From positions 256,001-320,000 of the forward strand of contig CAXVYR010000002.1 of NCBI GenBank assembly GCA_963666975.2: 64,000 nucleotides of DNA, in the 5' to 3' direction. Within the stretch, counting starts at the first letter, position 1. Each line of letters begins with the position of its first letter. The notes under the pieces are model-generated. The model saw only the letters and a program-made list of their open reading frames with translations, was not told the origin of the DNA and did no database searches. The DNA is from Terriglobia bacterium. Lineage in GTDB: Bacteria; Acidobacteriota; Terriglobia; 2-12-FULL-54-10. Shown piece after piece: positions 1 to 64,000 of this stretch. The translations under genes were made by a program, and so were the position numbers.

Positions 1-506
1 GCCACCAGCGGCATTGCGGTGAGGGAGCGCACCCGCGCTACCATCTCCAGGCCCACCACCGGGTCCGGCTCCTTCTTGGTCGAGGTGGGAAAAACCGGAC
101 CGATCGCAATGTAATCGACCGGCAGGGAGGCGGCCTCGCGCGCCTGTTCCAGGTTGTGCGTGGAAAACCCGACCACCGCATCCTGCCCCAGAAACAGCCG
201 CGCCTTGTCCGGCGGCAGGTCGTCTTGTCCCAGGTGCACCCCGGCGGCTCCGCACAATTTTGCGACATCCGCCCGGTCATTCACGATCCATTCCCCTCCG
301 AACGCGCCGACCCACCGGGCAAGCGCCGCGCACTGCTCCAAGTGCGCCTTGCGGAACCGTTCTTTGTGGCGATACTGGATTACTTTGACCCCGGCTCGCA
401 AAAGGGGTTCCAGGATCGAGGCGGGGGAAAGTTCCGGACGAATGGAGGTGTCCAGGATAGCGTAGAGCGGAGCGCGAGCTAACAATTCACCGATTGGAAC
501 GCTCAT
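1..506 (-). CDS. thiE: Thiamine-phosphate synthase (3' end outside window)
   Basis: Manual translation of the minus strand from ATG at 506: LYAILD...IVNDRADVAKLCGAAGVHLGQDDL...VGFSTHN...DYIAIGPVFPTSTK, typical ThiE motifs. Not in the ORF track because the frame runs off the window. Confidence 0.92.
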   Translation of the reverse strand, partial: MSVPIGELLARAPLYAILDTSIRPELSPASILEPLLRAGVKVIQYRHKERFRKAHLEQCAALARWVGAFGGEWIVNDRADVAKLCGAAGVHLGQDDLPPDKARLFLGQDAVVGFSTHNLEQAREAASLPVDYIAIGPVFPTSTKKEPDPVVGLEMVARVRSLTAMPLV

Positions 507-603
507 CCTCTGAGTCATCCCTTGTATCATCCCTATGTATCAGCCCTTGCATGAGCCTCTGTTCCGGCTTGGTTTGTGCGGATGCGGGCTGGTCTGCGAA
601 GCG

Positions 604-1968
604 TTACTTTGCCGCCATGGCAGGGCGGTTCTGACAATTCGACAGGAAGCCGACGTGATAGTTCCCCTGGAGGAAGCGCGGATCGGCGAGGATCTTTCGG
701 TGCTTCGGGATGGAGGTTTGGACGCCCTCCACGATGAACATCTCCAGAGCGCAGCTCATGCGGCTGAGGGCCTCTGCTCTGTCCCTCCCGTGCACGACCA
801 GTTTGGCAATCAGAGAATCGTAGTAGGGATGAATGACGCACTCGGAATAGGAGGCGGAATCGACGCGAACGCCTGTTCCTCCGGGCACGTGAAAGGAGGT
901 GATCTGGCCGGCCGAGGGGATAAACGTGACGGGGTCCTCGGCGTTGATGCGGCACTCCATGCTGTGGCCGCGAAGCAGCACGGGCTGGTCGGTGGTAATT
1001 TCCTGAAGCGAAGCTCCGGCTGCCAGCAGAATCTGGCTCTTGACCAGATCAATGCCCGTGACCATCTCCGTTACCGGATGCTCCACCTGAATGCGGGTGT
1101 TCATCTCGATAAAGGAGAGGTCTCCCTTCTCATCCATCAAAAACTCCACCGTGCCGGCGTTCGTGTACCCAATCTGGCCGATGACCTTCTCGACAAGCGC
1201 CCCTATTTCCTGGCGCTTCCGGGGCGTGACCGGAACAGCCGGTGACTCTTCCACAATTTTCTGGTAGCGGCGCTGAATGCTGCACTCTCGTTCGCCCAGG
1301 TGAATGGCCTGCCCGCTGTGATCCGCCAGTACCTGAAACTCGATGTGCCGGGCTCCCGGAATCATCTTCTCCAGATACATTTCGTCGGAATTGAAAACCT
1401 GGAGCGCCTCGCTCCGGGCAGCGAGGAAGGCCGGAACCATCTCCTCCGGCGCATGCGCCACGCGCATCCCGCGGCCTCCGCCGCCGGCCGCCGCCTTAAT
1501 CAAAACCGGGTAGCCGATCGCGGAGCCCCACTCTTTAGCCTCTTCCGCGCTGTAGACCAACCCTTCGGAACCGGCCAGCACCGGCAGCCCCGCATCCTTC
1601 ATCGCTTGCCGGGCTCTGCTCTTATCTCCCATCAGTTGAATCAGTTCCGAACGGGGGCCGATGAACGTAATATCGGAAGTCTCACACACCTCGGCGAAGT
1701 TGGCGTCCTCGGACAAAAACCCATAGCCCGGATGGATGGCGTCCGCGTCGGTGATGGCCGCGGCGCTGATCACGGCGGGAATGTTCATGTAACTGGCCCC
1801 AGGCCGCGCCGGTCCGATGCAGATTGCCTCGTCGGCAAAGCGCACATGCAGCGAGTACAGGTCCGCTTCCGAATAAACGGCCACGGTCCGTATCCCCAGC
1901 TCTTTGCAAGCGGTGATCACCCGCAGCGCGATCTCTCCTCGGTTGGCAATCAGTATCTTTTTGAACAT
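604..1968 (-). CDS. accC: Acetyl-CoA carboxylase biotin carboxylase subunit
   Basis: MFKKILIANRGEIA, IHPGYGFLSE, GGGGRGM, EMNTRIQVEHPVTE motifs. Confidence 0.97.
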   Translation of the reverse strand: MFKKILIANRGEIALRVITACKELGIRTVAVYSEADLYSLHVRFADEAICIGPARPGASYMNIPAVISAAAITDADAIHPGYGFLSEDANFAEVCETSDITFIGPRSELIQLMGDKSRARQAMKDAGLPVLAGSEGLVYSAEEAKEWGSAIGYPVLIKAAAGGGGRGMRVAHAPEEMVPAFLAARSEALQVFNSDEMYLEKMIPGARHIEFQVLADHSGQAIHLGERECSIQRRYQKIVEESPAVPVTPRKRQEIGALVEKVIGQIGYTNAGTVEFLMDEKGDLSFIEMNTRIQVEHPVTEMVTGIDLVKSQILLAAGASLQEITTDQPVLLRGHSMECRINAEDPVTFIPSAGQITSFHVPGGTGVRVDSASYSECVIHPYYDSLIAKLVVHGRDRAEALSRMSCALEMFIVEGVQTSIPKHRKILADPRFLQGNYHVGFLSNCQNRPAMAAK

Positions 1969-2004
1969 AAAGGCAGACGGGAAGCGCCGGAGAGCAAAGC
2001 GGCG

Positions 2005-2523
2005 TCAGTCTCCTCCTTGGGAGGAAACCGAGGGGCGCAGATCGAAAAGCGGCTCACCATACTCTACCGGCTGCCCGTTCTCGACGTAGCATTTCACGAC
2101 CTTGCCCGTGATTTCCGCCTCGATTTCATTCATCAACTTCATGGCCTCTATAATGCAAAGCACCTGCCCGGGCTGTACATCATCTCCCACCTCCACGAAT
2201 GCAGGGGCATCCTGGCCCGGCGAGGAGTAAAAGGTTCCGACCATCGGAGACCGCACAACGTGCAGCGCTTCCGGACGGCCCGAAATGCCGGTTCCAGCCT
2301 CGGCTGTATACACGCCTGCTTGCTCGGAGCCGGACGGCTGAACACCTGCCACCCTCACTCCGGCGTGCCGCGCTAATTCCGCTTGCTCAGCCAAAGCCTC
2401 TGCCGGAGAAGACCCGGTATTTCTGCTGATCCTCAGCCGGACTCCGGAGCGCTCCAGCTCGAACTCGGAAATCCCCTTTTCCGTTATCAGGTCAACGAGT
2501 TCTCTGATCTCTTTTAGATTCAT
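2005..2523 (-). CDS. accB: Biotin carboxyl carrier protein
   Basis: SPMVGTFY and [11 protein letters not shown] biotinylation motif; adjacent to accC. Confidence 0.97.
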
Positions 2524-2580
2524 CTACGGAGTGGGGTTCCGATCCTTTCCGGTGCTGCTCTCGCCCCGGCCTTTCAGCCG

Positions 2581-3672
2581 CTAAAGCACCGTCAGTTCTT
2601 TGGGTGTTGTCGTCAGCACTTCCGGGCCTCGTTTCCGAACCACCACCACATCCTCGATTCGGACGCCGCCATAGCCGGGAATATAAACACCCGGCTCAAC
2701 CGTCACCACGGCATTTTCCGGCAGCAGGGCCTCCTGACTTCTGGCCAAGCTAGGCAGTTCGTGAATCTCTCTGCCTACCCCGTGACCGGTGCTGTGAGTA
2801 AAATACCGGCCATACCCGTGACGATCCAGCACCCTGCGGGCGGCTTTGTCCACGGCAGAACACGGGACCCCAACCTGAACGGCTTGCTCGGCCTCCTTCT
2901 GCGCTTCGAGCACGGCCTCATAAATCCGTGCAGCTTTCCGGGGAGCCTGACCCAGGAAAACCGTCCGCGTCATGTCGCCCGCGTAGCCGCCAAGTATAGC
3001 ACCCAAATCCAGCATAACGCATTCATTTCGCCGAAGCTTGCGGGTCCCCGGAGACGAATGCGGCAGGGCCGTGCGGGGCCCCGCGGCTACGATCGTTTCA
3101 AATGCAGGCCGCTCCGCGCCGTTGCGCCGCATCCGGTACTCAATTTCGGCAGCCACCTCAATCTCCGTTATCCCCGGACGCAGGTGGGCAATCGTCTCGG
3201 AGAACGCCTTGGAACCCAGGTGGACGGCCTTTCGGATTTGCTCAATCTCGGCCTCATCTTTTTGAATGCGGCACGATTCCACCATTCCAGAGGTTGGGAC
3301 AAGCCTTTTATCTACAATTAATTGACGGATTCTCTGGTAGGAGCCGAAAGAAACTGAATCGCTCTCAAAACCCAAGCGGGCCTGTTTGGTTCTGGAGGCC
3401 CATTTCAAGGCAGTCAGAAAGTTTCCTCCCTTGGTAATCACCACTCGGGAGCCTTGGACTTCCTGGTGGGCACGCAAGTCGTACCGGGCGTCAGTGAAAA
3501 AGACGGAGCTGCGGAGGGTTACCAGAAGCACTCCTGCAGTTCCCGAAAAGCCGGTCAGATAGTGGACATTCGGCAGGGAACCCACCAGCAGCGCTTCGAT
3601 TTTCTCCTGCGCCATGCGCTCCCGGAGCTTTCTCAAACGCCGGAGAGGAGGGGAGAGTGGCTCCTTTTTCAT
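2581..3672 (-). CDS. Xaa-Pro aminopeptidase/dipeptidase (M24)
   Basis: Creatinase-like N-terminus (YLTGFSG, FTDARY); HSTGHGVGREIHE, TVEPGVY, GVRIED motifs. Confidence 0.93.
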   Translation of the reverse strand: MKKEPLSPPLRRLRKLRERMAQEKIEALLVGSLPNVHYLTGFSGTAGVLLVTLRSSVFFTDARYDLRAHQEVQGSRVVITKGGNFLTALKWASRTKQARLGFESDSVSFGSYQRIRQLIVDKRLVPTSGMVESCRIQKDEAEIEQIRKAVHLGSKAFSETIAHLRPGITEIEVAAEIEYRMRRNGAERPAFETIVAAGPRTALPHSSPGTRKLRRNECVMLDLGAILGGYAGDMTRTVFLGQAPRKAARIYEAVLEAQKEAEQAVQVGVPCSAVDKAARRVLDRHGYGRYFTHSTGHGVGREIHELPSLARSQEALLPENAVVTVEPGVYIPGYGGVRIEDVVVVRKRGPEVLTTTPKELTVL

Positions 3673-3779
3673 AGTTCATGCCGGGGCTGTTTGTTGTCTC
3701 GCGCTGCCTGTGCATCCGGTGAAAAGTACAAAGACTCCCCGCATGGGGAATCTTTGCAGTGGATTGGCGGTGCAGTGAC

Positions 3780-6587
3780 CTACAACTGTACAATCTTGGG
3801 AGTGATAAAGAACAACAACTCGTTGGTGGTTGAGTCGGTGGATTTCCGCTTGAACAGGTTCCCGATGAGGGGGATGCTGCCGAGCAACGGAACCTGCACT
3901 TCCGTCAAGTTGTTGATGTTCTGGATAACGCCGCCGAAGAAAACCGTTCCCCCGTTGCTGACCAGCACCTGCGTGGTGGCCGACTGGGTATCGAGCGCCG
4001 GAATGCCCTGGATTCGGGCAATGCCGGGGTCGATGGTGGTGTTTTCGATATCTATATCCAGGAAGACGGTGCCCTCAGCGGTGATCTGTGGCAAGACCGT
4101 CAGCCGCAGCACCACATCCACAAACTGCACGCTGACGGTGTTGTTCACAGTCGTCTGGATGGGAATGCGCACCCCTTGCTTCACGGTGGCTTCGACGTTG
4201 TTCTGGGTAATCAGCTTGGGCCGGGAAAGCAGCTTGCCGATCCCTTTGGCCTCGGCCGCCGTGATGATGGCATCGATCGCGAAGTTGGGGTTCAGGCCCG
4301 GGCCGGTGAGCAAGAAGGTCAGACCGCTGGTGGCGCCAACGGCTCCCAAGTTCGTTGCCAAGGGTTGCGCCACGTTGGCAAACGTTGGCGGCTCCCCAGG
4401 TGCCGGAGGTTCGGGAGGACTCCCGATAAACAGGGGCGGCACCGTACCCCGATTGATGGGACTGGTGCCGACCAATCCGGTGCCTCCCAGGGTTACATTC
4501 CCGGAGAATCCGGAGGCGGCCAACTGCACTCCAATATCCCTGGCAAAGGAGCGGCTGGCAGCCACTACCCTGGCTTCAATCTCCACCTGCTGGGTTTTCC
4601 GGTCCAGGGTTTGGATGAGAGGGTCCATCTGGTTTACGACAGCCTGAATATCAGTAATGATCAGGGTGTTTGTGCGGAGGTCGGCGATCACATCGCCGCG
4701 CGGCGAGAGAAACCGCTTTAGAGTCGCGATCATGTCGTTGGCACGAGCGTAGCTGAGAGTACGCGTCACAGTAACCTTCGGCTCAGCCTCTTCGATTGCC
4801 CGGGCCAAGTCTCTCTGCTGTTCCTCCTCCCGCTGGAGAGTGGCGAGGGTGGCGATCCGCACGACGTTGCCTTCCACCCTACTGTCGAGCGAATTGTTCT
4901 TCATGACAATGTCCATAGCTTGGTCCCAGGGAACCTCGTCGAGGACTATCGTCACAACGCCGCTCACGGCGGGGTCCAGCACGACATTAAAGCCGCTGAT
5001 TTCATGCATAAACCGGAAAAAGTCTTTTAGGTCCACGTCTTTCAAATTCATTGAAATGGGCTCGCCATCATAGCCTGAGGGAGCGGCGGCCTGCCCGGCC
5101 TGCTGCATGGCTGCAAGTGGCGCTAGCGCAGCCATCGCATAGGAGTTGGTTTGTTGCGCCAGCAAAACTTCCGGCTCAGGCTCGGCGGCAACTTCATTGA
5201 AAGCCGGGATGGTTTCCGGGAGGACTTGCCCGGCAGTATCTGCCTTGTCAGAAGCAATTTCTTCTTCTTCGGAAGCTGTCGCGAACTGCCCGGTTTCAGG
5301 AACATCAATAACTTCCGGCAACTTCGTTACCAAGTCAGGGGTTGCCGTGTCAGAAACCGTTTCCACTGCGGCTATCTCGTCCGCAGCCATCTTCTCCGCC
5401 TCAAGGGGCTCTGCCATAATCTCCGGCAAGGGCGGGACAGGCACTTCCGATGAGTTGGAAGCAATCTGAATCGTTTCCTCCGACACAGACTGAGCCAAGG
5501 GGGGCAGCGAAGAGGCTTCTTCAGCGTTGTCTGATGCCAGCGATTCGGTTTCCGGAAATTCCAGAGCTTCTTTGCTCTCTATTGGGCTCTCTATTGGGCT
5601 CCCTGCTGTACCCCATGGTTCCGGGTTCAGTTGTTCCGGAGCGTCGTATGCGTCGTATGCTACTGCAGCCAGCTCGGCCGGTTCCCCTGTGGCCGTCCCA
5701 TTGGATGCATTGCCGTTCTCTTCCACGTGATCTCCGAACAACACCAGCAAAGAATTGGACTGCGACTGGACGCGGAAAGAAGTGTGTCTATCCAGATCAA
5801 AAACCACTCTGGAAACTAACGGATTACGGCTAAACTGTGCGGTCCGAACAGCCTTCAGGGGAGGCCTGTTTACGGGCAGGCTCCTCTGTTGCATTCGGTT
5901 TATTGTATTGGGAATGTCCAGCACCAATCGGGCCGGATTGTCCAGTTTGAGGGTCCGATATTCCAAAGCGCCGTCGGAAATGATCTCCACCGCCAGCGAG
6001 TCTCCCTCGGGCCGAATCACGGAAACCTCCCGGATTACCGTCCCTGGATGAGACGGTGGATGAGAGGCCTCGGCCGGAACGCCGGCAGAAATCGGAACCT
6101 CGGCGGAGACCGAAACGTCGGCAAAATCCTCCTGAAACCGGATTTCGAGCCCTCCGGGAACCTCATCATAGCGGATTTCCGATTCCTGTTTCAGGAGAAT
6201 CTCCATGCGCAGATGGGACTTGCCATCGGCCGCTTCATAGTTGAGCAGGCGGTAACTGCTGACCAATGGAGACCTCATCAACTGGCTTTCCGAGGGGCGG
6301 TCCGTGGATACACCGGCCAAGTCCAGCACGAACAGATGGGAGCCGATCCGGGACGGGGTATACTCCGCCGACGGAGGCAGTTGGAGCAGGAAGGTGGTGC
6401 CTTGCCGGTCTACGGTCGTGCGCAAGCCCAGCAGCTCGGTTGTGGCCGCCAAGGCCAGGGTAGCTGTCAGGAGCCAGCCCAGAATACAAAACATTCCTTC
6501 GCGTCTCCACCTCATGGATTTCATCCCTCCGTTAAAAACTTTACCCATCTTCGGTTCCCTTCTTCGCTTCCCTGCCCTAAATTTCAA
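3780..6587 (-). CDS. pilQ: Type IV pilus secretin with AMIN domains and long acidic linker (true start may be somewhat downstream)
   Basis: RLVLDIP AMIN-type segment, ISMNLKDVDLKD...VPWDQA, QVEIEARVV, VPLLGSIPLIGNLFK, ELLFFITPKI; last gene of pilMNOP. Confidence 0.93.
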   Translation of the reverse strand: MKFRAGKRRREPKMGKVFNGGMKSMRWRREGMFCILGWLLTATLALAATTELLGLRTTVDRQGTTFLLQLPPSAEYTPSRIGSHLFVLDLAGVSTDRPSESQLMRSPLVSSYRLLNYEAADGKSHLRMEILLKQESEIRYDEVPGGLEIRFQEDFADVSVSAEVPISAGVPAEASHPPSHPGTVIREVSVIRPEGDSLAVEIISDGALEYRTLKLDNPARLVLDIPNTINRMQQRSLPVNRPPLKAVRTAQFSRNPLVSRVVFDLDRHTSFRVQSQSNSLLVLFGDHVEENGNASNGTATGEPAELAAVAYDAYDAPEQLNPEPWGTAGSPIESPIESKEALEFPETESLASDNAEEASSLPPLAQSVSEETIQIASNSSEVPVPPLPEIMAEPLEAEKMAADEIAAVETVSDTATPDLVTKLPEVIDVPETGQFATASEEEEIASDKADTAGQVLPETIPAFNEVAAEPEPEVLLAQQTNSYAMAALAPLAAMQQAGQAAAPSGYDGEPISMNLKDVDLKDFFRFMHEISGFNVVLDPAVSGVVTIVLDEVPWDQAMDIVMKNNSLDSRVEGNVVRIATLATLQREEEQQRDLARAIEEAEPKVTVTRTLSYARANDMIATLKRFLSPRGDVIADLRTNTLIITDIQAVVNQMDPLIQTLDRKTQQVEIEARVVAASRSFARDIGVQLAASGFSGNVTLGGTGLVGTSPINRGTVPPLFIGSPPEPPAPGEPPTFANVAQPLATNLGAVGATSGLTFLLTGPGLNPNFAIDAIITAAEAKGIGKLLSRPKLITQNNVEATVKQGVRIPIQTTVNNTVSVQFVDVVLRLTVLPQITAEGTVFLDIDIENTTIDPGIARIQGIPALDTQSATTQVLVSNGGTVFFGGVIQNINNLTEVQVPLLGSIPLIGNLFKRKSTDSTTNELLFFITPKIVQL

Positions 6588-7072
6588 TCTTCCGGCAGCC
6601 GCTTGACGACTTCCCTGGTGACCTTTTGACCGCGCGCATCGGTCGTCTCTTCCATAAACACAACGCGGTCCGGGCTGATCCTGGATACCTTGCCGTTACA
6701 CAGCTCATCCTCTGCGCGCAAGAAATAAGCGATGTTCGTGTTATTGTCCACCACCGCGATCCATGTGCCGTCAACACTGCTGGCGATCCCCTGCAACTGC
6801 AACTGCCCGATCAGCAACTTAGTTTTGCCCGCTCTTTTGGCGCATGCCAAACTGGGATCGACTTCTGTATCCCCGTCTACAATCAGGGTACGGAACGGAT
6901 CCCGTCTTTGGCTCACCCCGGAAGACTGGCTGGCGGCAGTGGCGTTCTCCTGCTGTGTTTCAGCGGAAGAACTTGCTTCTTCCTCAGAACTCTGAGCCGC
7001 TTCCTGGGATACGGCCGGAGGCACAACAAGAATGGCTGCCAGAACCGCTCCGAACAATACGCCGGTCTTCAT
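6584..7072 (-). CDS. pilP: Type IV pilus assembly protein, PilP-like
   Basis: Start reassigned to ATG 7072 (MKTGVLFG) after GAGGA; signal-like N-terminus; RRDPF motif; lies between pilO and pilQ. Confidence 0.8.
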   Translation of the reverse strand: MKTGVLFGAVLAAILVVPPAVSQEAAQSSEEEASSSAETQQENATAASQSSGVSQRRDPFRTLIVDGDTEVDPSLACAKRAGKTKLLIGQLQLQGIASSVDGTWIAVVDNNTNIAYFLRAEDELCNGKVSRISPDRVVFMEETTDARGQKVTREVVKRLPED

Positions 7073-7103
7073 ATTTCCTCTTTCCTCACCCTGATTGCGC
7101 TGG

Positions 7104-7757
7104 CTACTGCGCCGGCTGCCCGGCTTCGGGCGAAGGAGCCGTTTCTCCTTCCGTGCTAAAGAAAGTAGTGGTCGTGCAAACAGCCACCACGGTCTCATTC
7201 GGACTGTACGCGTACTGCCTGTTCCCCACCGACCTTCCCGCCTCAATGCTGCCCAGCTTCAAATCCGACACGTTGATGATGCGGGTCAACCCTTCCAGCT
7301 TTTGATAAAACTCCAGAACTCTATAGTACGGGCCGTCCAGCTCCATCTCGAAAGGAACCTCGACGTGAAATTCATCCGGAATCGGCTGCTGCCGCGTGAA
7401 CCGGCGAACCACGACTCCCGAAACGTTGGCTTGCGCTTGAATCTGCCGCATGAAATTATCGATTTCTTTTTCGTCCGGCACGATGGTGAGCAGAGTCTGG
7501 AGTTGTTGCTGCAGTTGCTGGTTCTGCGCCTCCAGGGCTTCCAACTGGCCTTCCAAAGGCCGCAGGGGAGCGATCCGTGCCTCCAATTCAGCGCTCTGCT
7601 GTCTTTTAGCTGTATTGCTGTCGCGCACCCGGCTCAGCGACGGGACGGGTTCTGACATCGGATTGTACTCGAATGCAAGCCACAAAAGCACACCCACCCC
7701 CAGAATCAAGCCGACCTGGGCCCGGGTGGACATTTCGCTGAATTTCGGCAGTGCCAT
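7104..7757 (-). CDS. pilO: Type IV pilus assembly protein PilO
   Basis: N-terminal TM, coiled coil, VPDEKEID, GPY...F...LTRIINVSDL; operon position. Confidence 0.9.
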   Translation of the reverse strand: MALPKFSEMSTRAQVGLILGVGVLLWLAFEYNPMSEPVPSLSRVRDSNTAKRQQSAELEARIAPLRPLEGQLEALEAQNQQLQQQLQTLLTIVPDEKEIDNFMRQIQAQANVSGVVVRRFTRQQPIPDEFHVEVPFEMELDGPYYRVLEFYQKLEGLTRIINVSDLKLGSIEAGRSVGNRQYAYSPNETVVAVCTTTTFFSTEGETAPSPEAGQPAQ

Positions 7758-7769
7758 CGGTTTCCTCTT

Positions 7770-8351
7770 TTAGGTAGCGGGAGCCTCAGCCGCCAGTTCC
7801 GCAGTGAACCGGAAAATCACGTTCTTCACCTCTTTGGCAGCGCTATCCTCGTACGCCTCTTCCATTTCCACATTCGAAAATGCCTGACTGTTCTTCAACT
7901 CAGTCAAGAAATTCGCCACGGCCGGCATATTCAAGGCAATCCCCTGGATGGAGATGTTTTGTCCGGTCTGGTCAAAGCCGGTCAGCCACAGCGACTCCGT
8001 GTTGGAAACGGTTGTCGCAAGCATGGTCAGCAACGTCGCCGGGCCGGACCGCCGCTCCTCGAGCCCGTTGATAATCGCGATGCGCCTTTCCAGGTGGTCC
8101 CTGCGCGCGATGTTCGTATCATATCTGGCGCGAATAGCCGCCAAACGTTGCTCTTCCTCCGTCAACTCCTGTATCTGTTCATCCAAGACTACCCCTTCGG
8201 CTAGCAGGCCGGAGTAGCGCCAGTACTGCACCCCCAGCACCAGCAGCAGCACAACGGCGAAAAGGATCATGATGGGCGTTCCCTCCAGCGTTATGACCGG
8301 AGCGCCTCTTTTGACTTTCCTCGGTAATCCCAGCAGGTTGACACGAATCAT
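7770..8351 (-). CDS. pilN: Type IV pilus assembly protein PilN
   Basis: MIRVNLL N-terminal motif, TM, coiled coil, LWLT...IQGIA. Confidence 0.92.
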   Translation of the reverse strand: MIRVNLLGLPRKVKRGAPVITLEGTPIMILFAVVLLLVLGVQYWRYSGLLAEGVVLDEQIQELTEEEQRLAAIRARYDTNIARRDHLERRIAIINGLEERRSGPATLLTMLATTVSNTESLWLTGFDQTGQNISIQGIALNMPAVANFLTELKNSQAFSNVEMEEAYEDSAAKEVKNVIFRFTAELAAEAPAT

Positions 8352-9406
8352 ATGTTTTCAAAACTCCTCAATGCCAATCCGACCGCCACCGCCAAGCGGG
8401 GTGCGTTTTCCGACACGATCGCTCCCGCCGCGCTGGTTTCATCGTAGCCGATTTGCCGGAACGGGTTGAGCTCTTCCACCGGTAGGGAAAACTCCTGCTT
8501 CAGCAAATCGACCAAGCCGTACACCTTGGCCGAGCCGCCGGCAATATAGAGCTTCTGGAGGTGCTCGCCGCCGGCTGTCGCGCGGAAGAAGTCGAAGGTT
8601 TTTTGCATCTCCAAGGCAATAATCTCGGAGACTGACTGCAACACCGGGATGCGGGCCTCCTCGCTGATTCCGGCCACCGAGCCTCCCATCTTCACCTGCT
8701 CGGCTTCCTCGAATCCAAGGTCCAGCTCCTTTTGCAAAGAATCGGTGTATTGATTGCCGCCCACCGACACATCGCGGGTGAACAGAGGGGTTCGCCCTCG
8801 CACGATATTGATGTTCATGACGCTGCCGCCCAGGTTCAGCAGGGCGATGGTGGCGTCGGCCGCGGGATCGTAGTTGTATTCGTAGACGTTCTGCAAAGCA
8901 AACGCGTCGATGTCCACCACGGCGGGCGTTTTTCCGGCCATCGTCAAGACATTGGTGTAGTTGAGAATCTTGTCCTTCTTCACCGCCACCAGCAGCACTT
9001 CCATCACGGAACTCTCCGGGTCGGACTCCAGAATCTGGTAGTCCAGGTTCACTTCCGCGATGTCAAAAGGAATGTGCTGCGCCGCCTCCATCTGGATGGC
9101 CTCATTCAGTTCTTCGTCGGTCATCGGCTCCAGCGACAGCTTTTTCACAATGACGGAATGACCCGACACCGAGGTGGCCACATCCCGGGTCTTAATCTTG
9201 TTATCCGCAAAGATCTTGGCGATGGTGTTGGAGACCGCGTTGGTATCTACGATAGCCCCGTCCACCACAATCTCCGGGTCCAGACTCTCCATGCTGAGCT
9301 TGCTGACCTCCAGCCCTTTGCCGACCCGTTTCAGCTCGACGGCCTTGATCGAACTGGAACCAATGTCCACTCCGACTAATTGTTTGCCTCTGCCAAAACC
9401 TAGCAT
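8348..9406 (-). CDS. pilM: Type IV pilus assembly protein PilM
   Basis: VGVDIGSSSIKAVEL actin-like motif, HIPFDIAEVNLDYQ, AVAVGLALR. Confidence 0.96.
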   Translation of the reverse strand: MLGFGRGKQLVGVDIGSSSIKAVELKRVGKGLEVSKLSMESLDPEIVVDGAIVDTNAVSNTIAKIFADNKIKTRDVATSVSGHSVIVKKLSLEPMTDEELNEAIQMEAAQHIPFDIAEVNLDYQILESDPESSVMEVLLVAVKKDKILNYTNVLTMAGKTPAVVDIDAFALQNVYEYNYDPAADATIALLNLGGSVMNINIVRGRTPLFTRDVSVGGNQYTDSLQKELDLGFEEAEQVKMGGSVAGISEEARIPVLQSVSEIIALEMQKTFDFFRATAGGEHLQKLYIAGGSAKVYGLVDLLKQEFSLPVEELNPFRQIGYDETSAAGAIVSENAPRLAVAVGLALRSFENI

Positions 9407-9426
9407 CCACGTCCCCCCTAAAAAAC

Positions 9427-9717
9427 CTATACCCGCCGCGCCGATGCGGCTTTCAGCCGGCCCTTCGTATCTTCAGACTGGCTTTGCCGCTCCATCCACC
9501 GGTCCAGTGTAGTCTTCTTAAAGCGCCAGCGGTTGCCCAGCTTAAAAGCAGGAACTTTCGCCGCCGAGAGGTACTTGTACAAAGTATCCGGAGAGATGCC
9601 GAGATACTGGGAAGCCTGGCGGATATTCATCACTTCGCGTGGGTCAAGCATAGAATCAGCATCTCCCTTGGTTTCTGCTATGACTGCTGTTCGCAACGTC
9701 TCAATCTTTACCGTCAC
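9427..9717 (-). CDS. Excisionase-type (HTH_17/MerR-like) DNA-binding protein
   Basis: VMNIRQASQYLGISPDTLYKY...VPAFKLGNRWRFKKTTLDRWM. Confidence 0.85.
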   Translation of the reverse strand: MTVKIETLRTAVIAETKGDADSMLDPREVMNIRQASQYLGISPDTLYKYLSAAKVPAFKLGNRWRFKKTTLDRWMERQSQSEDTKGRLKAASARRV

Positions 9718-9976
9718 TCAAATTCAACTAAATTTCAGATGCTTTCCAATTCAGACTTCCAGGGTTAGATAGCCATTTTTCTTTAGGCTCGTCAAGTCGA
9801 TTCTGGGTAGTTCATATCTCCAAGGCAGGCTTTTACCCGTGAGTTCTCGCCACCTCCTCCATAGAAGTGCTAAATCTTGAGTGTTTTAGCGGGTTGACCC
9901 CTATGTACGTCGTCAGATAATGTTGGACACAGAGCATAAAAAGATAAGGTGGCGTTCAGGCTCCTCTGGGTTGATG

Positions 9977-10960
9977 TTAGGCTGCCCTTCTTTTGAAGTG
10001 CAACCGTTTTCTTAAGATCATAGTTTTCTCTTTGATGCGATCCCGTTTTTGCAGGATGGCACTGCCTTGGCCTGTAAAAACGTCATACGGTGTCAGGTTG
10101 TTCAGGCTTTCATGGTATCGGTTGGTGTTGTAGTGGTTGACGAAGGCATCGATCTGCCGCTCCAGCTCTTCTGGCAGGTAATAGTTGTTGAGCAGGATGC
10201 GGTCTTTCAGAGTTCGGTGCCAGCGTTCGATCTTGCCCTGCGTCATGGGGTGATAGGGCTTGCCGCGAGTATGCGGCACGCTGTTTTCTGCCAGCCATGA
10301 TTGCAGTTCGGAAGAGACGTAGCACGGCCCGTTGTCGCTCAGGAGGCGAGGTCTGTGCCGGGCGCCCACGCGGTCGAGGCCGGTGGCTTGCAAAGCATCC
10401 CGCAACGTGGCCGAGACGTCACTTGCGCTCATGGTTTTGCACAGCCGCCAGGCGATGATATAGCGCGAGAAGTCGTCCAGCACCGTGGACAGGTAGAACC
10501 AGCCCCAACCGATGACTTTCAGGTAGGTGAAGTCGGTCTGCCAGAGCTGGTTGACCGCCGTGGTCGGGTTGGCGAACCGTTCCGCCGCTTTCAGGACAAT
10601 AAAGGCTGGCGCGGTAATCAGGTCATGGCTTTTCAGGACGCGGTAAACCGTCGATTCAGAAAGGTAATACCGCCTTTCCTCGGTAAAACGCACCGCCAGC
10701 TCGCGTGACGACAGATCGGGCTCGGCCAGGGCTAACGTCACCAACTGCTGAGTTATCTCCTCCGGCACCTTGTTCCAGACAGGGCCAGGATCGGGTTTTT
10801 TGTCTTCCAGCCCATCAAAGCCTTCCGACACATAGCGGTCGTACCAGTTGTAAAACGTCGATCTGGGAATGCCAACCTGCTGCAGCGTCCGGCGCACCCC
10901 CAGGGCAGATTGCTCCACCGTGCAGATGATCTCCAGCTTCTCCGAGGCAGGGTATCTCAT
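9977..10960 (-). CDS. IS3-family transposase OrfB (DDE), -1 frame relative to OrfA
   Basis: WQTDFTY, LSDNG, QGKIERWHRTLK, YNTNRYHESL; ATGA overlap with orfA. Confidence 0.92.
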   Translation of the reverse strand: MRYPASEKLEIICTVEQSALGVRRTLQQVGIPRSTFYNWYDRYVSEGFDGLEDKKPDPGPVWNKVPEEITQQLVTLALAEPDLSSRELAVRFTEERRYYLSESTVYRVLKSHDLITAPAFIVLKAAERFANPTTAVNQLWQTDFTYLKVIGWGWFYLSTVLDDFSRYIIAWRLCKTMSASDVSATLRDALQATGLDRVGARHRPRLLSDNGPCYVSSELQSWLAENSVPHTRGKPYHPMTQGKIERWHRTLKDRILLNNYYLPEELERQIDAFVNHYNTNRYHESLNNLTPYDVFTGQGSAILQKRDRIKEKTMILRKRLHFKRRAA

Positions 10961-11328
10961 GTATGTTCCTCCCCATCCCCGATCACGCTTTTTTTTAGCA
11001 GGCGATTTTCCAGCATAGCCTCGGCCAGGGCCTCTTTCAGCTGTACGGCCTGCTCCCGCAGAGTCTTGACTTCGCCACTGGTTGCCTCACGGTCTATGTC
11101 GCCCGCCAGCCGCTTGCGGCCAGCCTCCAGAAACTCCTTGCTCCAGCGGTAATACTGGTTCTGGTGCAGCCCCTCGCGGCGGCACAGCTCCGCGATGCTG
11201 TCCTCGCCGCGAAGTCCCTGCAATACAATGCGGATTTTGTCTTCCGGGCTGAACCTGCGCCGCGTCCTGCGTTTGATCTCCCGGACGGCCTTCTCGACCG
11301 CCCCCCTGTCGTCTTGTTTTTGTCTCAT
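10957..11328 (-). CDS. IS3-family transposase OrfA
   Basis: RRRFSPEDKIRIVL...SIAELCRREG...YYRWSKEF HTH; A8G slippery run at 10988-10996 (minus strand). Confidence 0.9.
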   Translation of the reverse strand: MRQKQDDRGAVEKAVREIKRRTRRRFSPEDKIRIVLQGLRGEDSIAELCRREGLHQNQYYRWSKEFLEAGRKRLAGDIDREATSGEVKTLREQAVQLKEALAEAMLENRLLKKSVIGDGEEHT

Positions 11329-11419
11329 CTTCGTTCCTTTCAGTCTCTACGATGAGCCAAAAACATCACCTTAACTATTACCCTCTACCTGTCCAACAAG
11401 CCCTGACGGGGCACATAGC

Positions 11420-11580
11420 CCATAGATTTGCTACAAAACTTTCGGGATGTCATACCAAGGGTCTGCCCTGAGTTTGCCGAAGGGGCCGATGCTTTTCGGC
11501 CCGAAGAATCTGCTCGTCCGAGTGGCTTCCACTCCAAACGAAAGACAAGCAGATCCTTCGCGTTGCTCAGGATGACAGCA
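11420..11580. repeat. MITE/REP-like element, related to 26571-26781 in reverse orientation
   Basis: GATTTGCTACAAAAC...GTCAT...AAGCAGAT...GCTCAGGATGAC resembles the reverse complement of 26605-26755. Confidence 0.6.
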
Positions 11581-11682
11581 AAAGCGGCGCTTGCCTCTCC
11601 CGCTCCGGGTACGGTCTACGGAAACCATAAAACAGGTATAGCTTCAGGCTTCAATGTGCAGTAAGGGGATGAAGAAGAAAAT

Positions 11683-11745
11683 GAGGCGCTGACGGACCGA
11701 TAGGCATGGGAAGTCGGCTATCGCGCAGCAGCCCGTCAGCGCCTC
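11683..11745 (-). terminator. Hairpin downstream of the amidohydrolase gene, possible intrinsic terminator
   Basis: 13-bp inverted repeat GAGGCGCTGACGG/CCGTCAGCGCCTC followed on the minus strand by ATTTTCTTCTT. Confidence 0.5.
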
Positions 11746-11767
11746 CATAAAATGAAGCTTGCCCCGC

Positions 11768-13612
11768 TTATCGAAACTTCACATAGAATTCCTTGGAGTT
11801 GGTCTTTCCCCACGCAGGAGCGCGATGGACTACGCGAACCAGGGAGGTTCCAACCGATTTCACCAGATTGGCGGGCACGGTGGCCCGCAGCTCGGTGGAA
11901 CTCACCAACTCGGTCCGCAACTGGGTGTCCTCGAATTGGATGATGGAACTGGAGACGAACTCCTTGCCCCTGACGGTCAGCGTGAAATCATCGCTGCCCT
12001 CGACAATAACTTGAGGCGCGATCGAGGTGATGTGGGTCGGCAACTCGCTGATCACCCAATCTCCGAAAGTGAGCGCGTATTCCCATCGTGTGGGAATCGG
12101 GTTGGTAAAATCGTAATGGTAGCCGGTCTGCATTTCCTTGCCGTCTTTCATCACGGCCTCAAGCGAATTTTTGAAGGCGAGAATATCCCTCAGGGGATCT
12201 TGTCCGAGGATCAGAAGGTCGGCCAGCTTGCCTGCCTCGAGCGTTCCCAAGTCCTCGTCTTGCTGGAGAAGCTCCGCCGCCCATAGGGTGGCTGCCTGGA
12301 TGGCCTGCATGTTCGTCAGCCCGGCATCCACCAGGATTTGCATCTCCCGCCGGACGCCCATGCCGGGGAACATGGTGGCATGATAGGGCGAGGTCGTGTC
12401 CATCCCGGTGGAAATCTTGCCGCCAGCATCGACGAACGTTTTGGTAAACCACAGGTAGTTTTGGTAGCCCTTTTTCATCAAAGCCAGCTCGTCGGGCGTG
12501 AACTGGTCCAGGAGCGTGTAATCCAGGATGTTCATGCGAAAACGATCGGGGATGTAGTGCAGGTTGGGGTTGTTGAACAACTCCAGGTCCTCCGCCCGCC
12601 ATTCCTCCATATGGTCGTTGACCTGCCGGAACATATATCCAATGCAGGATTCAATGAAGACCTCTTCCCGAACCAAAAGGTCGATCAGGTCGCGGGCCAG
12701 GTCCCGGTCCATCAACCCGAACGACATAATCCGTCGCGGGTCCTCGATGGCGAGAGGATATTCGTTGAAATCGGGATTGGGACCCCATAGCTCTGTCTTG
12801 CTGTTCCAGGGGCGCCCGCTCTCCGGAAAAGCGACCCGCAACCTGCCGGTATCAAAGATTCGCATATCGGGTATTTTTGCCAGGTCTGCGGGCTTGAGCA
12901 TGTCCGGGACAGGCAACCCGGTGGCGTGCGCCAGGTTGTCGATGCCTGCCAAGGCTGCTTCCTTGGCGCTCATTCCGATGTGCCCGGAAACAAACAATCC
13001 CCGCTGGTGAGCACGGCGAGTGATGGCGGCCAGAACCTGCGGAGTAACGCTTGTATATACCTTAATGATCTTGGAGCCTCTGTCCGCCAGCCCGTCCACC
13101 TGCCTCATGGCTTCTTCCGGGTCGTGGACCTGGTCGTTGGCGCCCATGTAGATGCCGCCGATGGTTCCCTGGCTGAGGAAAAACCGCGGGCCATAGATCT
13201 TGCCGCTGTTGATGCCCTCCATCTGCGCGTTCAGCCAGGGGCCGCCTCCGTAGCCCAGTACCGAGGTCACGCCGTTGGTGATGAGCAGTTCCGGAAACCA
13301 GTTGCGGTAATGCGTGTGGGTGTCCCAGAGCCCGGGGGTGATGTATTTTCCGCGGGCATTAATCACTCTTGCGCCAGCCGGAGGTGTTCCCCCCTGGGAA
13401 ATCGACCGGATTCGGTTGCCGTCGATCACGATCAAGGAATTTGTGAGGGGAGCGCCGCCATTGCCGTCTATGAGGGTTCCTCCTTGGATAGCCGTCACAT
13501 TTTGCTGGGCCATAACCGCAGGCCCTCCCTGCGCGGCAAAAACGCAAACAGCTAGAATCAGGCTCCATTGCAAAACCGCTCTGGACGGAGCAAGTAATCG
13601 GATGGCTTTCAT
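11768..13612 (-). CDS. Exported amidohydrolase (Amidohydro_1-like) with C-terminal Ig-like (IPT/TIG-type) domain
   Basis: Signal peptide, PGLWDTHTH, IKVY, GH, LAH, TGMD, GTLEAGKLADL; C-terminal ITSIAP...FTLTVRGKEF...VSSTELRATVP. Confidence 0.85.
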   Translation of the reverse strand: MKAIRLLAPSRAVLQWSLILAVCVFAAQGGPAVMAQQNVTAIQGGTLIDGNGGAPLTNSLIVIDGNRIRSISQGGTPPAGARVINARGKYITPGLWDTHTHYRNWFPELLITNGVTSVLGYGGGPWLNAQMEGINSGKIYGPRFFLSQGTIGGIYMGANDQVHDPEEAMRQVDGLADRGSKIIKVYTSVTPQVLAAITRRAHQRGLFVSGHIGMSAKEAALAGIDNLAHATGLPVPDMLKPADLAKIPDMRIFDTGRLRVAFPESGRPWNSKTELWGPNPDFNEYPLAIEDPRRIMSFGLMDRDLARDLIDLLVREEVFIESCIGYMFRQVNDHMEEWRAEDLELFNNPNLHYIPDRFRMNILDYTLLDQFTPDELALMKKGYQNYLWFTKTFVDAGGKISTGMDTTSPYHATMFPGMGVRREMQILVDAGLTNMQAIQAATLWAAELLQQDEDLGTLEAGKLADLLILGQDPLRDILAFKNSLEAVMKDGKEMQTGYHYDFTNPIPTRWEYALTFGDWVISELPTHITSIAPQVIVEGSDDFTLTVRGKEFVSSSIIQFEDTQLRTELVSSTELRATVPANLVKSVGTSLVRVVHRAPAWGKTNSKEFYVKFR

Positions 13613-13670
13613 TAGTTTTCCCTCCCCATTTATCTGGCCCCTTTTATGGTTGCCCTTTCTATTTATCTCA

Positions 13671-15554
13671 CTACCAACCGGCGGGAATCTTCTCCGTCCA
13701 GGTCGTCGCGCCCACGGCCTCCATTCCGGCCTCGCCGGCCAGCGAGGAAGTCAGGTGGACCACCTTGCCGCCCACCGAGGTCATCAGCACTTGAATGTCT
13801 GGAATCTGATCCTCCGGGATGGTCAGGAAATCCTTGTCCAGCACGATGAAGTCTGCAAACTTGCCGGGCTCCAGCGTTCCCATGCGGTCCTCGCGCAGCA
13901 CGTAGTACGCCCCCCAGCGTGTGAGCGCCTTCAACTGAATGATCCGGTCCGTCCTTTGATCCGGCCCGTAGACGCGCTTGTCAAAGTCGTGGTACCGGTT
14001 GATTCCCTTCAGGACAAAGAAAAAGATTTTTTGCGGCAGAGGACGGTCGATCTCGAAGCTGGTCCGGACGCCCGCATCGGTCAAAGCCTTGCGCGGCACC
14101 ACCCAACTGGTGTACTCCACACCGTACTGTTTGGCGATGAGCGAGGCCCCGCGGTGGGGCTCCCACAGATTGGTGTTGATCTCGCTCGCCATCATCCCCA
14201 GCCGCTTCATGCGGGGAATCTGGTCCGGCCGCGGCGCGCCTTCGCCGTGGTCAAAGGCGTGGCGTTTGGCGCGGATTTGCTCCAGGGTAAAGCCCGCTCT
14301 GCGGCTCGCTTCTTCAATGGCGTCCATGTAATAGTCAATGTCCTTGTCTCCGCCCGTATGCATGGTGGCGACTCGCATGCCGTTTTCGATGATCCGCTCC
14401 AGGGTCTCTCTTCCTGGCGAGCCGGGAGCGAAATTGCAGCGGGCGGGGCCTCCATAGGTGTATTGCTTCTGGAGTTGTTCCCACTCCGCCCGCACGGGAA
14501 TGCTCATGCAACGGCTTCCGACCGCCCCCCACGCTCCCACCAGCCAGAGATGGTCGGTGCCGTGTCCCACCATGCCGGACAGGTACCGCAAGATATCGGT
14601 GCTCCAGTCGGGCCCCGTGTAGCCCCATGCGAAACGAGCAGGCATCTCTCCCCTCTTGTCCAGGTAATCCAGGGCCTGAAAGTTGTGATAGGCGTAAGGG
14701 GACGACCCGAAGGTCGTGATCCCGTAGCGCGCCCACAACTCCATTTCAGCCTTGAGAATCGCTGCCAGCAGCGGTGTCTTCCCCTTGAACATCGCATCCG
14801 GTTCCATCGGCCGGCTGAAGCCGCCGCCCGCTTGCAAAAATTGTTCGGCACTCTGTTCACCTGCGTTGCCCGTCATCACGGAAAGCGTGGGATGGACCGA
14901 GCGCAGCTCGTCAATGGCTTTCTGGTTTACCACGGAGGTGATAAACCCGTTTTTCACCTTCACCGGGTTGTCGGGAGCCAACTGATCGAGATATTCCTTT
15001 CTGATGCTGTCGCGAAACAGCGCTCCCATCTCTAGCGCCCACTCATATTCGAGCCCCCAGTTGAAGCTGATCAGAATCCATTGTCCCGGCTTCGCCTTGG
15101 CCACCGCCTCCTGCATCACGGTCTCAAAACGCGCCAGCTGTTCTTTCGGCGGAATGCTCGGCAGCCAGCGGTGGATCACCATGTCGTCGTTCGGCAGGAC
15201 GTGCGTGATGGCCCGGGGCTCCTGAAACATCCAGTCGGTGGGATGTTCGTGCGTCAGGATCAGGCTTGGAAGAACGGTTCTCCCCTTGAGGTCAATGGAT
15301 CGGGTCTCGGGTCCGGCCAGAGGCCGGATAGCGTCGTTGCTTCCCGTGGCCAGAATTTTCCCGTCCCGAACCGCCATCGCCTGGGTGATGGTCCCTACGC
15401 GGGACTCGAAGGAGTCATCATCCATCGACACAATTTTTCCGTTGTGGAGGATCATCTGGGGATAACCCAGCTTGGAGGCAATGTCCGCCTGCTGGGCCCA
15501 CCCCGCCTGCAACCCGAGAACAAGCGTCAAAACTGCGGTTAAAGCCTTTTTCAT
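13671..15554 (-). CDS. Exported Amidohydro_3/YtcJ-like protein, solo paralog of the 50-64 kb array
   Basis: Start reassigned to MKKALT (15554); signal peptide, ILHNGKI, DLKGRTVLP, THEH, HTGGDKDID, FDH, FEIDRP, GTLEPGKFADFIVLD. Confidence 0.88.
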   Translation of the reverse strand: MKKALTAVLTLVLGLQAGWAQQADIASKLGYPQMILHNGKIVSMDDDSFESRVGTITQAMAVRDGKILATGSNDAIRPLAGPETRSIDLKGRTVLPSLILTHEHPTDWMFQEPRAITHVLPNDDMVIHRWLPSIPPKEQLARFETVMQEAVAKAKPGQWILISFNWGLEYEWALEMGALFRDSIRKEYLDQLAPDNPVKVKNGFITSVVNQKAIDELRSVHPTLSVMTGNAGEQSAEQFLQAGGGFSRPMEPDAMFKGKTPLLAAILKAEMELWARYGITTFGSSPYAYHNFQALDYLDKRGEMPARFAWGYTGPDWSTDILRYLSGMVGHGTDHLWLVGAWGAVGSRCMSIPVRAEWEQLQKQYTYGGPARCNFAPGSPGRETLERIIENGMRVATMHTGGDKDIDYYMDAIEEASRRAGFTLEQIRAKRHAFDHGEGAPRPDQIPRMKRLGMMASEINTNLWEPHRGASLIAKQYGVEYTSWVVPRKALTDAGVRTSFEIDRPLPQKIFFFVLKGINRYHDFDKRVYGPDQRTDRIIQLKALTRWGAYYVLREDRMGTLEPGKFADFIVLDKDFLTIPEDQIPDIQVLMTSVGGKVVHLTSSLAGEAGMEAVGATTWTEKIPAGW

Positions 15555-16143
15555 AAAACGTAACCCCTTAATGTTGAAATTGACGGGCCGGCCAAGTTTT
15601 GAAAAAGCCATTACCCAATCCCCAGAAATCCTTCCAGGGTAGCGCATGTCTTTGTCTGATGCCGATGAGCTATCCGCAGAGACTAAGTCCTATGCTTCCT
15701 CTTTGTCAAGCTCTCTCTACTCATGCTGAAAAGCCTTTGCGCGGACTCCAAATTTAAGCACTATTTAAGCGATGCCGCTTCCTGGAATGCCCTGGCCGTT
15801 GCCTGTTTTCTGCTTCTGCCCTCCGGGGTGCAAGCGGGATTCGGCAGGCTGGAGCAGGCCGCAAAAAAACCCAGAGTAGTGAAACCCTTCAGGAAGAGGT
15901 ATGATATTGTCCTCTTTCCAATTAGACGCAAAAAGGGGAGAAGTCATGTCACCGAGAATAGCGCCGGGCACGGTGGAGGTAGCCCGCTCGCAGCTTCTGC
16001 AGAGAGACGAAGCGGACGAGGCTGTGCGGATCACTGCGCGGAAAATTAGGGATTGAGTAATCTCCCTGTGCTGGGCAATAATAAGCGGCATCCCCAATTC
16101 CATCGAAGCGCTGCGCCGAAGCAAAAAATGGAAGGGTGGAACC

Positions 16144-16740
16144 GTGACAGAGACAAAGATGACCGAAGATGCGCGAATATATGTTGTGAGAACTATCGGA
16201 CTTGCCGGCCTGCTGCTTTGCCTCAGTGGATTCCTCCGCGCACAGTCTGATCCTAATGCCTTGCCGGAAGGCGATGGCAAAGAGTTGGTGGCGGTGGCCT
16301 GCACGCAATGCCATAGCCTGAGCCCCATCCGCATGCTGCGGGACGGCCGCGAAGGCTGGAAAGAGATGGTCCATGAGATGGTCCTCCGTGGAGCGCAGCT
16401 CGGACCGGAAGAAGCCGATACCGTCATTCGTTATCTCGCGCGGAACTTCGGCCCCGGTTTGAGCCCGATGCAGACCGGAACCCTGCCTCCGGAGACGGCG
16501 CTGGGCAGCGGGAGCGGAGCGGAGTCAGGGGACACGGTGTCGCTGCCTCCCGGCGAGGGCAAGGACATGGTCGAGGCGCGCTGCCAGCTTTGCCATGATC
16601 TCGGAAGGGTCGTCACGGCCCGAAGAAGCAGGGCGGAGTGGGAGCAGATCACGAAGAACATGGTGGGGCGGGGGCCGACGGCCACGCCGGAACAGATACA
16701 GACGATGGTCTCTTATCTGAGCGCGCAGTTTGGCAAATAG
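16144..16740 (+). CDS. Periplasmic diheme c-type cytochrome
   Basis: Signal peptide; two LPxGxGK...CxxCH domains (CTQCH, CQLCH), each with a W...M distal segment. Confidence 0.85.
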   Translation: MTETKMTEDARIYVVRTIGLAGLLLCLSGFLRAQSDPNALPEGDGKELVAVACTQCHSLSPIRMLRDGREGWKEMVHEMVLRGAQLGPEEADTVIRYLARNFGPGLSPMQTGTLPPETALGSGSGAESGDTVSLPPGEGKDMVEARCQLCHDLGRVVTARRSRAEWEQITKNMVGRGPTATPEQIQTMVSYLSAQFGK

Positions 16741-16970
16741 GCGGGCCTAAATCGCGGGGTTTCCGGAAAGGGATTGGCCTGAGGCTCAAACCTCGGGAAT
16801 GAGGACCTGAATGCATAGTTCCCAATCGGTTGAATTCGGCATTGCACGGGGCAACCTTTGGGCCAAAAAGTGAATCAGAAGACAATCGAGCGGGGAATAC
16901 ATTCTTCCGCCTTCCGCAGCACGTTCCTGAATCCAGTATGAGTCCTATGTCGGAAGTAAATGGCAAATAT

Positions 16971-17732
16971 ATGATTGAGGCCCAAGGCCTCAGCAAGTTT
17001 TACGGCAGCTTCGCGGCGATCCGCGATGTATCGTTCGCAGTGCCCCGCGCCCAGGTAGCGGCTTTCCTCGGACCCAACGGGGCCGGCAAATCCACCACCT
17101 TAAAGATTCTCACCGGTTTCCTGACGCCCAGCGACGGCACGGCCCGCATCGCCGGTTTGGACGTGGCTGCCCACCGCATTGAAGCTGCCTCGCGGGTCGG
17201 ATACTTGCCGGAAAACGGACCGCTCTATCCTGAGATGACGCCGCTCGAGCTGCTGGAATTCTTCGGCGAGGCTCGCGGGCTGCCCAGCGGCCGGTTGAAG
17301 AGCCGCATCGAGGCCGTTGTCCAGCAGTGCCAGTTGCAGGCGGTGATTGAGAAGAGCATCTTCAAATTGTCGAGAGGATACCGCCAGCGAGTCGGAATGG
17401 CGCAGGCCTTGCTGCATGAACCCGACATTCTCATCATGGACGAGCCGACCAGCGGCCTCGATCCCAACCAGATTCGCGAAGTCAGGGAACTGATCCGCCG
17501 TCTCGCGGCCAGCAAAACGATCCTTATTTCCACGCATATTCTGCGAGAGGTTGAAGCCGTGGCCAGCCACGTGATTCTGGTCGATGAAGGACGCGTGGTT
17601 TTTGACGGAACACCGGCTGAGATGGCTGCGGGGCAGAGTCTCGATGAAGCCTTCTACCGGCTGACCGGCAAGGTTTCCGGTTCCGCGCCCAGCCGTACCC
17701 CGGCCCAGGCTGCCCCGGAGGTTCAAAGATGA
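16971..17732 (+). CDS. ABC transporter ATP-binding protein (GldA-like)
   Basis: GPNGAGKSTT, LSRGYRQRVGMAQALLHEP, MDEPTSGLDPNQ, ISTH; start reassigned to MIEAQGL. Confidence 0.92.
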   Translation: MIEAQGLSKFYGSFAAIRDVSFAVPRAQVAAFLGPNGAGKSTTLKILTGFLTPSDGTARIAGLDVAAHRIEAASRVGYLPENGPLYPEMTPLELLEFFGEARGLPSGRLKSRIEAVVQQCQLQAVIEKSIFKLSRGYRQRVGMAQALLHEPDILIMDEPTSGLDPNQIREVRELIRRLAASKTILISTHILREVEAVASHVILVDEGRVVFDGTPAEMAAGQSLDEAFYRLTGKVSGSAPSRTPAQAAPEVQR

Positions 17733-20467
17733 ACGACCGCTGGCGAATTCCCAAAGCGATCGTGAAACGCGAGCTGACCAGCTACTTCAGCAGTCCCACA
17801 GGCTACGTTTTCATTACGCTGTTCGTCTTTCTGAGCGCGGTAGCCGCCTTTTGGCAGGAGGCGTTTTTCAATAATAATCTGGCCAACCTCGGTTCCCTGA
17901 ACAGCGTTTTTCCCTACCTGCTTCTTTTTCTGATCCCGGCCATCACAATGAACTTGTGGGCCGAAGAGAAACGCAACGGGACCGATGAGTTGTTGCTGAC
18001 CCTTCCGGCTACCGACCTGGAGATTGTCGCCGGCAAGTACATGGCGGCCCTGGCGATCTATTCGGTGGCCCTGGTGTTCTCGCTGAGTCATCTGATCGTG
18101 CTCTGGTGGCTGGGAAGCCCCGACGTAGGCCTGATGTTCTCCACCTATTTCGGGTATTGGCTGATGGGCGCGGCGCTGATGGCCGTGGGCATGCTGGCCT
18201 CTCTTCTAACGGCCAATCTCACCGTTGCCTTTATTCTGGGATCGGTATTCTGCGCAGTGCCGGTATTTATCATTCATGCCGGCGCCATCTTGAGCGGAGG
18301 GCCGCGGCGGCTGGTCGAGGGGCTGTCGTTTACCGAACAGTTCCGCGATCTCTCCAACGGAGTGATTTCGTTGTCCTCGGTGATCTACTTTGTTACCTTC
18401 GCTCTGGCGATGCTGTATCTCAATGTTGCCCTGCTGGGGCGGCGTCACTGGCCGAGCCGCAAAGGCTCCGAGCCGCTCGGGCGCCATACCCTGGTTCGGG
18501 GCGCGGCGTTGCTTGTGATCGTCGCCAGCATCACCATTCTGGCGGTGCGGCTGGGTGGACGCATCGACTCCACCGCCGAGCGGCTCCATTCGCTCTCCGT
18601 GGAAACCGAGAAGCTCATCGACGGGCTCAATTCCGATCTCCCGGTATTTATTCAAGCCTATCTGAGTCCGGTTGTGCCCCGCCGCTATTTGCAAACCCGG
18701 AACAACATTATCAGCGTGCTGCGGGAGCTGGATGCCATGGGAGGCAACCGCATCCACGTCCAAATCCTTGAGACAGAAAAATACAGCCCCGCAGCGCGCG
18801 AAGCGCAAGACCTTTACGGCATCCGGCCGCGGCCCATTGCAGTGTGGGAGCAAACCGCCGGAAGCGACGCCGAGATTTACATGGGAATCGCATTTCGTTC
18901 CGGAGGCGAGGAGTTCGTGATTCCGTTTTTCGATCCGGGCCTGGCCGCCGAGTACGAACTGATGCGTTCCATCCGGTTGGTTGCTCACGCCGAGCGCAAG
19001 AAGGTGGGGATTCTGAAAACCAAAGCCGAGATCTTCGGCGGTTTTGACTTCCAGACCCGTGTGCCGACGCCCGACTGGTCCATAGTCGAGGAGTTGCGCA
19101 AGCAATACGAAGTGGTGCAGGCTCGTGCCGGGGCGGACTACCCAGAGGACATCGACGTACTGATTGCGGTCCTGCCGCATACGCTGGAGGTGCCAGAGTT
19201 GGATCGGTTAACCAGTTACGTTCGCGAGGGACATCCCTTGCTGCTGCTGGTCGATCCGTTGCCGGCCTTCAATATGGAGCTTTCGCCGCAGCCGGCTCCG
19301 TCCAGCCCCTTTCCTTTTAACCGGCCCCCTCCCCCCCAGCCGACCGACATCACGCCTTTGATGGACGCGCTGGGAGTTGCGTGGTCCAAGGAGGAGGTTG
19401 CCTGGGATCAATACAATCCACATCCGCAGTTCGGCGCCATGCCGGAAGAGGTGATTTTTGTCGCGGCGGGCAACGAAGCGGCTGAGGGGGCCTTCAACAG
19501 CGACGAGCCGGTTTCTGCGGGCTTGCAGGAGATGGTGCTGCTCTATCCGGGCCGTTTGCAGCCTGCTGCAGAAGCGGCTGAGGACCAGGCGACTGCGGGT
19601 GAAACGCCAGAGGTTGAAACGACAGAAGAAGGTGCGGGTGAGGGCGAAGCAACGGATGAACCGGCGGAAAAGGAGACGTTTGAGTTTGTCTCTTTGCTTG
19701 AAACGGGCAGAGACTCCGGCGTTGTCCCCTGGCAGTACGTGGTGCAGCCTTCGCTGTTTGGGATGCAGATCAATCCGAACCCTCCGCATGAGGCGGATGC
19801 GGAAGCCCACATCCTGGCTGCGCGGGTGACCGGCTCCGCAGCGGAGAACCCGGTCCGCGCCATTGTCATCGCCGATGTCGATATGATGAGCGAGCAGTTT
19901 TTTGAGCTGCGCCGTCAGGGTATTGCGAACCTGAACTTTGATAACGTCACATTCTTGCTGAACGCAGTGGACCAACTGGCCGGGGACGAGTCCTTTATCG
20001 CTCTGCGCAAGCGCCGGCCGCGGCACAGGACGCTCGAGGCCGTCGAGGCCCGCACGCGGGTGTACGAGCAGCGCCGTCTGGAGGAGACCCAGCAGGCCGA
20101 GGCAAACGCGGAGGAACGACTGCTGGAAGCGCAAATCCGGCTGGAGGGCGCCGTGGAAGCGTTGCGCCAGCGCAGCGACCTGGACCGGCAGACCAAACAG
20201 ATCATGGTCGCCAATCTGGAGCAGGTAGAGAACCGCCGCCTGGCCGTCGCCCGCGGCAACATCGCGGACCGGAGGCAGCAGCAGATTGAGCGCAGCCGGG
20301 CCGACATGGAAACCTCCATTCGCGGTATTCGGAGTACGATCCAATTGCTGGCCGTTGTGCTGCCGCCCATTCCGGCCTTGGTGCTTTTTGTGTTTGTTTC
20401 CCTCCGGCGGCTCCGGCGGGAAAAGATCGGCATTTCACCTGACCGTTTGGTCCAGGACCGGAGATAG
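17729..20467 (+). CDS. Fused ABC-2 permease and GldG-like auxiliary domain (GldF-GldG-like)
   Basis: KRELTSYFSSPTGY, WAEEKRNGTDELLLTLP, multiple TMs, then HSLS...periplasmic domain and C-terminal TM. Confidence 0.88.
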   Translation: MNDRWRIPKAIVKRELTSYFSSPTGYVFITLFVFLSAVAAFWQEAFFNNNLANLGSLNSVFPYLLLFLIPAITMNLWAEEKRNGTDELLLTLPATDLEIVAGKYMAALAIYSVALVFSLSHLIVLWWLGSPDVGLMFSTYFGYWLMGAALMAVGMLASLLTANLTVAFILGSVFCAVPVFIIHAGAILSGGPRRLVEGLSFTEQFRDLSNGVISLSSVIYFVTFALAMLYLNVALLGRRHWPSRKGSEPLGRHTLVRGAALLVIVASITILAVRLGGRIDSTAERLHSLSVETEKLIDGLNSDLPVFIQAYLSPVVPRRYLQTRNNIISVLRELDAMGGNRIHVQILETEKYSPAAREAQDLYGIRPRPIAVWEQTAGSDAEIYMGIAFRSGGEEFVIPFFDPGLAAEYELMRSIRLVAHAERKKVGILKTKAEIFGGFDFQTRVPTPDWSIVEELRKQYEVVQARAGADYPEDIDVLIAVLPHTLEVPELDRLTSYVREGHPLLLLVDPLPAFNMELSPQPAPSSPFPFNRPPPPQPTDITPLMDALGVAWSKEEVAWDQYNPHPQFGAMPEEVIFVAAGNEAAEGAFNSDEPVSAGLQEMVLLYPGRLQPAAEAAEDQATAGETPEVETTEEGAGEGEATDEPAEKETFEFVSLLETGRDSGVVPWQYVVQPSLFGMQINPNPPHEADAEAHILAARVTGSAAENPVRAIVIADVDMMSEQFFELRRQGIANLNFDNVTFLLNAVDQLAGDESFIALRKRRPRHRTLEAVEARTRVYEQRRLEETQQAEANAEERLLEAQIRLEGAVEALRQRSDLDRQTKQIMVANLEQVENRRLAVARGNIADRRQQQIERSRADMETSIRGIRSTIQLLAVVLPPIPALVLFVFVSLRRLRREKIGISPDRLVQDRR

Positions 20468-20521
20468 CCTTGCCAGCCTTGATCTTGTAGGCAAGGGAAC
20501 GTCTGCGGAGAGAGCATACCG

Positions 20522-21835
20522 ATGACGGAACTGAAAAAAACGGGGATATTTTGTCTGGCCGCGCTCCTTTTGGCGGTTGCCGCCTTGGTGTTCGACACGG
20601 GAGGAGTCACTCCGGAGATTTTCAGCGACCAGGGTGATCCTTTTTATCCGGATTTCACCGATCCCCAGGCTCCCAAGGCCATTGAAGTGATTGACTACGA
20701 CGAAGCCACGGCAACCGCGCATCCGCTCAAGGTGGAGTTCCGGGACAACCAGTGGAGCATTCCCTCGCATTACAGCTACCCGGCCGACGCCCAGGACCGC
20801 CTGCCCAAAACGGCCGCCGCCCTGATGGAGTTGCGGAAAGACGCCATTGTCTCCGATAGCGTCGAGGACCACAGCGTCTATGGAGTCGTCGATCCTATAG
20901 ACCCGGCTGCCACAACGCTCACGGGACGGGGCAAACGAATCACTCTGCGGAATGAAAACGGAGATGTGCTGGCCGATTTCGTCGTGGGCAATGCTGTGGA
21001 GGACAAACCCGGCTATCGTTACCTGCGGGTTCCAGGCCAGAGGCGTACCTACGCCGTCCAGACCGATGCCGATGTCTCCGCCAGTTTTGTTGATTGGATT
21101 GAGACGGATTTGCTAAAGCTTTCCGTCGGGTATATCCAAAAGATCGCCGTCAACAGCTACTCGATCAATGAGACCTTCGGGAGGATCGAAAACGTGGAGC
21201 GGCTGACGCTCGTCAAAGCGGAAGACAAGTGGACGCTCAGCGGCGGCGGCGATCCCAACGATGACAAAATGAGGGCTCTCACCGACGCGCTGGACAATCT
21301 CCGGATCGTTGACGTGCAGCCGAAGCCGCCCAACCTGACGCGCGACCTCAAGACCCGCGAGGGCATTCAGTTGTCCGTGGATTCAGTGATGTCCCTACAG
21401 CAGAAGGGATTTTTTGTCACCCAAAACGGCCAGTTGTTTTCCAATGAGGGCGAGGTTGTTGTCGATACGGTCAACGGGTTGCAGTACACGCTCCGCTTCG
21501 GAGAGATTGCTTCCGGCGGGCCGTCTGCACCGGAGGAAACCAGCGGTGAATCGGCGGAGCAAACCGAGAGTGCCGGTGAAACAGAGGAGCGTCGATACCT
21601 GTTCATCACCGTGAACTACAGCGAAGCCCGTGCCCGGCAGTACTCCGGCGGCGAGGACTCCAGCGAAGAGGCCGAAGTTGACGACGCGGGCGAAGAGCTG
21701 GCGACGGAACTGCAAAACCGCTTCGCCGACTGGTACTACGTCATCACCGGCGCTGATTTCAACATCCTGAGGCCGCGGCGGCAGTATCTGTTGAGGGCCA
21801 CTCCTGCCTCTCCCTCTGTCGCCTCCAGCTTGTGA
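20522..21835 (+). CDS. DUF4340-like membrane-anchored protein
   Basis: N-terminal TM, W...Y.YPAD, YLR...TY pattern; typical third partner of GldAFG-like systems. Confidence 0.75.
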   Translation: MTELKKTGIFCLAALLLAVAALVFDTGGVTPEIFSDQGDPFYPDFTDPQAPKAIEVIDYDEATATAHPLKVEFRDNQWSIPSHYSYPADAQDRLPKTAAALMELRKDAIVSDSVEDHSVYGVVDPIDPAATTLTGRGKRITLRNENGDVLADFVVGNAVEDKPGYRYLRVPGQRRTYAVQTDADVSASFVDWIETDLLKLSVGYIQKIAVNSYSINETFGRIENVERLTLVKAEDKWTLSGGGDPNDDKMRALTDALDNLRIVDVQPKPPNLTRDLKTREGIQLSVDSVMSLQQKGFFVTQNGQLFSNEGEVVVDTVNGLQYTLRFGEIASGGPSAPEETSGESAEQTESAGETEERRYLFITVNYSEARARQYSGGEDSSEEAEVDDAGEELATELQNRFADWYYVITGADFNILRPRRQYLLRATPASPSVASSL

Positions 21836-21868
21836 GCGGGCAAATCTTGCCTGCCGTGCTTTAATCAG

Positions 21869-21942
21869 TTTCACAGTTCCTACATAGTCCGAGCCGCGAC
21901 CGTGAGGGAGCGGGTAAAATGGCGTTTTTCAACAACCTGCTG
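21869..21942 (+). repeat. Dispersed repeat family A, copy 1
   Basis: TTTCACAGTTC...TAGTCCGAGCCGCG...GAGCGG...GTTTTTCAACAACC; also at 24096 (+) and 54660 (-). Confidence 0.75.
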
Positions 21943-21944
21943 GA

Positions 21945-22074
21945 GCATTTCACCAATTGGTGTAGTCTGGCTAATCCTTGGCAACCACGGCGAACGCTGT
22001 CATCCCGAGCGAAGTCGAGGGAAAAGCGCTCGTCGTGGCTACCAGCGCCCGATTTACACCAAGGAGAGAAATGC
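21945..22074. repeat. MITE-like element with imperfect terminal IRs
   Basis: GCATTTCACCAATTGGTGTA ... TACACCAAGGAGAGAAATGC with an internal GTCATCCCGAGCGAAGTCGAGGGA palindrome; resembles 26571-26781. Confidence 0.6.
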
Positions 22075-22181
22075 TTTAGAAATTTTTGTTAGCGGAACCG
22101 CTGGAACGCCCTTCCTTACCTGCGACCGACGCACGGAAAGAACTCCCTCAAGCTTTCTTGCGGCTCACCGCACTTATACTC

Positions 22182-23924
22182 TTACCGAACCTGCACTTTC
22201 ACCATCTTCGATGGCGGACGGTAAGCGGGGATCCACAGCGTGGGCCGGTCGGCGGTCCGGTCGACCGTTAGATCGCGGACCTCATACGGCAAGGGCATAA
22301 AGAATTCCGTAGTCTTCTCAGTTCTCATATCGAGACGGAAGATTCGGCTGTTATTGAAGTCCGTTGCCCAAACCCACTGATTCTTATTGTCGACCGACAT
22401 AGAGTAGGGCGCGGGAAACGGGGAGCCGAAAGGCTTCGAGCCGGGAACGAGCGGAAATTCTTTGACTTCGCCTTTGTTCGCATCGAACATGCCGATCCTG
22501 CCGGCAAAGTAGAGGCCGACCCAGAGGCGGTCTTGCGCGTCCATCTCCCCGCGCCGGGGACCGGATTGCGGCGTAGGAGTGGGAAAGTCGGCGTACTCTT
22601 CCGTTCTGGGATCAAACATTCCGATTTTGCCGTTGCGCCATACGTTCAGGATGGACCTGCCTTGCGAATCCACTTCCATATCATAGGTGCCGTCATTCGG
22701 AGGAATCGTGTACTCCTGCACTGCTCCGCTCTCCATGTCGACCTTGTAAAGGGCGCCCTCGTCGTCGGTGTGCCAAACGTTGCCTGCCGGGTCGATTCCA
22801 AACATGTTGGAGCCTGAAGTCCGGGGCGTGAATTGTTCCGTCTGGGGATTGAAGCTGATAGTAGCTTCGCGCAAACCGAACACCACATTCCCTTGGGGAT
22901 CAAAAGTGATGTCGTGCGAGCCTCCGGCTGGATTGCCTGCACGCGCCTGCCCCGCAGGTTCGCTGACCCTTCCGCTCCCAGAAGGTATTGGATACGGAAA
23001 TTCCTTCACTTCACCGGTCTTCTTGTCGAGCCTGCCCAGAACATAGGAGAAGTGGTCCGTGTACCATCCGTAATTTGCATCTACGATAATATCGTGGGGC
23101 CAAGCAAACCGCCGGTCCCCGCGAAGCATATAAAGTTCCCGGCTCCCGCCCCGGGGAATGTCGTACTCGGTCACTACAATGCCCGTGGAAGCCTCGCCCG
23201 TTGGCCGGGGGCGCAGTTGGAACGGAAGCTGGTCGGAAGAGCCTGGCCCCCGAATCGAAGCCAGGTAGTCAGCCAGCGGTTCCAGGAACCTCTTTTGGCC
23301 ATAAGCGCTGGTTCCGGGAGCGTCCCGCGAGACGCGTCTTTCCCCTGCCATTCGGCTGATGATCTGAACCCACTCCTGCTTCGTATGCGGGTTTCTGAGG
23401 GCCCACTGCAACGAGTGGCAGTTGCTGCACTGTGTCAGCAAAAACTTCATGTCATCGCTGCCGGGCAGCGCAACCGCAATTTCTGCGGCAGTCGCTTCAC
23501 TGAGCAACGGTTGCCGGGGTCGCAAGGTGAAGTTCAACTCCGCCGTTTTCCCGGCAGTAAGCAGAACGGCTTCCCGGTTGACATGCTCAAAGTCAGGAAG
23601 CTGGATGGCTACGTTATAGGAACCCGGAGCCACGTCCGACCACTCCGGAAATGAGTACTCACCCCGGCGGTTGGTGTAGACACTGACCGTCATGTTGCTG
23701 TTCTGACGATGGGCTCGAACCGGAATGCCCGCCAGCGGCACTCCGCTGGAAGAAGCAACACGGCCGTTGAGAAGCGGCGCTTCCGCGGCGAAGGATGCGG
23801 CCGGCGACACGCAAGCGGCCGCCCAAACGGCCATCAGGATTGCTGCCCGCGTATAGCTCTGAGTATAACTATGGATATTGAGTCTAGGGATAGTGAGCCT
23901 TGGCAATATTGTGGCATTCATCAT
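22182..23924 (-). CDS. Exported protein: carboxypeptidase-regulatory-like domain, monoheme cytochrome c, Vgb-lyase-like beta-propeller
   Basis: Hydrophobic signal; LNGRV...G.PLAG...VYTN..GEY; CSNCH...WVQIISRM; repeated D..G..W...IG.FDP blades. Start approximate. Confidence 0.82.
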   Translation of the reverse strand: MMNATILPRLTIPRLNIHSYTQSYTRAAILMAVWAAACVSPAASFAAEAPLLNGRVASSSGVPLAGIPVRAHRQNSNMTVSVYTNRRGEYSFPEWSDVAPGSYNVAIQLPDFEHVNREAVLLTAGKTAELNFTLRPRQPLLSEATAAEIAVALPGSDDMKFLLTQCSNCHSLQWALRNPHTKQEWVQIISRMAGERRVSRDAPGTSAYGQKRFLEPLADYLASIRGPGSSDQLPFQLRPRPTGEASTGIVVTEYDIPRGGSRELYMLRGDRRFAWPHDIIVDANYGWYTDHFSYVLGRLDKKTGEVKEFPYPIPSGSGRVSEPAGQARAGNPAGGSHDITFDPQGNVVFGLREATISFNPQTEQFTPRTSGSNMFGIDPAGNVWHTDDEGALYKVDMESGAVQEYTIPPNDGTYDMEVDSQGRSILNVWRNGKIGMFDPRTEEYADFPTPTPQSGPRRGEMDAQDRLWVGLYFAGRIGMFDANKGEVKEFPLVPGSKPFGSPFPAPYSMSVDNKNQWVWATDFNNSRIFRLDMRTEKTTEFFMPLPYEVRDLTVDRTADRPTLWIPAYRPPSKMVKVQVR

Positions 23925-24095
23925 ATAGCTGACCTTTCTCCAGATTTCTTGGAACTCCGCCGGAATACTCGAATACAACCTTATCGGAGAAGTCTGTCTG
24001 TCTGTCCGGGATTCTACGCCAGTTACCCTTGCAGGTCGAATCGGAAATTCACATAGCTTCCTAGGTGATATCACGGCTTGTTTTGGCTAAGCCCG

Positions 24096-24170
24096 TTTCA
24101 CAGTTCGTGTATAGTCCGAGCCGCGCGTGTTAGCAAGCGGACCCATACACCAGTTTTTCAACAACCCCTT
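24096..24170 (+). repeat. Dispersed repeat family A, copy 2
   Basis: TTTCACAGTTCGTGTATAGTCCGAGCCGCG...AAGCGG...GTTTTTCAACAACC. Confidence 0.75.
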
Positions 24171-24210
24171 AGACCGTCTGATACATGAGGGGCGGGCCGG
24201 CTCCTGGTTT

Positions 24211-24308
24211 CACTGATCATAGTTGCACTGATCATAGTTGCACTGATCCTTGATGCATTATGGATGCATTATGGATGCACTCTGGATGCACTATGGATGC
24301 ACTATGGA
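24211..24308. repeat. Short tandem repeats (15-mer x2.5, 11-mer x~5)
   Basis: CACTGATCATAGTTG twice plus a partial copy, then (TGGATGCAYTA)n-like units. Confidence 0.85.
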
Positions 24309-25159
24309 ACCGGCAGAAGCGGCTTCTGGTCTGGCGACAGTTGCTGATCGAACGTAGTCAGCAACACGGCGGTGCTCGCATAGTTGCCCATCAAGGAAAC
24401 CATGTCGACGAGAGTCTTGTTTCCAAACAGCTGCAAGGCGCGCGCGAAAGTATCCGGGCTGAGCCGGTGGTTCCTGAAGACTTCGCGGCCGAGCCGGATG
24501 ATGGACGCCTCTTTTTCGCCCAGTCCCGTAAGGGGCTTGCGGAGCCTGACGACGTCAATGATCGCAGGTTCCAGGCCTTCCTGTAGTGCCACGCCTTCGC
24601 GGCCGAGCCGGATGATGGACGCCTCTTTTTCGCCCAGTCCCGTAAGGGGCTTGCGGAGCCTGACGACGTCAATGATCGCAGGTTCCAGGCCTTCCTGTAG
24701 TGCCACGCCTTCGTGAACCGTCCACTCAAACTGCTGGTCCATTTCGCGGGCCGTCACCAGGATAGCCAGTTCCGTCAGCCGGCGTCCGAGGTCGGATTCG
24801 TACCGGAGATATTCGCTTTCCCTCGCGCGCAGGCTGTGGAGCCGTATCCCCGCCGGTCCCTGCAGCCCGGCGAGCGAGCGGGGGTTGCTGACGGCGGAGT
24901 CGTAGGCCTTTTTTCCCTGCTCGTCCATGTCCTCTCGTTGGATCAGGGGAAGGCGGTTGCGTGAGTCGGGATAGACATCATCGGGAAACTCTGCCGCGGA
25001 TGTTTGAGAAGATGCTTGCGACGATGTTTGAGAAGATGCTTGCGGGGCGCCACCGACAGGCGATGCGGGTTGTTGCGATACGCTGTTCTGCCCGCACCCC
25101 ACGGCGGCCCATGTTCCAGCGACCAGCAAAAAAGCTCCCAGGGTTTGAAACAGTCTCAT
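24302..25159 (-). CDS. Carboxymuconolactone-decarboxylase/AhpD-like probable lipoprotein with an internal 38-aa duplication
   Basis: AVGC lipobox-like signal; SRNRLP, TELAILVTARE...FEWTVHE..AL..GL pattern; exact 114-bp tandem repeat. Confidence 0.8.
   Translation of the reverse strand: MRLFQTLGAFLLVAGTWAAVGCGQNSVSQQPASPVGGAPQASSQTSSQASSQTSAAEFPDDVYPDSRNRLPLIQREDMDEQGKKAYDSAVSNPRSLAGLQGPAGIRLHSLRARESEYLRYESDLGRRLTELAILVTAREMDQQFEWTVHEGVALQEGLEPAIIDVVRLRKPLTGLGEKEASIIRLGREGVALQEGLEPAIIDVVRLRKPLTGLGEKEASIIRLGREVFRNHRLSPDTFARALQLFGNKTLVDMVSLMGNYASTAVLLTTFDQQLSPDQKPLLPVP
24481..24713. repeat. Perfect 114-bp tandem duplication
   Basis: Unit starts at 24481 and 24595; CTTCG microhomology recurs at 24709. 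Confidence 0.95.
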
Positions 25160-25332
25160 TTCCTTTCACCTCCTGCGGGAGAAATTATGATTTTGTCCGA
25201 AATTTCCGATGTCGAGCTTCTCTTCGTCCTAAAGCATACGCAAGCCGGCGTGCCGACTCAAGCCTGCCGGGCAGTATCGTTTTCGGCCAATTCCGCTTGC
25301 CCATTCCCCGCTTCGCAGCGGCCTCTCAACAA

Positions 25333-25361
25333 TTGCTTTACCCTATGACCTCGTGTACCCT
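25333..25361 (+). promoter_or_regulatory. Sigma70-like promoter of the TlpA-like gene
   Basis: TTGCTT-17bp-TACCCT; shares CCTCGTGTA with 26293 and 46342. Confidence 0.5.
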
Positions 25362-25399
25362 TTTCCTAAGTATTCCTATTCAAGAGGGAGGCGGGGCAC

Positions 25400-26230
25400 A
25401 TGCGGTATTGGGGATTAATATTGCTCCTCGGTGCGGGGCTGCTGATTGCGCTCACACTAGGCGTGCGGGATATCCGCCGGGCTCAATCCGAATTGGGGCA
25501 GCCGGTCGGCAGCGGCTCCGCAACGGACATCCCAACCATACGGTTCGTGAAGAACCCCTCTCCTGTGCCGGAATTTACCTATGAAGACCTGGAAGGACGA
25601 AGCCAGGGCACGCGTGACTGGCTGGGCAAAGTGGTTCTGTTGAATTTCTGGGCCACATGGTGCCCGCCTTGCCGGGCGGAGATTCCCGACCTGATCCGGC
25701 TGCAGACCGAGTATGCGGACCGTTTGCTGATTGTCGGGCTCTCGACCGACGCTGAGGGAAAAGAAATAGTGCAGTCATTTGTGGAAGAGGCGGGGATCAA
25801 CTACCGGGTAGGCATGTCCACACCGGAGGTGGAAGCAAAATTCGGGGGTGTTTTGGGCCTCCCGACAACTTTCTTGGTGGATACCAGGGGACGAGTCGTA
25901 CAAAAGCATATCGGTTTTGCGAACCCGGAGCTTTACGAAATGGAGATTCGCGCCTTGCTGGATCTCCCCGTCAATGCGAACGTGGAAATGTTTGAGGACG
26001 AGGGACAAGTCTTCCTCTCAAACGCCGCCAATGCAACCGAGTTGCCTGGAGTGGACCTCTCCCAGCTTACTCCGGAACAACGGAAAGCCGCCCTCCGGCA
26101 GCTCAACGAGCAGACATGCACCTGCGGATGCAATTTGACGCTGGCGCAGTGCCGGATCAACGACACCACTTGCGTTGTGAGCACGGAGCTCGCCAATCAA
26201 GTGGTGGAGGAAATTATAGCCTCTCAGTAG
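25400..26230 (+). CDS. TlpA/ResA-like thiol:disulfide oxidoreductase with Cys-rich C-terminal domain
   Basis: N-terminal TM, LNFWATWCPPCRAEIP, LPTTFLVD..G; C-terminal CTCGC-x6-C-x6-C. Confidence 0.9.
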   Translation: MRYWGLILLLGAGLLIALTLGVRDIRRAQSELGQPVGSGSATDIPTIRFVKNPSPVPEFTYEDLEGRSQGTRDWLGKVVLLNFWATWCPPCRAEIPDLIRLQTEYADRLLIVGLSTDAEGKEIVQSFVEEAGINYRVGMSTPEVEAKFGGVLGLPTTFLVDTRGRVVQKHIGFANPELYEMEIRALLDLPVNANVEMFEDEGQVFLSNAANATELPGVDLSQLTPEQRKAALRQLNEQTCTCGCNLTLAQCRINDTTCVVSTELANQVVEEIIASQ

Positions 26231-26292
26231 AAATCCGAGGCCGCCACCAATCAGCAACGCAGATTTAGGGCACTGCCGTCTCCTACTCTCAA

Positions 26293-26321
26293 TTGATTTA
26301 GCTTCTTTCCTCGTGTAATCT
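26293..26321 (+). promoter_or_regulatory. Sigma70-like promoter with no intact ORF directly downstream
   Basis: TTGATT-17bp-TAATCT; near-copy of 46342-46370 including the downstream GGCGGGAGTAA. Confidence 0.5.
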
Positions 26322-26570
26322 TTCCCCAGCATTTCCAATCAGGCGGGAGTAAAAACGCGGCGGTTTCACCCGAACACCCGAATTTGTTATGCGCCGCGTT
26401 ATGCGTCGCGATGTCACCCAAACAAACAGGGGGGAGTTTGAGCTTGAGGGAACAGGGCGGTTAGCATATGCTTTTGGATTCACTAGATGCTCGAACCGGA
26501 TATTCCCGATCATTGCACAAGGCTTCTGCATCATACTGAGAGATGCTGTTGCGTGAAATGCTGAACTAGA

Positions 26571-26781
26571 GCGTTTTCACAGTTGGTGTAAACCACAACG
26601 CATTGTCATTCCGAGCCCTTTGGCGTTGCTCAGGATAAACTCCGCGAGGAAGCTCGCTTTTCACAATAACAGCCTGTGGAACAAGCAGATTCCTCGGGCC
26701 GACCACAAACCTCGGCCCTCGGAATGACATTCTAAAAAGGTTTTGGAGCAAATCCACGAGCTACACCAACTGTGAAAACGC
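26571..26781. mobile_element. MITE-like non-autonomous element
   Basis: Perfect 20-bp terminal IR GCGTTTTCACAGTTGGTGTA (26571-26590 and 26762-26781); internal GTCATTCCGAG...CTCGGAATGAC palindrome. Confidence 0.75.
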
Positions 26782-26828
26782 CTTAGAACTATATAGCAGC
26801 GGTTCCAGACCATTACCTAAGGGGACTT

Positions 26829-29081
26829 ATGACGAACAGGAAGATTGCGACGGGGGCGAAGCGGCGACAGAACCTCGTACTGGCAGCCATCCTAACATTG
26901 CTCGGAGTGGGTGCTGGATTTTTGCTATCCGGGGGAAATGATATTGAGGCGCGCTCTGCCTTGGGCCGCAAACCCACCGGATTTCCCCAGCTAGTCTCGG
27001 TAGAACCCTTGCCGATGATGGACGGGGAGATGTGCCAGTGGATGCCCGCCAGCGCATCCGGCAACCTTCGCGCGTCACTCTTCCAGACGGGCGCATCCGG
27101 TCGCGCCGCCTCGGCGGAAGACCCGAACCGCGAGGAGGTTCGGCGGCGGCCCCCCCTGCGAACCATCAAAGACCCCTATGCTTCGTTCAGCGCCATCGCG
27201 GTGGACCCCGTTCGCGATGAAGTGATCATGACCGATGAAAGTCTCTTCCAGATTCTCGTCTATGACCGATTGACCAACACTCCTCCCACGGCCCAATTTT
27301 CCGAGCCGAAGCGGTCCATCGGCGGTTTAGATACGAAGGTGGATTATGTCTGCGGGCTCTACATCGATCCGGCAAGCGGCGACATCTACGCCATCAACAA
27401 CGACACGGTGGACACGCTGGTCATCTTCAACCGCCAGGCCAAGGGCAACATTCCGCCGACGCGGGAACTCTACACCCCGCACGGCACCTACGGGATTGCG
27501 GTGGATGAGGGAGCCGAGGAGCTGTTTCTCACCATTGAGCACGACAGCGCCGTGGTGGTCTTCAACAAGTGGGCGGAGAAGGATGCGGAGCCGCTGCGAT
27601 CCTTGCAGGGAGAACGGACGCGTCTGGCCGACCCGCACGGCATCGCCCTGGACGCGGAGCGGAATGTGATGTACGTCGCCAACTTCGGCTCGTCCCAATC
27701 CCACGATCCCAACCTCGACAACAAGTCCCGGCCGATGTACAGCCGGGGCGAAGGAAAAGCCAACTGGCCTCTGACGCGCAACAGCGTCATTCCGGGCAGC
27801 GGACGTTTCACCGATCCGTCCATCACCGTGTATGCGAAGGACGCGCGAGGAAACACGGCTCCCCTCCGTGTCATCCAGGGCCCGAAGGCGAGGCTGAACT
27901 GGCCCACAGGACTGGCCCTTGACCCGGTAACCCATGAACTTTTTGTCACCAACGACATGAATGACGAGGTGCTGGTCTTCGACGGGGACGCCGAGGGAGA
28001 CGTGGCGCCGAAACGCATTCTCGGCGGGCCGAAGACGATGATCAAAAACCCCACCGGCGTCTGGGTGGACCGGGAAAATGAAGAGTTGTGGGTCGCCAGT
28101 TTCGGCAACTACACAGCGACCGTTTTTCCGTTGGGCGCATCCGGCGACACGGCCCCGCGACGGGTGATTCGCAGCGGCCCCCTGGGAAAACCCGCGCTCA
28201 TGATCGGGAACCCGCACCCAGTGGCCTATGACAGCAAGCGCGAGCAGATTCTGGTCCCCAACTGAGTGGCTCATCCGCAGATTGCGGTATTCGCCAGGAC
28301 GGCGGATGGAAGCGACTCTCCCGTACGGAAAATCGAGGGCCAGAAAACCAAGCTGGGGCGCACCATGCACTCTATCATTTACGACCCGATCCATGATGAG
28401 ATCAGCGTGCCGCAGGACTTCGCCCACGCCATTCTGACGTTCCGCGCGGATGCCAGCGGCGAGCAGCCTCCGATGCGGATTCTGCAAGGTCCCGACACTC
28501 GTTTGAATGGACCGGAACGGCACACGGTGGACCCGGTAAACAACGAGATTTATGTGCCTCAAGGCGACGAGATTCTGGTCTTTGACCGCGAAGCGGCGGG
28601 CAACGTGGCTCCGAAACGCATTCATAAGGGGCCGGACACGAAATTAGGCGCGGGCGCTGTGGCCGTGGACCCGGTGCGCAACCTCCTGGTTGTTGTGGGA
28701 ACGCATGAAACTGAAGGGCTGAAAATCCGCATCTACCCGCGAACGGCGGAGGGCAACACCCCGCCGCTGCGGCAGATCGGAGGGCCGAACAGCATGATCA
28801 CGAGGATGGGCGGCCCGTTCGCGCTGTACCCGCCCTCGGGCAAGATCGTTCTCACGATGCGTCCCCGGAAGGCCGGTGTTCTGGGCGGGGATGACAGTTT
28901 CACCGGCGTCTGGAACATTACAGACAACGGCGATGTTCCGCCCCAATGGACGATCGGGGGGCCGAAAGGCGCTCTAGTGATGCCGCGCGGCGTTGCGCTG
29001 GATGTGAAGAACAAGAGCATCATCGTGACCGACAAGCGGCTCAACGCGATCCTCACTTACTATTTCCCGGAAATTTTCTAG
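26829..29081 (+). CDS. Exported NHL/YVTN-like beta-propeller protein with in-frame TGA at 28263-28265 (candidate selenoprotein, 750 aa)
   Basis: ORFs 26829-28265 and 28266-29081 abut in the same frame; the repeat P.R.I.G..T.L..P.GIA.D....E..V......I.VF continues across the TGA; no SD before GTG 28266. Confidence 0.75.
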
Positions 29082-29189
29082 CCGGTTGCTGGAAAACCGC
29101 TGGCCGTCGTGCCGAAACGCTCTCCAGCCATGTGCGCTTCAGCGCCTGAGGCGAGTCTTGCACTCTGCGTGTTCCAGCAATTCAACCCC

Positions 29190-29295
29190 GACCTCAGCGG
29201 CTGAAGCCGTTGTCGTGATCCGGGTAGCGGCAGTTAAAGACACCCCAGCACGCTGACAGCGGCGTGCTGGGGGGGCCGTCAAACCGTGCCCTGAC
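29190..29295. repeat. REP-like palindromes between convergent genes
   Basis: CGGCTGAAGCCG hairpin, CCCCAGCACG/CGTGCTGGGG stem, GTGCCCTGAC end as at 50351-50377. Confidence 0.5.
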
Positions 29296-29334
29296 AAGAG
29301 CGTAATACTGGGATACACGAACCGTGAAACAGAT

Positions 29335-32300
29335 CTAAAAAGAGAAGCGCAAGGCGAATTGAATCTGGCGTGATGTGGTCGCCGTCCTGGAAATCCTTCC
29401 TGCCGTACTGGTTCGGTTGCCGGACCGGCCCGAGAAAACGACAGCGGAAGGGCTTGTTAAATTGGGATGGTTGGGAAGATTGAACAGGTCGGCTCGGAAT
29501 TGCAATCGCCGTTTGGAGTCGAGTAAAAATTCCCTCCGGAGCGATACGTCCATGTTGAACACGCTAGGGGAGATGAGCGTGTTGCGGCCCGCGTTGCCGA
29601 GGGTTCCCGGCGGAGGCGCCGAAAAAGCACAGGGATCGAAATACAGCTCCGGGGTGCCCAGGGTTTGGCCTGCGCTAATGCGGCCGCAACCAGCCGAAAC
29701 ACCCTCCACCAGATTGTTGCTCGCGCCGCCGGCCAGATTCGGCCTGCTGGCCGCAAACAGGTAGCCTTCGGCGCGGGCTTTGGACTCGGCGGAGAAGGGG
29801 GTCCCTTTACGTAAGTTCATGATCCCGCCCAGCCGCCAGCCGCCCAAGAGCTTGGAAAGGGGGCCTGAATTCCACCAGCGCTGCCCGCTCCCGAAGGGAC
29901 TATTATAGAAGTAGCTGAACACGAGGCGATGCCGAATATCGAAGTCCGACAAGCCGCGGTCGAGCGTCCGCATCAGGGGATACTGGCCGGTGTTGGATTG
30001 CTGCCCGACGGAGGAATCATCCACCGATTTGCTGAACGAATAGCTGGCCTGCAGGGATAGACCGGAGCTAAGCGACTTATTGGCGGAAACCTGCAGCGCG
30101 TTGTAAAAGGATTGCGCGTCCGTATTGATGATGGTGATCGAACCAAAGTTCGGATTGGTCGGTCCCGCGTTGGGCTGGCAGAGGTCTGAAGGATTGGGTG
30201 AACTGCAATCATCCGGGAAGAAGAGCGCCCCATCCTGCTGAACGACGGGAACCGGATACTGGTTCGCCTCGAAACGGCGCAACAGGTGGTTGCCTCGGGA
30301 ACCGACGTAGGAAGCCTGCGTGCGCCAGCCGCCCGGCAGCTGCTGCTGCAGCGTTACGTGGTAACGGAACACCATCCCCGAGTTCATAGCCTGATGATCC
30401 ATGACCTGAACCAGGAAGGGCACGTCGACGGCGCCTTCCAGCGCGTTGGGGAAAAATGCGGAGGTGTCCAGATTGGGGCTGACCGCGATGTTGTAAAACG
30501 GAGCCGAGCTTCTTCGCGAATTGGCCACGTATCCCAGAACGGGGTCGTAGTAGATGCCGACGCCGCTTCTCACCACTGTTTCCCGGCCCTCCCAGGGAGT
30601 CCACGTAAGACCCAGGCGGGGCGCGAAATTCAAAAGAGAAGAATTGCTCTCAAAGAAATCCCCGTACTCCACCTCCGTGCTCCGCACGACGTCCCGAAGA
30701 AACACGGTCTTGTTCAGCCGGTCGCTGATTTTGGTAACCATTTCATAGCGAAGACCCATGCTCACCTGAAGGCGAGGATGGAGCCGGTATTCATCTTGAG
30801 CGTAAAGGCCCACCAAAGTCTGCCGAAAGTCGCGCTGGTTGTCCGAGCCGGGCAATGCAACGGCCAGACCTGTTCCCACCGGTCCGGCCTGCAAAAACCC
30901 CTCCAGGCTGTTAAACGACCACACCGCACCCTTCTGCCAGTCGCTGAAGATGTCCCATCGGTAGCGATGCACGTCCACTCCAAACTTCAACGCATGAGGC
31001 CCTCGCTGCACAATGAGCTGCCCCCCGAACTGAAGGGATTTCGCGTTATCGGCCCGGGGGATATTCGACCTAGGGCCGAAGGCGCTTAGACCCGGCATCT
31101 GGATTACGCCGAACCTCGGAGCCTCGGGCAGGAAGAACAACGAAGGCGGGATTTCAATCAGGGAACGCGTGGCGGAAGAGTCAATCATTCGCGTATAACC
31201 AAAGCGGAACGCCGCCAGCGCCTGCAGATTGAGGATGTGGGTTCCCACCACCGTGAGGTATTGCTGGCGGGTCTCTTTGACGGTCTGGAACAAGTGTGTG
31301 CCCTGCGACTCCTCGCCGGTGGCGTCGTCAAAGGTGTAGCGGGCGAAGAAGCTGTCCTTGTCCGAGATTTTTTGGTCCACGCGAAAGGTAAAAAAGTTTT
31401 CGTTCACCGGCAGAAATTGGGGAGCCACGTTGCGTCCTACGCCGCGTCCCAGCCCGATATCGTTCGGTACGGGAATCAGCTCCAGGTAGGGCTGCACGCT
31501 GGGCGCGATGGGGACGGTGGGCGTGCCGGAGGAGTCCGGAAATCCGCTCCGAGCCTCTCCGTCCGGGAAGAAGCTCACATTGGTCTCGGTCAAACGGTCG
31601 CGCAGTCCCTCATAGCTGAACAAGAAAAAGGCCCGGTCCTTTTGTAACGGGCCCGTCAGCGTAAATCCGAACTGGTTCCGCTTAAAGGGAGGCGGCTCAG
31701 AATCGCGGTCAAAAAAGTTGCGTGCATCCAGCTTGCTGTTGCGGAAAAACTCAAACAGGGTTCCATGAAATTCGCCGGTTCCGGAGCGGGTGATCGAATT
31801 CAAAACCCCTCCGCTGCTGCGGCCATACTCGGCTCCATAACCGGCGCTGAGCACCTGCACCTGGAAAACCGTATCGGACCCCAGTTGCACCCCGGCGGCG
31901 CTTCGGGGAACTTGATTTCGCGCATTCATGATGCTGGTTCCGTCCAGCAGGAAGTGGTTGGAGGTGGCGCGGCTGCCGGAAACCGACAAGCTGCCGCCGC
32001 CTACTCCCCTGGAGGCGGAACTGGAGGAGGAATCGCTGACTCCAGCCTGCAAGGTGGCCAGCTGGCTGTAGCTGCGGCCGTTCAGCGGAAGGCCCAGCAG
32101 CTGGCTTTCATTGATCGTATTTTCTGACGCTTCAGAGGAAGACTCTTCCGCCGTGCTCACAGGGGCCGCCTCTTTTTGTTCTTCTTCTGCCTGCTCTTGT
32201 TCCGCAGCTTGCCGGGCTTCGGATTCCAGGGCAAACAGAAGAGCAAGCAATTGACCTGCGCTCAAGTCTAAACTTTCCCGAGCCTGAGGCACAAACCCGG

Positions 32301-32595
32301 CACGCGAAGCTTGAACGGAATAAGCGCCGGGAGAAAGCAGTTGAATTTCAAAGTTTCCCTGGGTATTGCTTTGAGCTGACAAGACCTGCCCGGTAGCTAG
32401 GTTTCTGGCGACGACCGTCGTCCCGGAAAGGGGCTCACCCTTTGCGCCTGTGGCCGTCCCGTTCAGCGTTGTCAACCGGCTAGGCTGGGCCACACGGGCC
32501 CGCTGGGACACCCCTGCTGACGGAAAGAAAAACGCCAGCATGAGCACAATAGCCGGGACAAGCCACCCGATTCTGATCACGCGGCGATCTTGCAT
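29335..32595 (-). CDS. Oar-type TonB-dependent receptor with N-terminal carboxypeptidase-regulatory-like domain
   Basis: Signal peptide, LPLNGRSY..LA.L..GV, AEYGRSSGGVLN, FFRNSKLDARNFF, RNQFG, C-terminal RQIQFALRFSF. Confidence 0.92.
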   Translation of the reverse strand: MQDRRVIRIGWLVPAIVLMLAFFFPSAGVSQRARVAQPSRLTTLNGTATGAKGEPLSGTTVVARNLATGQVLSAQSNTQGNFEIQLLSPGAYSVQASRAGFVPQARESLDLSAGQLLALLFALESEARQAAEQEQAEEEQKEAAPVSTAEESSSEASENTINESQLLGLPLNGRSYSQLATLQAGVSDSSSSSASRGVGGGSLSVSGSRATSNHFLLDGTSIMNARNQVPRSAAGVQLGSDTVFQVQVLSAGYGAEYGRSSGGVLNSITRSGTGEFHGTLFEFFRNSKLDARNFFDRDSEPPPFKRNQFGFTLTGPLQKDRAFFLFSYEGLRDRLTETNVSFFPDGEARSGFPDSSGTPTVPIAPSVQPYLELIPVPNDIGLGRGVGRNVAPQFLPVNENFFTFRVDQKISDKDSFFARYTFDDATGEESQGTHLFQTVKETRQQYLTVVGTHILNLQALAAFRFGYTRMIDSSATRSLIEIPPSLFFLPEAPRFGVIQMPGLSAFGPRSNIPRADNAKSLQFGGQLIVQRGPHALKFGVDVHRYRWDIFSDWQKGAVWSFNSLEGFLQAGPVGTGLAVALPGSDNQRDFRQTLVGLYAQDEYRLHPRLQVSMGLRYEMVTKISDRLNKTVFLRDVVRSTEVEYGDFFESNSSLLNFAPRLGLTWTPWEGRETVVRSGVGIYYDPVLGYVANSRRSSAPFYNIAVSPNLDTSAFFPNALEGAVDVPFLVQVMDHQAMNSGMVFRYHVTLQQQLPGGWRTQASYVGSRGNHLLRRFEANQYPVPVVQQDGALFFPDDCSSPNPSDLCQPNAGPTNPNFGSITIINTDAQSFYNALQVSANKSLSSGLSLQASYSFSKSVDDSSVGQQSNTGQYPLMRTLDRGLSDFDIRHRLVFSYFYNSPFGSGQRWWNSGPLSKLLGGWRLGGIMNLRKGTPFSAESKARAEGYLFAASRPNLAGGASNNLVEGVSAGCGRISAGQTLGTPELYFDPCAFSAPPPGTLGNAGRNTLISPSVFNMDVSLRREFLLDSKRRLQFRADLFNLPNHPNLTSPSAVVFSGRSGNRTSTAGRISRTATTSRQIQFALRFSF

Positions 32596-32604
32596 ATTTT
32601 TCTA

Positions 32605-33325
32605 GGGGCTGTCCTAGCTAAGCAGATTGCTTAGGGATAGGATGGCGATATGTACGAACGGCGTAGTCGGCTGAGCAAGGCGAAGCGGGATCGGTTGGTG
32701 GAGCACTTCGTTGCCGGGACGACGGCACGGGCGGCGGCTGAGCTTGTCGGGGTTCATCGGAACACGGCCGCTTCGTTCTATACACGGATTCGCACGGTGA
32801 TTGCCGAGGAGACCCAGAAAGCCTCTTCGGTTTGCGGCGAAATCGAAGTGGACGAGAGTTACTTCGGTGGTCGCCGCAAGGGCAAACGCGGTCGTGGTGC
32901 TGGCGGGAAAGTCCCGGTTTTCGGGCTTTTGAAGCGTGGAGGAAGGGTCTACACGGTGATGATCCCCAATGCCCGTACGGACACGTTGATGCCGATCATG
33001 GAGCGCCTGATCCAGCCCGACAGCATCGTCTACACGGATGGCTTTTCGAGCTACGATGCTCTGGATGTGTCGGACTTCCACCATGTTCGGATCAACCACT
33101 CGGAACGGTTCGTCGACGAACGGAACCACATCAATGGGATCGAGAACTTCTGGAACCAGGCAAAGCGGCATCTTCGGCGCTTCAACGGGGTGCCCAAACA
33201 GAGTTTTCACCTCTTCCTGAAGGAGTGCGAATGGCGCTTCAATGGCGGTAACCACCGGACACTGCTTAACCAATTGAAGACATGGATCAAATCGAGACAG
33301 AATCACCCTTAGCTAGGACAGCCCC
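32605..33325 (+). mobile_element. IS1595-family (IS1016-like) insertion sequence, 721 bp
   Basis: Perfect 18-bp IR GGGGCTGTCCTAGCTAAG; 8-bp target duplication TTTTTCTA at 32597-32604 and 33326-33333. Confidence 0.95.
32650..33312 (+). CDS. IS1595-family transposase
   Basis: EVDESYFGG, GRGAGGK, VYTDG, HINGIENFW, LKECEWRFN. Confidence 0.95.
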   Translation: MYERRSRLSKAKRDRLVEHFVAGTTARAAAELVGVHRNTAASFYTRIRTVIAEETQKASSVCGEIEVDESYFGGRRKGKRGRGAGGKVPVFGLLKRGGRVYTVMIPNARTDTLMPIMERLIQPDSIVYTDGFSSYDALDVSDFHHVRINHSERFVDERNHINGIENFWNQAKRHLRRFNGVPKQSFHLFLKECEWRFNGGNHRTLLNQLKTWIKSRQNHP

Positions 33326-33616
33326 TTTTTCTATTGTCTCACAGGTGTTTCACCGGCAGAGGGTCTTAAAGTTTCTGAATGAGGCGAGCATGTGCGACGC
33401 TTCGCCGTCTTGAGCAACCCCGAGGCGCTGAAGCGCACCGGTAAAATCAGGCGGCAGGAACAAACACGGCCGTCAGCGCAACGCCAGCCGGCTTCTACTG
33501 GAGAAAGCCGATACCGCGAGCATCTGAAAATATCCTGATATAAGACAGGCCCCGCCAGGAGATGTTAGTACTTAATCTTCCAGTCGCCGTTCGCATCCCT
33601 CTCACGGTGCGCGCTG

Positions 33617-34033
33617 TGACCGGCCCCCGGTTTTTTGATCCATTATGAAAGTGAGTTTTGCGGCAGAATCTAATACCAAAAGAAGGGGGACAAGCCGTGA
33701 AACAGAAGCGATTCAGCGTGGAGTAGATTGTAGGAGTGTTGAAGCAGGCAGAGGTGGGGGTGCCGGTAGGGGAGCTGGTCCGGAAGGTAGGGATCTCGGA
33801 GCAGACGTTCCGGGAGGAGTGCCTGAATGTACATTGCTTCACAACACTGGGAGAAGCCAGGCAGTTCATCGAGGCTTGGCGGAGGGAGTACAATGAGAGT
33901 CGTCCTCACAGGGCCCTGGGGGAGAGGACGCCGAACGAGTTCGCCTTTCCGATTGCAGATCACTGCAATCTGAAAGGCCTGGAAACAGCCCAAAACTCAC
34001 CCTGAAACTGGTACAAAAATCCGGGGCCCCTCA
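33617..34033 (+). mobile_element. Internally deleted IS3-family element (both ends retained)
   Basis: IRL TGACCGGCCCCCGGTTTTTTG, IRR CAAAAATCCGGGGCCCCTCA; the orfA start (KQKRFSVE*IVGVLKQAEVG, with TAG) is joined to the orfB tail (ECLN...IEAWRREYNESRPHRALG). Confidence 0.85.
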
Positions 34034-34137
34034 AGTGATGTAGACTCTCTCACTGAGACTGGCACAAAAAATCGGTCTGGTCATTCTACCGGCCGGGGAG
34101 GTCAAAATGATGGTAATTCCGGTTAGAGGCACATAGG

Positions 34138-35139
34138 ATGCAAATTGGTTTCCACTTGACGCCGTTTTGGAGCCCCACGGATCGCACGCCCACACAGATC
34201 ATCGACGAAGCCATCGAGGTCGTGCGCGCTGCCTCCACCATGGGCTTCGCCTGGGTTTCCATGGGGCAACATTGGCTTTCCCACCCCACCGTCTGGCCCC
34301 AACCGTACCCCCTTGTCGCCCGTCTGGCTCCCGAGACGGGGTCCATGCAGATCAAGACGTCTGTGCTCCTGCTACCTCTGCTGAACCCAGTGGAGGTTGC
34401 GGAAAACGTCGCCACGCTGGACCACATCACCCACGGCCGCCTGCTGTTGGGTGTGGCCATCGGCTACCGCGAGAAGGAGTTGGAGACCATCGGACTCAGC
34501 CGGAAGGACCGCGTCCCGAAGCTGGAGGAATCCATCCAGCTCATGAAGCGGCTTTGGTCAGGCGAGGAGGTGACGTTCCACGGGCGATATGTGAAGGTAA
34601 CGGAGGGTCGCATGGGGTTCGCTCCCTATCAGAATCCTCACCCTCCCATCGAGATGGGGGCGCAGAGCGAAGGGGCTACTCAGCGGGCCGCCCGGATCGC
34701 CGATAGCGTCTTCTTCGGACCGCAGGTGCCCTGGAGAGACGTCCAGAAGCTGGCGGGCGTCTACCGCCAAGCCCGGCAGGATGCTGGCCATGCTGCAAGG
34801 GGGATCATCGGCGCCTCCCGCAGCCTCATGGTGGGCAAGAGCAGGGAGGATGCCGTCCAGACCGCCCGCCAGTATCTCGAGAAGACCTTTCGCATGTACC
34901 GCACGTGGGAGATGCAGGAATCGGCCATGGTTCCGCTGCAACTCGGGTTTGATCGACCCCTTGACGACTGGACTGTCCACGGTTCGCCCAAGGACTGCGT
35001 GGAGATCCTGCTCCGCGCCCGGGACGAGATGGGGTTGGAACGGATCGGCTTCACCATCTACAATCTCCCCCGCGCGCCCCAGGCACGGATCGAATATCTG
35101 CAGATGATCGCCGAGGAGATCGTCCGGAAGGTGGCTTAA
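34138..35139 (+). CDS. LLM-class flavin/F420-dependent oxidoreductase
   Basis: SVLLLPLLNPVEVAENVATLDHITHGRLLLGVAIGYR, VTFHGRY, PYQNPHPPI. Confidence 0.9.
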   Translation: MQIGFHLTPFWSPTDRTPTQIIDEAIEVVRAASTMGFAWVSMGQHWLSHPTVWPQPYPLVARLAPETGSMQIKTSVLLLPLLNPVEVAENVATLDHITHGRLLLGVAIGYREKELETIGLSRKDRVPKLEESIQLMKRLWSGEEVTFHGRYVKVTEGRMGFAPYQNPHPPIEMGAQSEGATQRAARIADSVFFGPQVPWRDVQKLAGVYRQARQDAGHAARGIIGASRSLMVGKSREDAVQTARQYLEKTFRMYRTWEMQESAMVPLQLGFDRPLDDWTVHGSPKDCVEILLRARDEMGLERIGFTIYNLPRAPQARIEYLQMIAEEIVRKVA

Positions 35140-35175
35140 TGGAAACGGAGGTCTCCCGTCTTCGTCGGTTCATCT

Positions 35176-36549
35176 CTAGTTTACGATGGGTCGCAGCATG
35201 CGGCCGATCGGCTTACCAACCGGCTCTCCATCCTGCATCTGTACATGGCCGCGGACGATCGTACAGACAGGCATTCCTTTGACCTTCCAGCCGTGCCAGG
35301 GCGTTGGTTTGTTCTTGCTGTGCAGTTTGTTTGCATCAATGACTCCCTCCTTGGCCATGTCTACGATCGTCACGTCGCCGTCCGAGCCGAGCCGAATGGC
35401 GCCCTTTTGGGGATAAAGCTGCCAAACCTTTGCCGGGTTCTCACTAGCAACCTTTACGTACTGATTCAAAGTCAGGCGTCCCTTATTGACCTCTGTCAGT
35501 ATCAGAGGTACCCCGGTTTCGACGCCGCAAAAACCGGAAAGGCAATCCCAAATCACCGGCTTCAGCAGCTTCCCTGTAATGTCAGTTCCCTTCTCTTCCA
35601 TGCTATGAGGAGAATGATCCGTCGCTATCATGTCAACATACCCTTGGAGGAGACCGTCCCAGAGGACTTCGGCATGGTCTTTGGAGCGCACGGGAGGATT
35701 CATTTTCAAAAGGGGCCCCACCTCGGCCATGTCCTTGTACTCGCGCAGCAGATAGTGCGGTCCGGTTTCAGCGGTTACTCTTAGGCCCCGCGCCTTGGCG
35801 TCCTTCACCATGAGCGCGGCCTGTTTGGAACTCATGTGAAGGACGTGCAGCTTGGTGCCAAAGGTCTCCGCAAAAAACAGGGCATGGGCGACAGATTCGG
35901 CCTCGCAAATATCCGGCCTCGACGATTCCCAGTATATGGGGTCGTTCTTCCCTTCGGCCTTGAGCTTGTTTGTGCAATAGTTCATAATCTGGCGGTTCTC
36001 GGCGTGGATACCCAAGGGAAGCTTAGATTGGGCGATAAAAGAAAAGGCCTCCATGCACATCCCGTCATCGGGGCAAGGAAGGTTGCCGATGGTTTCGCCG
36101 AAAAAGATTTTATAACCCACGACGCCCGCTTCAGCCATTGGAAGGATCTGGGCCGTGTTGGTCTGGACAACAACTCCCAGTATGCCAAAGTCTGCCAGCG
36201 ATTTCTCTTCCGCCAAGCGCCGTTTTTCTTCTACCTTGTCCGCGTCCGCCGTGGGGGGGACCACGTTCGGCATATCGATAACCGTCGTCACGCCACCGCA
36301 GACTGCTGCGGTTGATCCTGTTCCAAAATCTTCCTTGTAGGTAAGCCCCGGTTCTCTGAAGTGGACGTGGCCATCGATAATTCCTGGAAGAATGTGTTTC
36401 CCCCTCGCATCGATCACCTCCTTGCCTTCGGGCAGGAAATCATCTGCCCCGATGGCAACAAACTTCTCCTCCCTGATCGCAACGCCTCCTGGGAAGGTTT
36501 GTTCCGGTGTAACCACCCAACCGTTCTTAATGACAAGGTCTGCTTTCAT
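35176..36549 (-). CDS. Cyclic amidohydrolase (allantoinase/dihydroorotase/dihydropyrimidinase-like)
   Basis: PGIIDGHVHFREPG, GGVTTVIDMPN, GYKIF, HAE, HMSS, KMNPP, ATDHSPH. Confidence 0.9.
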   Translation of the reverse strand: MKADLVIKNGWVVTPEQTFPGGVAIREEKFVAIGADDFLPEGKEVIDARGKHILPGIIDGHVHFREPGLTYKEDFGTGSTAAVCGGVTTVIDMPNVVPPTADADKVEEKRRLAEEKSLADFGILGVVVQTNTAQILPMAEAGVVGYKIFFGETIGNLPCPDDGMCMEAFSFIAQSKLPLGIHAENRQIMNYCTNKLKAEGKNDPIYWESSRPDICEAESVAHALFFAETFGTKLHVLHMSSKQAALMVKDAKARGLRVTAETGPHYLLREYKDMAEVGPLLKMNPPVRSKDHAEVLWDGLLQGYVDMIATDHSPHSMEEKGTDITGKLLKPVIWDCLSGFCGVETGVPLILTEVNKGRLTLNQYVKVASENPAKVWQLYPQKGAIRLGSDGDVTIVDMAKEGVIDANKLHSKNKPTPWHGWKVKGMPVCTIVRGHVQMQDGEPVGKPIGRMLRPIVN

Positions 36550-37061
36550 AATTCCTGCGGGGAAAATCTGTCAGATTGACTGAACGAGTAAACTCGAAGG
36601 CTCATTATACCGAATTGTGTAAAAGGCGCGAATTTCTTTCCGCTGCTTCACTTCTTAACCGCAAATGCTGCGCGGCGCGGTCGCTACCGGCGGGCTAGAG
36701 TCGGTGACTGGCAGGAGGAAACTCGGCGACGATTGAAGGTGGCGGACGGAGAGGCAAGAACTAGCGGAGAAAGCGGATAATGTGAGGTTGTGGATCACCA
36801 TACAAAAGGTGGCTCAAATTCCCCCCAATTATGCTCTTGACAAAGGCAAACCGGACGCCATACTACCTGCTGACCCGCCAGGGTCTTGACTCATTGCCAA
36901 GTCCGATTTTTTTGCTTGAGGCTGGTATTCGGTTATGGCATACAATGCGCTCTCCCTTTCAGGTACGGAGCGCGAGTATGCTTGCCGCGGATGGGAGAAG
37001 AGACGTGCCCGACAGAGGGCCGGACCGCGGGGGAGTACCTTGCATCGTTTGAGAGCGTGCC

Positions 37062-37550
37062 ATGAAAATCGAGGAGACCTTCCAGGTTCCCACTTCCGTC
37101 GACCGAGTTTGGGACTTTATTACCGACCCCAACAAGATTGCTTCCTGTCTTCCTGCCGTGCAGTCGGTGCAGATCCTGGATGATCGCCATTATGAGGTTG
37201 TCGTCAAACAAAGGGTCGGCTTTATCTCGGCCACCTTCAAGATCCATACGGAGGTTTTGGAGAAAGAGGCCCCATTTCGAATGGTGCTTTCGAACAAGGG
37301 TAAGACCATCGCAGGAGCCCGCGGGACGTTGAAATCCACCGATACGATTGTCTTGAAAGCCGCGCCCGATCAATCCACCGAGGTTCACGTTGTTTCGGAG
37401 GTGACATTGGGCGGACAACTGGCAATCCTAGGAGCCAAGCTGATTGAAGCAAAGTCGAAGGAATTATTCGTGGAGGCTACCGCGAATCTCAAAGAGAAAC
37501 TGGGGGGGCGTTCCGCGCCGCCTGCTTCAGCACCCGTACAGATGCACTAG
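37062..37550 (+). CDS. CoxG/SRPBCC-family protein
   Basis: VWDFITDP..IASCLP, GGQLAILGAKLI; precedes Mo-hydroxylase genes. Confidence 0.85.
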   Translation: MKIEETFQVPTSVDRVWDFITDPNKIASCLPAVQSVQILDDRHYEVVVKQRVGFISATFKIHTEVLEKEAPFRMVLSNKGKTIAGARGTLKSTDTIVLKAAPDQSTEVHVVSEVTLGGQLAILGAKLIEAKSKELFVEATANLKEKLGGRSAPPASAPVQMH

Positions 37551-37649
37551 GGCAAGGCCATTGCGTTTTTGCGACCGCTGCTCCAGAGTTTGAAAGGCCT
37601 GTTCTCCCGCAAATGGATGGTGAAGCCGGAGTGATCCGAGAAAACGTTC

Positions 37650-38531
37650 ATGGGACTGAGAAATTTCGAGTACATTGAGCCTTCCAGCGTTCATGAGGCC
37701 AGCCGGTTTATAGCCGGTCATCCAGAGGAGGCACGCATCTACGCGGGGGGGACTTCCTTGCTTCTTCTCATGAAGCAGGGTATTGTCCGCCCAGCCTACC
37801 TTGTGAATATCAAAAAGATTCCCGGCCTGCGATACATCGAAAACGGGAATTCTACGATTCGGATCGGCAGCCTCACTACCCATCACGACCTGGAGGTTTC
37901 GCCCCTCATCAAACGGTTCGTGCCAGCAATCGCTGAGGTCGAGCCGGAGGTGGCGAACATTCGTGTGCGCAGCACCGGAACAGTGGGCGGAAATCTCGGA
38001 TTCGGAGAGCCTCTCACGGATCTTCCCCCGATCCTCATCGCTCTCGATGCCCGAATCAAAGTTGCAGATCAAAACGAAGACCGTGTTATCCCATTGGAAC
38101 AGCTGTTTGCCGGCTACTATGAAACCACCCTAAAGCCGAACGAACTCATTACCGAAGTCCAGGTAGATCGCATGGCGCCACACTTTGGCCTCAAGTACAT
38201 GAGGTTCTCGGTCGGGTCTGATAAGCCGGCCGTCGGCTGCGCGATCGGAGTGCGGTTGGATCCGCGCACCGGGACGTGCGTGGATGCGCGTTGTGTTTTG
38301 GGGTGTGTTGCTCCGACACCCCTTCGGGTCCGGGAGGCGGAAGAAGTGCTGAAGGGTAAACCGTTTCGCGCTGATCTGGCCGAACAGGCGGCTCGTCTCG
38401 CTTCACAGGCCTGCTCCCCTTTGAGTGATCTGCGCGGATCGGAGCAGTACAAGCGCACCATCGTGGGTGTGCTAATGAGGAGAGCTGTGGGGGAGGCTTT
38501 CCGGAGGGCTGAGAGTCAAAGCGCTGACTAG
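37650..38531 (+). CDS. Xanthine-dehydrogenase-family FAD subunit (CoxM-like)
   Basis: AGGTSL, IRVRSTGTVGGN, SDLRGSEQYK. Confidence 0.93.
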   Translation: MGLRNFEYIEPSSVHEASRFIAGHPEEARIYAGGTSLLLLMKQGIVRPAYLVNIKKIPGLRYIENGNSTIRIGSLTTHHDLEVSPLIKRFVPAIAEVEPEVANIRVRSTGTVGGNLGFGEPLTDLPPILIALDARIKVADQNEDRVIPLEQLFAGYYETTLKPNELITEVQVDRMAPHFGLKYMRFSVGSDKPAVGCAIGVRLDPRTGTCVDARCVLGCVAPTPLRVREAEEVLKGKPFRADLAEQAARLASQACSPLSDLRGSEQYKRTIVGVLMRRAVGEAFRRAESQSAD

Positions 38532-38538
38532 GTGAACG

Positions 38539-39021
38539 ATGAAGCGAGCCATCCAAGTTACCGTCAACGGTGGAGTCCACGAGTTGAGCGTAGAACCGCG
38601 GGAGACTCTTTTGGAGATCCTTCGAGGGCCGGTGGGCTTGACCGGCACCAAATTGGGATGCGATCAGCAAGTGTGTGGATCGTGTACGGTCTTGATGAAC
38701 GGCCTGCCGGTCAGTTCCTGCTCCGTTCTGGGAGTGGACGCGGCCGGCAACGAGGTCCTGACCATCGAGGGGTTGGCGACCGATGGAGAATTACACCCCA
38801 TTCAGAAGGCGTTTATCGAACACGGGGCTTTCCAATGCGCATACTGCACTTCCGGTCTGATCCTGGCCGTGAAGGCGCTTCTGGATCAGCTCCCTGCACC
38901 GGAGGAAGGCCAAATTCGCCACTTCTTGGCCGGCAACATCTGCCGTTGCGGATGTCATTTGGAAATTCTGCAAGCCGTGCGGTCGCTGCTTCAACAGTCG
39001 CAGCAGCGGAAGGAGGCTTGA
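38539..39021 (+). CDS. Xanthine-dehydrogenase-family 2Fe-2S subunit (CoxS-like)
   Basis: GTKLGCDQQVCGSCTV, QCAYCTSG, NICRC. Confidence 0.93.
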   Translation: MKRAIQVTVNGGVHELSVEPRETLLEILRGPVGLTGTKLGCDQQVCGSCTVLMNGLPVSSCSVLGVDAAGNEVLTIEGLATDGELHPIQKAFIEHGAFQCAYCTSGLILAVKALLDQLPAPEEGQIRHFLAGNICRCGCHLEILQAVRSLLQQSQQRKEA

Positions 39022-41369
39022 TGGGCAAGTTTTCCGTGATTGGCCAGTCGGTTCCCCGACTGGAGAGCGAGGAGAAAGTAACCGGCCAGTTGAAATTTCT
39101 AGACGATCTCAAGCTTCCCGGACTGCTGTACGGAAAGATTCTTCGGAGTCCCCATGCCCATGCCAAGATTCTGCATATTGATGCCGGGCAGGCAACAAAG
39201 CTTCCCGGGGTCGTTGCCGTTTTGACTCGGGACGACGTCATCGGCAATCAGGCCTATGACTCCCATTACGGGCCGATCCTGAAGGACCAGACCATTGTAG
39301 CTCTTGACAAGGTCCGTTACGTAGGGGATCCAGTGGCGGCGGTAGCGGCAACGAGTCCGTACGTGGCTGAGGAAGCTATGGAACTGATCGAAGTCGACTA
39401 CGACGAATTGCCGGCTGTCTTGGATTCGGAAGAGGCGCTCGCCGAGAATGCACCGCTCCTTCACGAGAAGATTCAGAAGCCCCGCCAGGGTTTTGCGGAT
39501 CTGTCCGATGTCGGGCACGTCGAAGGAACCAATATCTGCAACCATTTTCACTTGAGCAAGGGAGATGTCGAAAAAGGATTCCGGGAATCGGACCACATTT
39601 TTGAGCATGTCTTTACCTCGCCTGCCGCTCAGCACGCGGCCCTGGAATCTTTCTCGGCGGTCGCCAGCTTTGACTCGTCTGGACGACTGACCATCTGGTC
39701 CACCGTACAAAATCCGTTTGTGATTCGGGACCAGATTGCCGAGCTGTTCCATCGGCCACTCTCGAAAGTGCGGGTCATTGCTCTTCACTTAGGCGGGGGC
39801 TATGGCTCCAAGCTTTACCCTAAACTGGAGCCTTTGGTGGCGGCCCTGGCGCACAAGGCAAAACGTCCGGTAGGCGTTACACTGACCCGGGAAGAGGTCT
39901 TTCTTACCATTACAAAGCACGCGGCGAAGATCTACGTGAAGACAGGAGTATCCAAAAACGGCAGGATCCTGGCCCGTGAGTGCCGGGTTGACCTGGACAC
40001 AGGGGCGTACGCGGAGATCGGTCCCAGAGTATCGAAAAAGTCCGGATACACGGCAGCGGGCCCGTATGAAATCCCGAACGTCCTGATTGACTCCTACTTG
40101 CTCTATACCAACAAAGTGCCGGCCGGCGCATTTCGGGGATTCGGAGTGTCACAGTCCAACTGGGCTCATGAATCGCAAATGGACATTATCGCGCGTGCTC
40201 TGAAGATGGACCCTCTGGAGTTGAGGCGAAAGAATCTGCTGGATGAGGGCGGAGAGTTCGTTACGGGCGAACGTGTTCACAGCGCGGCTATGATGGAATG
40301 CCTGAACAAAGCCGCGGCTGCTGTCCGGTGGGGAACGCGGTCCGAGCCCGCAAGCAAATCGGCGGCTCGCGGCAAAGGTCTTGCCTGTCTCATTAAAGCA
40401 ACCATTACTCCTTCCATCTCCTCGGCCCTGGTCCGCCTGAACGAGGACGGAAGCGCCACCGTCTATGTGGGAACCACCGACATGGGTCAGGGCTCCGACA
40501 CGGTGATGGCCCAAATCGCGAGCGAAGAGCTGCGCATCCCTCTGGATCAAATTGGGGTTGTCCACTCAGATACCGATCTCACTCCATACGATCTGACGAC
40601 TTCCTCCAGTCGCTCCACGTTCCACATGGGACGAGCTGTTCAGATGGCCGCCCGAGATGTCAGTGTACAGCTTGCTTGCATGGCGGCCCGGCTGTTCAAT
40701 GTCGGCCCGGAGGAAGTAGTCTGCGAGAATCAGGGAGTCAGACCGGGAGACAATAGCGCTCCGAGCCTGAGTTACAATGCCCTCCTCCTCAAAAACTTCG
40801 GAATCAAAGGGGCTAATCTGATAGGAAAAGGGACCGTGAAGACTCGCTCAACGTTGGACAACGGAGAGCATGTAACGTCCGCTTTTTGGTTCGCTGGGGC
40901 CGCCGCCGCTGAGGTGGAGGTGGATCGCGACACTGGGCAGGTCCGTGTAGTGCGGTATGCGATTGCAGCGGATGTCGGGAAAGCACTCAACCCGTTGTTT
41001 TGTGAACAACAACTCCGCGGGGGCACAATCACCGGAATTGGACTGGCTTTAATGGAACAACTTGTTTACCAGGGGGGGTTACTGATCAACCCTAATTTCC
41101 TCGATTACAATCTGCCCCGCTTTCTGGATGTTCCGGAAGAGATTATCCCCATTCTGGTAGAACGGGCTCATCCGGAGGGACCTTTTGGCGCGAAGGGATT
41201 AGGCGAAACAGCGCTCATTCCCGCTGCTCCAGCGATTGCCAATGCCGTTGAAGATGCCGTAGGCGTCAGGATCACTGAATTGCCGATAACGCCGGAAAGA
41301 GTTTTGTCGGCCTTGCAGCAGAAGCAAGAGGAAAAAGTAAAGAAGTCGACTCTTTCCAGGGTATCGTGA
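39021..41369 (+). CDS. Xanthine-dehydrogenase-family molybdopterin subunit (CoxL-like, not CO dehydrogenase)
   Basis: Start reassigned to MGKFSVIG after AGGAGG; RSPHAHA, GGGYGSK, GAFRGFG, DMGQG, GAKGLGE. Confidence 0.93.
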   Translation: MGKFSVIGQSVPRLESEEKVTGQLKFLDDLKLPGLLYGKILRSPHAHAKILHIDAGQATKLPGVVAVLTRDDVIGNQAYDSHYGPILKDQTIVALDKVRYVGDPVAAVAATSPYVAEEAMELIEVDYDELPAVLDSEEALAENAPLLHEKIQKPRQGFADLSDVGHVEGTNICNHFHLSKGDVEKGFRESDHIFEHVFTSPAAQHAALESFSAVASFDSSGRLTIWSTVQNPFVIRDQIAELFHRPLSKVRVIALHLGGGYGSKLYPKLEPLVAALAHKAKRPVGVTLTREEVFLTITKHAAKIYVKTGVSKNGRILARECRVDLDTGAYAEIGPRVSKKSGYTAAGPYEIPNVLIDSYLLYTNKVPAGAFRGFGVSQSNWAHESQMDIIARALKMDPLELRRKNLLDEGGEFVTGERVHSAAMMECLNKAAAAVRWGTRSEPASKSAARGKGLACLIKATITPSISSALVRLNEDGSATVYVGTTDMGQGSDTVMAQIASEELRIPLDQIGVVHSDTDLTPYDLTTSSSRSTFHMGRAVQMAARDVSVQLACMAARLFNVGPEEVVCENQGVRPGDNSAPSLSYNALLLKNFGIKGANLIGKGTVKTRSTLDNGEHVTSAFWFAGAAAAEVEVDRDTGQVRVVRYAIAADVGKALNPLFCEQQLRGGTITGIGLALMEQLVYQGGLLINPNFLDYNLPRFLDVPEEIIPILVERAHPEGPFGAKGLGETALIPAAPAIANAVEDAVGVRITELPITPERVLSALQQKQEEKVKKSTLSRVS

Positions 41370-41764
41370 ATAGTGGAAAACGGCGGAAGCAGAAGAGGAC
41401 TTTTTCTTTCTCAGTATAGACTAGCTTTTTTGCATCCTAAGATTGTCCGAACAGAGCCAACAAACCGTTATACTTTGCGGCGCATGTAAGGGTTCCTGGG
41501 GCGGTCGGGTCTAACAAATATCCTTATGTCATTTCCGGTTATTGCCGTGTCAGCCAAAGTAGATGGGGGCCTGGGCACTGCAGATCGCCCTGCCGATCCG
41601 GCTCCCCAGAACCGACTCCAATCAGCCCGGCAACAGGCGCGTCGTGTCAGCACAGCATCAGATTCGGAACACTCTTAAAGCATTATTAGCATCGTGGGAA
41701 GGCTTGGCACGGCCGGGCACGCAAGCGGAAAGGGCGACTCCTCAGGAACGTTACAGGAGAATTT

Positions 41765-42979
41765 ATGGGGCTGGTCAGCGTAAAGTGCTCGGGTAAGGCA
41801 TTTGAGATTGGAAGAACACACGGACAGTTCCTCAAGGGTGCGGTTCGCTTCAACACCTCGAATTTCTTGGGAGCATGTTCCAACGCGGGCCTGGACAGGC
41901 CCACGCTGATGCGATCGGCGAAACGGCTTGCTCAGGACTATAGTGACCCGATGCTTGAGGAGGTCCGAGGAATCGCAGAGGGAGCTGATGTGGATGGGGA
42001 TGAGCTTTTGGCGTTCAACCTCTGCCACAGTTGGGTCTTTGCGGATGAGTGCACAGTGCTGTTCGCCATGGGTGATGCCACTGCATCCGGCAAGGTTCTT
42101 TTTCTCAAGAACAGTGACAAAATCGGCTCCTCCTCGATGGTGGGTCCGAACTTTTACCAGAACAAAGAAATTAATGTTGTGCTGGTCATCGATCCGAAGG
42201 ATGGCCCCGGCATCATCGGGGTATCCTCTGCAGGATCAGCAGGCCTGAAGATGGGAGTCAGCGACCTGGGCGTTGCGGCCGGAACGAACATTGTCCGCAC
42301 AAGAGAACTCGGCAAGCGCAAAGTGGATACCACACAAATGAGAGCCCTGGACCGTGTCCAGTTGGCACGCGAGGGGCTCCTGAAGTCGAGCGCAATGGAG
42401 GCGGCAAACTATGTTGCCGGACGTGTCTCCGAGAGCCCAACCGCCACACCGGGGAATATTGAATTCGTGGATTCCACAGCCGGAGCCATAGTGGAAGGGT
42501 CTTACGATCGAGTGGCTCTTCACGTCGTCAAATCAGGGATCGCCTCTCGGTCCAACTCATTTGTCGTATTGCGGGAATTGAACGATCCTACCGATGTTTC
42601 CAGTTACTGCCGGTACGTTCGGACCCAGCAACTTCTCTCAGACCGCATCGGCAAGTTAACTCCTGATCTGATGAAGCAGTTCTCTCAAGACCACGCCAAT
42701 GGTCCGGGTCCCAACTCCATTTGCCGCCACGGAAAGCACTATGAAGAGGAAACTTCGCAATCGGCCATGGTTGCGGAGTTGGACCGAGAACATCCGCAGC
42801 GAACTCGCTTTTGGATCGCGATGGGAAAGCCTTGTCATGCCTGGCAACGGCCTGCCGGCAGCTTGGAAGGGAAAATGGATCAACTGGACCGAATTCCAGA
42901 AGGCTTTCTTAACGGCGACACCTGGAAGCGCTTCCGATCCGAAGAACCGAATCTTGAGGTAGAACTCCTCAAGGCATGA
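41765..42979 (+). CDS. C45-family Ntn-hydrolase (acyltransferase/amidase)
   Basis: IGRTHG, EEVRGIAEGA, ADE-C-T autocleavage-type Cys, KNSD, DH......SICRH. Confidence 0.8.
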   Translation: MGLVSVKCSGKAFEIGRTHGQFLKGAVRFNTSNFLGACSNAGLDRPTLMRSAKRLAQDYSDPMLEEVRGIAEGADVDGDELLAFNLCHSWVFADECTVLFAMGDATASGKVLFLKNSDKIGSSSMVGPNFYQNKEINVVLVIDPKDGPGIIGVSSAGSAGLKMGVSDLGVAAGTNIVRTRELGKRKVDTTQMRALDRVQLAREGLLKSSAMEAANYVAGRVSESPTATPGNIEFVDSTAGAIVEGSYDRVALHVVKSGIASRSNSFVVLRELNDPTDVSSYCRYVRTQQLLSDRIGKLTPDLMKQFSQDHANGPGPNSICRHGKHYEEETSQSAMVAELDREHPQRTRFWIAMGKPCHAWQRPAGSLEGKMDQLDRIPEGFLNGDTWKRFRSEEPNLEVELLKA

Positions 42980-43041
42980 AGCTATAACGGCAGCGGTTTT
43001 CCTCTACCACCACTCGAGATTGCCAAAGCTTGGGAGGTCCC

Positions 43042-44322
43042 ATGAACCAGAACACCGAAAGGTCTAAGAAGTTTCTTACCATCGGCCTTCTGTGGAATGC
43101 CATGGTGTTCTCCTACATGATTCGGTATGCCCTGGGCATCGTGGCCCCCACTCTCATGACGCAGTACGACTTTTCGCCGAGCACCATGGGGTTCATTCTC
43201 TCCGGATGGAACTGGACGTACGCGGGCGCCCAGTTGTTGGTAGGACCTCTCGTCGACCGTTTTGGCGTATGGATCGTTATGGGCGTGGGGTCGGGGATCT
43301 GGGGACTCTCTACCGTTGCTCTACCGGTCGCCACGACGGCTGTTTCTCTGTTCGTAATGCGGGCGATATTCGGCTTGGGGCAGAGCATGCTCATTCCCGC
43401 AAACGCGGCTGCGATCTCTCGGCGGTTTGATGTCAAAGAGCGTGCGAGGGCTATTGCTGTTTCCTTCTCCGGAACCCCGATGGGTCCGGCCATCGGCGCC
43501 CCCATCGCCGCGTTTATCCTGGCCGGGTGGGGCTGGCAAGCCGTGTTCTACTGTCTGGGGGGGGGCAGTTTGCTGCTGACTCTGGCTTGGCTTTGTTTCT
43601 ATCCGGACAAGCAGGTCGGAAGACAATCGGCGCCGCTGCCGGATCGCACAAAGGATCGCAGCGAGCAACGCATTCCGTGGATTTCACTGTTCCGGTATCG
43701 TTCTACCTGGGGCATGGCTTTCGGCCAGATGGGGTATCTCTACGCGTTTTTCTTCTTCGTGAGCTGGCTTCCGGGATATTTGGTCCTGGAGCGAGGGATG
43801 ACCGTGCTGAGGACCGGAATCGTTGCTTCCCTGCCGTTCTGGGCCGGGATACTGGGCACACTAGGTGGCGGCTGGCTGGGAGACTATCTGATCCGGCGTG
43901 GCTTCAGCGTCACGGCGTCCCGAAAGACCATGATCGGCAGTGGAATGGTAGCGGCGACGGTCCTGGTGATTACGGCGGCGTTCGTTGAACAGACTTGGCT
44001 GGCCGTTACACTTCTCACATTCTCGGTAGGCTGCCTGCGGCTGACGACCGGTTCGGTGAATTCGATTGCGATTGACCTGGCGCCCCGATCAATGGTTGGC
44101 TCGCTTACATCGGTCCAGAATTTCTTTGGGAACACCGGAGGTCTCCTGGCGCCCATCGTCACAGGTTTCATAGTGGAGGCGACCGGGTCGTTTGTGGGAG
44201 CCCTGGTTGCTGCCGGTGGAATGGCATTATTCAGCGGCATCTGCTACGTCTTTGTCCTGGGGAAGGTAGAGACTCTTCAGGGGAGGTTCACGACCTCCAC
44301 TCCGGAGGTCCAATCCGCATAG
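43042..44322 (+). CDS. MFS transporter (anion:cation symporter-like)
   Basis: About 12 TMs, GPLVDRFG, ERARA, SWLPGYL, GGWLGD, APIVTG. Confidence 0.92.
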   Translation: MNQNTERSKKFLTIGLLWNAMVFSYMIRYALGIVAPTLMTQYDFSPSTMGFILSGWNWTYAGAQLLVGPLVDRFGVWIVMGVGSGIWGLSTVALPVATTAVSLFVMRAIFGLGQSMLIPANAAAISRRFDVKERARAIAVSFSGTPMGPAIGAPIAAFILAGWGWQAVFYCLGGGSLLLTLAWLCFYPDKQVGRQSAPLPDRTKDRSEQRIPWISLFRYRSTWGMAFGQMGYLYAFFFFVSWLPGYLVLERGMTVLRTGIVASLPFWAGILGTLGGGWLGDYLIRRGFSVTASRKTMIGSGMVAATVLVITAAFVEQTWLAVTLLTFSVGCLRLTTGSVNSIAIDLAPRSMVGSLTSVQNFFGNTGGLLAPIVTGFIVEATGSFVGALVAAGGMALFSGICYVFVLGKVETLQGRFTTSTPEVQSA

Positions 44323-44447
44323 TCTCTGTAGAAAAGCATAGCGAAGAACGGCTTGGAGCCAGCTTCCCTCGGGTGAAGAACTCTCCCAAACTCCGATGTC
44401 TGTCTGGAAATGGATACAGGAAGGGTTAATTAACGAACTGCCAGACC

Positions 44448-45809
44448 CTAGACGTAATCGACCGCTTCTACTCCGGGAACTCGAACCTTGGCGAACTTCT
44501 CATTGTTCCGCAAGGGTTTTGTTGCATCGATCCCCCAGCAGGCCGACGTCCGCGGCTCTGGAACCGACGGATCCAAGGTCGAACACGTCAGCCGCGAAAC
44601 AATAATAATGTCCCGGTCCGGTTGCATTCGAGTACTCAAGGCCCACTCCACTTCCACTGGGCTGCGCACGTTGATGTCGTCGTCCACTACAATGACATGC
44701 TTTATTCCGATCCCGCTGGCTAGTAAGGCGAGGATGATATTACGCGCTTCCGCTTCGTGTCGTTTCCGGAAAGAAACCACGACGTGATGGCGGAAACTGC
44801 CTCCCGGCGTAACATAAACATCACGAACCTCCGGCGCCACCCTTTGTACATCCTGCCGAATCCGAGTCGTGTTGGGAAGTTCAATGAGGACATGATTTTC
44901 GGTGACGGGAAATCCGGTCAAGCACGTATGGTAAATCGGGTCGAGCCGCATGGTGATTGCCGTGACCTCAAGCACCGGGGCCTGCTTCGCTTCACTGTAG
45001 CAGCCCGGGTATTCCGCGAAGGGCCCGTCTCCGACCCGCTCTCCCGGAACCGTGACACCCTCGATGACGATTTCCGCGTCTGCCGGCACCCACAAAGGAA
45101 TCGTCTTGCAAGCCACCAGAGCAATCGGCTCTCCCTTCATGCCCCCCGCAATGTGCATTTCATCGATGCCGTACGGCGCCTTCACCTGCGATGCGATCAC
45201 GATTCGCGGATCCGCGCCGATGATCGTGGCGATTGGAAGGCCGTGCCCCTGTTCCTCGGCCTTCAGGATCATGCGTCCCAGGTGGTGATCGGGAGGAGCC
45301 CAAACCGTCAGGCGCTGCTTGTCCAAGACCAGCATGCGATGGATGCTAACGTTTCCTGACCCATCGTCGGGATCAGCCGCAGTTTGTACACCAATCGTGA
45401 TGTAGGCTCCAGCGTCCAGTTCAGAGTGGACAACGATTGGGAGCTGATGCAAGTCCACGTTGTCACCGGTCTTGACTACTTCTTGAACGGCGCCGCCGGA
45501 AACCCGCTCAGGCGGAATGAGCTTTTGCTCAAGACGTTCATAGTGGTCCAACATCTCTTTTTCAGAGACGCTCAGGGCCAGCGCCAGCAATTTGCGAGTG
45601 GCAAACACGCCCGCTGCTACGCGCCAGCCAGGGTAATTCCGGATGTTCTCGTACAGGAGAGCAGGGCCATCGATGTCAGACACCTTGCGGATACCCGCCG
45701 CTATTTCGAAACGAGTGTCAATTTCCCTTTGAACCCGCACCAACTTGCCATTCTTCTCGAGTAAATTCAGAAAATCACGAAAATCCCGATACATGGTTGT
45801 CTCTATCAT
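44448..45809 (-). CDS. UbiD-family prFMN-dependent decarboxylase
   Basis: DFRDFL..LE..G.L, NVSIHR, VPADAEIVIEG, DGPFAEYPG, VIVVDDDI, VEWALSTR, LDPS, GIDATKP. Confidence 0.93.
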   Translation of the reverse strand: MIETTMYRDFRDFLNLLEKNGKLVRVQREIDTRFEIAAGIRKVSDIDGPALLYENIRNYPGWRVAAGVFATRKLLALALSVSEKEMLDHYERLEQKLIPPERVSGGAVQEVVKTGDNVDLHQLPIVVHSELDAGAYITIGVQTAADPDDGSGNVSIHRMLVLDKQRLTVWAPPDHHLGRMILKAEEQGHGLPIATIIGADPRIVIASQVKAPYGIDEMHIAGGMKGEPIALVACKTIPLWVPADAEIVIEGVTVPGERVGDGPFAEYPGCYSEAKQAPVLEVTAITMRLDPIYHTCLTGFPVTENHVLIELPNTTRIRQDVQRVAPEVRDVYVTPGGSFRHHVVVSFRKRHEAEARNIILALLASGIGIKHVIVVDDDINVRSPVEVEWALSTRMQPDRDIIIVSRLTCSTLDPSVPEPRTSACWGIDATKPLRNNEKFAKVRVPGVEAVDYV

Positions 45810-46030
45810 AGCTCCTCAGCGAGGTTGCAGGCTAACACCGTTGGTTAAAACCCCTCGTCAGGCAGTCGGCATAACGAGAATTCCCAATGGGGTATTTCCA
45901 AAGCAAAATTGCTCACTGACTTTCATCTGAGCGGGTACGAACCATATCCCTCATCCCGCACAATCAATTAGCGTTGAACGAAGATGGATGAGTATATCCC
46001 GGAATACCGGGCAGTATATAGAATTTAAGC

Positions 46031-46336
46031 ATGAAAATGTCATTCCAGTTCGGACGGATCCGCTACGCCTGGGTGGTTGTGGCTGCCGTGACTGTGGTCT
46101 TGATGTTCGGATCGGGCATCCGGGCATCTTTGGGCGTCTTCATCAAACCGATTGAGGAGGAATTTGGTTGGGATCGGGTCTCGTTGTCAACGGTTGCTGC
46201 GCTTTCCTTGTTTCTACATGGAGCGGTTGGCCCTCTGGTGGGGCGGCTGGCGGATCGGTGGGGACCCGGAGGAGTCTTCCTGGCGGCGATCCTTTTGGGC
46301 CCGGGGACTCTAGCCGTCATCACTAGACCTGCCTGA
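46031..46336 (+). pseudogene. Truncated MFS transporter (first ~3 TMs only)
   Basis: YAWVVV...GVFIKPIEEEFGWDR...GRLADRWGP, then stop at 101 aa. Confidence 0.8.
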
Positions 46337-46341
46337 ACCAA

Positions 46342-46370
46342 TTGCTTTCCCCTCTCCCCTCGTGTAATCT
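46342..46370 (+). promoter_or_regulatory. Sigma70-like promoter
   Basis: TTGCTT-17bp-TAATCT. Confidence 0.55.
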
Positions 46371-46406
46371 TTTCACATTATTTTCAATTATTGGCGGGAG
46401 TAATCC

Positions 46407-46484
46407 GTGCCCATATCCCCAGGTGCCCGTTTTGGCTCGTACGAGGTCCTCGGCCCGTTAGGTGCGGGTGGCATGGGAGAGGTG
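46407..46484 (+). pseudogene. N-terminal relic of a Hanks-type Ser/Thr protein kinase
   Basis: MPISPGARFGSYEVLGPLGAGGMGEV (glycine-rich loop); similarity ends abruptly. Confidence 0.8.
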
Positions 46485-46589
46485 CCGGTCGCATTAACCG
46501 GTCTGCGGGTCCTATTACCGCCCATCGAACGACAACGCCAATTGCTGAAACGTTGCCCAGGCTCATGGGGCCTTCGGAGAGGTGCATCA

Positions 46590-48437
46590 ATGAGAATTGC
46601 TTTGTTTTGCTTCTGGATGTTCTCAACCGCGTGTGTGGTGCTGGCACAGGATGGCGCTGCTCTTTACAACAAGCATTGCGCTTCTTGTCATGATTCCAGT
46701 GGCGCGACGCAAGCGCCGAATCGAAGCGCCCTGAGGCAACTGTCCCCGGAGCGGATCGCCGTGGTTCTGGAGGAAGGAGTCATGAGAGACCAGGGCCTTG
46801 AGCGCACTCCTACCGAGAGGCGCGCTATCGCAGAATTCCTCTCCGATAAGCCCTACGGAAGCGAGCCCGCCGACACAATGGCTGCCGAGGCTGCTTGCCA
46901 GGGAGCTCCCGCGAGCTTCGCAGACCCTCTGGCAGGTCCAAACTGGAACGGTTGGGGCGCAAACCTCTCCAACACTCGCTTTCAGACTCCCGATATGGCA
47001 GGTCTCAGCGCCGGACAGGTGCCCCGGTTAAAGCTGAAATGGGCATTTGGATTCCCCGGAGACATCAGGGCTTACGCGCAGCCCACAATCGCAGGCGGAC
47101 GTGTCTTCGTCGGCAGCGCCGGGCGCCGAGTGTATTCGCTGGATGCCGCAACAGGGTGCGTTTATTGGGTGGTCAAAACGGACTCTCCCGTACGAACAGC
47201 AATTAGTATCGGTCCTTTAGCCCAGCGCGGGACAAGGCAGTATGCAGCTTATTGGGGCGACTCGCAGGCGAACGTGTACGCGGCGGATGTCGCGAATGGC
47301 AAGCTCTTGTGGAAGACGCAAGTGGACGACCATACAGCCGCCCGCATCACGGGTGCCCCGCAGTTGCACGCTGGACGTCTGTACGTTCCAGTCTCTTCCT
47401 TGGAAGAGCTCAGCGCCGGTGCCCCCACCTACGAATGCTGCACATTCCGGGGTAGTGTGGTGGCGCTCGACGCCGAAAGCGGCGAACAGATATGGAAGAC
47501 CTATACCATTGCGCAGACTCCGAGGTCTACCGGAAAAAATAAGGTCGGAGTCCAGCTCTGGGGACCGTCGGGAGCGGCCATCTGGTCCGCACCGACTCTG
47601 GACCTACAGCGCGATGTGATCTATGTGGCGACAGGAGATAACTACTCGGACCCGCCCACAGCCATCAGTGACGCCATTCTGGCCCTGGATATGGATTCCG
47701 GCAAGATACTGTGGTTTCGTCAAATGACGGCGGGCGACGCCTGGAACCTGGCGTGCCGGGAAGACCGCGACGAAGCAAATTGTCCCGAATCCGACGGCCC
47801 GGATTTCGATTTCGGCTCCTCGCCCATTCTAGTGGAATTGTCGGGAGGCCGCCGGGCACTGGTTATCGGGCAGAAATCAGGCATTGTTCATGCCCTGGAT
47901 CCGGATCGGGAAGGTGAGATTCTGTGGCAGAGGCGTGTCGGAAAGGGTGGAACTCTGGGGGGGATCCAGTGGGGTTCAGCCGCTGACGAACAGAAAGTTT
48001 ACGTCGCTCTATCGGACATCGCTTTCCGTTGGAGCGGAAGTACACGAGAGCCAGATCCAAAAGTTGGTGGCGGTCTGTTCGCGCTGCGGCTGGCAACCGG
48101 AGAACAGGAGTGGTACAGCCCACCTCCTGCCTGCCCTGAGAACATCTCTTGCAGCCCCGCCCAATCGGCAGCGGTCACAGCCATCCCGGGCGTGGTCTTC
48201 TCCGGGTCGATCGACGGACATCTTCGAGCCTATTCCATGAAGGATGGAAAGATCCTTTGGGATTTTGACACCCTGCGAAGATATGAAACGGTAAACAGAG
48301 TGGAGGCCCAGGGTGGATCTCTGAACGGTCCTGGCGCTACAGTCGCAGGTGGAATGTTGTTCATCAATTCAGGTTACGGTGGTTTTGGTGGGAAGCCGGG
48401 AAACGTGTTACTGGCTTTCTCAGTGGGTGACGAGTAA
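46590..48437 (+). CDS. Quinohemoprotein dehydrogenase (PQQ propeller plus cytochrome c; polyvinyl-alcohol-dehydrogenase-like)
   Basis: Start MRIALF after GGAGAGG; signal peptide, CASCH, LKLKWAFGFP, ECCTFRGS, GAAIWSAP, GPDFDFGSSP, GQKSG. Confidence 0.9.
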   Translation: MRIALFCFWMFSTACVVLAQDGAALYNKHCASCHDSSGATQAPNRSALRQLSPERIAVVLEEGVMRDQGLERTPTERRAIAEFLSDKPYGSEPADTMAAEAACQGAPASFADPLAGPNWNGWGANLSNTRFQTPDMAGLSAGQVPRLKLKWAFGFPGDIRAYAQPTIAGGRVFVGSAGRRVYSLDAATGCVYWVVKTDSPVRTAISIGPLAQRGTRQYAAYWGDSQANVYAADVANGKLLWKTQVDDHTAARITGAPQLHAGRLYVPVSSLEELSAGAPTYECCTFRGSVVALDAESGEQIWKTYTIAQTPRSTGKNKVGVQLWGPSGAAIWSAPTLDLQRDVIYVATGDNYSDPPTAISDAILALDMDSGKILWFRQMTAGDAWNLACREDRDEANCPESDGPDFDFGSSPILVELSGGRRALVIGQKSGIVHALDPDREGEILWQRRVGKGGTLGGIQWGSAADEQKVYVALSDIAFRWSGSTREPDPKVGGGLFALRLATGEQEWYSPPPACPENISCSPAQSAAVTAIPGVVFSGSIDGHLRAYSMKDGKILWDFDTLRRYETVNRVEAQGGSLNGPGATVAGGMLFINSGYGGFGGKPGNVLLAFSVGDE

Positions 48438-48454
48438 AGGGAAGAAACGGCGAC

Positions 48455-48770
48455 GTACACGCGGGGCTTGAGTCCCTCGATGCGCACGGCGATCTTGAGG
48501 AAGGCGCGGCGGATGGTTTCGAACGTCGCCTTGCGCCACAGCGAGCGGCGCGGCCTGGCGAAGCTGACGCAACAGCCAATCAGCGCCGCTGTGCAGGAAC
48601 AGCCGGAACTGGTTAGCTTCCCAGCGGTGGCACGACGTGCGGTCGGACCGGGGGTAGAGCTTGTGCTCCTTGATCATGTTTTCCATTCTGACGCGGGTGC
48701 AATAGACCTCCTCGTAGAGCGCCTTGGCCTTGCCGCTCAGGTTGGTGACGATAAAACGGATGTCGGTTAA
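48455..48770 (-). pseudogene. IS1380-family transposase C-terminal fragment
   Basis: RFIVTNL...LYEEVYC.R..MENMIKEHK....SDRTSCHRWEANQFRLFL. Confidence 0.8.
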
Positions 48771-49001
48771 TCCCCGCCGTGTAGGCAGCGCGGAGTAGTC
48801 CTGCACTCCCACAGCTTCTGCGTGTGGCGCACATGACGCTTGTGGGTAAGTTGTGCAACCACCAGGCATGGGGCGGCTCTCAGGAAGGTCCGGTACAACC
48901 ATGCGCGTAGCAGCGCGTATAATCCGCAAGTAGTTGTGGGATCATGGCCGAAATAGAGAATAGTCCTAGTGAGATGAGAATTCCGGGTTCGCTTTAGCTT
49001 G

Positions 49002-49123
49002 TGACCGGCCCCCGGTTTTTTGAGCCAAGTTGAAAGTGAGTTTTGCGGCAGATGAGGGGCCCTGGATTTTTGTACCAGTTTCAGGGTGAGTTTTGGGCTG
49101 TTTCCAGGCCTTTCAGATTGCAG
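49002..49123. mobile_element. Abutted IS3 end fragments of the same element as 33617-34033
   Basis: 49002-49052 matches the left end; 49053-49123 matches the reverse complement of the right end. Confidence 0.85.
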
Positions 49124-49164
49124 CTAGACCAATTTCACCGTTAGTGTATAGCATATCCACAGTG

Positions 49165-50139
49165 GCTGAGTTGTCTTTGCGTTTCGACGCGCTCTACGCT
49201 CGGCGGGGACGGCCGTCGAAGCCTCCGGAGCAGTTGATCCGGGCGCTGCTGTTGCAAGTGCTGTATGCGATCCGCAGCGAGCGGCAACTGATGGAGCGGA
49301 TCAAGTATGATCTGCTGTTCCGCTGGTTCGTGGGCTTAGGAATCGATGAGCAGGAATGGGACGCCACGGTATTCACCAAGAATCGGGACCGGTTGCTGGG
49401 CGGCGCGGTCTCGCAACGGTTGCTGGAAGCGGTGCTGGAGCAGGCCCGGAGCCAGGACTTGTTGAGCGAGGAGCATTTCACGGTGGACGGGACGATCCTG
49501 GAAGCCTGGGCCAGCCGGAACAGCTTTGTGCCCAAAGACCCAGCCACGGTGGTGGGGACGGGAGCGCGGGGGAGGAAGTGTTTGCGGGACACGCATGAGT
49601 CGAAGACCGACCCGCAAGCACGCTTATATAAGAAGAGCATGGCGGGCGAAGCCAGACCGAGCTACCTGGGGCATGTGCTGATCGAGAATCGCAAGGGGCT
49701 GGTGGTAGCCGCCTGTGCCACGCAGTCCAGCACGACGGCGGAGCGGGAGGCGGCCCTGGCGATGCTGGACGAGATGGGTCTGCGGCCAGAGAAGATTCCG
49801 CGAACCGGCCGGCGCATCACGCTGGGGGCGGACAAGTTGTATCAGGAGCGGAAGTTTATCGAAGGGCTGCGGCGACGCCAGGTGGTCCCGCATGTGGCCG
49901 AGTACGAGCCCTCGGCGTACTGGCCGAATTTTCTGACCGAGGCGGAACGGAACGCTCCGGGGTTTGCACTCAGCCAGAAGAAACGCAAATTGGTGGAGAG
50001 AGTGTTCGGTTGGGGCAAGCTGGACAGCGTCATGCGCAAAATCAAGTTGCACGGACTGGCTCGGGTGGACTGGTTCTTTCGTTTCCTAGCCACCGCCCAC
50101 GATCTGGTGCGGATGGTGAAGTTGGTTCCGGCGCAGTAA
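49165..50139 (+). pseudogene. IS5-family transposase, 5'-truncated
   Basis: GRPS.PPE.L.RALLLQ.LY.IRSERQL, FTVDGT, LGADK, KRKLVERVFGWGK; N-terminus replaced by IS3 end sequence; probable right end TTTTTCAGCAGCCTG at about 50264-50278. Confidence 0.85.
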
Positions 50140-50313
50140 GCGCAGGGAGTAGTGTCTCTGCACGGAGGAAATAGGCCCGTGCCGAGGTGGAAATCCTATG
50201 CAGAACTGCGGCAAAACCCGAAGAAAGTGACCACTGAAAAAATCCACAGCCAACGCGAGCGATTTTTTCAGCAGCCTGTTTAGCCGCTGAGGTTCATATG
50301 TTTCTATCGGGTC

Positions 50314-50377
50314 CCGTCAGGGGTTAAAACCCCTGACGGCTGGCCTCGTTGCGGCACGACTGAAGTCGTGCCCTGAC
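50314..50377. repeat. REP-like palindromes
   Basis: CCGTCAGGGGTTAAAACCCCTGACGG and GGCACGACTGAAGTCGTGCC. Confidence 0.6.
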
Positions 50378-50637
50378 GAACCCCTATACATCAATCCGTA
50401 AAATGCTGTAGATTTTTAATGGTTGTGGCCTGCTCGTTGCCGCTCCGCCCGACAAACCATGCATAAGCGAAAAGGAATCGCTACGGGCTCCATTCAGAGC
50501 GAATGCAGGCCCCACCAAACATTAATTTATAGCTTCCTTGGTGAACTAGGCCGAAGCCTGCCCGGTGTATCAGTCTAAATTGAGATGGCAGGCTGGGAGA
50601 AAACAAAGCCTCTTCCCTTTGCCAACGAGAAGCCCTC

Positions 50638-52530
50638 TCACCATTGCGCGGCCTGCCCACCAAGCTCTACCTGGGCTCCGGTCGGCTCCATGTTCCACTC
50701 GCGTGCCAAAGAGGGAACCAGGTGTACCAGCTTGCCACCCACCATCGTCATCAAAACCCGCAGCTTGGGGATGTCATCCACCGGAACCGTCAGGTAGTCC
50801 CTATTGAGTACTGCCAAGTCCGCCCATTTACCCGGCTCGAGCGACCCCAGCACATCTTCCCGCAGCGTCCCGTAAGCCGCCCAGAGCGTCGCCGACTTCA
50901 ACATCGCTTCCCGGCTGATTGCCTGCTGAGGAGCTATGACGTTCCCGTTCATATCCTTTCGGGTTATGCCGGAATAGAGAACCTGGAAGTAGGTTAGGTC
51001 CGTGTATCCAATCGGCCGGTCAATTTCCACACTATTCATGATCCCGGCATCATAGAGAGCTTTGCGCGGAACTACTTGGTTGGCTCCTCGCTCCCCATAA
51101 TCGTCCATGATCTTCTTTCCGCTTCCTTCCCAAATGTAGAAGTCCCAACCACTGCCCATAATGCCCAGCTTCTGGTAGCGCGGAATCTGGTCCGGGCGGG
51201 GATACATTGCCATATGCTCAGTGACGTGGCGCTTGGCGCGGATCTCATCCAGTGTCATGCCAGCATCTTTGCTGGCCTTTTCGATGATGTCGAGGATGAG
51301 ATCAATTTCCCCGTCGGCCATGATGTGATCCCCGGCCAGCCGTCCGCCAGCTTTTATATATTCATAAAGCGCTCGCGAAACATCGGGGTTGGTATATTGA
51401 CACTTTCTTTCGCGCTGCTTCACTTTCGGCGAAGTGCCGGGGAGCTTGCTGCAATTCATGCCCATGTTCGGAACCATTCCTGTCGTCCAGAAGTAGTCCG
51501 AGCCATGTCCGAGCCGGCTGGCTTGAGCCCGGACAAAGTATGGATCGAAAAAGAAATCATTTCGGTACGGCCAAAACCAAGCCCACGCAAACCGGATAGA
51601 CATCTGGCCCTGACGGGACAGCGAGTCATAAGCTTGAATCGCACCTCCCGTATAGAGCGCCGTGGCATTGAGGGTCTGCCCGTAACCCGCCATCCAGGAC
51701 AGTCCCAGCCGATAAATTTCCTTCAGAACCTCGGGGGGGTAAAGAACATCTTGTTCGGGATAGCGATAGCAGACGGCACAGTAACCAGTTTTTTCAACGC
51801 TTCCTTCCCCCGCGCGGGAACCCACCAAGTCATCCAGAGTTCCTGCCTCCGGCTCTGGAAGAAAATAATTTATTTGATCTCCATAGAATTTCTTGGTTTC
51901 TTCCAGCGCCCTCTGGTTCAACACCGCCCCGACAAAACCACCGCGCACAATCACCGGATTATCGGGAGCAGCCAGATCCAGGTGCTCCTTGGTGATCTGC
52001 TGCCCTAAAATACCCATAATCTGGTCTCGCCACTGATATTGTTTCCCATACAGCATACTGATCCGAATCCACTGGCCGGGCTTGGCCTTGAGGACCGCCT
52101 CCTCCAAAACACGCGGAAATTTTTGCAACTGCTCGTCGGGTGGATCTTCCAAGAACCGCTCGATGTGTATATCGTCGGTGACCACTTTTTTGATTATATA
52201 CGGATTCAGCAGGTCCCAGTCCTGCGGGTGATCGTGCGTCGCCCCGAAGCCCGGAGTTACCGTCCTCCCCTTCAGGTCAATGGATCGGGTGCCGCTGCCC
52301 GCCAGGCGGCGAACCTCGGCGTTGCTTCCCACCGCGACGATTTTTCCATCCCGAATTGCAATCGCCTGAGCAATGGTCCCTATGTTCGCATTGACCTCAT
52401 GGTTGTCCACCGTCACGATCTTTCCATTGTGCAGAATCGTATCCGGCGCCTGCTGGGCCCAAACGGGGCTCTGTGCAGCCCAGACAACACACACCAATAT
52501 CGCCATTCCCCAAAAGAGTGGACTCTTCAT
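50638..52530 (-). CDS. Exported Amidohydro_3/YtcJ-like protein, array copy 1
   Basis: Signal peptide, AQQAPDTILHNGKI, THDH, CAVC, EIDRP, GSLEPGKWADL. Confidence 0.9.
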   Translation of the reverse strand: MKSPLFWGMAILVCVVWAAQSPVWAQQAPDTILHNGKIVTVDNHEVNANIGTIAQAIAIRDGKIVAVGSNAEVRRLAGSGTRSIDLKGRTVTPGFGATHDHPQDWDLLNPYIIKKVVTDDIHIERFLEDPPDEQLQKFPRVLEEAVLKAKPGQWIRISMLYGKQYQWRDQIMGILGQQITKEHLDLAAPDNPVIVRGGFVGAVLNQRALEETKKFYGDQINYFLPEPEAGTLDDLVGSRAGEGSVEKTGYCAVCYRYPEQDVLYPPEVLKEIYRLGLSWMAGYGQTLNATALYTGGAIQAYDSLSRQGQMSIRFAWAWFWPYRNDFFFDPYFVRAQASRLGHGSDYFWTTGMVPNMGMNCSKLPGTSPKVKQRERKCQYTNPDVSRALYEYIKAGGRLAGDHIMADGEIDLILDIIEKASKDAGMTLDEIRAKRHVTEHMAMYPRPDQIPRYQKLGIMGSGWDFYIWEGSGKKIMDDYGERGANQVVPRKALYDAGIMNSVEIDRPIGYTDLTYFQVLYSGITRKDMNGNVIAPQQAISREAMLKSATLWAAYGTLREDVLGSLEPGKWADLAVLNRDYLTVPVDDIPKLRVLMTMVGGKLVHLVPSLAREWNMEPTGAQVELGGQAAQW

Positions 52531-52672
52531 AATTCACCACCTTAAATTTAAGCAGTTTGCTAAAAAAGACAGGCCGGACGGAATGCCGCTTCCGTCCGCC
52601 TGCGGACCCGTACCCTCAAACCCCGAAATCCAACTGATCACTGCCCCGACTACCTCGTTCTACCAGGAAAAC

Positions 52673-54544
52673 CTACCATTGCGCAGCGAGTCCGCCAAGC
52701 TCCACTTGGGCTCCGGTCGGCTCCATGTTCAACTCGCGGGCCAGAGAGGGAACCAGATGTATCGTTTTGCCACCCACCATGGTCATCAAAACCCGCAGCT
52801 TGGGGACCTCCTCTACCGGAACCGTCAGGTAGTCCTTGTCGAGCACCACCAGGTCCGCCCATTTACCCGGCTCCAGCGACCCGAGCACATCTTCCCGCTT
52901 CACCCCATAGGCCGCCCAGAGCGTCGCCGACTTCAACATCGCCTGCCGGTCCACCGCCTGTTGCGGCGCGGTTACCTTCCCGTTCTGATCCTTCCGGGTA
53001 ATACCGGAATAGAGAACCTGGAAGTAGGTCAGGTTGGTATATCCGATGGGCCGGTCAATCTCAACACTGTTCATGATCCCAGCCTCATAGAGACTCTTGC
53101 GAGGCACCACCTGCATCGCGCCCCGCTCGCCGTAATCCCGCAGGACCTGCTGCGCGCTTCCTTCCCAGATGTAGAAGTCCCAGCCGCTGGTCATCATGCC
53201 CAACTCTTGATACCGGGGGATTTGGTCCGGTCGCGGATACATAGCCATATGTTCGGTGATATGGCGCTTAGCCCGAATCTCCTCCGGCGTCATGCCGCCA
53301 TCTCGGCTCGCCCTCTCGATGGTGTCCAAGACCAGATCAATTTCTCCATCTCCCATTTGATGATCTCCGAACAGCCGTCCGCCCGCCTTGATGTATTCAT
53401 AAAGAGCTTTCACCATTTTAGGATTGGCGAACCGGCATTTGGCTTCCCGCTGCTTGACCTCCGGGGAAGTGCCGGGCAGCTTGCTGCAGCCGCCGCCCAT
53501 CATCGAAGTCATGCCGGCCACCCAGAAATGATCCGTGCCCGTGTCCTCCCGGCTGACGGCGGCTTGCACAAAATAAGGATCAGAGAACAAGTCATTTCGA
53601 AACGGCCAGAACCAGCCCCAGGGAAGCCGAATGGCCATCTGATCCCGGCGATCCAGGCTGCTGTAGGCGCGAATCGCGCCTCCCGTGTACAGCGCCGTCG
53701 CATTGAGGGTGACCCCATACCCCCCCATCCAGGACAACCCCAGGCGGTAGATATCCTGCAATACCTTGGACGGGTAGAGCACGTCCTGTTCGACATACCG
53801 ATAGCAGGTGGAACAAACCCCCGATTGATCGAAGTCCGTCGGGGCGCCCCCGAGATCCCCCAGCGGCGAGTAGAGAAACTTGTCCCATTCCCCCGCATAG
53901 AACTTTTTCGTCTCCTCAATCGCTCTCTGGTTCATCAAAAGTCCGACAAACCCCCCGCGCACAATCACTGGATTCTGAGGAGCCGCCAAGTCCAGCATCT
54001 GTTTGTTAATCTGCCGGCCTAAAAACGCTGAAACCTCCTCTCTCCACCTGTATTCCTCTCCGTACAGCATACTAATCCGAATCCATTGGCCGGGCCTGGC
54101 CTTCTGGACTGCCTCCTCCAAAACCCGCGGAAATTGTTGCAACTGTTGCTGAGGAGGATCGTTCAAGAAACGCTCGATGTGCATATCGTCGGTGACTACT
54201 TTCTTGACGATATACGGGTTCAGGGGGTCCCAGTCCGCCGGATGGTCGTGCGTCGCGCCAAAGCCCGGAGCCACCATCCTCCCTTTCAGATCCAGGGACT
54301 GCGTGTTGCTGCCCGCCAGGCGGCGAATCTCGGCGTTGCTGCCCACCGCGACGATTCTTCCATCCCGGATTGCAATCGCCTGAGCAATGGTCCCCAAATT
54401 GGAATCGACTTCATGGTTGTCCACCGTCACGATCTTTCCATTGTGCAGAATCGTATCCGGCGCCTGCTGGGCCCAAACGGAGCTCTGTGCAGCCCAGATA
54501 ACACAAACAAGTATCGCAACTCCAAAAAGACGTGTGCTTTTCAT
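52673..54544 (-). CDS. Exported Amidohydro_3/YtcJ-like protein, array copy 2
   Basis: Same motifs; CSTC. Confidence 0.9.
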   Translation of the reverse strand: MKSTRLFGVAILVCVIWAAQSSVWAQQAPDTILHNGKIVTVDNHEVDSNLGTIAQAIAIRDGRIVAVGSNAEIRRLAGSNTQSLDLKGRMVAPGFGATHDHPADWDPLNPYIVKKVVTDDMHIERFLNDPPQQQLQQFPRVLEEAVQKARPGQWIRISMLYGEEYRWREEVSAFLGRQINKQMLDLAAPQNPVIVRGGFVGLLMNQRAIEETKKFYAGEWDKFLYSPLGDLGGAPTDFDQSGVCSTCYRYVEQDVLYPSKVLQDIYRLGLSWMGGYGVTLNATALYTGGAIRAYSSLDRRDQMAIRLPWGWFWPFRNDLFSDPYFVQAAVSREDTGTDHFWVAGMTSMMGGGCSKLPGTSPEVKQREAKCRFANPKMVKALYEYIKAGGRLFGDHQMGDGEIDLVLDTIERASRDGGMTPEEIRAKRHITEHMAMYPRPDQIPRYQELGMMTSGWDFYIWEGSAQQVLRDYGERGAMQVVPRKSLYEAGIMNSVEIDRPIGYTNLTYFQVLYSGITRKDQNGKVTAPQQAVDRQAMLKSATLWAAYGVKREDVLGSLEPGKWADLVVLDKDYLTVPVEEVPKLRVLMTMVGGKTIHLVPSLARELNMEPTGAQVELGGLAAQW

Positions 54545-54659
54545 AAATTACCACCTTGAATTATAAGCAGTTTGCTAAGAAAGCCAGGCCGAACGGAATG
54601 TCCGCTTCCGCTTGGCAGTTTGTGACTTCAAACCTCCGAGAGCCAACTAACCTTTAGTA

Positions 54660-54750
54660 GGTTGTTGAAAAACACCATTTACCCGCTCCCTCACCCCTCG
54701 GCTTCGCTCGGGGCAGGTTTCGCGGCCCGGACTATACACGAACTGTGAAA
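54660..54750 (-). repeat. Dispersed repeat family A, copy 3, inserted in an array spacer
   Basis: Reverse complement TTTCACAGTTCGTGTATAGTCCGGGCCGCG...GAGGGAGCGGGTAAA...TTTTTCAACAACC. Confidence 0.75.
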
Positions 54751-54788
54751 GTGCTTTAATTACTCGTTCCAATTCCTCGCCGGAAAAC

Positions 54789-56669
54789 TTACCATTGCGC
54801 TGCTGCCCCCCCCAGTTCTACCTGGGCTCCGGTCGGCTCCATACCCCATTCGCGGGCAAGGGATGGAACTAGATGGATCGGTTTGCCGCCCACCAGGGTC
54901 AGCAGCACGCGCAGTTTGGCAATCTCTTCCACTGGAACCGTCAGGTAGTCCTTGTCGAGCACCACCAGGTCCGCCCATTTGCCCGGCTCCAGCGACCCTA
55001 GCACATCTTCCCGCATCACCCCGTAGGCCCCCCAGAGAGTCGCCGACTTCAACATCGCCCGCCGGTCCACCGCCTGTTGCGGCGCGGTTACCTTCCCGTT
55101 CTGATCCTTCCGGGTGATGCCGGAATAGAGAACCTGGAAGTACGTCAGGTCGGTGTATCCGATGGGCCGGTCAATCTCGACACTGTTCATGATCCCAGCC
55201 TCATAGAGAGCCTTGCGAGGCACCACCTGCATCGCGCCCCGCTCGCCGTAATCCCGCAGGACCTGCTGCGCGCTTCCTTCCCAAATATAGAAGTCCCAGC
55301 CGCTGGTCATTATGCCCAGCTTTTTGTATCGCGGGATCTGGTCCGGCCTCGGATACATGGCCATGTGCTCGGTGACATGGCGCTTGGAATGAATCTCTTC
55401 CAGCGTCATGCCGGCATCTTCGCTGGCCTTCTCGATGATGTCCAGGATGAGATCAATTTCCCCATCCGCCATCACGTGATCTCCGGCCAGCCGTCCGCCC
55501 GCCTTGATGTATTCATAAAGAGCCTTCGAAACTGTCGGGTCGGCAAATCCGCACTCCATTTCCCGCTCCTTGACCTCCGGGGAAGTGCCGGGCAGCTTGC
55601 TGCAGTCCATCCCCATGTGAGAAGTCATTCCACTCGACCAGAAATAGTCCGAGCCCGTGCCCACGCGGCTGACTTCAGCTTGAAGAAAGTAGGGGTCCGA
55701 AAAGAAGTCGTTTCGATAAGGCCAGAACCAGCCCCAGGCAAAGCGAATGGCCATCTGCTCCCGGCGATCCAGGCTGTTGTAGGCGCGAATCGCGCCACCT
55801 GTGTACAGCGACGTCGCGTTGAGGGTAACCCCGTACCCCCCCATCCAGGTCAGCCCCGCACGGTAGATTTCCCGCAACACCTCGGGCGGGTAGAGCACAT
55901 CCTGTTCCACCTGCCGGTAGCAGACGACACAGGTTCCTGTTTTCTCAAAGCTTTCCAGCGTTACACCCATACCCACAAGGTCTTCCAGCGGATGGTAAGA
56001 AAACTTCTTCGCCTCCCCTGCATAAAACTCTTTTACCAAGTCAATGGCTTTTTGGTTCAACAAAGCTCCGACAAATCCGCCTCGGACCAGCACCGGATTG
56101 TTGGGAGCAGCCAGATCCAGCATCTGTTTGTTAATCTGCCGCCCCAGAAAGCCTGAGATTTCATTTCCCCACCGGTATTCTTTCCCATAAAGCAGACTAA
56201 TTCGGATCCATTGGCCGGGCTTGGCCTTGCGGACTGCCTCCTCTAATACCCTCGGAAATTGTTGCAACTGTTGATCGGGCGGATCGTTCAAAAACCGCTC
56301 AATGTGCATATCATCGGTGACCACTTTTCCTACGATATGCGGGTTCAGCGGGTCCCAGTCCTGCGGGTGATCGTGCGTGGCCCCAAAGCCCGGAGCCACC
56401 ATCCTCCCTTTCAGATCCAGGGACTGCGTGTTGCTGCCCGCCAAGCGGCGAATCTCGGCGTTGCTGCCCACCGCGACGATTTTCCCATCCCGGATTGCAA
56501 TCGCCTGAGCAATGGTCCCCAAATTGGAATCGACTTCATGGTTGTCCACCGTCACGATCTTTCCATTGTGAAGAATTGTATCCGGCGCCTGCTGGGCCCG
56601 AACGGTGCTCTGTGCAGTCCAGATGACACACACTAATACCGCAACTCCCCAAAAATGTAGGCTCTTCAT
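54789..56669 (-). CDS. Exported Amidohydro_3/YtcJ-like protein, array copy 3
   Basis: Same motifs; CVVC. Confidence 0.9.
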   Translation of the reverse strand: MKSLHFWGVAVLVCVIWTAQSTVRAQQAPDTILHNGKIVTVDNHEVDSNLGTIAQAIAIRDGKIVAVGSNAEIRRLAGSNTQSLDLKGRMVAPGFGATHDHPQDWDPLNPHIVGKVVTDDMHIERFLNDPPDQQLQQFPRVLEEAVRKAKPGQWIRISLLYGKEYRWGNEISGFLGRQINKQMLDLAAPNNPVLVRGGFVGALLNQKAIDLVKEFYAGEAKKFSYHPLEDLVGMGVTLESFEKTGTCVVCYRQVEQDVLYPPEVLREIYRAGLTWMGGYGVTLNATSLYTGGAIRAYNSLDRREQMAIRFAWGWFWPYRNDFFSDPYFLQAEVSRVGTGSDYFWSSGMTSHMGMDCSKLPGTSPEVKEREMECGFADPTVSKALYEYIKAGGRLAGDHVMADGEIDLILDIIEKASEDAGMTLEEIHSKRHVTEHMAMYPRPDQIPRYKKLGIMTSGWDFYIWEGSAQQVLRDYGERGAMQVVPRKALYEAGIMNSVEIDRPIGYTDLTYFQVLYSGITRKDQNGKVTAPQQAVDRRAMLKSATLWGAYGVMREDVLGSLEPGKWADLVVLDKDYLTVPVEEIAKLRVLLTLVGGKPIHLVPSLAREWGMEPTGAQVELGGAAAQW

Positions 56670-56823
56670 AATTCACCACCTCGAATTGTAAGCAGTTCGC
56701 TAAGAAAGTCAGACCAAACGGAATGCCGCTTCCGTCCGCCTGCAGACCGTGCTTTCAAACCTCGAAATCCAACGGATTTCTGGCCCGGCTATCTCGGTTC
56801 TACCAGGGTTCTACCAGGAAAAC

Positions 56824-58701
56824 CTACCATTGCGCAGCCGGTCCGCCGAGTTCTACCTGAGCCCCCGTGGGTTGCATGCCTAACTCGCGGGCCAGGGATG
56901 GAACCAAATGGACCACTTTGCCGCCCACCATAGTCATCAGGACCCGAACATTCAGAATGTCATCCACGGGAATGGTCAGGTAGTCTCTGTCCAATATCAC
57001 CAGGTCTGCCCATTTATTGGGCTCCAGGGAGCCCATGCGATCCTCGCGCATAGCATAATAAGCTCCCCAAATCGTCGCCGACTTGAGTATGGTTTCGCGG
57101 TTCACCGCCTGATTGGGGGCCGTTATATTGCCATCCTGATCCTTCCGGGTAATCCCTGCATAGAGGACTGTGAAGAAAGTCAGGTCGGTGTATCCAATGG
57201 GCCGGTCAATTTCGATGCTTGTCCTCACGCCGGCATCGAGCAGACTCTTCCGCGGGATCACCCATTGTGCCGCCTCCTCTCCATAGTCCCTCAATACCTC
57301 CTGCCCTCTTCCTTCCCAAATGAACAGGTCCCAGCCGCCCGTCTGTATACCCAGGTTCTTGATCCGAGGGATCTGGTCGGGACGAGGATTCATCCCCATA
57401 TGGTCATAGGTGTGCCGCTTCGCCCGAATCTCCTCTATTGTCATGCCCGCGTCTTTGCTGGCCTGCTCAATAATATCCAGAACGTGATCGATCTCCTTGT
57501 CGCCGACCATATGCGCTCCGGCGTAGCGGCCGCCGTCCTTGATGTATGCATACAAGATATCCCGATTCTCCTTGCCGCTGGGAGTATCCGGATCAAACTT
57601 GCAACTACCTTCCCGCTGTTTCACTTCGGGGGAGGTGCCCGGAAGCGTGCTGCAATTTCTGCCGTAGTCGGATGGGATGGCTCCGTTCAGCCAGAAGTAA
57701 TCTGATCCTCTGCCCTTCATGGTGATTATAAGCCTGCGAAGATAGGGGTCGAAGAGGATATTCTTCCGTTCCGGCCAGAAGTAAGTCCAGGGAAGCCGGA
57801 GCGACATCTCTCCGCTGCGGTCCAGCGCATCGTAGGCCGCAATCGCCCCGGCCGTATACATATTCGATGCGTTCATGGTGACTCCATAGCCTGCCCACCA
57901 GGATGTCCCCAAACGGTAGATTTCCTGCAACACATCCGGCGGGTAGAGCACGTCCTGTTCAAACTCCCGGTAACAGACCGCGCAGGTTCCGGTTTCCTCC
58001 ATGCGCGCGTTCACCGGCCTGTCGATCATGTCAAACTTTTCCCATTCCGCACCGTAATACTTCTTTACTTCGTCAATGGCATTCTGGTTTGCCACCATCC
58101 CGACAAAGCCCGCACGAACGATCACCGGATTATTGGGAGCAGCCAGATCCAGCATTTGCTTGGTTATCTGGCGCCCGAGATACCCGGAGATCCTCGTCCT
58201 CCCCCGATACTCTTTCCCGAACAGCATGCTGATCCGAATCCATTGGCCGGGCCGGGCCTTCCGGACTGCCTCCTCGAGAACTCGCGGAAACCTCTGGAGT
58301 TGCTGCTCGGGGGAATCTTCCAGGAACCGCTCCAGGTGCAGATCGTCTGTGACCACCTTTTTTACGATGTAGGGATTCAACGGGTCCCAGTCGGTGGGGT
58401 GATCGTGTGTGGCTGCCATGCCCGGCAGCACCGTCCGCCCCTTCAGGTCAATGCTCCGGGTATTGGGGCCCGCCAAGGCCCGAACCTGAGCGTTGGTTCC
58501 CACGGCCAGGATCGCATCTCCCCGGACAGCCAAAGCCTGAACGATGGCGCCTATGTTTGCATTGACCTCATGGTTGTCCACCGTCACGATCTTTCCGTTG
58601 TAGAGAATGGTATCCGGCGCTTGCTGGGCCCGGAGGGGACTCTGCACAGCGCAAAGGACACACATTGTTACCCCAACCCGCCAAATCCATCGACTTATCA
58701 T
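56824..58701 (-). CDS. Exported Amidohydro_3/YtcJ-like protein, array copy 4
   Basis: Start reassigned to MISRWIW (58701) because the upstream DNA matches the shared spacer; CAVC. Confidence 0.9.
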   Translation of the reverse strand: MISRWIWRVGVTMCVLCAVQSPLRAQQAPDTILYNGKIVTVDNHEVNANIGAIVQALAVRGDAILAVGTNAQVRALAGPNTRSIDLKGRTVLPGMAATHDHPTDWDPLNPYIVKKVVTDDLHLERFLEDSPEQQLQRFPRVLEEAVRKARPGQWIRISMLFGKEYRGRTRISGYLGRQITKQMLDLAAPNNPVIVRAGFVGMVANQNAIDEVKKYYGAEWEKFDMIDRPVNARMEETGTCAVCYREFEQDVLYPPDVLQEIYRLGTSWWAGYGVTMNASNMYTAGAIAAYDALDRSGEMSLRLPWTYFWPERKNILFDPYLRRLIITMKGRGSDYFWLNGAIPSDYGRNCSTLPGTSPEVKQREGSCKFDPDTPSGKENRDILYAYIKDGGRYAGAHMVGDKEIDHVLDIIEQASKDAGMTIEEIRAKRHTYDHMGMNPRPDQIPRIKNLGIQTGGWDLFIWEGRGQEVLRDYGEEAAQWVIPRKSLLDAGVRTSIEIDRPIGYTDLTFFTVLYAGITRKDQDGNITAPNQAVNRETILKSATIWGAYYAMREDRMGSLEPNKWADLVILDRDYLTIPVDDILNVRVLMTMVGGKVVHLVPSLARELGMQPTGAQVELGGPAAQW

Positions 58702-58870
58702 AACTTTTAACCTTTCAGCTATTGTGGGCAGCCTACTAAGAAAACCAGGCTGGCAGGATGCCGTTCCCACCAGCCTGGCGAATTGTGACTTCAAAGCTCC
58801 CCGGCTAACTCCCGGCTAACTCGATTGTTAATCTCTCGGTTAATTTCTTGCTACCGTCCTCAGGGGAAAC

Positions 58871-60736
58871 TTACCATTGCGCGGCCAACCCGCCAAGTTC
58901 CACCTGGGCCCCCGCAGGCTGCATGCCCAACTCACGGGCCAGGGAGGGAACCAAGTGTACCACCTTGCCGCCGACCATGGTCATCAAAACACGGAGGTTG
59001 AGAATGTCATCCTCCGGAACCGTCATGTAGTCCTTGTCGAGCACGATCAAGTCCGCCCATTTGCCTGGCTCCAGGGAGCCAAGCTGATCCTCTCGCATGG
59101 CGTAGTAAGCCCCCCAAAGCGTGGCGGACTTTAACATGGCTTGCCGGCTCAACGCCTGCTGCGGTGACGTAATAGCGCCGTTTTGATCCTTTCGGGAAAT
59201 TCCTGCATAGAGGACCGTGAAGAAGGTCAGGTCGGTGTATCCAAGGGGCCGGTCAATTTCGACACTCGTCCTGACTCCGCCATCGAGCAGGCTTTTTCGC
59301 GGGACGACCCATTGAGCCGCCTCCTCTCCGTAGTCCCTTAACACCTCTTGTCCTCTCCCTTCCCAGATGTAAAAGTCCCAGCCGCCTGTTTGCATGCCCA
59401 GATTCTTGAGCAGCGGGATCTGGTCCGGACGAGGATTAATTGCCATGTGGTCATAGGCGTGCCGCTTGGCCCGAATCTCCTCCAGTGTCATCCCCGCATC
59501 CTTGCTGGCTCGCTGGATGATCTCCAGAACGTAATCGATGTCCTTGTCGCCGCCGGTGTGCATCCCGGTAAATCGGCCGCCTGACTTGACGAGGTTATAT
59601 AAGGCCCGCTCAGCTGCGCTGCCTGGCACAAAACTGCATTCGGGTTCCTGCGCTTTTACCTCCGGGGAAGTGCCCGGCAAGGTGGTGCAGTCGGTGCCGA
59701 TCCCAGCCGGCCAGACTCCACCCATCCAGAGGTGATCCGATCCTATTCCCTGCATGAGGTTCATGGTAGCTCGAAAATAGGGGTCGGCAAAGTGGTCCGT
59801 TCCGTTCGACCCGAGCCAGGTCCAGGGAATTCGAATCACGATTTCGTCATTCCGGTCCAGGGTGCTGTAAGCGTTTAGGGCAGCGGCCGTGTAGATGGCC
59901 GATGCGTTTAAGGTCACCCCATAGCCAGCCCACCAGGAGGTCCCAATGCGGTAAATCTCCCGCAAAACATCATTCGGGTAGAGCACGTCCTGTTCTACAC
60001 CGCGGAAGCTGACGCTACCGAGTCCGTTTTGCTCAACCTCCGGCCCCAGAGGCCCCCAATGAGGCATGTTATCGCCCCCGTTCTCTTTGTACCACTGATT
60101 GGTCAGCTCATACGCCATTTGGTTGACCACCATTCCGACGAAGCCAGCGCGCACCAACACCGGGTTATCAGGAGCCGCCAGATCCAGTTGCTGCTTGGTA
60201 ATCTGCCGCCCCAGGAACCCTGTATTCTCTCTCATCCCTCGATATTCTCTGCCATGAAGCAGGCTGATCCGAATCCATTGGCCGGGCTTGGCCGCCCGAA
60301 CCGCCTCCTCCAAAACACGCGGGAATTGTTGGAGGTTCTGAGCCGGTGCTTCATTCAAGAAGCGCTCAATGTGCATATCATCGGTGACCACCTTCTTGAC
60401 AATGTAGGGATTCAGTTGGTCCCAGTCCATCGGGTGGTCGTGGGTGGCGGCAAAGCCCGGCAGCACGGTCCGACCTTTCAGGTCATGGGACTGGGTGTTA
60501 CTGCCTGCCATGCGGCGAATCTGTGTGTTGCTTCCCACGGCAACGATATCTCCATCCCGGATCGCAATCGCCTGTGCGATGGTGCCTACGTCTGCATTGA
60601 CCTCATGGTCGTCCACTGTTACGATCTTCCCGTTGTAAAGAATGGTATCCGGCGCTTGCTGGGCCCAGAGGAGGCTCTGTCCGGCCCAGAGTACACTTAC
60701 CATTACTGCAAATTGCAAAATCCATACCCGTCTCAT
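58871..60736 (-). CDS. Exported Amidohydro_3/YtcJ-like protein, array copy 5
   Basis: Same motifs; CxxC absent (GSVSFR). Confidence 0.9.
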   Translation of the reverse strand: MRRVWILQFAVMVSVLWAGQSLLWAQQAPDTILYNGKIVTVDDHEVNADVGTIAQAIAIRDGDIVAVGSNTQIRRMAGSNTQSHDLKGRTVLPGFAATHDHPMDWDQLNPYIVKKVVTDDMHIERFLNEAPAQNLQQFPRVLEEAVRAAKPGQWIRISLLHGREYRGMRENTGFLGRQITKQQLDLAAPDNPVLVRAGFVGMVVNQMAYELTNQWYKENGGDNMPHWGPLGPEVEQNGLGSVSFRGVEQDVLYPNDVLREIYRIGTSWWAGYGVTLNASAIYTAAALNAYSTLDRNDEIVIRIPWTWLGSNGTDHFADPYFRATMNLMQGIGSDHLWMGGVWPAGIGTDCTTLPGTSPEVKAQEPECSFVPGSAAERALYNLVKSGGRFTGMHTGGDKDIDYVLEIIQRASKDAGMTLEEIRAKRHAYDHMAINPRPDQIPLLKNLGMQTGGWDFYIWEGRGQEVLRDYGEEAAQWVVPRKSLLDGGVRTSVEIDRPLGYTDLTFFTVLYAGISRKDQNGAITSPQQALSRQAMLKSATLWGAYYAMREDQLGSLEPGKWADLIVLDKDYMTVPEDDILNLRVLMTMVGGKVVHLVPSLARELGMQPAGAQVELGGLAAQW

Positions 60737-60968
60737 AAATTTACCTCATCCTTTCATGTCGCAGCCTTTTAAAAATATGCGAGAAGTCGTGGACATCTTT
60801 ATCCTTGTCCTTAGATTGGCAAGAGGCCCCCGCATAGGGAGTACGTGGAAGAGTTGGAGAATGCGGAGACGTATCGTTCCCTTATCTGAGAGACCTCTAG
60901 CCGAAGCGTTGGAAAAGTGTAGGAGGAAGCCGAAGCTTCCTCCTTGCAAAACACCCTACTTACCATAG

Positions 60969-62831
60969 CTACCATTTGGAAGGTAATCCGCCGAGCTCCA
61001 CCTGTGCCCCCATGGGCTGCACCCCGATCTCGCGTGCCATCGAGGGAACCAAGTGCACGATCTTGCCTCCTGTCATGGTCATCAACACCCGCAGCTTCGG
61101 AATGTCATCCACGGGGATGGTCAAGTAATCTTTGTCTAAAACGATCAGGTCTGCCAACTTGCCGGGCTCCAACGAGCCGAGGTCATCTTCCCTGAATACA
61201 TAATAGGAACCCCAGGTTGTGGATACCTTCAGCATCGTTTCCCGGTCCACCCGCTGCTCGGGAGCAATCACATTTCCGTTCATGTCCCGGCGGGTAATTC
61301 CGGTGTGAAGGACCTGGAACATGTTCAGGTCGGTGTAACCCAAAGGCCGGTCCAACTCCAGCGTATTCATAATCTGGTTGGTAAGCAACCTCTTCCGGGG
61401 TGTCACCCATCCCGCAGCTTTTTCCCCGTACTCGCGCAGGATTCTCTCCCCGTTGCCTTCCCAGAGATAGAAGTCCCAGTTGCCCACCATCATACCCAGA
61501 TTCTTGATGCGCACCGCCTGATCATCCCTGGGAGACATCTGTCCATGATCGTAAGCATGCCGTTTGTCCCGAATCTGCGCCAGCGTCATCCCGGCGTCCT
61601 TGCTCCCCTGCTCGATGACATCCAGCAGGTGATCAATGTCCTTGTCCCCGCCGGTGTGGATGAGCGCGATCCGTCCGCCTGCCTTGACAAAGTTGTAAGT
61701 CCATTTGCGCATATCCGAACCGGGGGCGAGGGTGCAACCCGGCTCTCTTGCCTTCACATCCGGGGAAGTGCCCGGCAAGGTGGAGCAGTCAAAGGTCATC
61801 ATGGGAGAGGCGCCGACAAACCAGAAGTAATCCGTGCCTTCTCCCTGGCGAGTCGCGATATCAGCCAAAAAGTAGGGATCTTCGAAAGCTTTGTTAAAGG
61901 GCGGCCAGAAATATCCCCAGGGCAGGCGTATGGGCATTCTGTCTTCCCTTTGCAAGGTCCGGTAGCCGCGGATCTGCGCCGGGGCGTACAACATAGTGCC
62001 GTCGGTGGTGACGCCGTAGCCAGCCAGCCAAGACAGGCCATACTCGTTCATCTTCGTCCATACTTCGGGGTGATCCTTGTAGTAGATGATGTCCGGCTCG
62101 ATGAAGCGATAGATGACAGAGCCAGTGCCTGTCTCCTCGAAATTCCGTTCGGTGGCGAAAATATCCCCGACCCCGTCTCCCCAGAATTTTCTCATCTCCT
62201 CCAGGGCCCGTTCGTTGACCACCGCTCCCACAAAGCCGGCGCGGACCAGCACCGGATTATTCGGAGCCGCCAAGTCCAGATGCTGCTTGGTAATCTGGTT
62301 CCCCAACAGCGCTGTAATCTCTGCCCTATACCGATACTGTCTTCCAAAGGTCAGCGTAATGCGAACCCATTGACCCGGCTTGGCCGCACGGACCGCCTCC
62401 TCCAAAACACGCGGGAACTTCTGCAACGTCTCATCAGGAGGATCCTCCAAAAACCGTTCAATGTGGATATCGTCGGTCACCACTGCTTTTACAATGTATG
62501 GATTCAGCGGGTCCCAGTCCTGCGGGTGATCATGCGTATTGATGATGCCCGGCATAACCATCCGCCCTTTTAGGTCAATCACCTTCGTGCCCGATCCCGC
62601 CATGGCTCGAATCCGGGTATTGTTGCCCACGTGCAAGATTTTTCCATCCTTGATATGGATGGCTTGCGCAATGGTGCCCAGGTTCGAGGTGAACGATACG
62701 TTATCCACTGTCACAATTTTCCCGTTGTAAAGAATCGTATCCGAGCTTTGTTGGGCGCTCACCGGGCTACCTAGAAACGGTAACCAGACGCTGATCCACA
62801 ACACAAAAGCAGATAACTTATTTATACTCAT
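60969..62831 (-). CDS. Exported Amidohydro_3/YtcJ-like protein, array copy 6
   Basis: Signal peptide, NTHDH, HTGGDKDID, ELDRP; CxxC absent. Confidence 0.9.
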   Translation of the reverse strand: MSINKLSAFVLWISVWLPFLGSPVSAQQSSDTILYNGKIVTVDNVSFTSNLGTIAQAIHIKDGKILHVGNNTRIRAMAGSGTKVIDLKGRMVMPGIINTHDHPQDWDPLNPYIVKAVVTDDIHIERFLEDPPDETLQKFPRVLEEAVRAAKPGQWVRITLTFGRQYRYRAEITALLGNQITKQHLDLAAPNNPVLVRAGFVGAVVNERALEEMRKFWGDGVGDIFATERNFEETGTGSVIYRFIEPDIIYYKDHPEVWTKMNEYGLSWLAGYGVTTDGTMLYAPAQIRGYRTLQREDRMPIRLPWGYFWPPFNKAFEDPYFLADIATRQGEGTDYFWFVGASPMMTFDCSTLPGTSPDVKAREPGCTLAPGSDMRKWTYNFVKAGGRIALIHTGGDKDIDHLLDVIEQGSKDAGMTLAQIRDKRHAYDHGQMSPRDDQAVRIKNLGMMVGNWDFYLWEGNGERILREYGEKAAGWVTPRKRLLTNQIMNTLELDRPLGYTDLNMFQVLHTGITRRDMNGNVIAPEQRVDRETMLKVSTTWGSYYVFREDDLGSLEPGKLADLIVLDKDYLTIPVDDIPKLRVLMTMTGGKIVHLVPSMAREIGVQPMGAQVELGGLPSKW

Positions 62832-63104
62832 TGCTTCAGTACCTTTCCTAAACTAAGCTGCAGGTTGTTCGCCGCCTTGCAGAAAAATCGCCGGGCAATC
62901 GGAGAGATTTGCCCGTAGCCGGACTAAAGGACGCTCAGAAAGTATACCACTAATCCATGTCTTTTAGCGCATTAGGGCAGAGGAGATTTCTTCCCCGATC
63001 CCCGCTTGGATAGATGCCGAAATTCCTGTCTGCTTCGCCGGCGTATTGGAAGAGGCTGCTCAAGCACAAACCGAGGCCGGCACATTAAGGAAAGAATTTT
63101 TCAT

Positions 63105-64000
63105 TTACCACTGAGCAGCAGGACCAAGTAAAGCTTGGGCACCGGTCGGTTGCATGCCAATTTCCCGAGCCACCGACGGAACCAAGTGAACGGCTTTGCC
63201 TCCCACCACGGTCATGAGCACTCGGATGTTCTCAATGTCGTTTTCGGGTATTGTCAAGTAATCCCGATCGAGCACGATGAAATCGGCCCACTTCCCGGGT
63301 TCAAGCGAACCCAGTTCGTTCTCTTTCAGGATGTAATACGCACCCCAGGTCGTCGCCGTTTTCAGGGCGAGTTCCCGGCTGATCTTTTGATTCTGCCCGT
63401 AGACTTTGCCATCCCACGCCTTCCGATTGATCACACGCGCCAATGTCCAGAAGATGGTCAGATTGGTTGTGGACAATGCCCGATCGACTTCAAAGCCGCT
63501 GGGGATTTGGGCCTCGATCAACGACTTTTTCGGAACCACCCACTCCAGCGCTTTTTCCCCATAGGTTTCCAATATGCCAGGAGAGGCCTGATAGATTTCA
63601 AAAGCATCTCCCCCCAGGACCAGACCCAATTCCTTAATGAGCGGCAGCTGATCCGGCCGGGGGGACATCACATTGTGGTCGAACGTGTGTCTTTTGGCGC
63701 GGATCTGTTCTGGTGTGAAACCAGCCTCCTTGCTGGCTTTTGAAATAATATCGATTATGTTGTCGATGTCTCTGTCACCCACAGTATGGGTTACCGCGTA
63801 CCGGCCACCCATTTTCACCCACTGATACAGCATTTCGTAGTTTCTGGTTCCGGGATCATAAGCGCATGTTCGACGGCGTTGGGCTGCTTGCTCCGACAAG
63901 TCCACACGGGGCACCAAAGTGGTGCATCCAGCACCTACGGTTTGGGCGCCCCGGGAGCCGCTGTGCCAAAAATAGTCATTCCCGTTGCCGTTCATGGAAA
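63105..64000 (-). CDS. Amidohydro_3/YtcJ-like protein, array copy 7 (5' part outside window)
   Basis: HTVGDRDID, FDH, FEVDR, GSLEPGKWADFIVLD, C-terminal GPAAQW. Confidence 0.88.
   Translation of the reverse strand, partial: SMNGNGNDYFWHSGSRGAQTVGAGCTTLVPRVDLSEQAAQRRRTCAYDPGTRNYEMLYQWVKMGGRYAVTHTVGDRDIDNIIDIISKASKEAGFTPEQIRAKRHTFDHNVMSPRPDQLPLIKELGLVLGGDAFEIYQASPGILETYGEKALEWVVPKKSLIEAQIPSGFEVDRALSTTNLTIFWTLARVINRKAWDGKVYGQNQKISRELALKTATTWGAYYILKENELGSLEPGKWADFIVLDRDYLTIPENDIENIRVLMTVVGGKAVHLVPSVAREIGMQPTGAQALLGPAAQW

Follow-up and report, generated by a model that had tools for sequence, protein, structure and literature searches.

The six-bladed NHL propeller is the fold of TRIM2, TRIM71/Lin41, Brat and the PknD sensor, and the NHL domains of the TRIM proteins and Brat serve in RNA or protein binding. 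All four are single propellers without selenocysteine (Sec) or a conserved catalytic Cys. The same fold is found in an enzyme, peptidyl-α-hydroxyglycine α-amidating lyase (PAL; 3fw0), which is secreted and has a Zn/His site without a Cys or Sec nucleophile. In human NHLRC2 and plant SOQ1, which likewise lack Sec, the NHL propeller works together with a thiol-redox domain. Among selenoproteins, the thioredoxin-fold thiol:disulfide interchange, DsbA/DsbG-like and TlpA proteins are extracytoplasmic. In these proteins, the TlpA forms being of UGC type, Sec stands in for a conserved Cys within a UxxC/CxxU motif, the UGA is immediately followed, still inside the coding sequence, by a bacterial SECIS element (bSECIS), and Cys homologues exist (PMC13188914). 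A thioredoxin-like fold characterizes most described selenoproteins (PMC13188914).

Here, we analyzed a stretch of 2,253 bases (26829–29081) inside a window of 64,000 nucleotides, the whole stretch of DNA under analysis, from contig CAXVYR010000002.1 of a Terriglobia bacterium. The stretch very probably constitutes one gene, whose UGA at 28263–28265 would be decoded as Sec by the host SelA/SelB/SelD/tRNA-Sec system. Its product shares the six-bladed fold of the NHL proteins in both halves at 13–21% identity, but differs from them in comprising two fused propellers, in its predicted export and in an invariant Sec/Cys position. NHLRC2 and SOQ1 are matched here by a redoxin gene nearby; the redoxin is, however, a separate gene, and the redox-type residue lies inside the propeller. 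With the thioredoxin-fold selenoproteins the family has in common the exchange of Sec for Cys, the putative coding-sequence bSECIS directly after the UGA and the existence of Cys homologues, whereas it lacks a nearby partner Cys, measures about 750 residues and occurs in about 20–30 paralogues per genome. The features of the locus are:

25400–26230, + strand: TlpA-like redoxin with a membrane anchor and the motif WCPPC (68.3 bits to Pfam Redoxin, 66.8 bits to AhpC-TSA)
26819–26825, + strand: Shine-Dalgarno-like AAGGGGA, 3 nt 5′ of the ATG, read directly from the sequence
26829–29081, + strand: predicted selenoprotein gene of 750 residues (ATG 26829, Sec-TGA 28263–28265, stop TAG 29079–29081)
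26829–26927, + strand: predicted N-terminal signal/anchor, a basic stretch followed by a hydrophobic helix at residues 15–27 (DSSP on the model)
27033–27035, + strand: Cys69 codon in a flexible tail, a conserved C-x-W after R-L-V-x-x-E-x-L-P
27156–28130, + strand: first six-bladed NHL-type propeller, residues 110–434 (model strands, VIA-align)
28161–29078, + strand: second six-bladed NHL-type propeller, residues 445–750, carrying the putative Sec479 (folded alone, structure match)
28263–28265, + strand: TGA, probably read as Sec at residue 479 (Cys in 120/120 homologues, TGA in 104/104 extracted copies)
28275–28287, + strand: hairpin 1, CCGC-AGAUU-GCGG, beginning 10 nt after the TGA; role uncertain
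28290–28306, + strand: hairpin 2, SECIS-like, UUCGCC-AGGAC-GGCGGA, with the apical loop beginning 30 nt after the TGA
28368–28370, + strand: His514 codon in the next blade, kept in 99/99 TGA copies and invariant in 121 sequences
29335–32595: TonB-dependent-receptor-like outer-membrane protein adjoining the window copy

The first-pass annotation had described two abutting open reading frames in one frame with only a TGA between them, the second devoid of a Shine-Dalgarno sequence, and had proposed an exported propeller of 750 residues with Sec at residue 479. The sequence reads exactly as described: the frames 26829–28265 (478 aa) and 28266–29081 (271 aa) are separated solely by the TGA, and no Shine-Dalgarno sequence precedes the second frame (28266 on). 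Translation with TGA as U yields 750 residues, with U479 located within ...YDSKREQILVPN-U-VAHPQIAVFART..., and homologues of 724–796 aa are colinear with this protein along its full length. The Sec proposal is likewise supported, as the tests that the annotation had named for overturning it came out in favour of selenocysteine: the aligned residue in full-length homologues is Cys and not Trp or Arg, the TGA codon is conserved, split homologues were not seen and the host carries the Sec machinery.

The residue aligned with the TGA was Cys in all 120 full-length database homologues (47–60% identity over residues 330–750), where it sits inside a conserved N-C-V-A-H-P-Q-I motif, and both C479 and V480 were invariant in the 121-row alignment. 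Exactly one TGA was present in 147 of the 150 matches listed from 41 related genomes, none in two and two in one. The loci L015–L120 gave 104 distinct copies with the TGA and two with Cys, the TGA standing at the same codon in 104/104. The host genome itself contains nine places with L-V-P-N-U-V-A-H-P-Q-I-A and the TGA at precisely codon 479, and in five genomes the TGA was found in 111/132 rows. Related Terriglobia (Acidobacteriota) genomes yielded 22–33 propeller-family matches each; a complete genome of 3.8 Mb (G003) has 27 genes of the family with the TGA. Neither two-gene forms with variable spacing nor a TAA or TAG at codon 479 was seen among the homologues examined, and the Cys forms are single fused genes. 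In the tree, the backbone consists of Sec forms, within which the Cys forms are nested as clades.

The TGA was also followed in independent DNA. Contigs from the runs of two other studies span the whole stretch with no TGA difference reported; their contig pieces, running from 28257 and 28259 to 29200, report no other letter at this codon. Contigs from RNA libraries consisted of short exact pieces only (143 and 162 nt; 2 and 6 of 30 bins covered), none of which bridged the TGA by 31 letters on each side; this coverage is too little for a claim of transcription. Shares of 0.26–0.35 were obtained in sponge and marine metagenome runs, and were not counted as habitat evidence.

The coding sequence directly 3′ of the TGA is constrained at synonymous sites. 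Across the 104 copies, the codons CCG (102), GCG (99), TTC (103), GCC (99), AGG for Arg (98) and GCG (102) were nearly frozen, whereas in the same copies the Arg codon at −8 was never AGG and that at +21 was AGG in 9. These codons encompass two short hairpins. Hairpin 1 was paired in 93.0% of cells, with a change from C-G to A-U on both sides in two copies, and hairpin 2 in 99.2% of cells, with two pairs changed on both sides. As the covariation is thin, amounting to four cells with changes on both sides in the 104 copies, the case for the hairpins draws mostly on the frozen codons.

Published bSECIS rules prescribe a loop of 3–9 nt, a stem of 4–16 bp and a G in the first two loop positions (PMC13188914), as well as a distance of 16–37 nt from the UGA and a minimum free energy (MFE) of ≤ −7.5 kcal/mol (Fig. 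2A legend, PMC13188914). With a loop of 5 nt, a stem of 6 bp, a G in the first two loop positions and a spacing of 30 nt, hairpin 2 fits the published bacterial SECIS model. The family consensus is UUCGCC-AGGNU-GGCGRA, the loop pattern N1-G-[G/U]-N-N2 with N1:N2 pairing is present in 92/104 copies, and 86/104 copies pass all bSECIS rules when the 17-nt hairpin is folded alone. The window copy reaches −7.2 kcal/mol alone, just short of −7.5, and −19.6 in a 54-nt context; its loop, AGGAC, is unique among the 104 copies and lacks the closing A:U pair. The downstream hairpin sought as a check on the Sec reading is accordingly conserved across the copies and matches the model. A longer stem including the UGA, suggested by a single-sequence fold, was rejected in favour of the short hairpin because it was paired in only 78.7% of cells across the 104 copies with no changes on both sides. 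The single-sequence fold of 28255–28340 did not exceed shuffled controls in stability (z = −0.64), and Rfam gave no match in the whole window at gathering scores, nor in 28200–28400 even at E up to 10.

The Cys forms differ in this respect. Distant Cys forms lack the hairpin: in two Cys loci (L089, L109) and in the Cys clade ‘SKREE...ARSADGN’, the codons are CGC/CGG and there is no stem. A hairpin is retained in other Cys forms, namely the ‘TKREQ...LAEGGAKP’ clade and the TTTGCC..GGCAAA copies. We read these retained hairpins as probable relics; their presence means that the stem is not strictly tied to the TGA.

The host carries all four components for Sec insertion. Its genome encodes a tRNA-Sec scoring 72.8 bits, to which aragorn assigns the anticodon tca, as well as SelA, SelB and a SelD that has an in-frame TGA of its own and is Sec-containing. 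Four AhpC/TSA-family genes also carry an in-frame TGA, and both they and SelD have similar short hairpins with G-rich loops; these hairpins lie nearer the UGA, and the spacing of hairpin 2 in the propeller gene is longer. No match to formate dehydrogenase (TIGR01591) with an in-frame stop was found in the host. Within the host's family of genomes, SelA was present in 9 of the 11 related genomes that hold the propeller gene. No SelA turned up in G001 (95% complete, 29 propeller-family matches) or in G007 (78% complete), SelB being present in both and tRNA-Sec in G001; in G006, of the same family, neither SelA nor the propeller was found.

We next consider the protein architecture. The AlphaFold model of the whole protein (pLDDT 89.3, pTM 0.86) has 12 four-stranded blades arranged in two six-bladed propellers, and residues 435–750 folded alone reached a pLDDT of 92.5 and a pTM of 0.91. 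Against the TRIM2 NHL domain (7qrv_A), propeller 1 (model range 115–437) aligned with a VIA-align Z of 28.9 (rmsd 2.2, 250 aligned) and propeller 2 (residues 435–750) with a Z of 27.9 (rmsd 2.6, 264 aligned). Propeller 1 further matched the NHL domain of NHLRC2 (Z 28.1) and SUPPRESSOR OF QUENCHING 1 (7djl/7djk; Z 28.2–28.5), and PAL (3fw0_A) matched both propellers (Z 25.8 and 26.6, respectively) at 14–17% identity. Before the domains were compared separately, Foldseek with the whole model was uninformative, returning generic tandem WD propellers only (TM ~0.3). A profile search of PDB sequences returned NHL and YWTD repeats and designed ‘Pizza’ propellers only (best E 4.9e-11), and gave no functional lead.

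Several structural claims of the first-pass annotation could be compared with this model. The N-terminal signal/anchor ascribed to the first frame corresponds to the modelled hydrophobic helix, and a hydrophobic segment is present in all homologue N-termini listed; the product is probably exported and anchored by this segment. A twin-arginine export signal is not conserved (23/113 with a loose pattern). The TGA had been assigned to a loop joining two strands within a single blade, and this holds, since U479 lies between strands 473–478 and 484–489 of blade 7, in the loop that follows its second strand and within an N-U-V-x-H-P motif. The four His residues pointed out earlier are unevenly conserved: in the 99 near-full-length TGA copies, H514 (99), H270 (98) and H218 (92) are kept, but H463 is found in only 57. 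A further His, H482, is present in 97/99 of these copies and is replaced by Gln in many Cys forms (CVAQPRI rows). Cys69 is kept in 90/99 TGA copies and is nearly invariant in the 121 sequences; it resides in a flexible tail of ~80 residues with a pLDDT below 50. A Sec codon in a single exported double-propeller protein of 750 residues is the most likely reading of the TGA.

How such a protein might work can be outlined from its conserved residues. The hairpin within the coding sequence, with its loop 30 nt after the UGA, would direct recoding, and Sec479 would be the redox-active nucleophile of an extracytoplasmic oxidoreductase, recycled via a selenenylsulfide with the tail Cys69 and a periplasmic thiol reductase. 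We hold this redox scheme tentatively, at slightly under even chances. The protein contains no CxxU or UxxC motif, which we counted against the scheme, as we did the low pLDDT of the Cys69 tail and the occurrence of the redoxin at two loci only. At the same tentative level, the family may be ancestrally Sec-containing and may represent uncatalogued, first β-propeller selenoproteins, with extracytoplasmic redox chemistry by Sec479 and Cys69 at the top face and paralogues differing in substrate.

Sec is also known as a metal ligand, binding Mo/W in formate dehydrogenase and Ni in [NiFeSe] hydrogenase, and in the propeller protein a His/metal site, as suggested in the first-pass annotation, might be formed on the top face of propeller 2, where the selenium together with H482 and H514, which are near it in sequence, would hold Cu, Zn, Fe or Ni. 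This alternative leaves the gene a selenoprotein and differs in chemistry alone. The invariance of H514, the near-constancy of H482 in TGA copies, the recurring P-H-G motifs (H218, H270) and the missing CxxU/UxxC are in line with it, as are metal enzymes among the structural neighbours, namely PAL (3fw0_A, Z 26.6) and 9m58_A, a propeller-bearing Cu/Zn superoxide dismutase from Deinococcus (Z 24.2). However, the Gln at position 482 in many Cys forms indicates that H482 is not an obligatory ligand, and the protein lacks the twin-arginine signal expected if a cofactor were loaded prior to export. We consider metal binding rather unlikely.

Far less probable is that the UGA is read through without Sec, for example by near-cognate Trp or Cys insertion or by hairpin-stimulated read-through, or that the host uses TGA as a sense codon. 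Read-through might in principle be promoted by a conserved hairpin behind a stop codon, but TGA is an ordinary host stop, terminating 984 of the 2,532 frames of at least 300 aa and thereby the commonest stop of long frames; moreover, homologues invariably align a Cys here, as is characteristic of Sec/Cys pairs, the Sec machinery is complete, the hairpin fits the SelB-type bSECIS model, and SelD and the four AhpC/TSA-family genes have in-frame TGAs as well. A genuine stop, whether through gene breakage, an error of sequencing or two genes for 478-aa and 271-aa proteins, has next to no probability. In its favour, of the 150 best representatives in a search with the C-terminal half, at least 36 are ~170–320 aa long and start at the residue after the TGA or at Met513, the nearest Atlas clusters measure 273–504 aa and the single-sequence fold is not unusual. 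This reading is already contradicted by the same TGA in 104 distinct copies, many assemblies and independent runs, by the conservation of both halves colinear with fused Cys forms, by the frozen synonymous codons and by a second half that has no ribosome-binding site and would start mid-blade.

We compared the family with described ones. Its NHL membership is indicated by the Pfam NHL repeat (33.3 bits, cut-off 20) and the two six-bladed units. PF10282 (Lactonase, 7-bladed beta-propeller) scored 24.3 bits against 21.7, over residues 331–477 only, and the model has no seven-bladed unit; PF08450 (SMP-30/gluconolactonase) remained at 22.3 bits, below its cut-off of 26.3. YncE/6-phosphogluconolactonase is the name given to many homologues at JGI. 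The corresponding equivalogs scored far below their cut-offs (NF052280 18.5 bits against 400, NF008258 21.5 against 370), and NCBIfam has no model for the propeller family. The earlier statement that no selenoprotein family with a propeller fold was known agrees with this and with Table 1 of the 2026 review PMC13188914, whose 119 prokaryotic selenoprotein families include no propeller, NHL or lactonase entry. The main texts of PMC13188914, PMC13326102 and PMC12013277, which the comparison covered, make no mention of propeller, NHL, lactonase or YncE. The putative propeller selenoproteins apparently form a large family that is uncatalogued in the main-text tables and texts compared.

The gene neighbourhood was variable. 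The TlpA-like redoxin gene lies 600 bp upstream of the propeller gene on the same strand, an arrangement found at only two loci, the window copy and L017; the redoxin is a possible but unproven redox partner. The TonB-receptor-like gene was not counted as linked, as it is adjacent in just 10 of the 75 copies with both flanks available, and its protein (29335–32595) lacks the FCYxU/C motif that is present in the TonB-receptor selenoprotein already described. The commonest other neighbours, Amidohydro_3 (19 ORFs at 18 loci), a ~170-aa protein without a name (16 loci) and a DASS transporter (9 loci), suggest no single pathway.

Gene callers split the propeller genes at the TGA, and public protein collections consequently hold halves of ~270 and 430–500 residues. 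Were the family recognized, the number of selenoprotein genes would rise by hundreds. For scale, BSepDB gives 46 selenoprotein genes, all families together, for the organism that it ranks tenth. If the Sec reading is true, the 27 such genes of G003 alone would change the picture of selenium use in Acidobacteriota; on the tentative view of an ancestrally Sec-containing family, its 20–30 paralogues in each genome may account for most of the selenoproteome of one Terriglobia lineage and place these Acidobacteria near the known Sec-rich bacteria by gene count. It would likewise make the protein an exported selenoprotein with Sec in a propeller. The nested Cys forms, some with presumed relic hairpins, offer a useful case for Sec-to-Cys replacement, and the frozen ~45 nt after the TGA provide a ready-made probe for further members of the family.

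The propeller gene (26829-29081, +) comprises two open reading frames in a common frame, 26829..28265 (478 aa) and 28266..29081 (271 aa), whose sole divider is the TGA at 28263-28265, as described in the first-pass annotation. Translation of this TGA as selenocysteine (Sec, U) yields 750 residues, with U479 within ...REQILVPN-U-VAHPQIAVFAR.... An AAGGGGA motif precedes the ATG at 26829 and no similar site lies upstream of the second frame, bearing out the earlier remark that the second frame lacks a Shine-Dalgarno sequence.

How the TGA is read is decided by the homologues, in which Cys aligns with U479. Residues 330-750 as query retrieved 2,794 proteins at E ≤ 0.001, and in the best 120 of these, mostly 724-796 aa long and 47-60% identical, the column of U479 was Cys, and not Trp, Arg or another residue, in 120/120, within the motif (N/S)-C-V-(A/G)-(H/Q)-P-(Q/R)-I. 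The query carried C at 479, favouring shared words; still, there were zero exceptions to Cys, and both C479 and V480 are invariant in the alignment. Scanning metagenome contigs for the pattern N-C-V-A-H-P-Q-I gave 48 stretches, 43 of them usable; some 35 of the latter are family members, and 8 unrelated chance matches stayed in the codon table.

The TGA itself is conserved across genomes. Matches to the gene were found in 15 of 41 related genomes, and in 11 of the 13 other genomes of the host's own family. Among the 150 matches listed for related genomes, exactly one TGA was present in 147, none in 2 and two in 1. The two TGA-less matches are near-full-length and both come from G011, a genome of the host's family (G011:C3:221-2326 and G011:C441:3908-6136); they are presumably Cys forms coexisting with TGA forms. 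Within the host, L-V-P-N-U-V-A-H-P-Q-I-A occurs at 9 places, one of them in a frame of just 334 residues. Taking five genomes in full, 111 of 132 rows carried a TGA, one had TAA and 20 lacked any stop; 19 of these are pieces short of residue 479, and the remaining one starts at residue 477 and abuts a TGA-bearing piece. The complete 3.8-Mb genome G003 alone holds 27 TGA-bearing genes. Of 401 genomes sampled across the phylum only 2 matched at E ≤ 1e-50; in G148, from another family of the phylum, the gene appears as two abutting pieces. Scanning species genomes returned 276 relatives, of which 80 loci were kept, all from MAGs and labelled mostly Acidobacteria, Terriglobia, Solibacteraceae, Bryobacteraceae or Candidatus Sulfopaludibacter, with a few Binatia, Verrucomicrobiia, Luteitalea, Vicinamibacterales and 'Deltaproteobacteria'. 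All loci together yielded 104 distinct TGA copies (TGA at codon 479) and 2 Cys copies.

Contigs that other studies obtained in two runs span 26700-29200 with 1-2 differing letters per long piece, none reported at the TGA. Two-run contigs also carry a 12-base in-frame insertion at 27079, which falls within the protein's disordered tail. Depth at 28212-28295 was 144 and 321 in two runs, vs about 4 and 8 elsewhere (a ~40-fold rise), and the pile-up of paralogues at 90% likeness was confined to this interval. The SECIS-bearing stretch 28212-28306 acts as a short nucleotide repeat common to all paralogues that breaks up assemblies; public contigs of two metagenome runs break at 28257-28264. RNA libraries yielded short pieces only.

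Synonymous sites 3' of the TGA were frozen in the 104 TGA copies.

Frozen codons, counted from the TGA, in the 104 TGA copies.
Codon +4: CCG, 102/104
Codon +7: GCG, 99/104
Codon +9: TTC, 103/104
Codon +10: GCC, 99/104
Codon +11: AGG, 98/104
Codon +13: GCG, 102/104

In the same genes the Arg codon at -8 was CGG in 49, CGC in 43 and AGG in 0, and that at +21 was AGG in 9. The frozen bases build the hairpin at 28290-28306, agreeing with the earlier expectation of a recoding hairpin downstream of the UGA.

28290-28306: UUCGCC-AGGNU-GGCGRA, 99.2% paired in 104 copies
28275-28287: smaller hairpin CCGC-AGAUU-GCGG, 93% paired, C-G to A-U in two copies

Double-sided changes in the 28290-28306 stem (G-C to C-G, C-G to U-A) occurred in one copy each. 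In loop, stem and spacing (30 nt) this hairpin obeys the constraints for bacterial selenocysteine insertion hairpins (bSECIS) set out in the 2026 review PMC13188914 (section 5; legend of Fig. 2A). The loop N1-G-[G/U]-N-N2 with N1:N2 pairing was found in 92/104 TGA copies; the window copy alone stands out, with loop AGGAC and -7.2 kcal/mol for the hairpin by itself. A long stem from single-sequence folding was rejected (78.7% paired, zero compensatory changes among 104 copies).

The decoding apparatus named in the first-pass annotation is present in the host: tRNA-Sec (Rfam 72.8 bits; aragorn anticodon tca), SelA, SelB and SelD. Its genetic code is standard, since TGA terminates 984 of 2,532 long frames. 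SelA was present in 10 of the 13 other genomes of the family and was not found in G001, G006 and G007, all three of which have SelB; G001 has tRNA-Sec at 74 bits. Host SelD (G000:C4:1360322-1361257) is another selenoprotein (KAAG-U-ASK); a 7-bp stem with a GGU loop lies 3' of its own UGA. Four AhpC/TSA-family genes (G000:C4 at 1246630, 418868, 1108689 and 863703) carry in-frame TGA in the contexts TPG-U-T, W-U-PYC or W-U-GAC, with short hairpins whose G-containing loops include GUG and GGGAC.

We built one tree of 239 rows, made up of 99 TGA forms and two sets of Cys forms, 114 from databases and 26 from loci (rows <650 aa excluded, tail and Sec columns removed; FastTree, midpoint root). It implies at least 13 Sec/Cys state changes, with TGA lineages as backbone and Cys clades nested inside. 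The Cys clade SKREE...ARSADGN has CGC for Arg and no stem; the clade TKREQ...LAEGGAKP, near TGA forms, retains AGG/AGA and the stem. Because of the nested Cys clades and relic hairpins, Sec may be read as ancestral, a reading and not a proof, the midpoint root not being inferred. Three Cys forms on metagenome contigs (L131, L154, L159), sister to two divergent TGA forms, have an altered yet pairing stem, TTTGCC-AGGTT-GGCAAA, which may be a relic SECIS or retained for some other reason.

The earlier claim that no known selenoprotein family has this fold is consistent with Table 1 of PMC13188914, whose 119 prokaryotic families include no propeller, and with NCBIfam, where no model exceeded 21.5 bits. 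The main texts of BSepDB and deep-Sep do not mention a propeller selenoprotein, and further literature searching returned nothing on one.

Modelled at full length (pLDDT 89.3), the protein has a helix at 15-27, then a mostly low-confidence tail that reaches about residue 105, and 12 blades. In the model, residues 115-437 resemble six-bladed NHL domains (TRIM2 Z 28.9, NHLRC2 28.1, PAL 25.8), as do residues 435-750 folded separately (pLDDT 92.5; TRIM2 27.9, PAL 26.6), and Sec479 is modelled directly past strand 473-478. Conserved among the 99 TGA copies were C69 (90), C175 (90), H270 (98), H482 (97) and H514 (99). At the N-termini a hydrophobic signal segment leads into R-L-V-x-x-E-x-L-P...C-x-W; a twin arginine is not conserved among them. 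We favour an exported oxidoreductase in which Sec479 would act as nucleophile, with Cys69 in the tail as resolving thiol, because redox functions are likely for the many uncharacterised selenoproteins that look like thiol oxidoreductases or have redox motifs (PMC13188914). The rival is a selenium/His metal site at Sec479; gene neighbours of the propeller copies do not decide between the two.

At other loci, Amidohydro_3 ranks second in frequency among the neighbours of propeller genes (19 ORFs, 18 loci), and relatives of the ORF at 22182-24074 lie close to propeller-selenoprotein genes in three loci (L076, L084, L130). The window also holds the following.

3780-6587: secretin (GspD/PilQ-like)
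11768-15647 (-): two ORFs with Amidohydro_1/Amidohydro_3 matches
17729-20467: ABC-2 permease fused to an ABC_transp_aux domain
22182-24074 (-): 630-aa ORF, CarboxypepD_reg domain and Vgb-lyase-like propeller
24302-25159 (-): CMD/AhpD-like ORF (weak Pfam match, 19.5 bits) with an exact in-frame tandem duplication of ~39 residues, GVALQEGLEPAIIDVVRLRKPLTGLGEKEASIIRLGRE x2
38532-41369: molybdopterin subunit, xanthine-dehydrogenase family
46407-48437: PQQ-propeller dehydrogenase with cytochrome c domain
50638-62831 (-): six tandem ORFs, 620-656 aa; the four scanned are Amidohydro_3 (98-132 bits)

Follow-up and report, generated by a model that had tools for sequence, protein, structure and literature searches.

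Seven anciently duplicated, predicted-exported Amidohydro_3 paralogs in tandem in an acidobacterial genome

The window, i.e. the whole stretch of DNA analyzed here, comprises 64,000 nucleotides of a Terriglobia genome. Its minus strand is occupied from 50638 to 64000 by seven co-oriented genes (A1 to A7), spaced 2.0-2.1 kb apart, and a dispersed eighth member (B8) lies elsewhere in the window. These genes are the following.

50638-52530, minus strand: copy A1, 630 aa, predicted exported Amidohydro_3 paralog; PF07969 E 6e-31; 99.8% identity to P0006
52673-54544, minus strand: copy A2, 623 aa; PF07969 E 1e-27; 83% identity to A3; ortholog P0008, 90%
54789-56669, minus strand: copy A3, 626 aa; PF07969 E 3e-32; ortholog P0004, 89%
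56824-58701, minus strand: copy A4, 625 aa; PF07969 E 1e-33; ortholog P0007 (625 aa), 94%
58871-60736, minus strand: copy A5, 621 aa; PF07969 E 4e-30; ortholog P0009, 93%
60969-62831, minus strand: copy A6, 620 aa; PF07969 E 8e-38; orthologs P0001, 94%, and P0002, 74%
63105-64000, minus strand: copy A7, C-terminal 297 aa visible, the gene leaving the window; PF07969 E 4e-26
13671-15554, minus strand: dispersed copy B8, 627 aa; PF07969 E 7e-36; 43-46% identity to the array copies; open reading frame extending to 15647

A repeat finder also detected seven in-register copies, with a period of 2014-2133 nt and a DNA identity of 60-86% over 300-nt blocks. Such a seven-copy repeat is far beyond chance, and its divergence is far too large for a collapsed or duplicated assembly. 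Against PF07969, B8 scored 125 bits and the seven array copies 93-132 bits, all above the gathering cut-off of 29.7 bits; A1-A6 and B8 span the model from positions 1-4 to 471-472 of 472, and the partial A7 spans 272-472. The initial annotation of the window had proposed seven co-oriented paralogs, six complete (about 620 aa) and one partial, with an eighth at 13671-15554, and both the open reading frames and the Pfam Amidohydro_3 matches agree with it. Its count of 10 amidohydrolase-superfamily genes also holds among the scanned open reading frames of at least 200 aa (the seven array copies and those at 13671-15554, 11768-13612 and 35176-36549). The A4 frame is open from a TTG at 58794; since P0007 aligns from the ATG at 58701 and a hairpin lies inside the longer reading, this ATG is the likelier start. 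In the source organism, the seventh copy is complete: its full-length form, P0270 (626 aa, with a signal peptide), comes from the window's own cluster and matches the 297 visible residues at an identity rounded to 100%, with one K/R difference seen by eye.

The duplications are ancient. Within the array, protein identity ranges from 48 to 83%, inter-copy DNA identity from 52 to 84%, and dS from 0.49 to saturation; dN/dS ratios lie between 0.14 and 0.27, and every array copy is under purifying selection. A1 to A6 each pair with their own ortholog, at 89-99.8% identity, in other acidobacterial records, and A7 pairs with P0271 (85%). Constraining the seven copies to a single clade, named after a first tree had been inspected, costs 2656 lnL units (AU test, p-AU 1e-7). 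These per-copy orthologs and the rejection of a single clade indicate that the array predates the ortholog-bearing genomes, and the trees and the AU test rule out a lineage-specific burst. The initial annotation had considered that the copies might fall into separate, ancient and well-characterised subfamilies. The trees do split them into old, distinct subclades that have orthologs elsewhere, but these subclades are all uncharacterised.

The proteins are predicted with confidence to fold as YtcJ-like (beta/alpha)8 barrels with an N/C-terminal composite beta domain. The AF2 model of A1 has a pLDDT of 93.1 and a pTM of 0.91, and Foldseek gave 364 matches with E <= 0.001, the top ones being without exception barrels of the amidohydrolase superfamily. 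The putative metal-binding residues H99, H101, H402, H439 and D504 do not vary across 59 rows; in an alignment of 102 rows (98 representatives and four window copies) they are present in 102, 101, 101, 101 and 67 rows, respectively. We take the HxH motif to follow strand 1, the two other histidines strands 5 and 6, and the aspartate strand 8. N205, R313 and D571 each recur in 101-102 of the 102 rows, and a pair of cysteines is found in 59/59 (C360) and 58/59 rows (C377).

Two residues of related enzymes are missing from the window copies. The first is the bridging carboxy-lysine (G-[IV]-K...DG, end of strand 4), whose absence is read from alignments rather than coordinates. A lysine occupies its column in three of 102 rows (P0200, P0242 and P0243), leaving 99 without; A1, A4 and A6 have V, I or S, and B8 is gapped there with no K in the stretch. 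The same region of A2, A3, A5 and A7, in an eight-row alignment, shows T, T, W and an S/R-G stretch. The lysine column corresponds to V353 in the 102-row alignment and a HMMER print had placed the K opposite Y346, neither being a lysine. The second is the auxiliary, or oxyanion-hole, histidine shortly before the invariant Asn, absent from all window copies (GFVGxxxN in the array, GFITSVVN in B8); 24 of 102 rows have an H in this stretch. Since both are lacking, these proteins may depart from amide hydrolysis in their metal centre and chemistry. The amides, formamides and N-heterocycles named in the initial annotation would thus be candidate substrates, with an active site unlike that of classical YtcJ-like enzymes.

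When A1, A6 and B8 were scanned against the NCBIfam functional models, no curated cut-off was reached, be it for HutI, guanine deaminase, TRZ/ATZ, SsnA, prolidase or other equivalogs: the best score was 63.3 bits for a cut-off of 391, all matches were partial, and the TRZ/ATZ-type and other hydrolase models, with cut-offs of 225-703, gave 18-63 bits. Weak profile matches (E 2e-7 to 3e-4) to molinate hydrolase and phenylurea hydrolase B (4ub9, 4wgx, 4whb) were confined to 40-55 residues at the C-terminal end of the barrel, with no full-length similarity. The best structural matches are the Pyrococcus YtcJ-like hydrolases 3icj and 3igh (E 3e-24 and 2e-23, TM on target 0.77-0.78), which are also the best PDB sequence matches (E 7e-13 and 2e-10) and, like the array, have an uncharacterised function. 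They have in common with the array the N-terminal composite domain, the HxH and H..GD motifs, the second His and the Asp. However, identity is only 18-19%, the Pyrococcus proteins are some 150 residues shorter, and, as printed in the alignment, they have the GVK...DG lysine motif, which is missing from the window proteins. No signal peptide was seen on record for them.

Among characterised relatives, BwBSH1/2 of Bilophila are described as secreted, metal-dependent Amidohydro_3 bile salt hydrolases with a Sec signal peptide, whose paralogs occur several per genome, including adjacent and “three tandem-arranged” copies (10.64898/2026.04.05.716592). The array resembles them in Pfam family, Sec-type signal and multiple, partly adjacent paralogs. 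It differs from them by taxon and habitat, and also by domain content: BwBSH1 has 945 aa and an extra C-terminal domain, whereas the array proteins have 620-630 aa and an Amidohydro_3 match ending about 27 residues before the C-terminus. Moreover, the carboxylated Lys373 and the His196 reported there as essential in BwBSH1 are at positions not conserved in the window copies. The epsilon-lysine acylases SmELA and SgELA of Streptomyces are classified as YtcJ-like metal-dependent amidohydrolases with His/His/His/His/Asp ligands, which show that the group hydrolyses amide bonds of N-acyl amino acids; their conserved oxyanion-hole His (H177 of SgELA) is lacking in the window copies (PMC10699109). 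NfdA, aminoacylases and AtzC appear as characterised PF07969 members in the Bilophila report (10.64898/2026.04.05.716592), and their likeness to the array is at the level of the Pfam family.

Along the six complete copies, mean pairwise identity is 0.6-0.9, except for a drop to 0.13-0.26 at residues ~205-250 and a second dip to 0.20 at residues ~370-385. These hypervariable segments were named HV1 and HV2.

51775-51918, minus strand: HV1 in A1 (residues 205-252), paralog identity 0.13-0.26 with indels; equivalent positions in the other copies
51367-51423, minus strand: HV2 in A1 (residues 370-388), identity 0.20; spans C377 and continues past it

HV1 is the stretch after the APxNPVxVRxGFVG motif already noticed in the window as highly variable in both sequence and length, a description that these identities and indels bear out. 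Between paralogs, its identity is 12-48% with 3-19 gapped columns. Orthologs retain 79-100% without a gapped column in the seven pairs that are close (85-99.8% overall), and 54% with two gapped columns in the more distant pair A6/P0002 (74% overall). By these alignments, HV1 is a paralog-specific and constrained element. No positive selection was seen: dN/dS of the variable segments is below 1 for most pairs, and A4/A5 is the one pair in which it reaches ~0.8-1.0, over 36 and 20 codons. The only stretches of the A1 model with a pLDDT below 50 sit in HV1 (residues 227-229 and 236-240), where 10-residue blocks covering 221-250 average 52-79. HV1 begins at the invariant N205, the last residue of a strand, and HV2 comes after the strand whose aligned counterpart in classical relatives bears the lysine, presumably beta4 by the superfamily numbering. 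Going by the order of secondary-structure elements rather than coordinates, both segments would follow barrel strands on the catalytic face.

Both termini of the proteins are conserved. The N-terminal region reads AQQAPDTIL in five complete array copies and AQQSSDTIL in the sixth, in agreement with the initial annotation, which had read a Sec-type signal followed by AQQ-(AP/SS)-DTIL in all six. Signal peptides were scored by simple rules: all seven complete window copies have a hydrophobic h-region (best 10-residue hydropathy 2.2-3.2), carry one or two K/R among their first 10 residues, and show a small-x-small or L-x-A site just ahead of QQ. The predicted cleavage sites are VWA|QQ, VRA|QQ, LRA|QQ, LWA|QQ, VSA|QQ and GWA|QQ, the last of which ends the B8 signal peptide, plus SQA|QQ in P0270. 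A signal-like N-terminus is found in 104/114 full-length homologs, and in the A1 model it forms a helix (residues 4-25) of lower pLDDT. We thus infer that the proteins are exported by Sec, to be periplasmic or secreted. Lipoprotein or Tat export was rejected, as neither a conserved lipobox Cys nor a shared RR motif was found by eye. At the other end, all seven array copies and B8 terminate in Trp, as do 104/114 homologs, within a conserved tail. The form GAQVELGGxAAQW, said earlier to be the main one, occurs in five array copies; A6 ends in ...GGLPSKW and A7 in GAQALLGPAAQW. We discarded this GG...W end as a sorting signal, judging from the signal types generally known, because only five residues follow the GG with no hydrophobic stretch then, and because the model packs the tail with a pLDDT of ~94-98.

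Hairpins followed by U-runs were found in four of the gaps between genes.

52569-52603, minus strand: terminator-like hairpin and U-run, A2-A1 gap
54583-54616, minus strand: homologous hairpin and U-run, A3-A2 gap; z -2.4
56710-56743, minus strand: homologous hairpin and U-run, A4-A3 gap; z -0.2, folding no better than shuffles
58744-58779, minus strand: 15-bp hairpin and U-run, A5-A4 gap; -33.8 kcal/mol, z -3.1, 0 of 200 shuffles folding as well

A promoter-like CTGACT-16-TACAAT comes after the hairpin at 56710-56743. With such modules upstream of A1-A4, each copy probably has its own transcript. Known RNAs, riboswitches included, were ruled out for these modules, the whole window having no Rfam match at gathering score, and no tRNA was found in the window.

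Nearly all members of the family come from Acidobacteriota, where several copies per genome are usual and clusters frequent. Five members are apparently on one 31,968-bp contig and three on a 15,581-bp contig, co-location being indirect in both cases; ESM Atlas returned acidobacterial Amidohydro_3 clusters only. In another acidobacterial MAG, seven members are mostly dispersed, with adjacent locus tags, an indirect indication, in only 2/7. The window's own genome, or a nearly identical one, seems to carry four more members outside the window. The length of the array, initially called unusual, is therefore less exceptional than stated, the family being habitually multi-copy and clustered in Acidobacteria. 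Full-text literature outside subscription journals yielded no paper on this array or clade.

We favour, with some confidence, the view that the array encodes at least seven anciently duplicated, exported, metal-dependent hydrolases, forming a battery with different substrate preferences that releases nitrogen or carbon from organic-nitrogen compounds. The duplicates would belong to an uncharacterised, Acidobacteriota-centred clade of YtcJ-like Amidohydro_3 proteins, each being a predicted working enzyme maintained by purifying selection and probably expressed from its own transcript. The barrel, the putative metal-binding His/Asp set, the disulfide-type Cys pair and the packed, Trp-ended tail would be common to all, and the copies would diverge in the two loop segments on the catalytic face, so that each might cleave other members of a heterogeneous pool of organic-nitrogen compounds outside the cytoplasm and make their nitrogen or carbon usable. 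Of the two readings offered at first, a diversifying periplasmic enzyme repertoire or a heteromeric complex, the former fits the export signals, the kept catalytic His/Asp, the purifying selection and the ortholog-conserved, paralog-specific loops, and the latter is unsupported. The genomic context would also suit the favoured view, since the window encodes a TonB-dependent receptor, an MFS transporter, a xanthine-dehydrogenase-like enzyme and an allantoinase/hydantoinase-like gene; their co-regulation with the array would be hypothetical, and an IS5-like transposase stands between them and the array.

Alternatively, the battery might serve defence or interference, each copy hydrolysing one antibiotic, toxin or signalling amide of competitors. 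Predicted export and paralog-specific loops would suit such a role, as would the partial molinate and phenylurea hydrolase matches and a virginiamycin-B-lyase-like gene at 22182-24074 (a weak match, 47.1 bits for a Pfam cut-off of 50); among the matches listed, a similar protein (53.9 bits) adjoins a family member at locus L003. However, nothing points to an arms race, dN/dS being well below 1 and the loops conserved between orthologs, and no resistance or regulatory genes adjoin the array within the window, which makes this role unlikely.

It is also conceivable that the copies are pseudoenzymes, or binding proteins whose catalytic site has been altered. All window copies lack both the bridging lysine and the auxiliary histidine, residues reported as essential in a related Amidohydro_3 enzyme (10.64898/2026.04.05.716592). 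Against this, the HxH motif, His402, His439 and Asp504 are invariant in the 59 rows, and N205, R313 and D571 are almost universally kept. Mononuclear members of the superfamily also function without the lysine. We consider a loss of catalysis quite improbable. Even less probable is a single heteromeric assembly with the paralogs as its subunits, clustered for joint production. The genes are adjacent and co-oriented, and the conserved Trp-ended tail could dock; but terminator-like hairpins part at least four gene pairs, the other acidobacterial MAG has its members mostly dispersed, four further members seem to lie outside the window, and the differences sit in loops, other surface-forming sequence being conserved. 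Finally, an assembly artefact, which the initial annotation had judged unlikely, or a very recent amplification, for either of which only the regular 2-kb period speaks, is refuted almost beyond doubt by the divergence of the copies (dS at least 0.49), their individual orthologs, the AU test and the purifying selection on each.

The array is thus a real and tidy gene-family expansion, not a new kind of genetic system. It may also illustrate, in a clean natural case, how old tandem duplicates exchange their conserved ends with neighbours and retain distinct centres. A bolder and rather doubtful extension of the battery reading is that the family forms a large, unstudied, lysine-less YtcJ-like branch whose metal centre was rebuilt, either mononuclear or bridged by e.g. 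the invariant Asp345, Glu502 or Cys360, with a reaction possibly new to Amidohydro_3. The acidobacterial arrays would then be a birth-and-death repertoire, in which gene conversion keeps the scaffold of neighbours uniform and paralog-specific loops fix distinct specificities towards the organic nitrogen of soils. Acidobacteria count among the most abundant bacteria of soils, and little is known of how complex organic nitrogen feeds them; a conserved, multi-copy, predicted-exported family, largely confined to them and with loops fixed per paralog, offers candidates for it. The altered active site, with four His and an Asp and without carboxy-lysine or auxiliary His, also makes the clade worthwhile for enzymology.

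A contig scan with generic motifs gave, among the matches listed, only four close loci (L001-L004, 36-43% identity), none with an array of this family. Among the same matches, L004 has two copies 8 kb apart, and L027 carries three tandem copies of a 26-27% relative.

The initial annotation had placed seven co-oriented paralogs in 50638-64000 and an eighth member at 13671-15554. The array is confirmed by its open reading frames, by the register of the repeats (7 in-register copies with a spacing of 2014-2133 nt, repeat finder) and by Pfam Amidohydro_3 matches, which extend to the eighth member, B8 (E values of 1e-26 to 1e-38 for A1-A7 and B8).

50638-52530, minus strand: A1, ORF of 630 aa
52673-54544, minus strand: A2, ORF of 623 aa
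54789-56669, minus strand: A3, ORF of 626 aa
56824-58701, minus strand: A4, 625 aa, extended by the ORF finder to a TTG at 58794
58871-60736, minus strand: A5, ORF of 621 aa
60969-62831, minus strand: A6, ORF of 620 aa
63105 to the window end, minus strand: A7, 297 aa visible
13671-15554, minus strand: B8, dispersed eighth member

Intergenic gaps in the array are 142-273 nt. The start of A4 was taken as 58701, because the alignment with its ortholog P0007 (625 aa) begins there and the TTG-extended reading would take in a 15-bp hairpin and its U-run. The A7 gene is complete in the source organism; a protein of 626 aa, P0270, whose signal peptide ends in SQA before QQ, matches its visible part. 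The upstream neighbours of A7 fall outside the window. The motifs reported earlier were found again: AQQAPDTIL or AQQSSDTIL after a hydrophobic stretch, APxNPVxVRxGFVG, and Trp as the last residue of all eight copies.

A word-indexed search with A6 returned 563 proteins at E ≤ 1e-10. Among the best 120 of these 563, all organism names given are Acidobacteria, the other named rows bearing a functional label only. Searched exhaustively with A1, the 50%-identity representatives yielded 17,069 matches at E ≤ 1e-3, 4,163 at 1e-10 and 248 at 1e-30, and all clusters returned from the Atlas were acidobacterial Amidohydro_3. A FastTree phylogeny was built on 122 rows, i.e. the 8 window copies and those 114 of the 120 listed homologs that have at least 590 aa. 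Each of A1-A6 has one outside partner with a support of 100: P0006 for A1 (99.8% identity), P0008 for A2 (90%), P0004 for A3 (89%), P0007 for A4 (94%), P0009 for A5 (93%) and P0001 for A6 (94%). The partner of A7 is P0271 (85%). The window copies are dispersed across the tree, with A7 and B8 in the other half. Topologies were compared by AU test on a 40-row IQ-TREE phylogeny, in which the 8 window copies were joined by 32 outside proteins picked after the first tree, with groups named once the first tree had been seen. Forcing A1-A7 into one clade was 2656 log-likelihood units worse (p-AU 1e-7), and forcing A1-A3 together 184 units worse (p-AU 1e-66). Ortholog pairs, scatter and the rejected single clade therefore indicate that the duplications predate the split from the genomes carrying the orthologs. 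The copies do fall into separate old subclades, each with an outside ortholog, a possibility raised by the initial annotation, but the clade is uncharacterised rather than well characterised.

Within the array, protein identity is 48-83% and pairwise DNA identity 52-84%; B8 shares 43-46% protein identity with the array copies. Identity declines with distance along the array, from (A2,A3) then A1, to (A4,A5), A6 and A7, the pattern that serial tandem duplication gives. Synonymous divergence (dS, Nei-Gojobori) is 0.49 in the closest pair and runs from 0.86 to saturation in the others, with a dN/dS of 0.14-0.27. The array copies are old, and each is held by purifying selection.

N-termini carry one or two basic residues and a hydrophobic core, whose best 10-residue hydropathy is 2.2-3.2, with [V/L/G]-x-A before QQ. 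By simple sequence rules, 104 of the 114 full-length homologs have a signal-like N-terminus; AQ[QE] occurs within the first 45 residues in 97/114, and the last residue is Trp in 104/114 and Tyr in 9/114. An AlphaFold2 model of A1 (pLDDT 93.1, pTM 0.91) was computed from a hand-chosen alignment of 59 rows (7 window copies and 52 of the 120 listed homologs). Its closest PDB matches, 3icj (E 3e-24) and 3igh (E 2e-23), with 18-19% identity, are uncharacterised YtcJ-like hydrolases, followed by deaminases, imidazolonepropionase and triazine hydrolases (E of about 1e-14 to 1e-11). In A1 numbering, C360 is present in 59/59 rows and C377 in 58/59, and the two cysteines of a CxxC at 251/254 in 30/59 and 28/59, respectively. 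This CxxC (TGxCxxCYR, about 51769-51780 in A1) is found in A1-A4 and absent from A5-A7 and B8. Both cysteine sets would fit disulfides of an exported protein.

All 59 rows keep H99, H101, H402, H439 and D504. In a second alignment of 102 rows (4 window copies and 98 of 149 new representatives of 560-720 aa), the four histidines are kept in 101-102 rows, N205 and R313 in all 102, and D571 in 101. The motif lysine of classical relatives (G-[IV]-K...DG), on a strand that we take to be the one named beta4, is found in 3/102 rows. Its column holds V in A1, I in A4 and S in A6, and B8 is gapped there, with no K across that stretch. The classical auxiliary histidine, shortly before the invariant Asn, is seen in 24/102 rows; no window copy has it. 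In BwBSH1, a secreted Amidohydro_3 bile salt hydrolase, mutagenesis found this lysine and this histidine essential (preprint 10.64898/2026.04.05.716592); the window copies, unlike BwBSH1, lack both. Because of this double absence, the metal centre is probably of another kind than the classical lysine-bridged binuclear type.

The initial annotation had also pointed to a variable segment after APxNPVxVRxGFVG, and an identity drop lies there, at about 205-250 (HV1), where mean identity among the six complete copies is 0.13-0.26. In a second segment at about 370-385 (HV2) it is 0.20. The amidohydrolase superfamily binds substrate on the face of the loops following the barrel strands. HV1 starts where a strand ends, at the invariant N205, and in A1-A4 ends with the CxxC; HV2 comes after the strand aligned with the lysine-bearing strand of classical relatives. 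Both would therefore be loops after barrel strands, on the substrate-binding face. In the A1 model, pLDDT falls below 50 only at residues 227-229 and 236-240, both in HV1. Seven close ortholog pairs, with 85-99.8% overall identity, keep 79-100% in HV1 with 0 gapped columns, similar to the 83-100% of the remaining sequence; A6/P0002, a more distant pair with 74% overall, has 54% and 2 gapped columns there. Between paralogs, identity drops to 12-48%, with 3-19 gapped columns. HV1 is therefore fixed and under constraint in each paralog, rather than a free-drifting linker. Regional dN/dS is generally below 1: it is 0.08-0.35 outside the variable segments, and for A4/A5 it is 0.83 in HV1 and 1.04 in HV2, on 36 and 20 codons. 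HV1 dS values are unreliable because HV1 is poorly alignable.

The array is an old, conserved tandem set of predicted exported enzymes; their clade within the YtcJ-like Amidohydro_3 hydrolases is uncharacterised, lysine-less and centred on Acidobacteria. Its best explanation, in which we have moderate confidence, is a battery of hydrolases, periplasmic or secreted by prediction, whose substrate preferences have diverged. Less likely are the heteromeric complex also proposed in the initial annotation, a defensive role and a set of pseudoenzymes. The dS values and the divergence between copies exclude both an assembly artefact and a recent amplification.

Signs of exchange between neighbours were sought by taking codons for the same residue in both copies and counting the fraction differing synonymously. 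For A2/A3 (52673-56669), it comes to 0.05 over codons 21-80 and 0.03-0.13 over 461-540, but to 0.31-0.47 over codons 101-240; in A1/A2 (50638-54544), codons 1-60 give 0.08-0.12 and the centre 0.5-0.6. Such mosaic synonymous divergence suggests gene-conversion tracts between neighbours in the conserved ends, the variable centre being spared.

Co-location of relatives was judged indirectly, from equal contig sizes and locus tags; the genes listed by a genome scan were mostly distant Amidohydro_3 members. Among the matches listed, P0016, P0043, P0046, P0083 and P0303 are each on a contig of 31,968 bp, P0060, P0088 and P0278 on one of 15,581 bp, two homologs on 3,643-bp contigs and two others on 4,795-bp contigs. 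The A5 and A7 orthologs, P0009 and P0271, have an equal contig size (361,906 bp), and a named acidobacterial MAG has at least seven members, two of the seven with adjacent locus tags. P0006, near-identical to A1, shares a contig size of 4,519,525 bp with P0013, P0017, P0018 and P0090, none of which is encoded in the window (best match to window copies 58-77%); a genome identical or nearly so to the source thus probably has at least 12 family members. Another acidobacterial MAG (locus L027) has three tandem copies of a distant relative (26-27% identity). Shared contig sizes, the named MAG and L027 thus make multiple, clustered copies a habit of the family. The array had been called unusually long: its run of seven is the longest documented among the loci examined, but clustering itself is not unusual.

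In the regions upstream of A1-A4, a GC-rich hairpin and a U-run recur together with a TACAAT/TATAAT-like hexamer and an AAGGTGG ribosome-binding site, as a common module. For A4, the hairpin reaches -33.8 kcal/mol (z -3.1); those upstream of A1-A3 have z of -1.6, -2.4 and -0.2, and two of them were listed as terminator-like by the scan. Terminator-like sites are not in excess in the region (12 found, shuffle mean 15.3). The array genes would be separately terminated units. Upstream of A1-A3, the minimum-energy folds show another small, conserved hairpin, in which ACUGCUU is paired with the AAGGUGG ribosome-binding site.

52531-52620, minus strand: RBS-pairing hairpin region
54545-54634, minus strand: RBS-pairing hairpin region
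56670-56759, minus strand: RBS-pairing hairpin region

No Rfam family matches these regions. As folded, the hairpin could mask translation initiation.

The following genes were found elsewhere in the window.

3780-9406, minus strand: type IV pilus assembly block (PilM, PilO, 935-aa secretin with AMIN domain)
9977-10960, minus strand: rve-type integrase (transposase), near B8
11768-13612: Amidohydro_1 and TIG-like protein, 614 aa, adjoining B8
16830-21835, plus strand: ABC ATPase, 912-aa ABC-2 permease with a fused ABC_transp_aux domain, DUF4340 protein
34138-45809: N-heterocycle/purine-catabolism-like cluster, downstream of A1
35176-36549: allantoinase/dihydroorotase/hydantoinase-like amidohydrolase, within the 34138-45809 cluster
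46407-48437, plus strand: PQQ beta-propeller dehydrogenase fused to an N-terminal cytochrome c domain, downstream of A1
49093-50139, plus strand: IS5-like DDE transposase (DUF772 and DDE_Tnp_1), directly downstream of the array

With 11768-13612 and 35176-36549, A1-A7 and B8 make up the 10 amidohydrolase-superfamily genes counted earlier (ORFs of at least 200 aa scanned). The 34138-45809 segment looks like an N-heterocycle or purine catabolism cluster: it encodes a luciferase-like monooxygenase, an MFS transporter, a UbiD-like decarboxylase, a 404-aa protein without Pfam match, xanthine-dehydrogenase-like FAD and molybdopterin subunits, and the allantoinase/hydantoinase-like protein, which scores 349.5 bits against TIGR03178, under the cut-off of 357.85. 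A CarboxypepD_reg-type TonB-dependent receptor is also downstream of A1, and the context of the array fits uptake and breakdown of nitrogen-rich compounds. The 16830-21835 set resembles gliding-associated GldA/F/G-type transporters.

The 614-aa Amidohydro_1 protein shows a prolidase-like match and carries a TIG / 'choice-of-anchor Z' repeat at its C terminus. At an outside locus, L004, an Amidohydro_3 gene lies beside a 606-aa Amidohydro_1 gene in divergent orientation (444-4481), and a DDE transposase beside a family member (8396-9772). The window also encodes, at 22182-24074 (minus strand), a CarboxypepD_reg domain with a virginiamycin-B-lyase-like / SGL beta-propeller (47.1 bits, Pfam cut-off 50); a similar protein (53.9 bits) directly adjoins a family member at locus L003 (7993-9687). 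Finally, two perfect short hairpins lie side by side at 50330-50390 (minus-strand view), in the 500-nt spacer between transposase and A1, and may be an insertion-sequence end or the A1 terminator.
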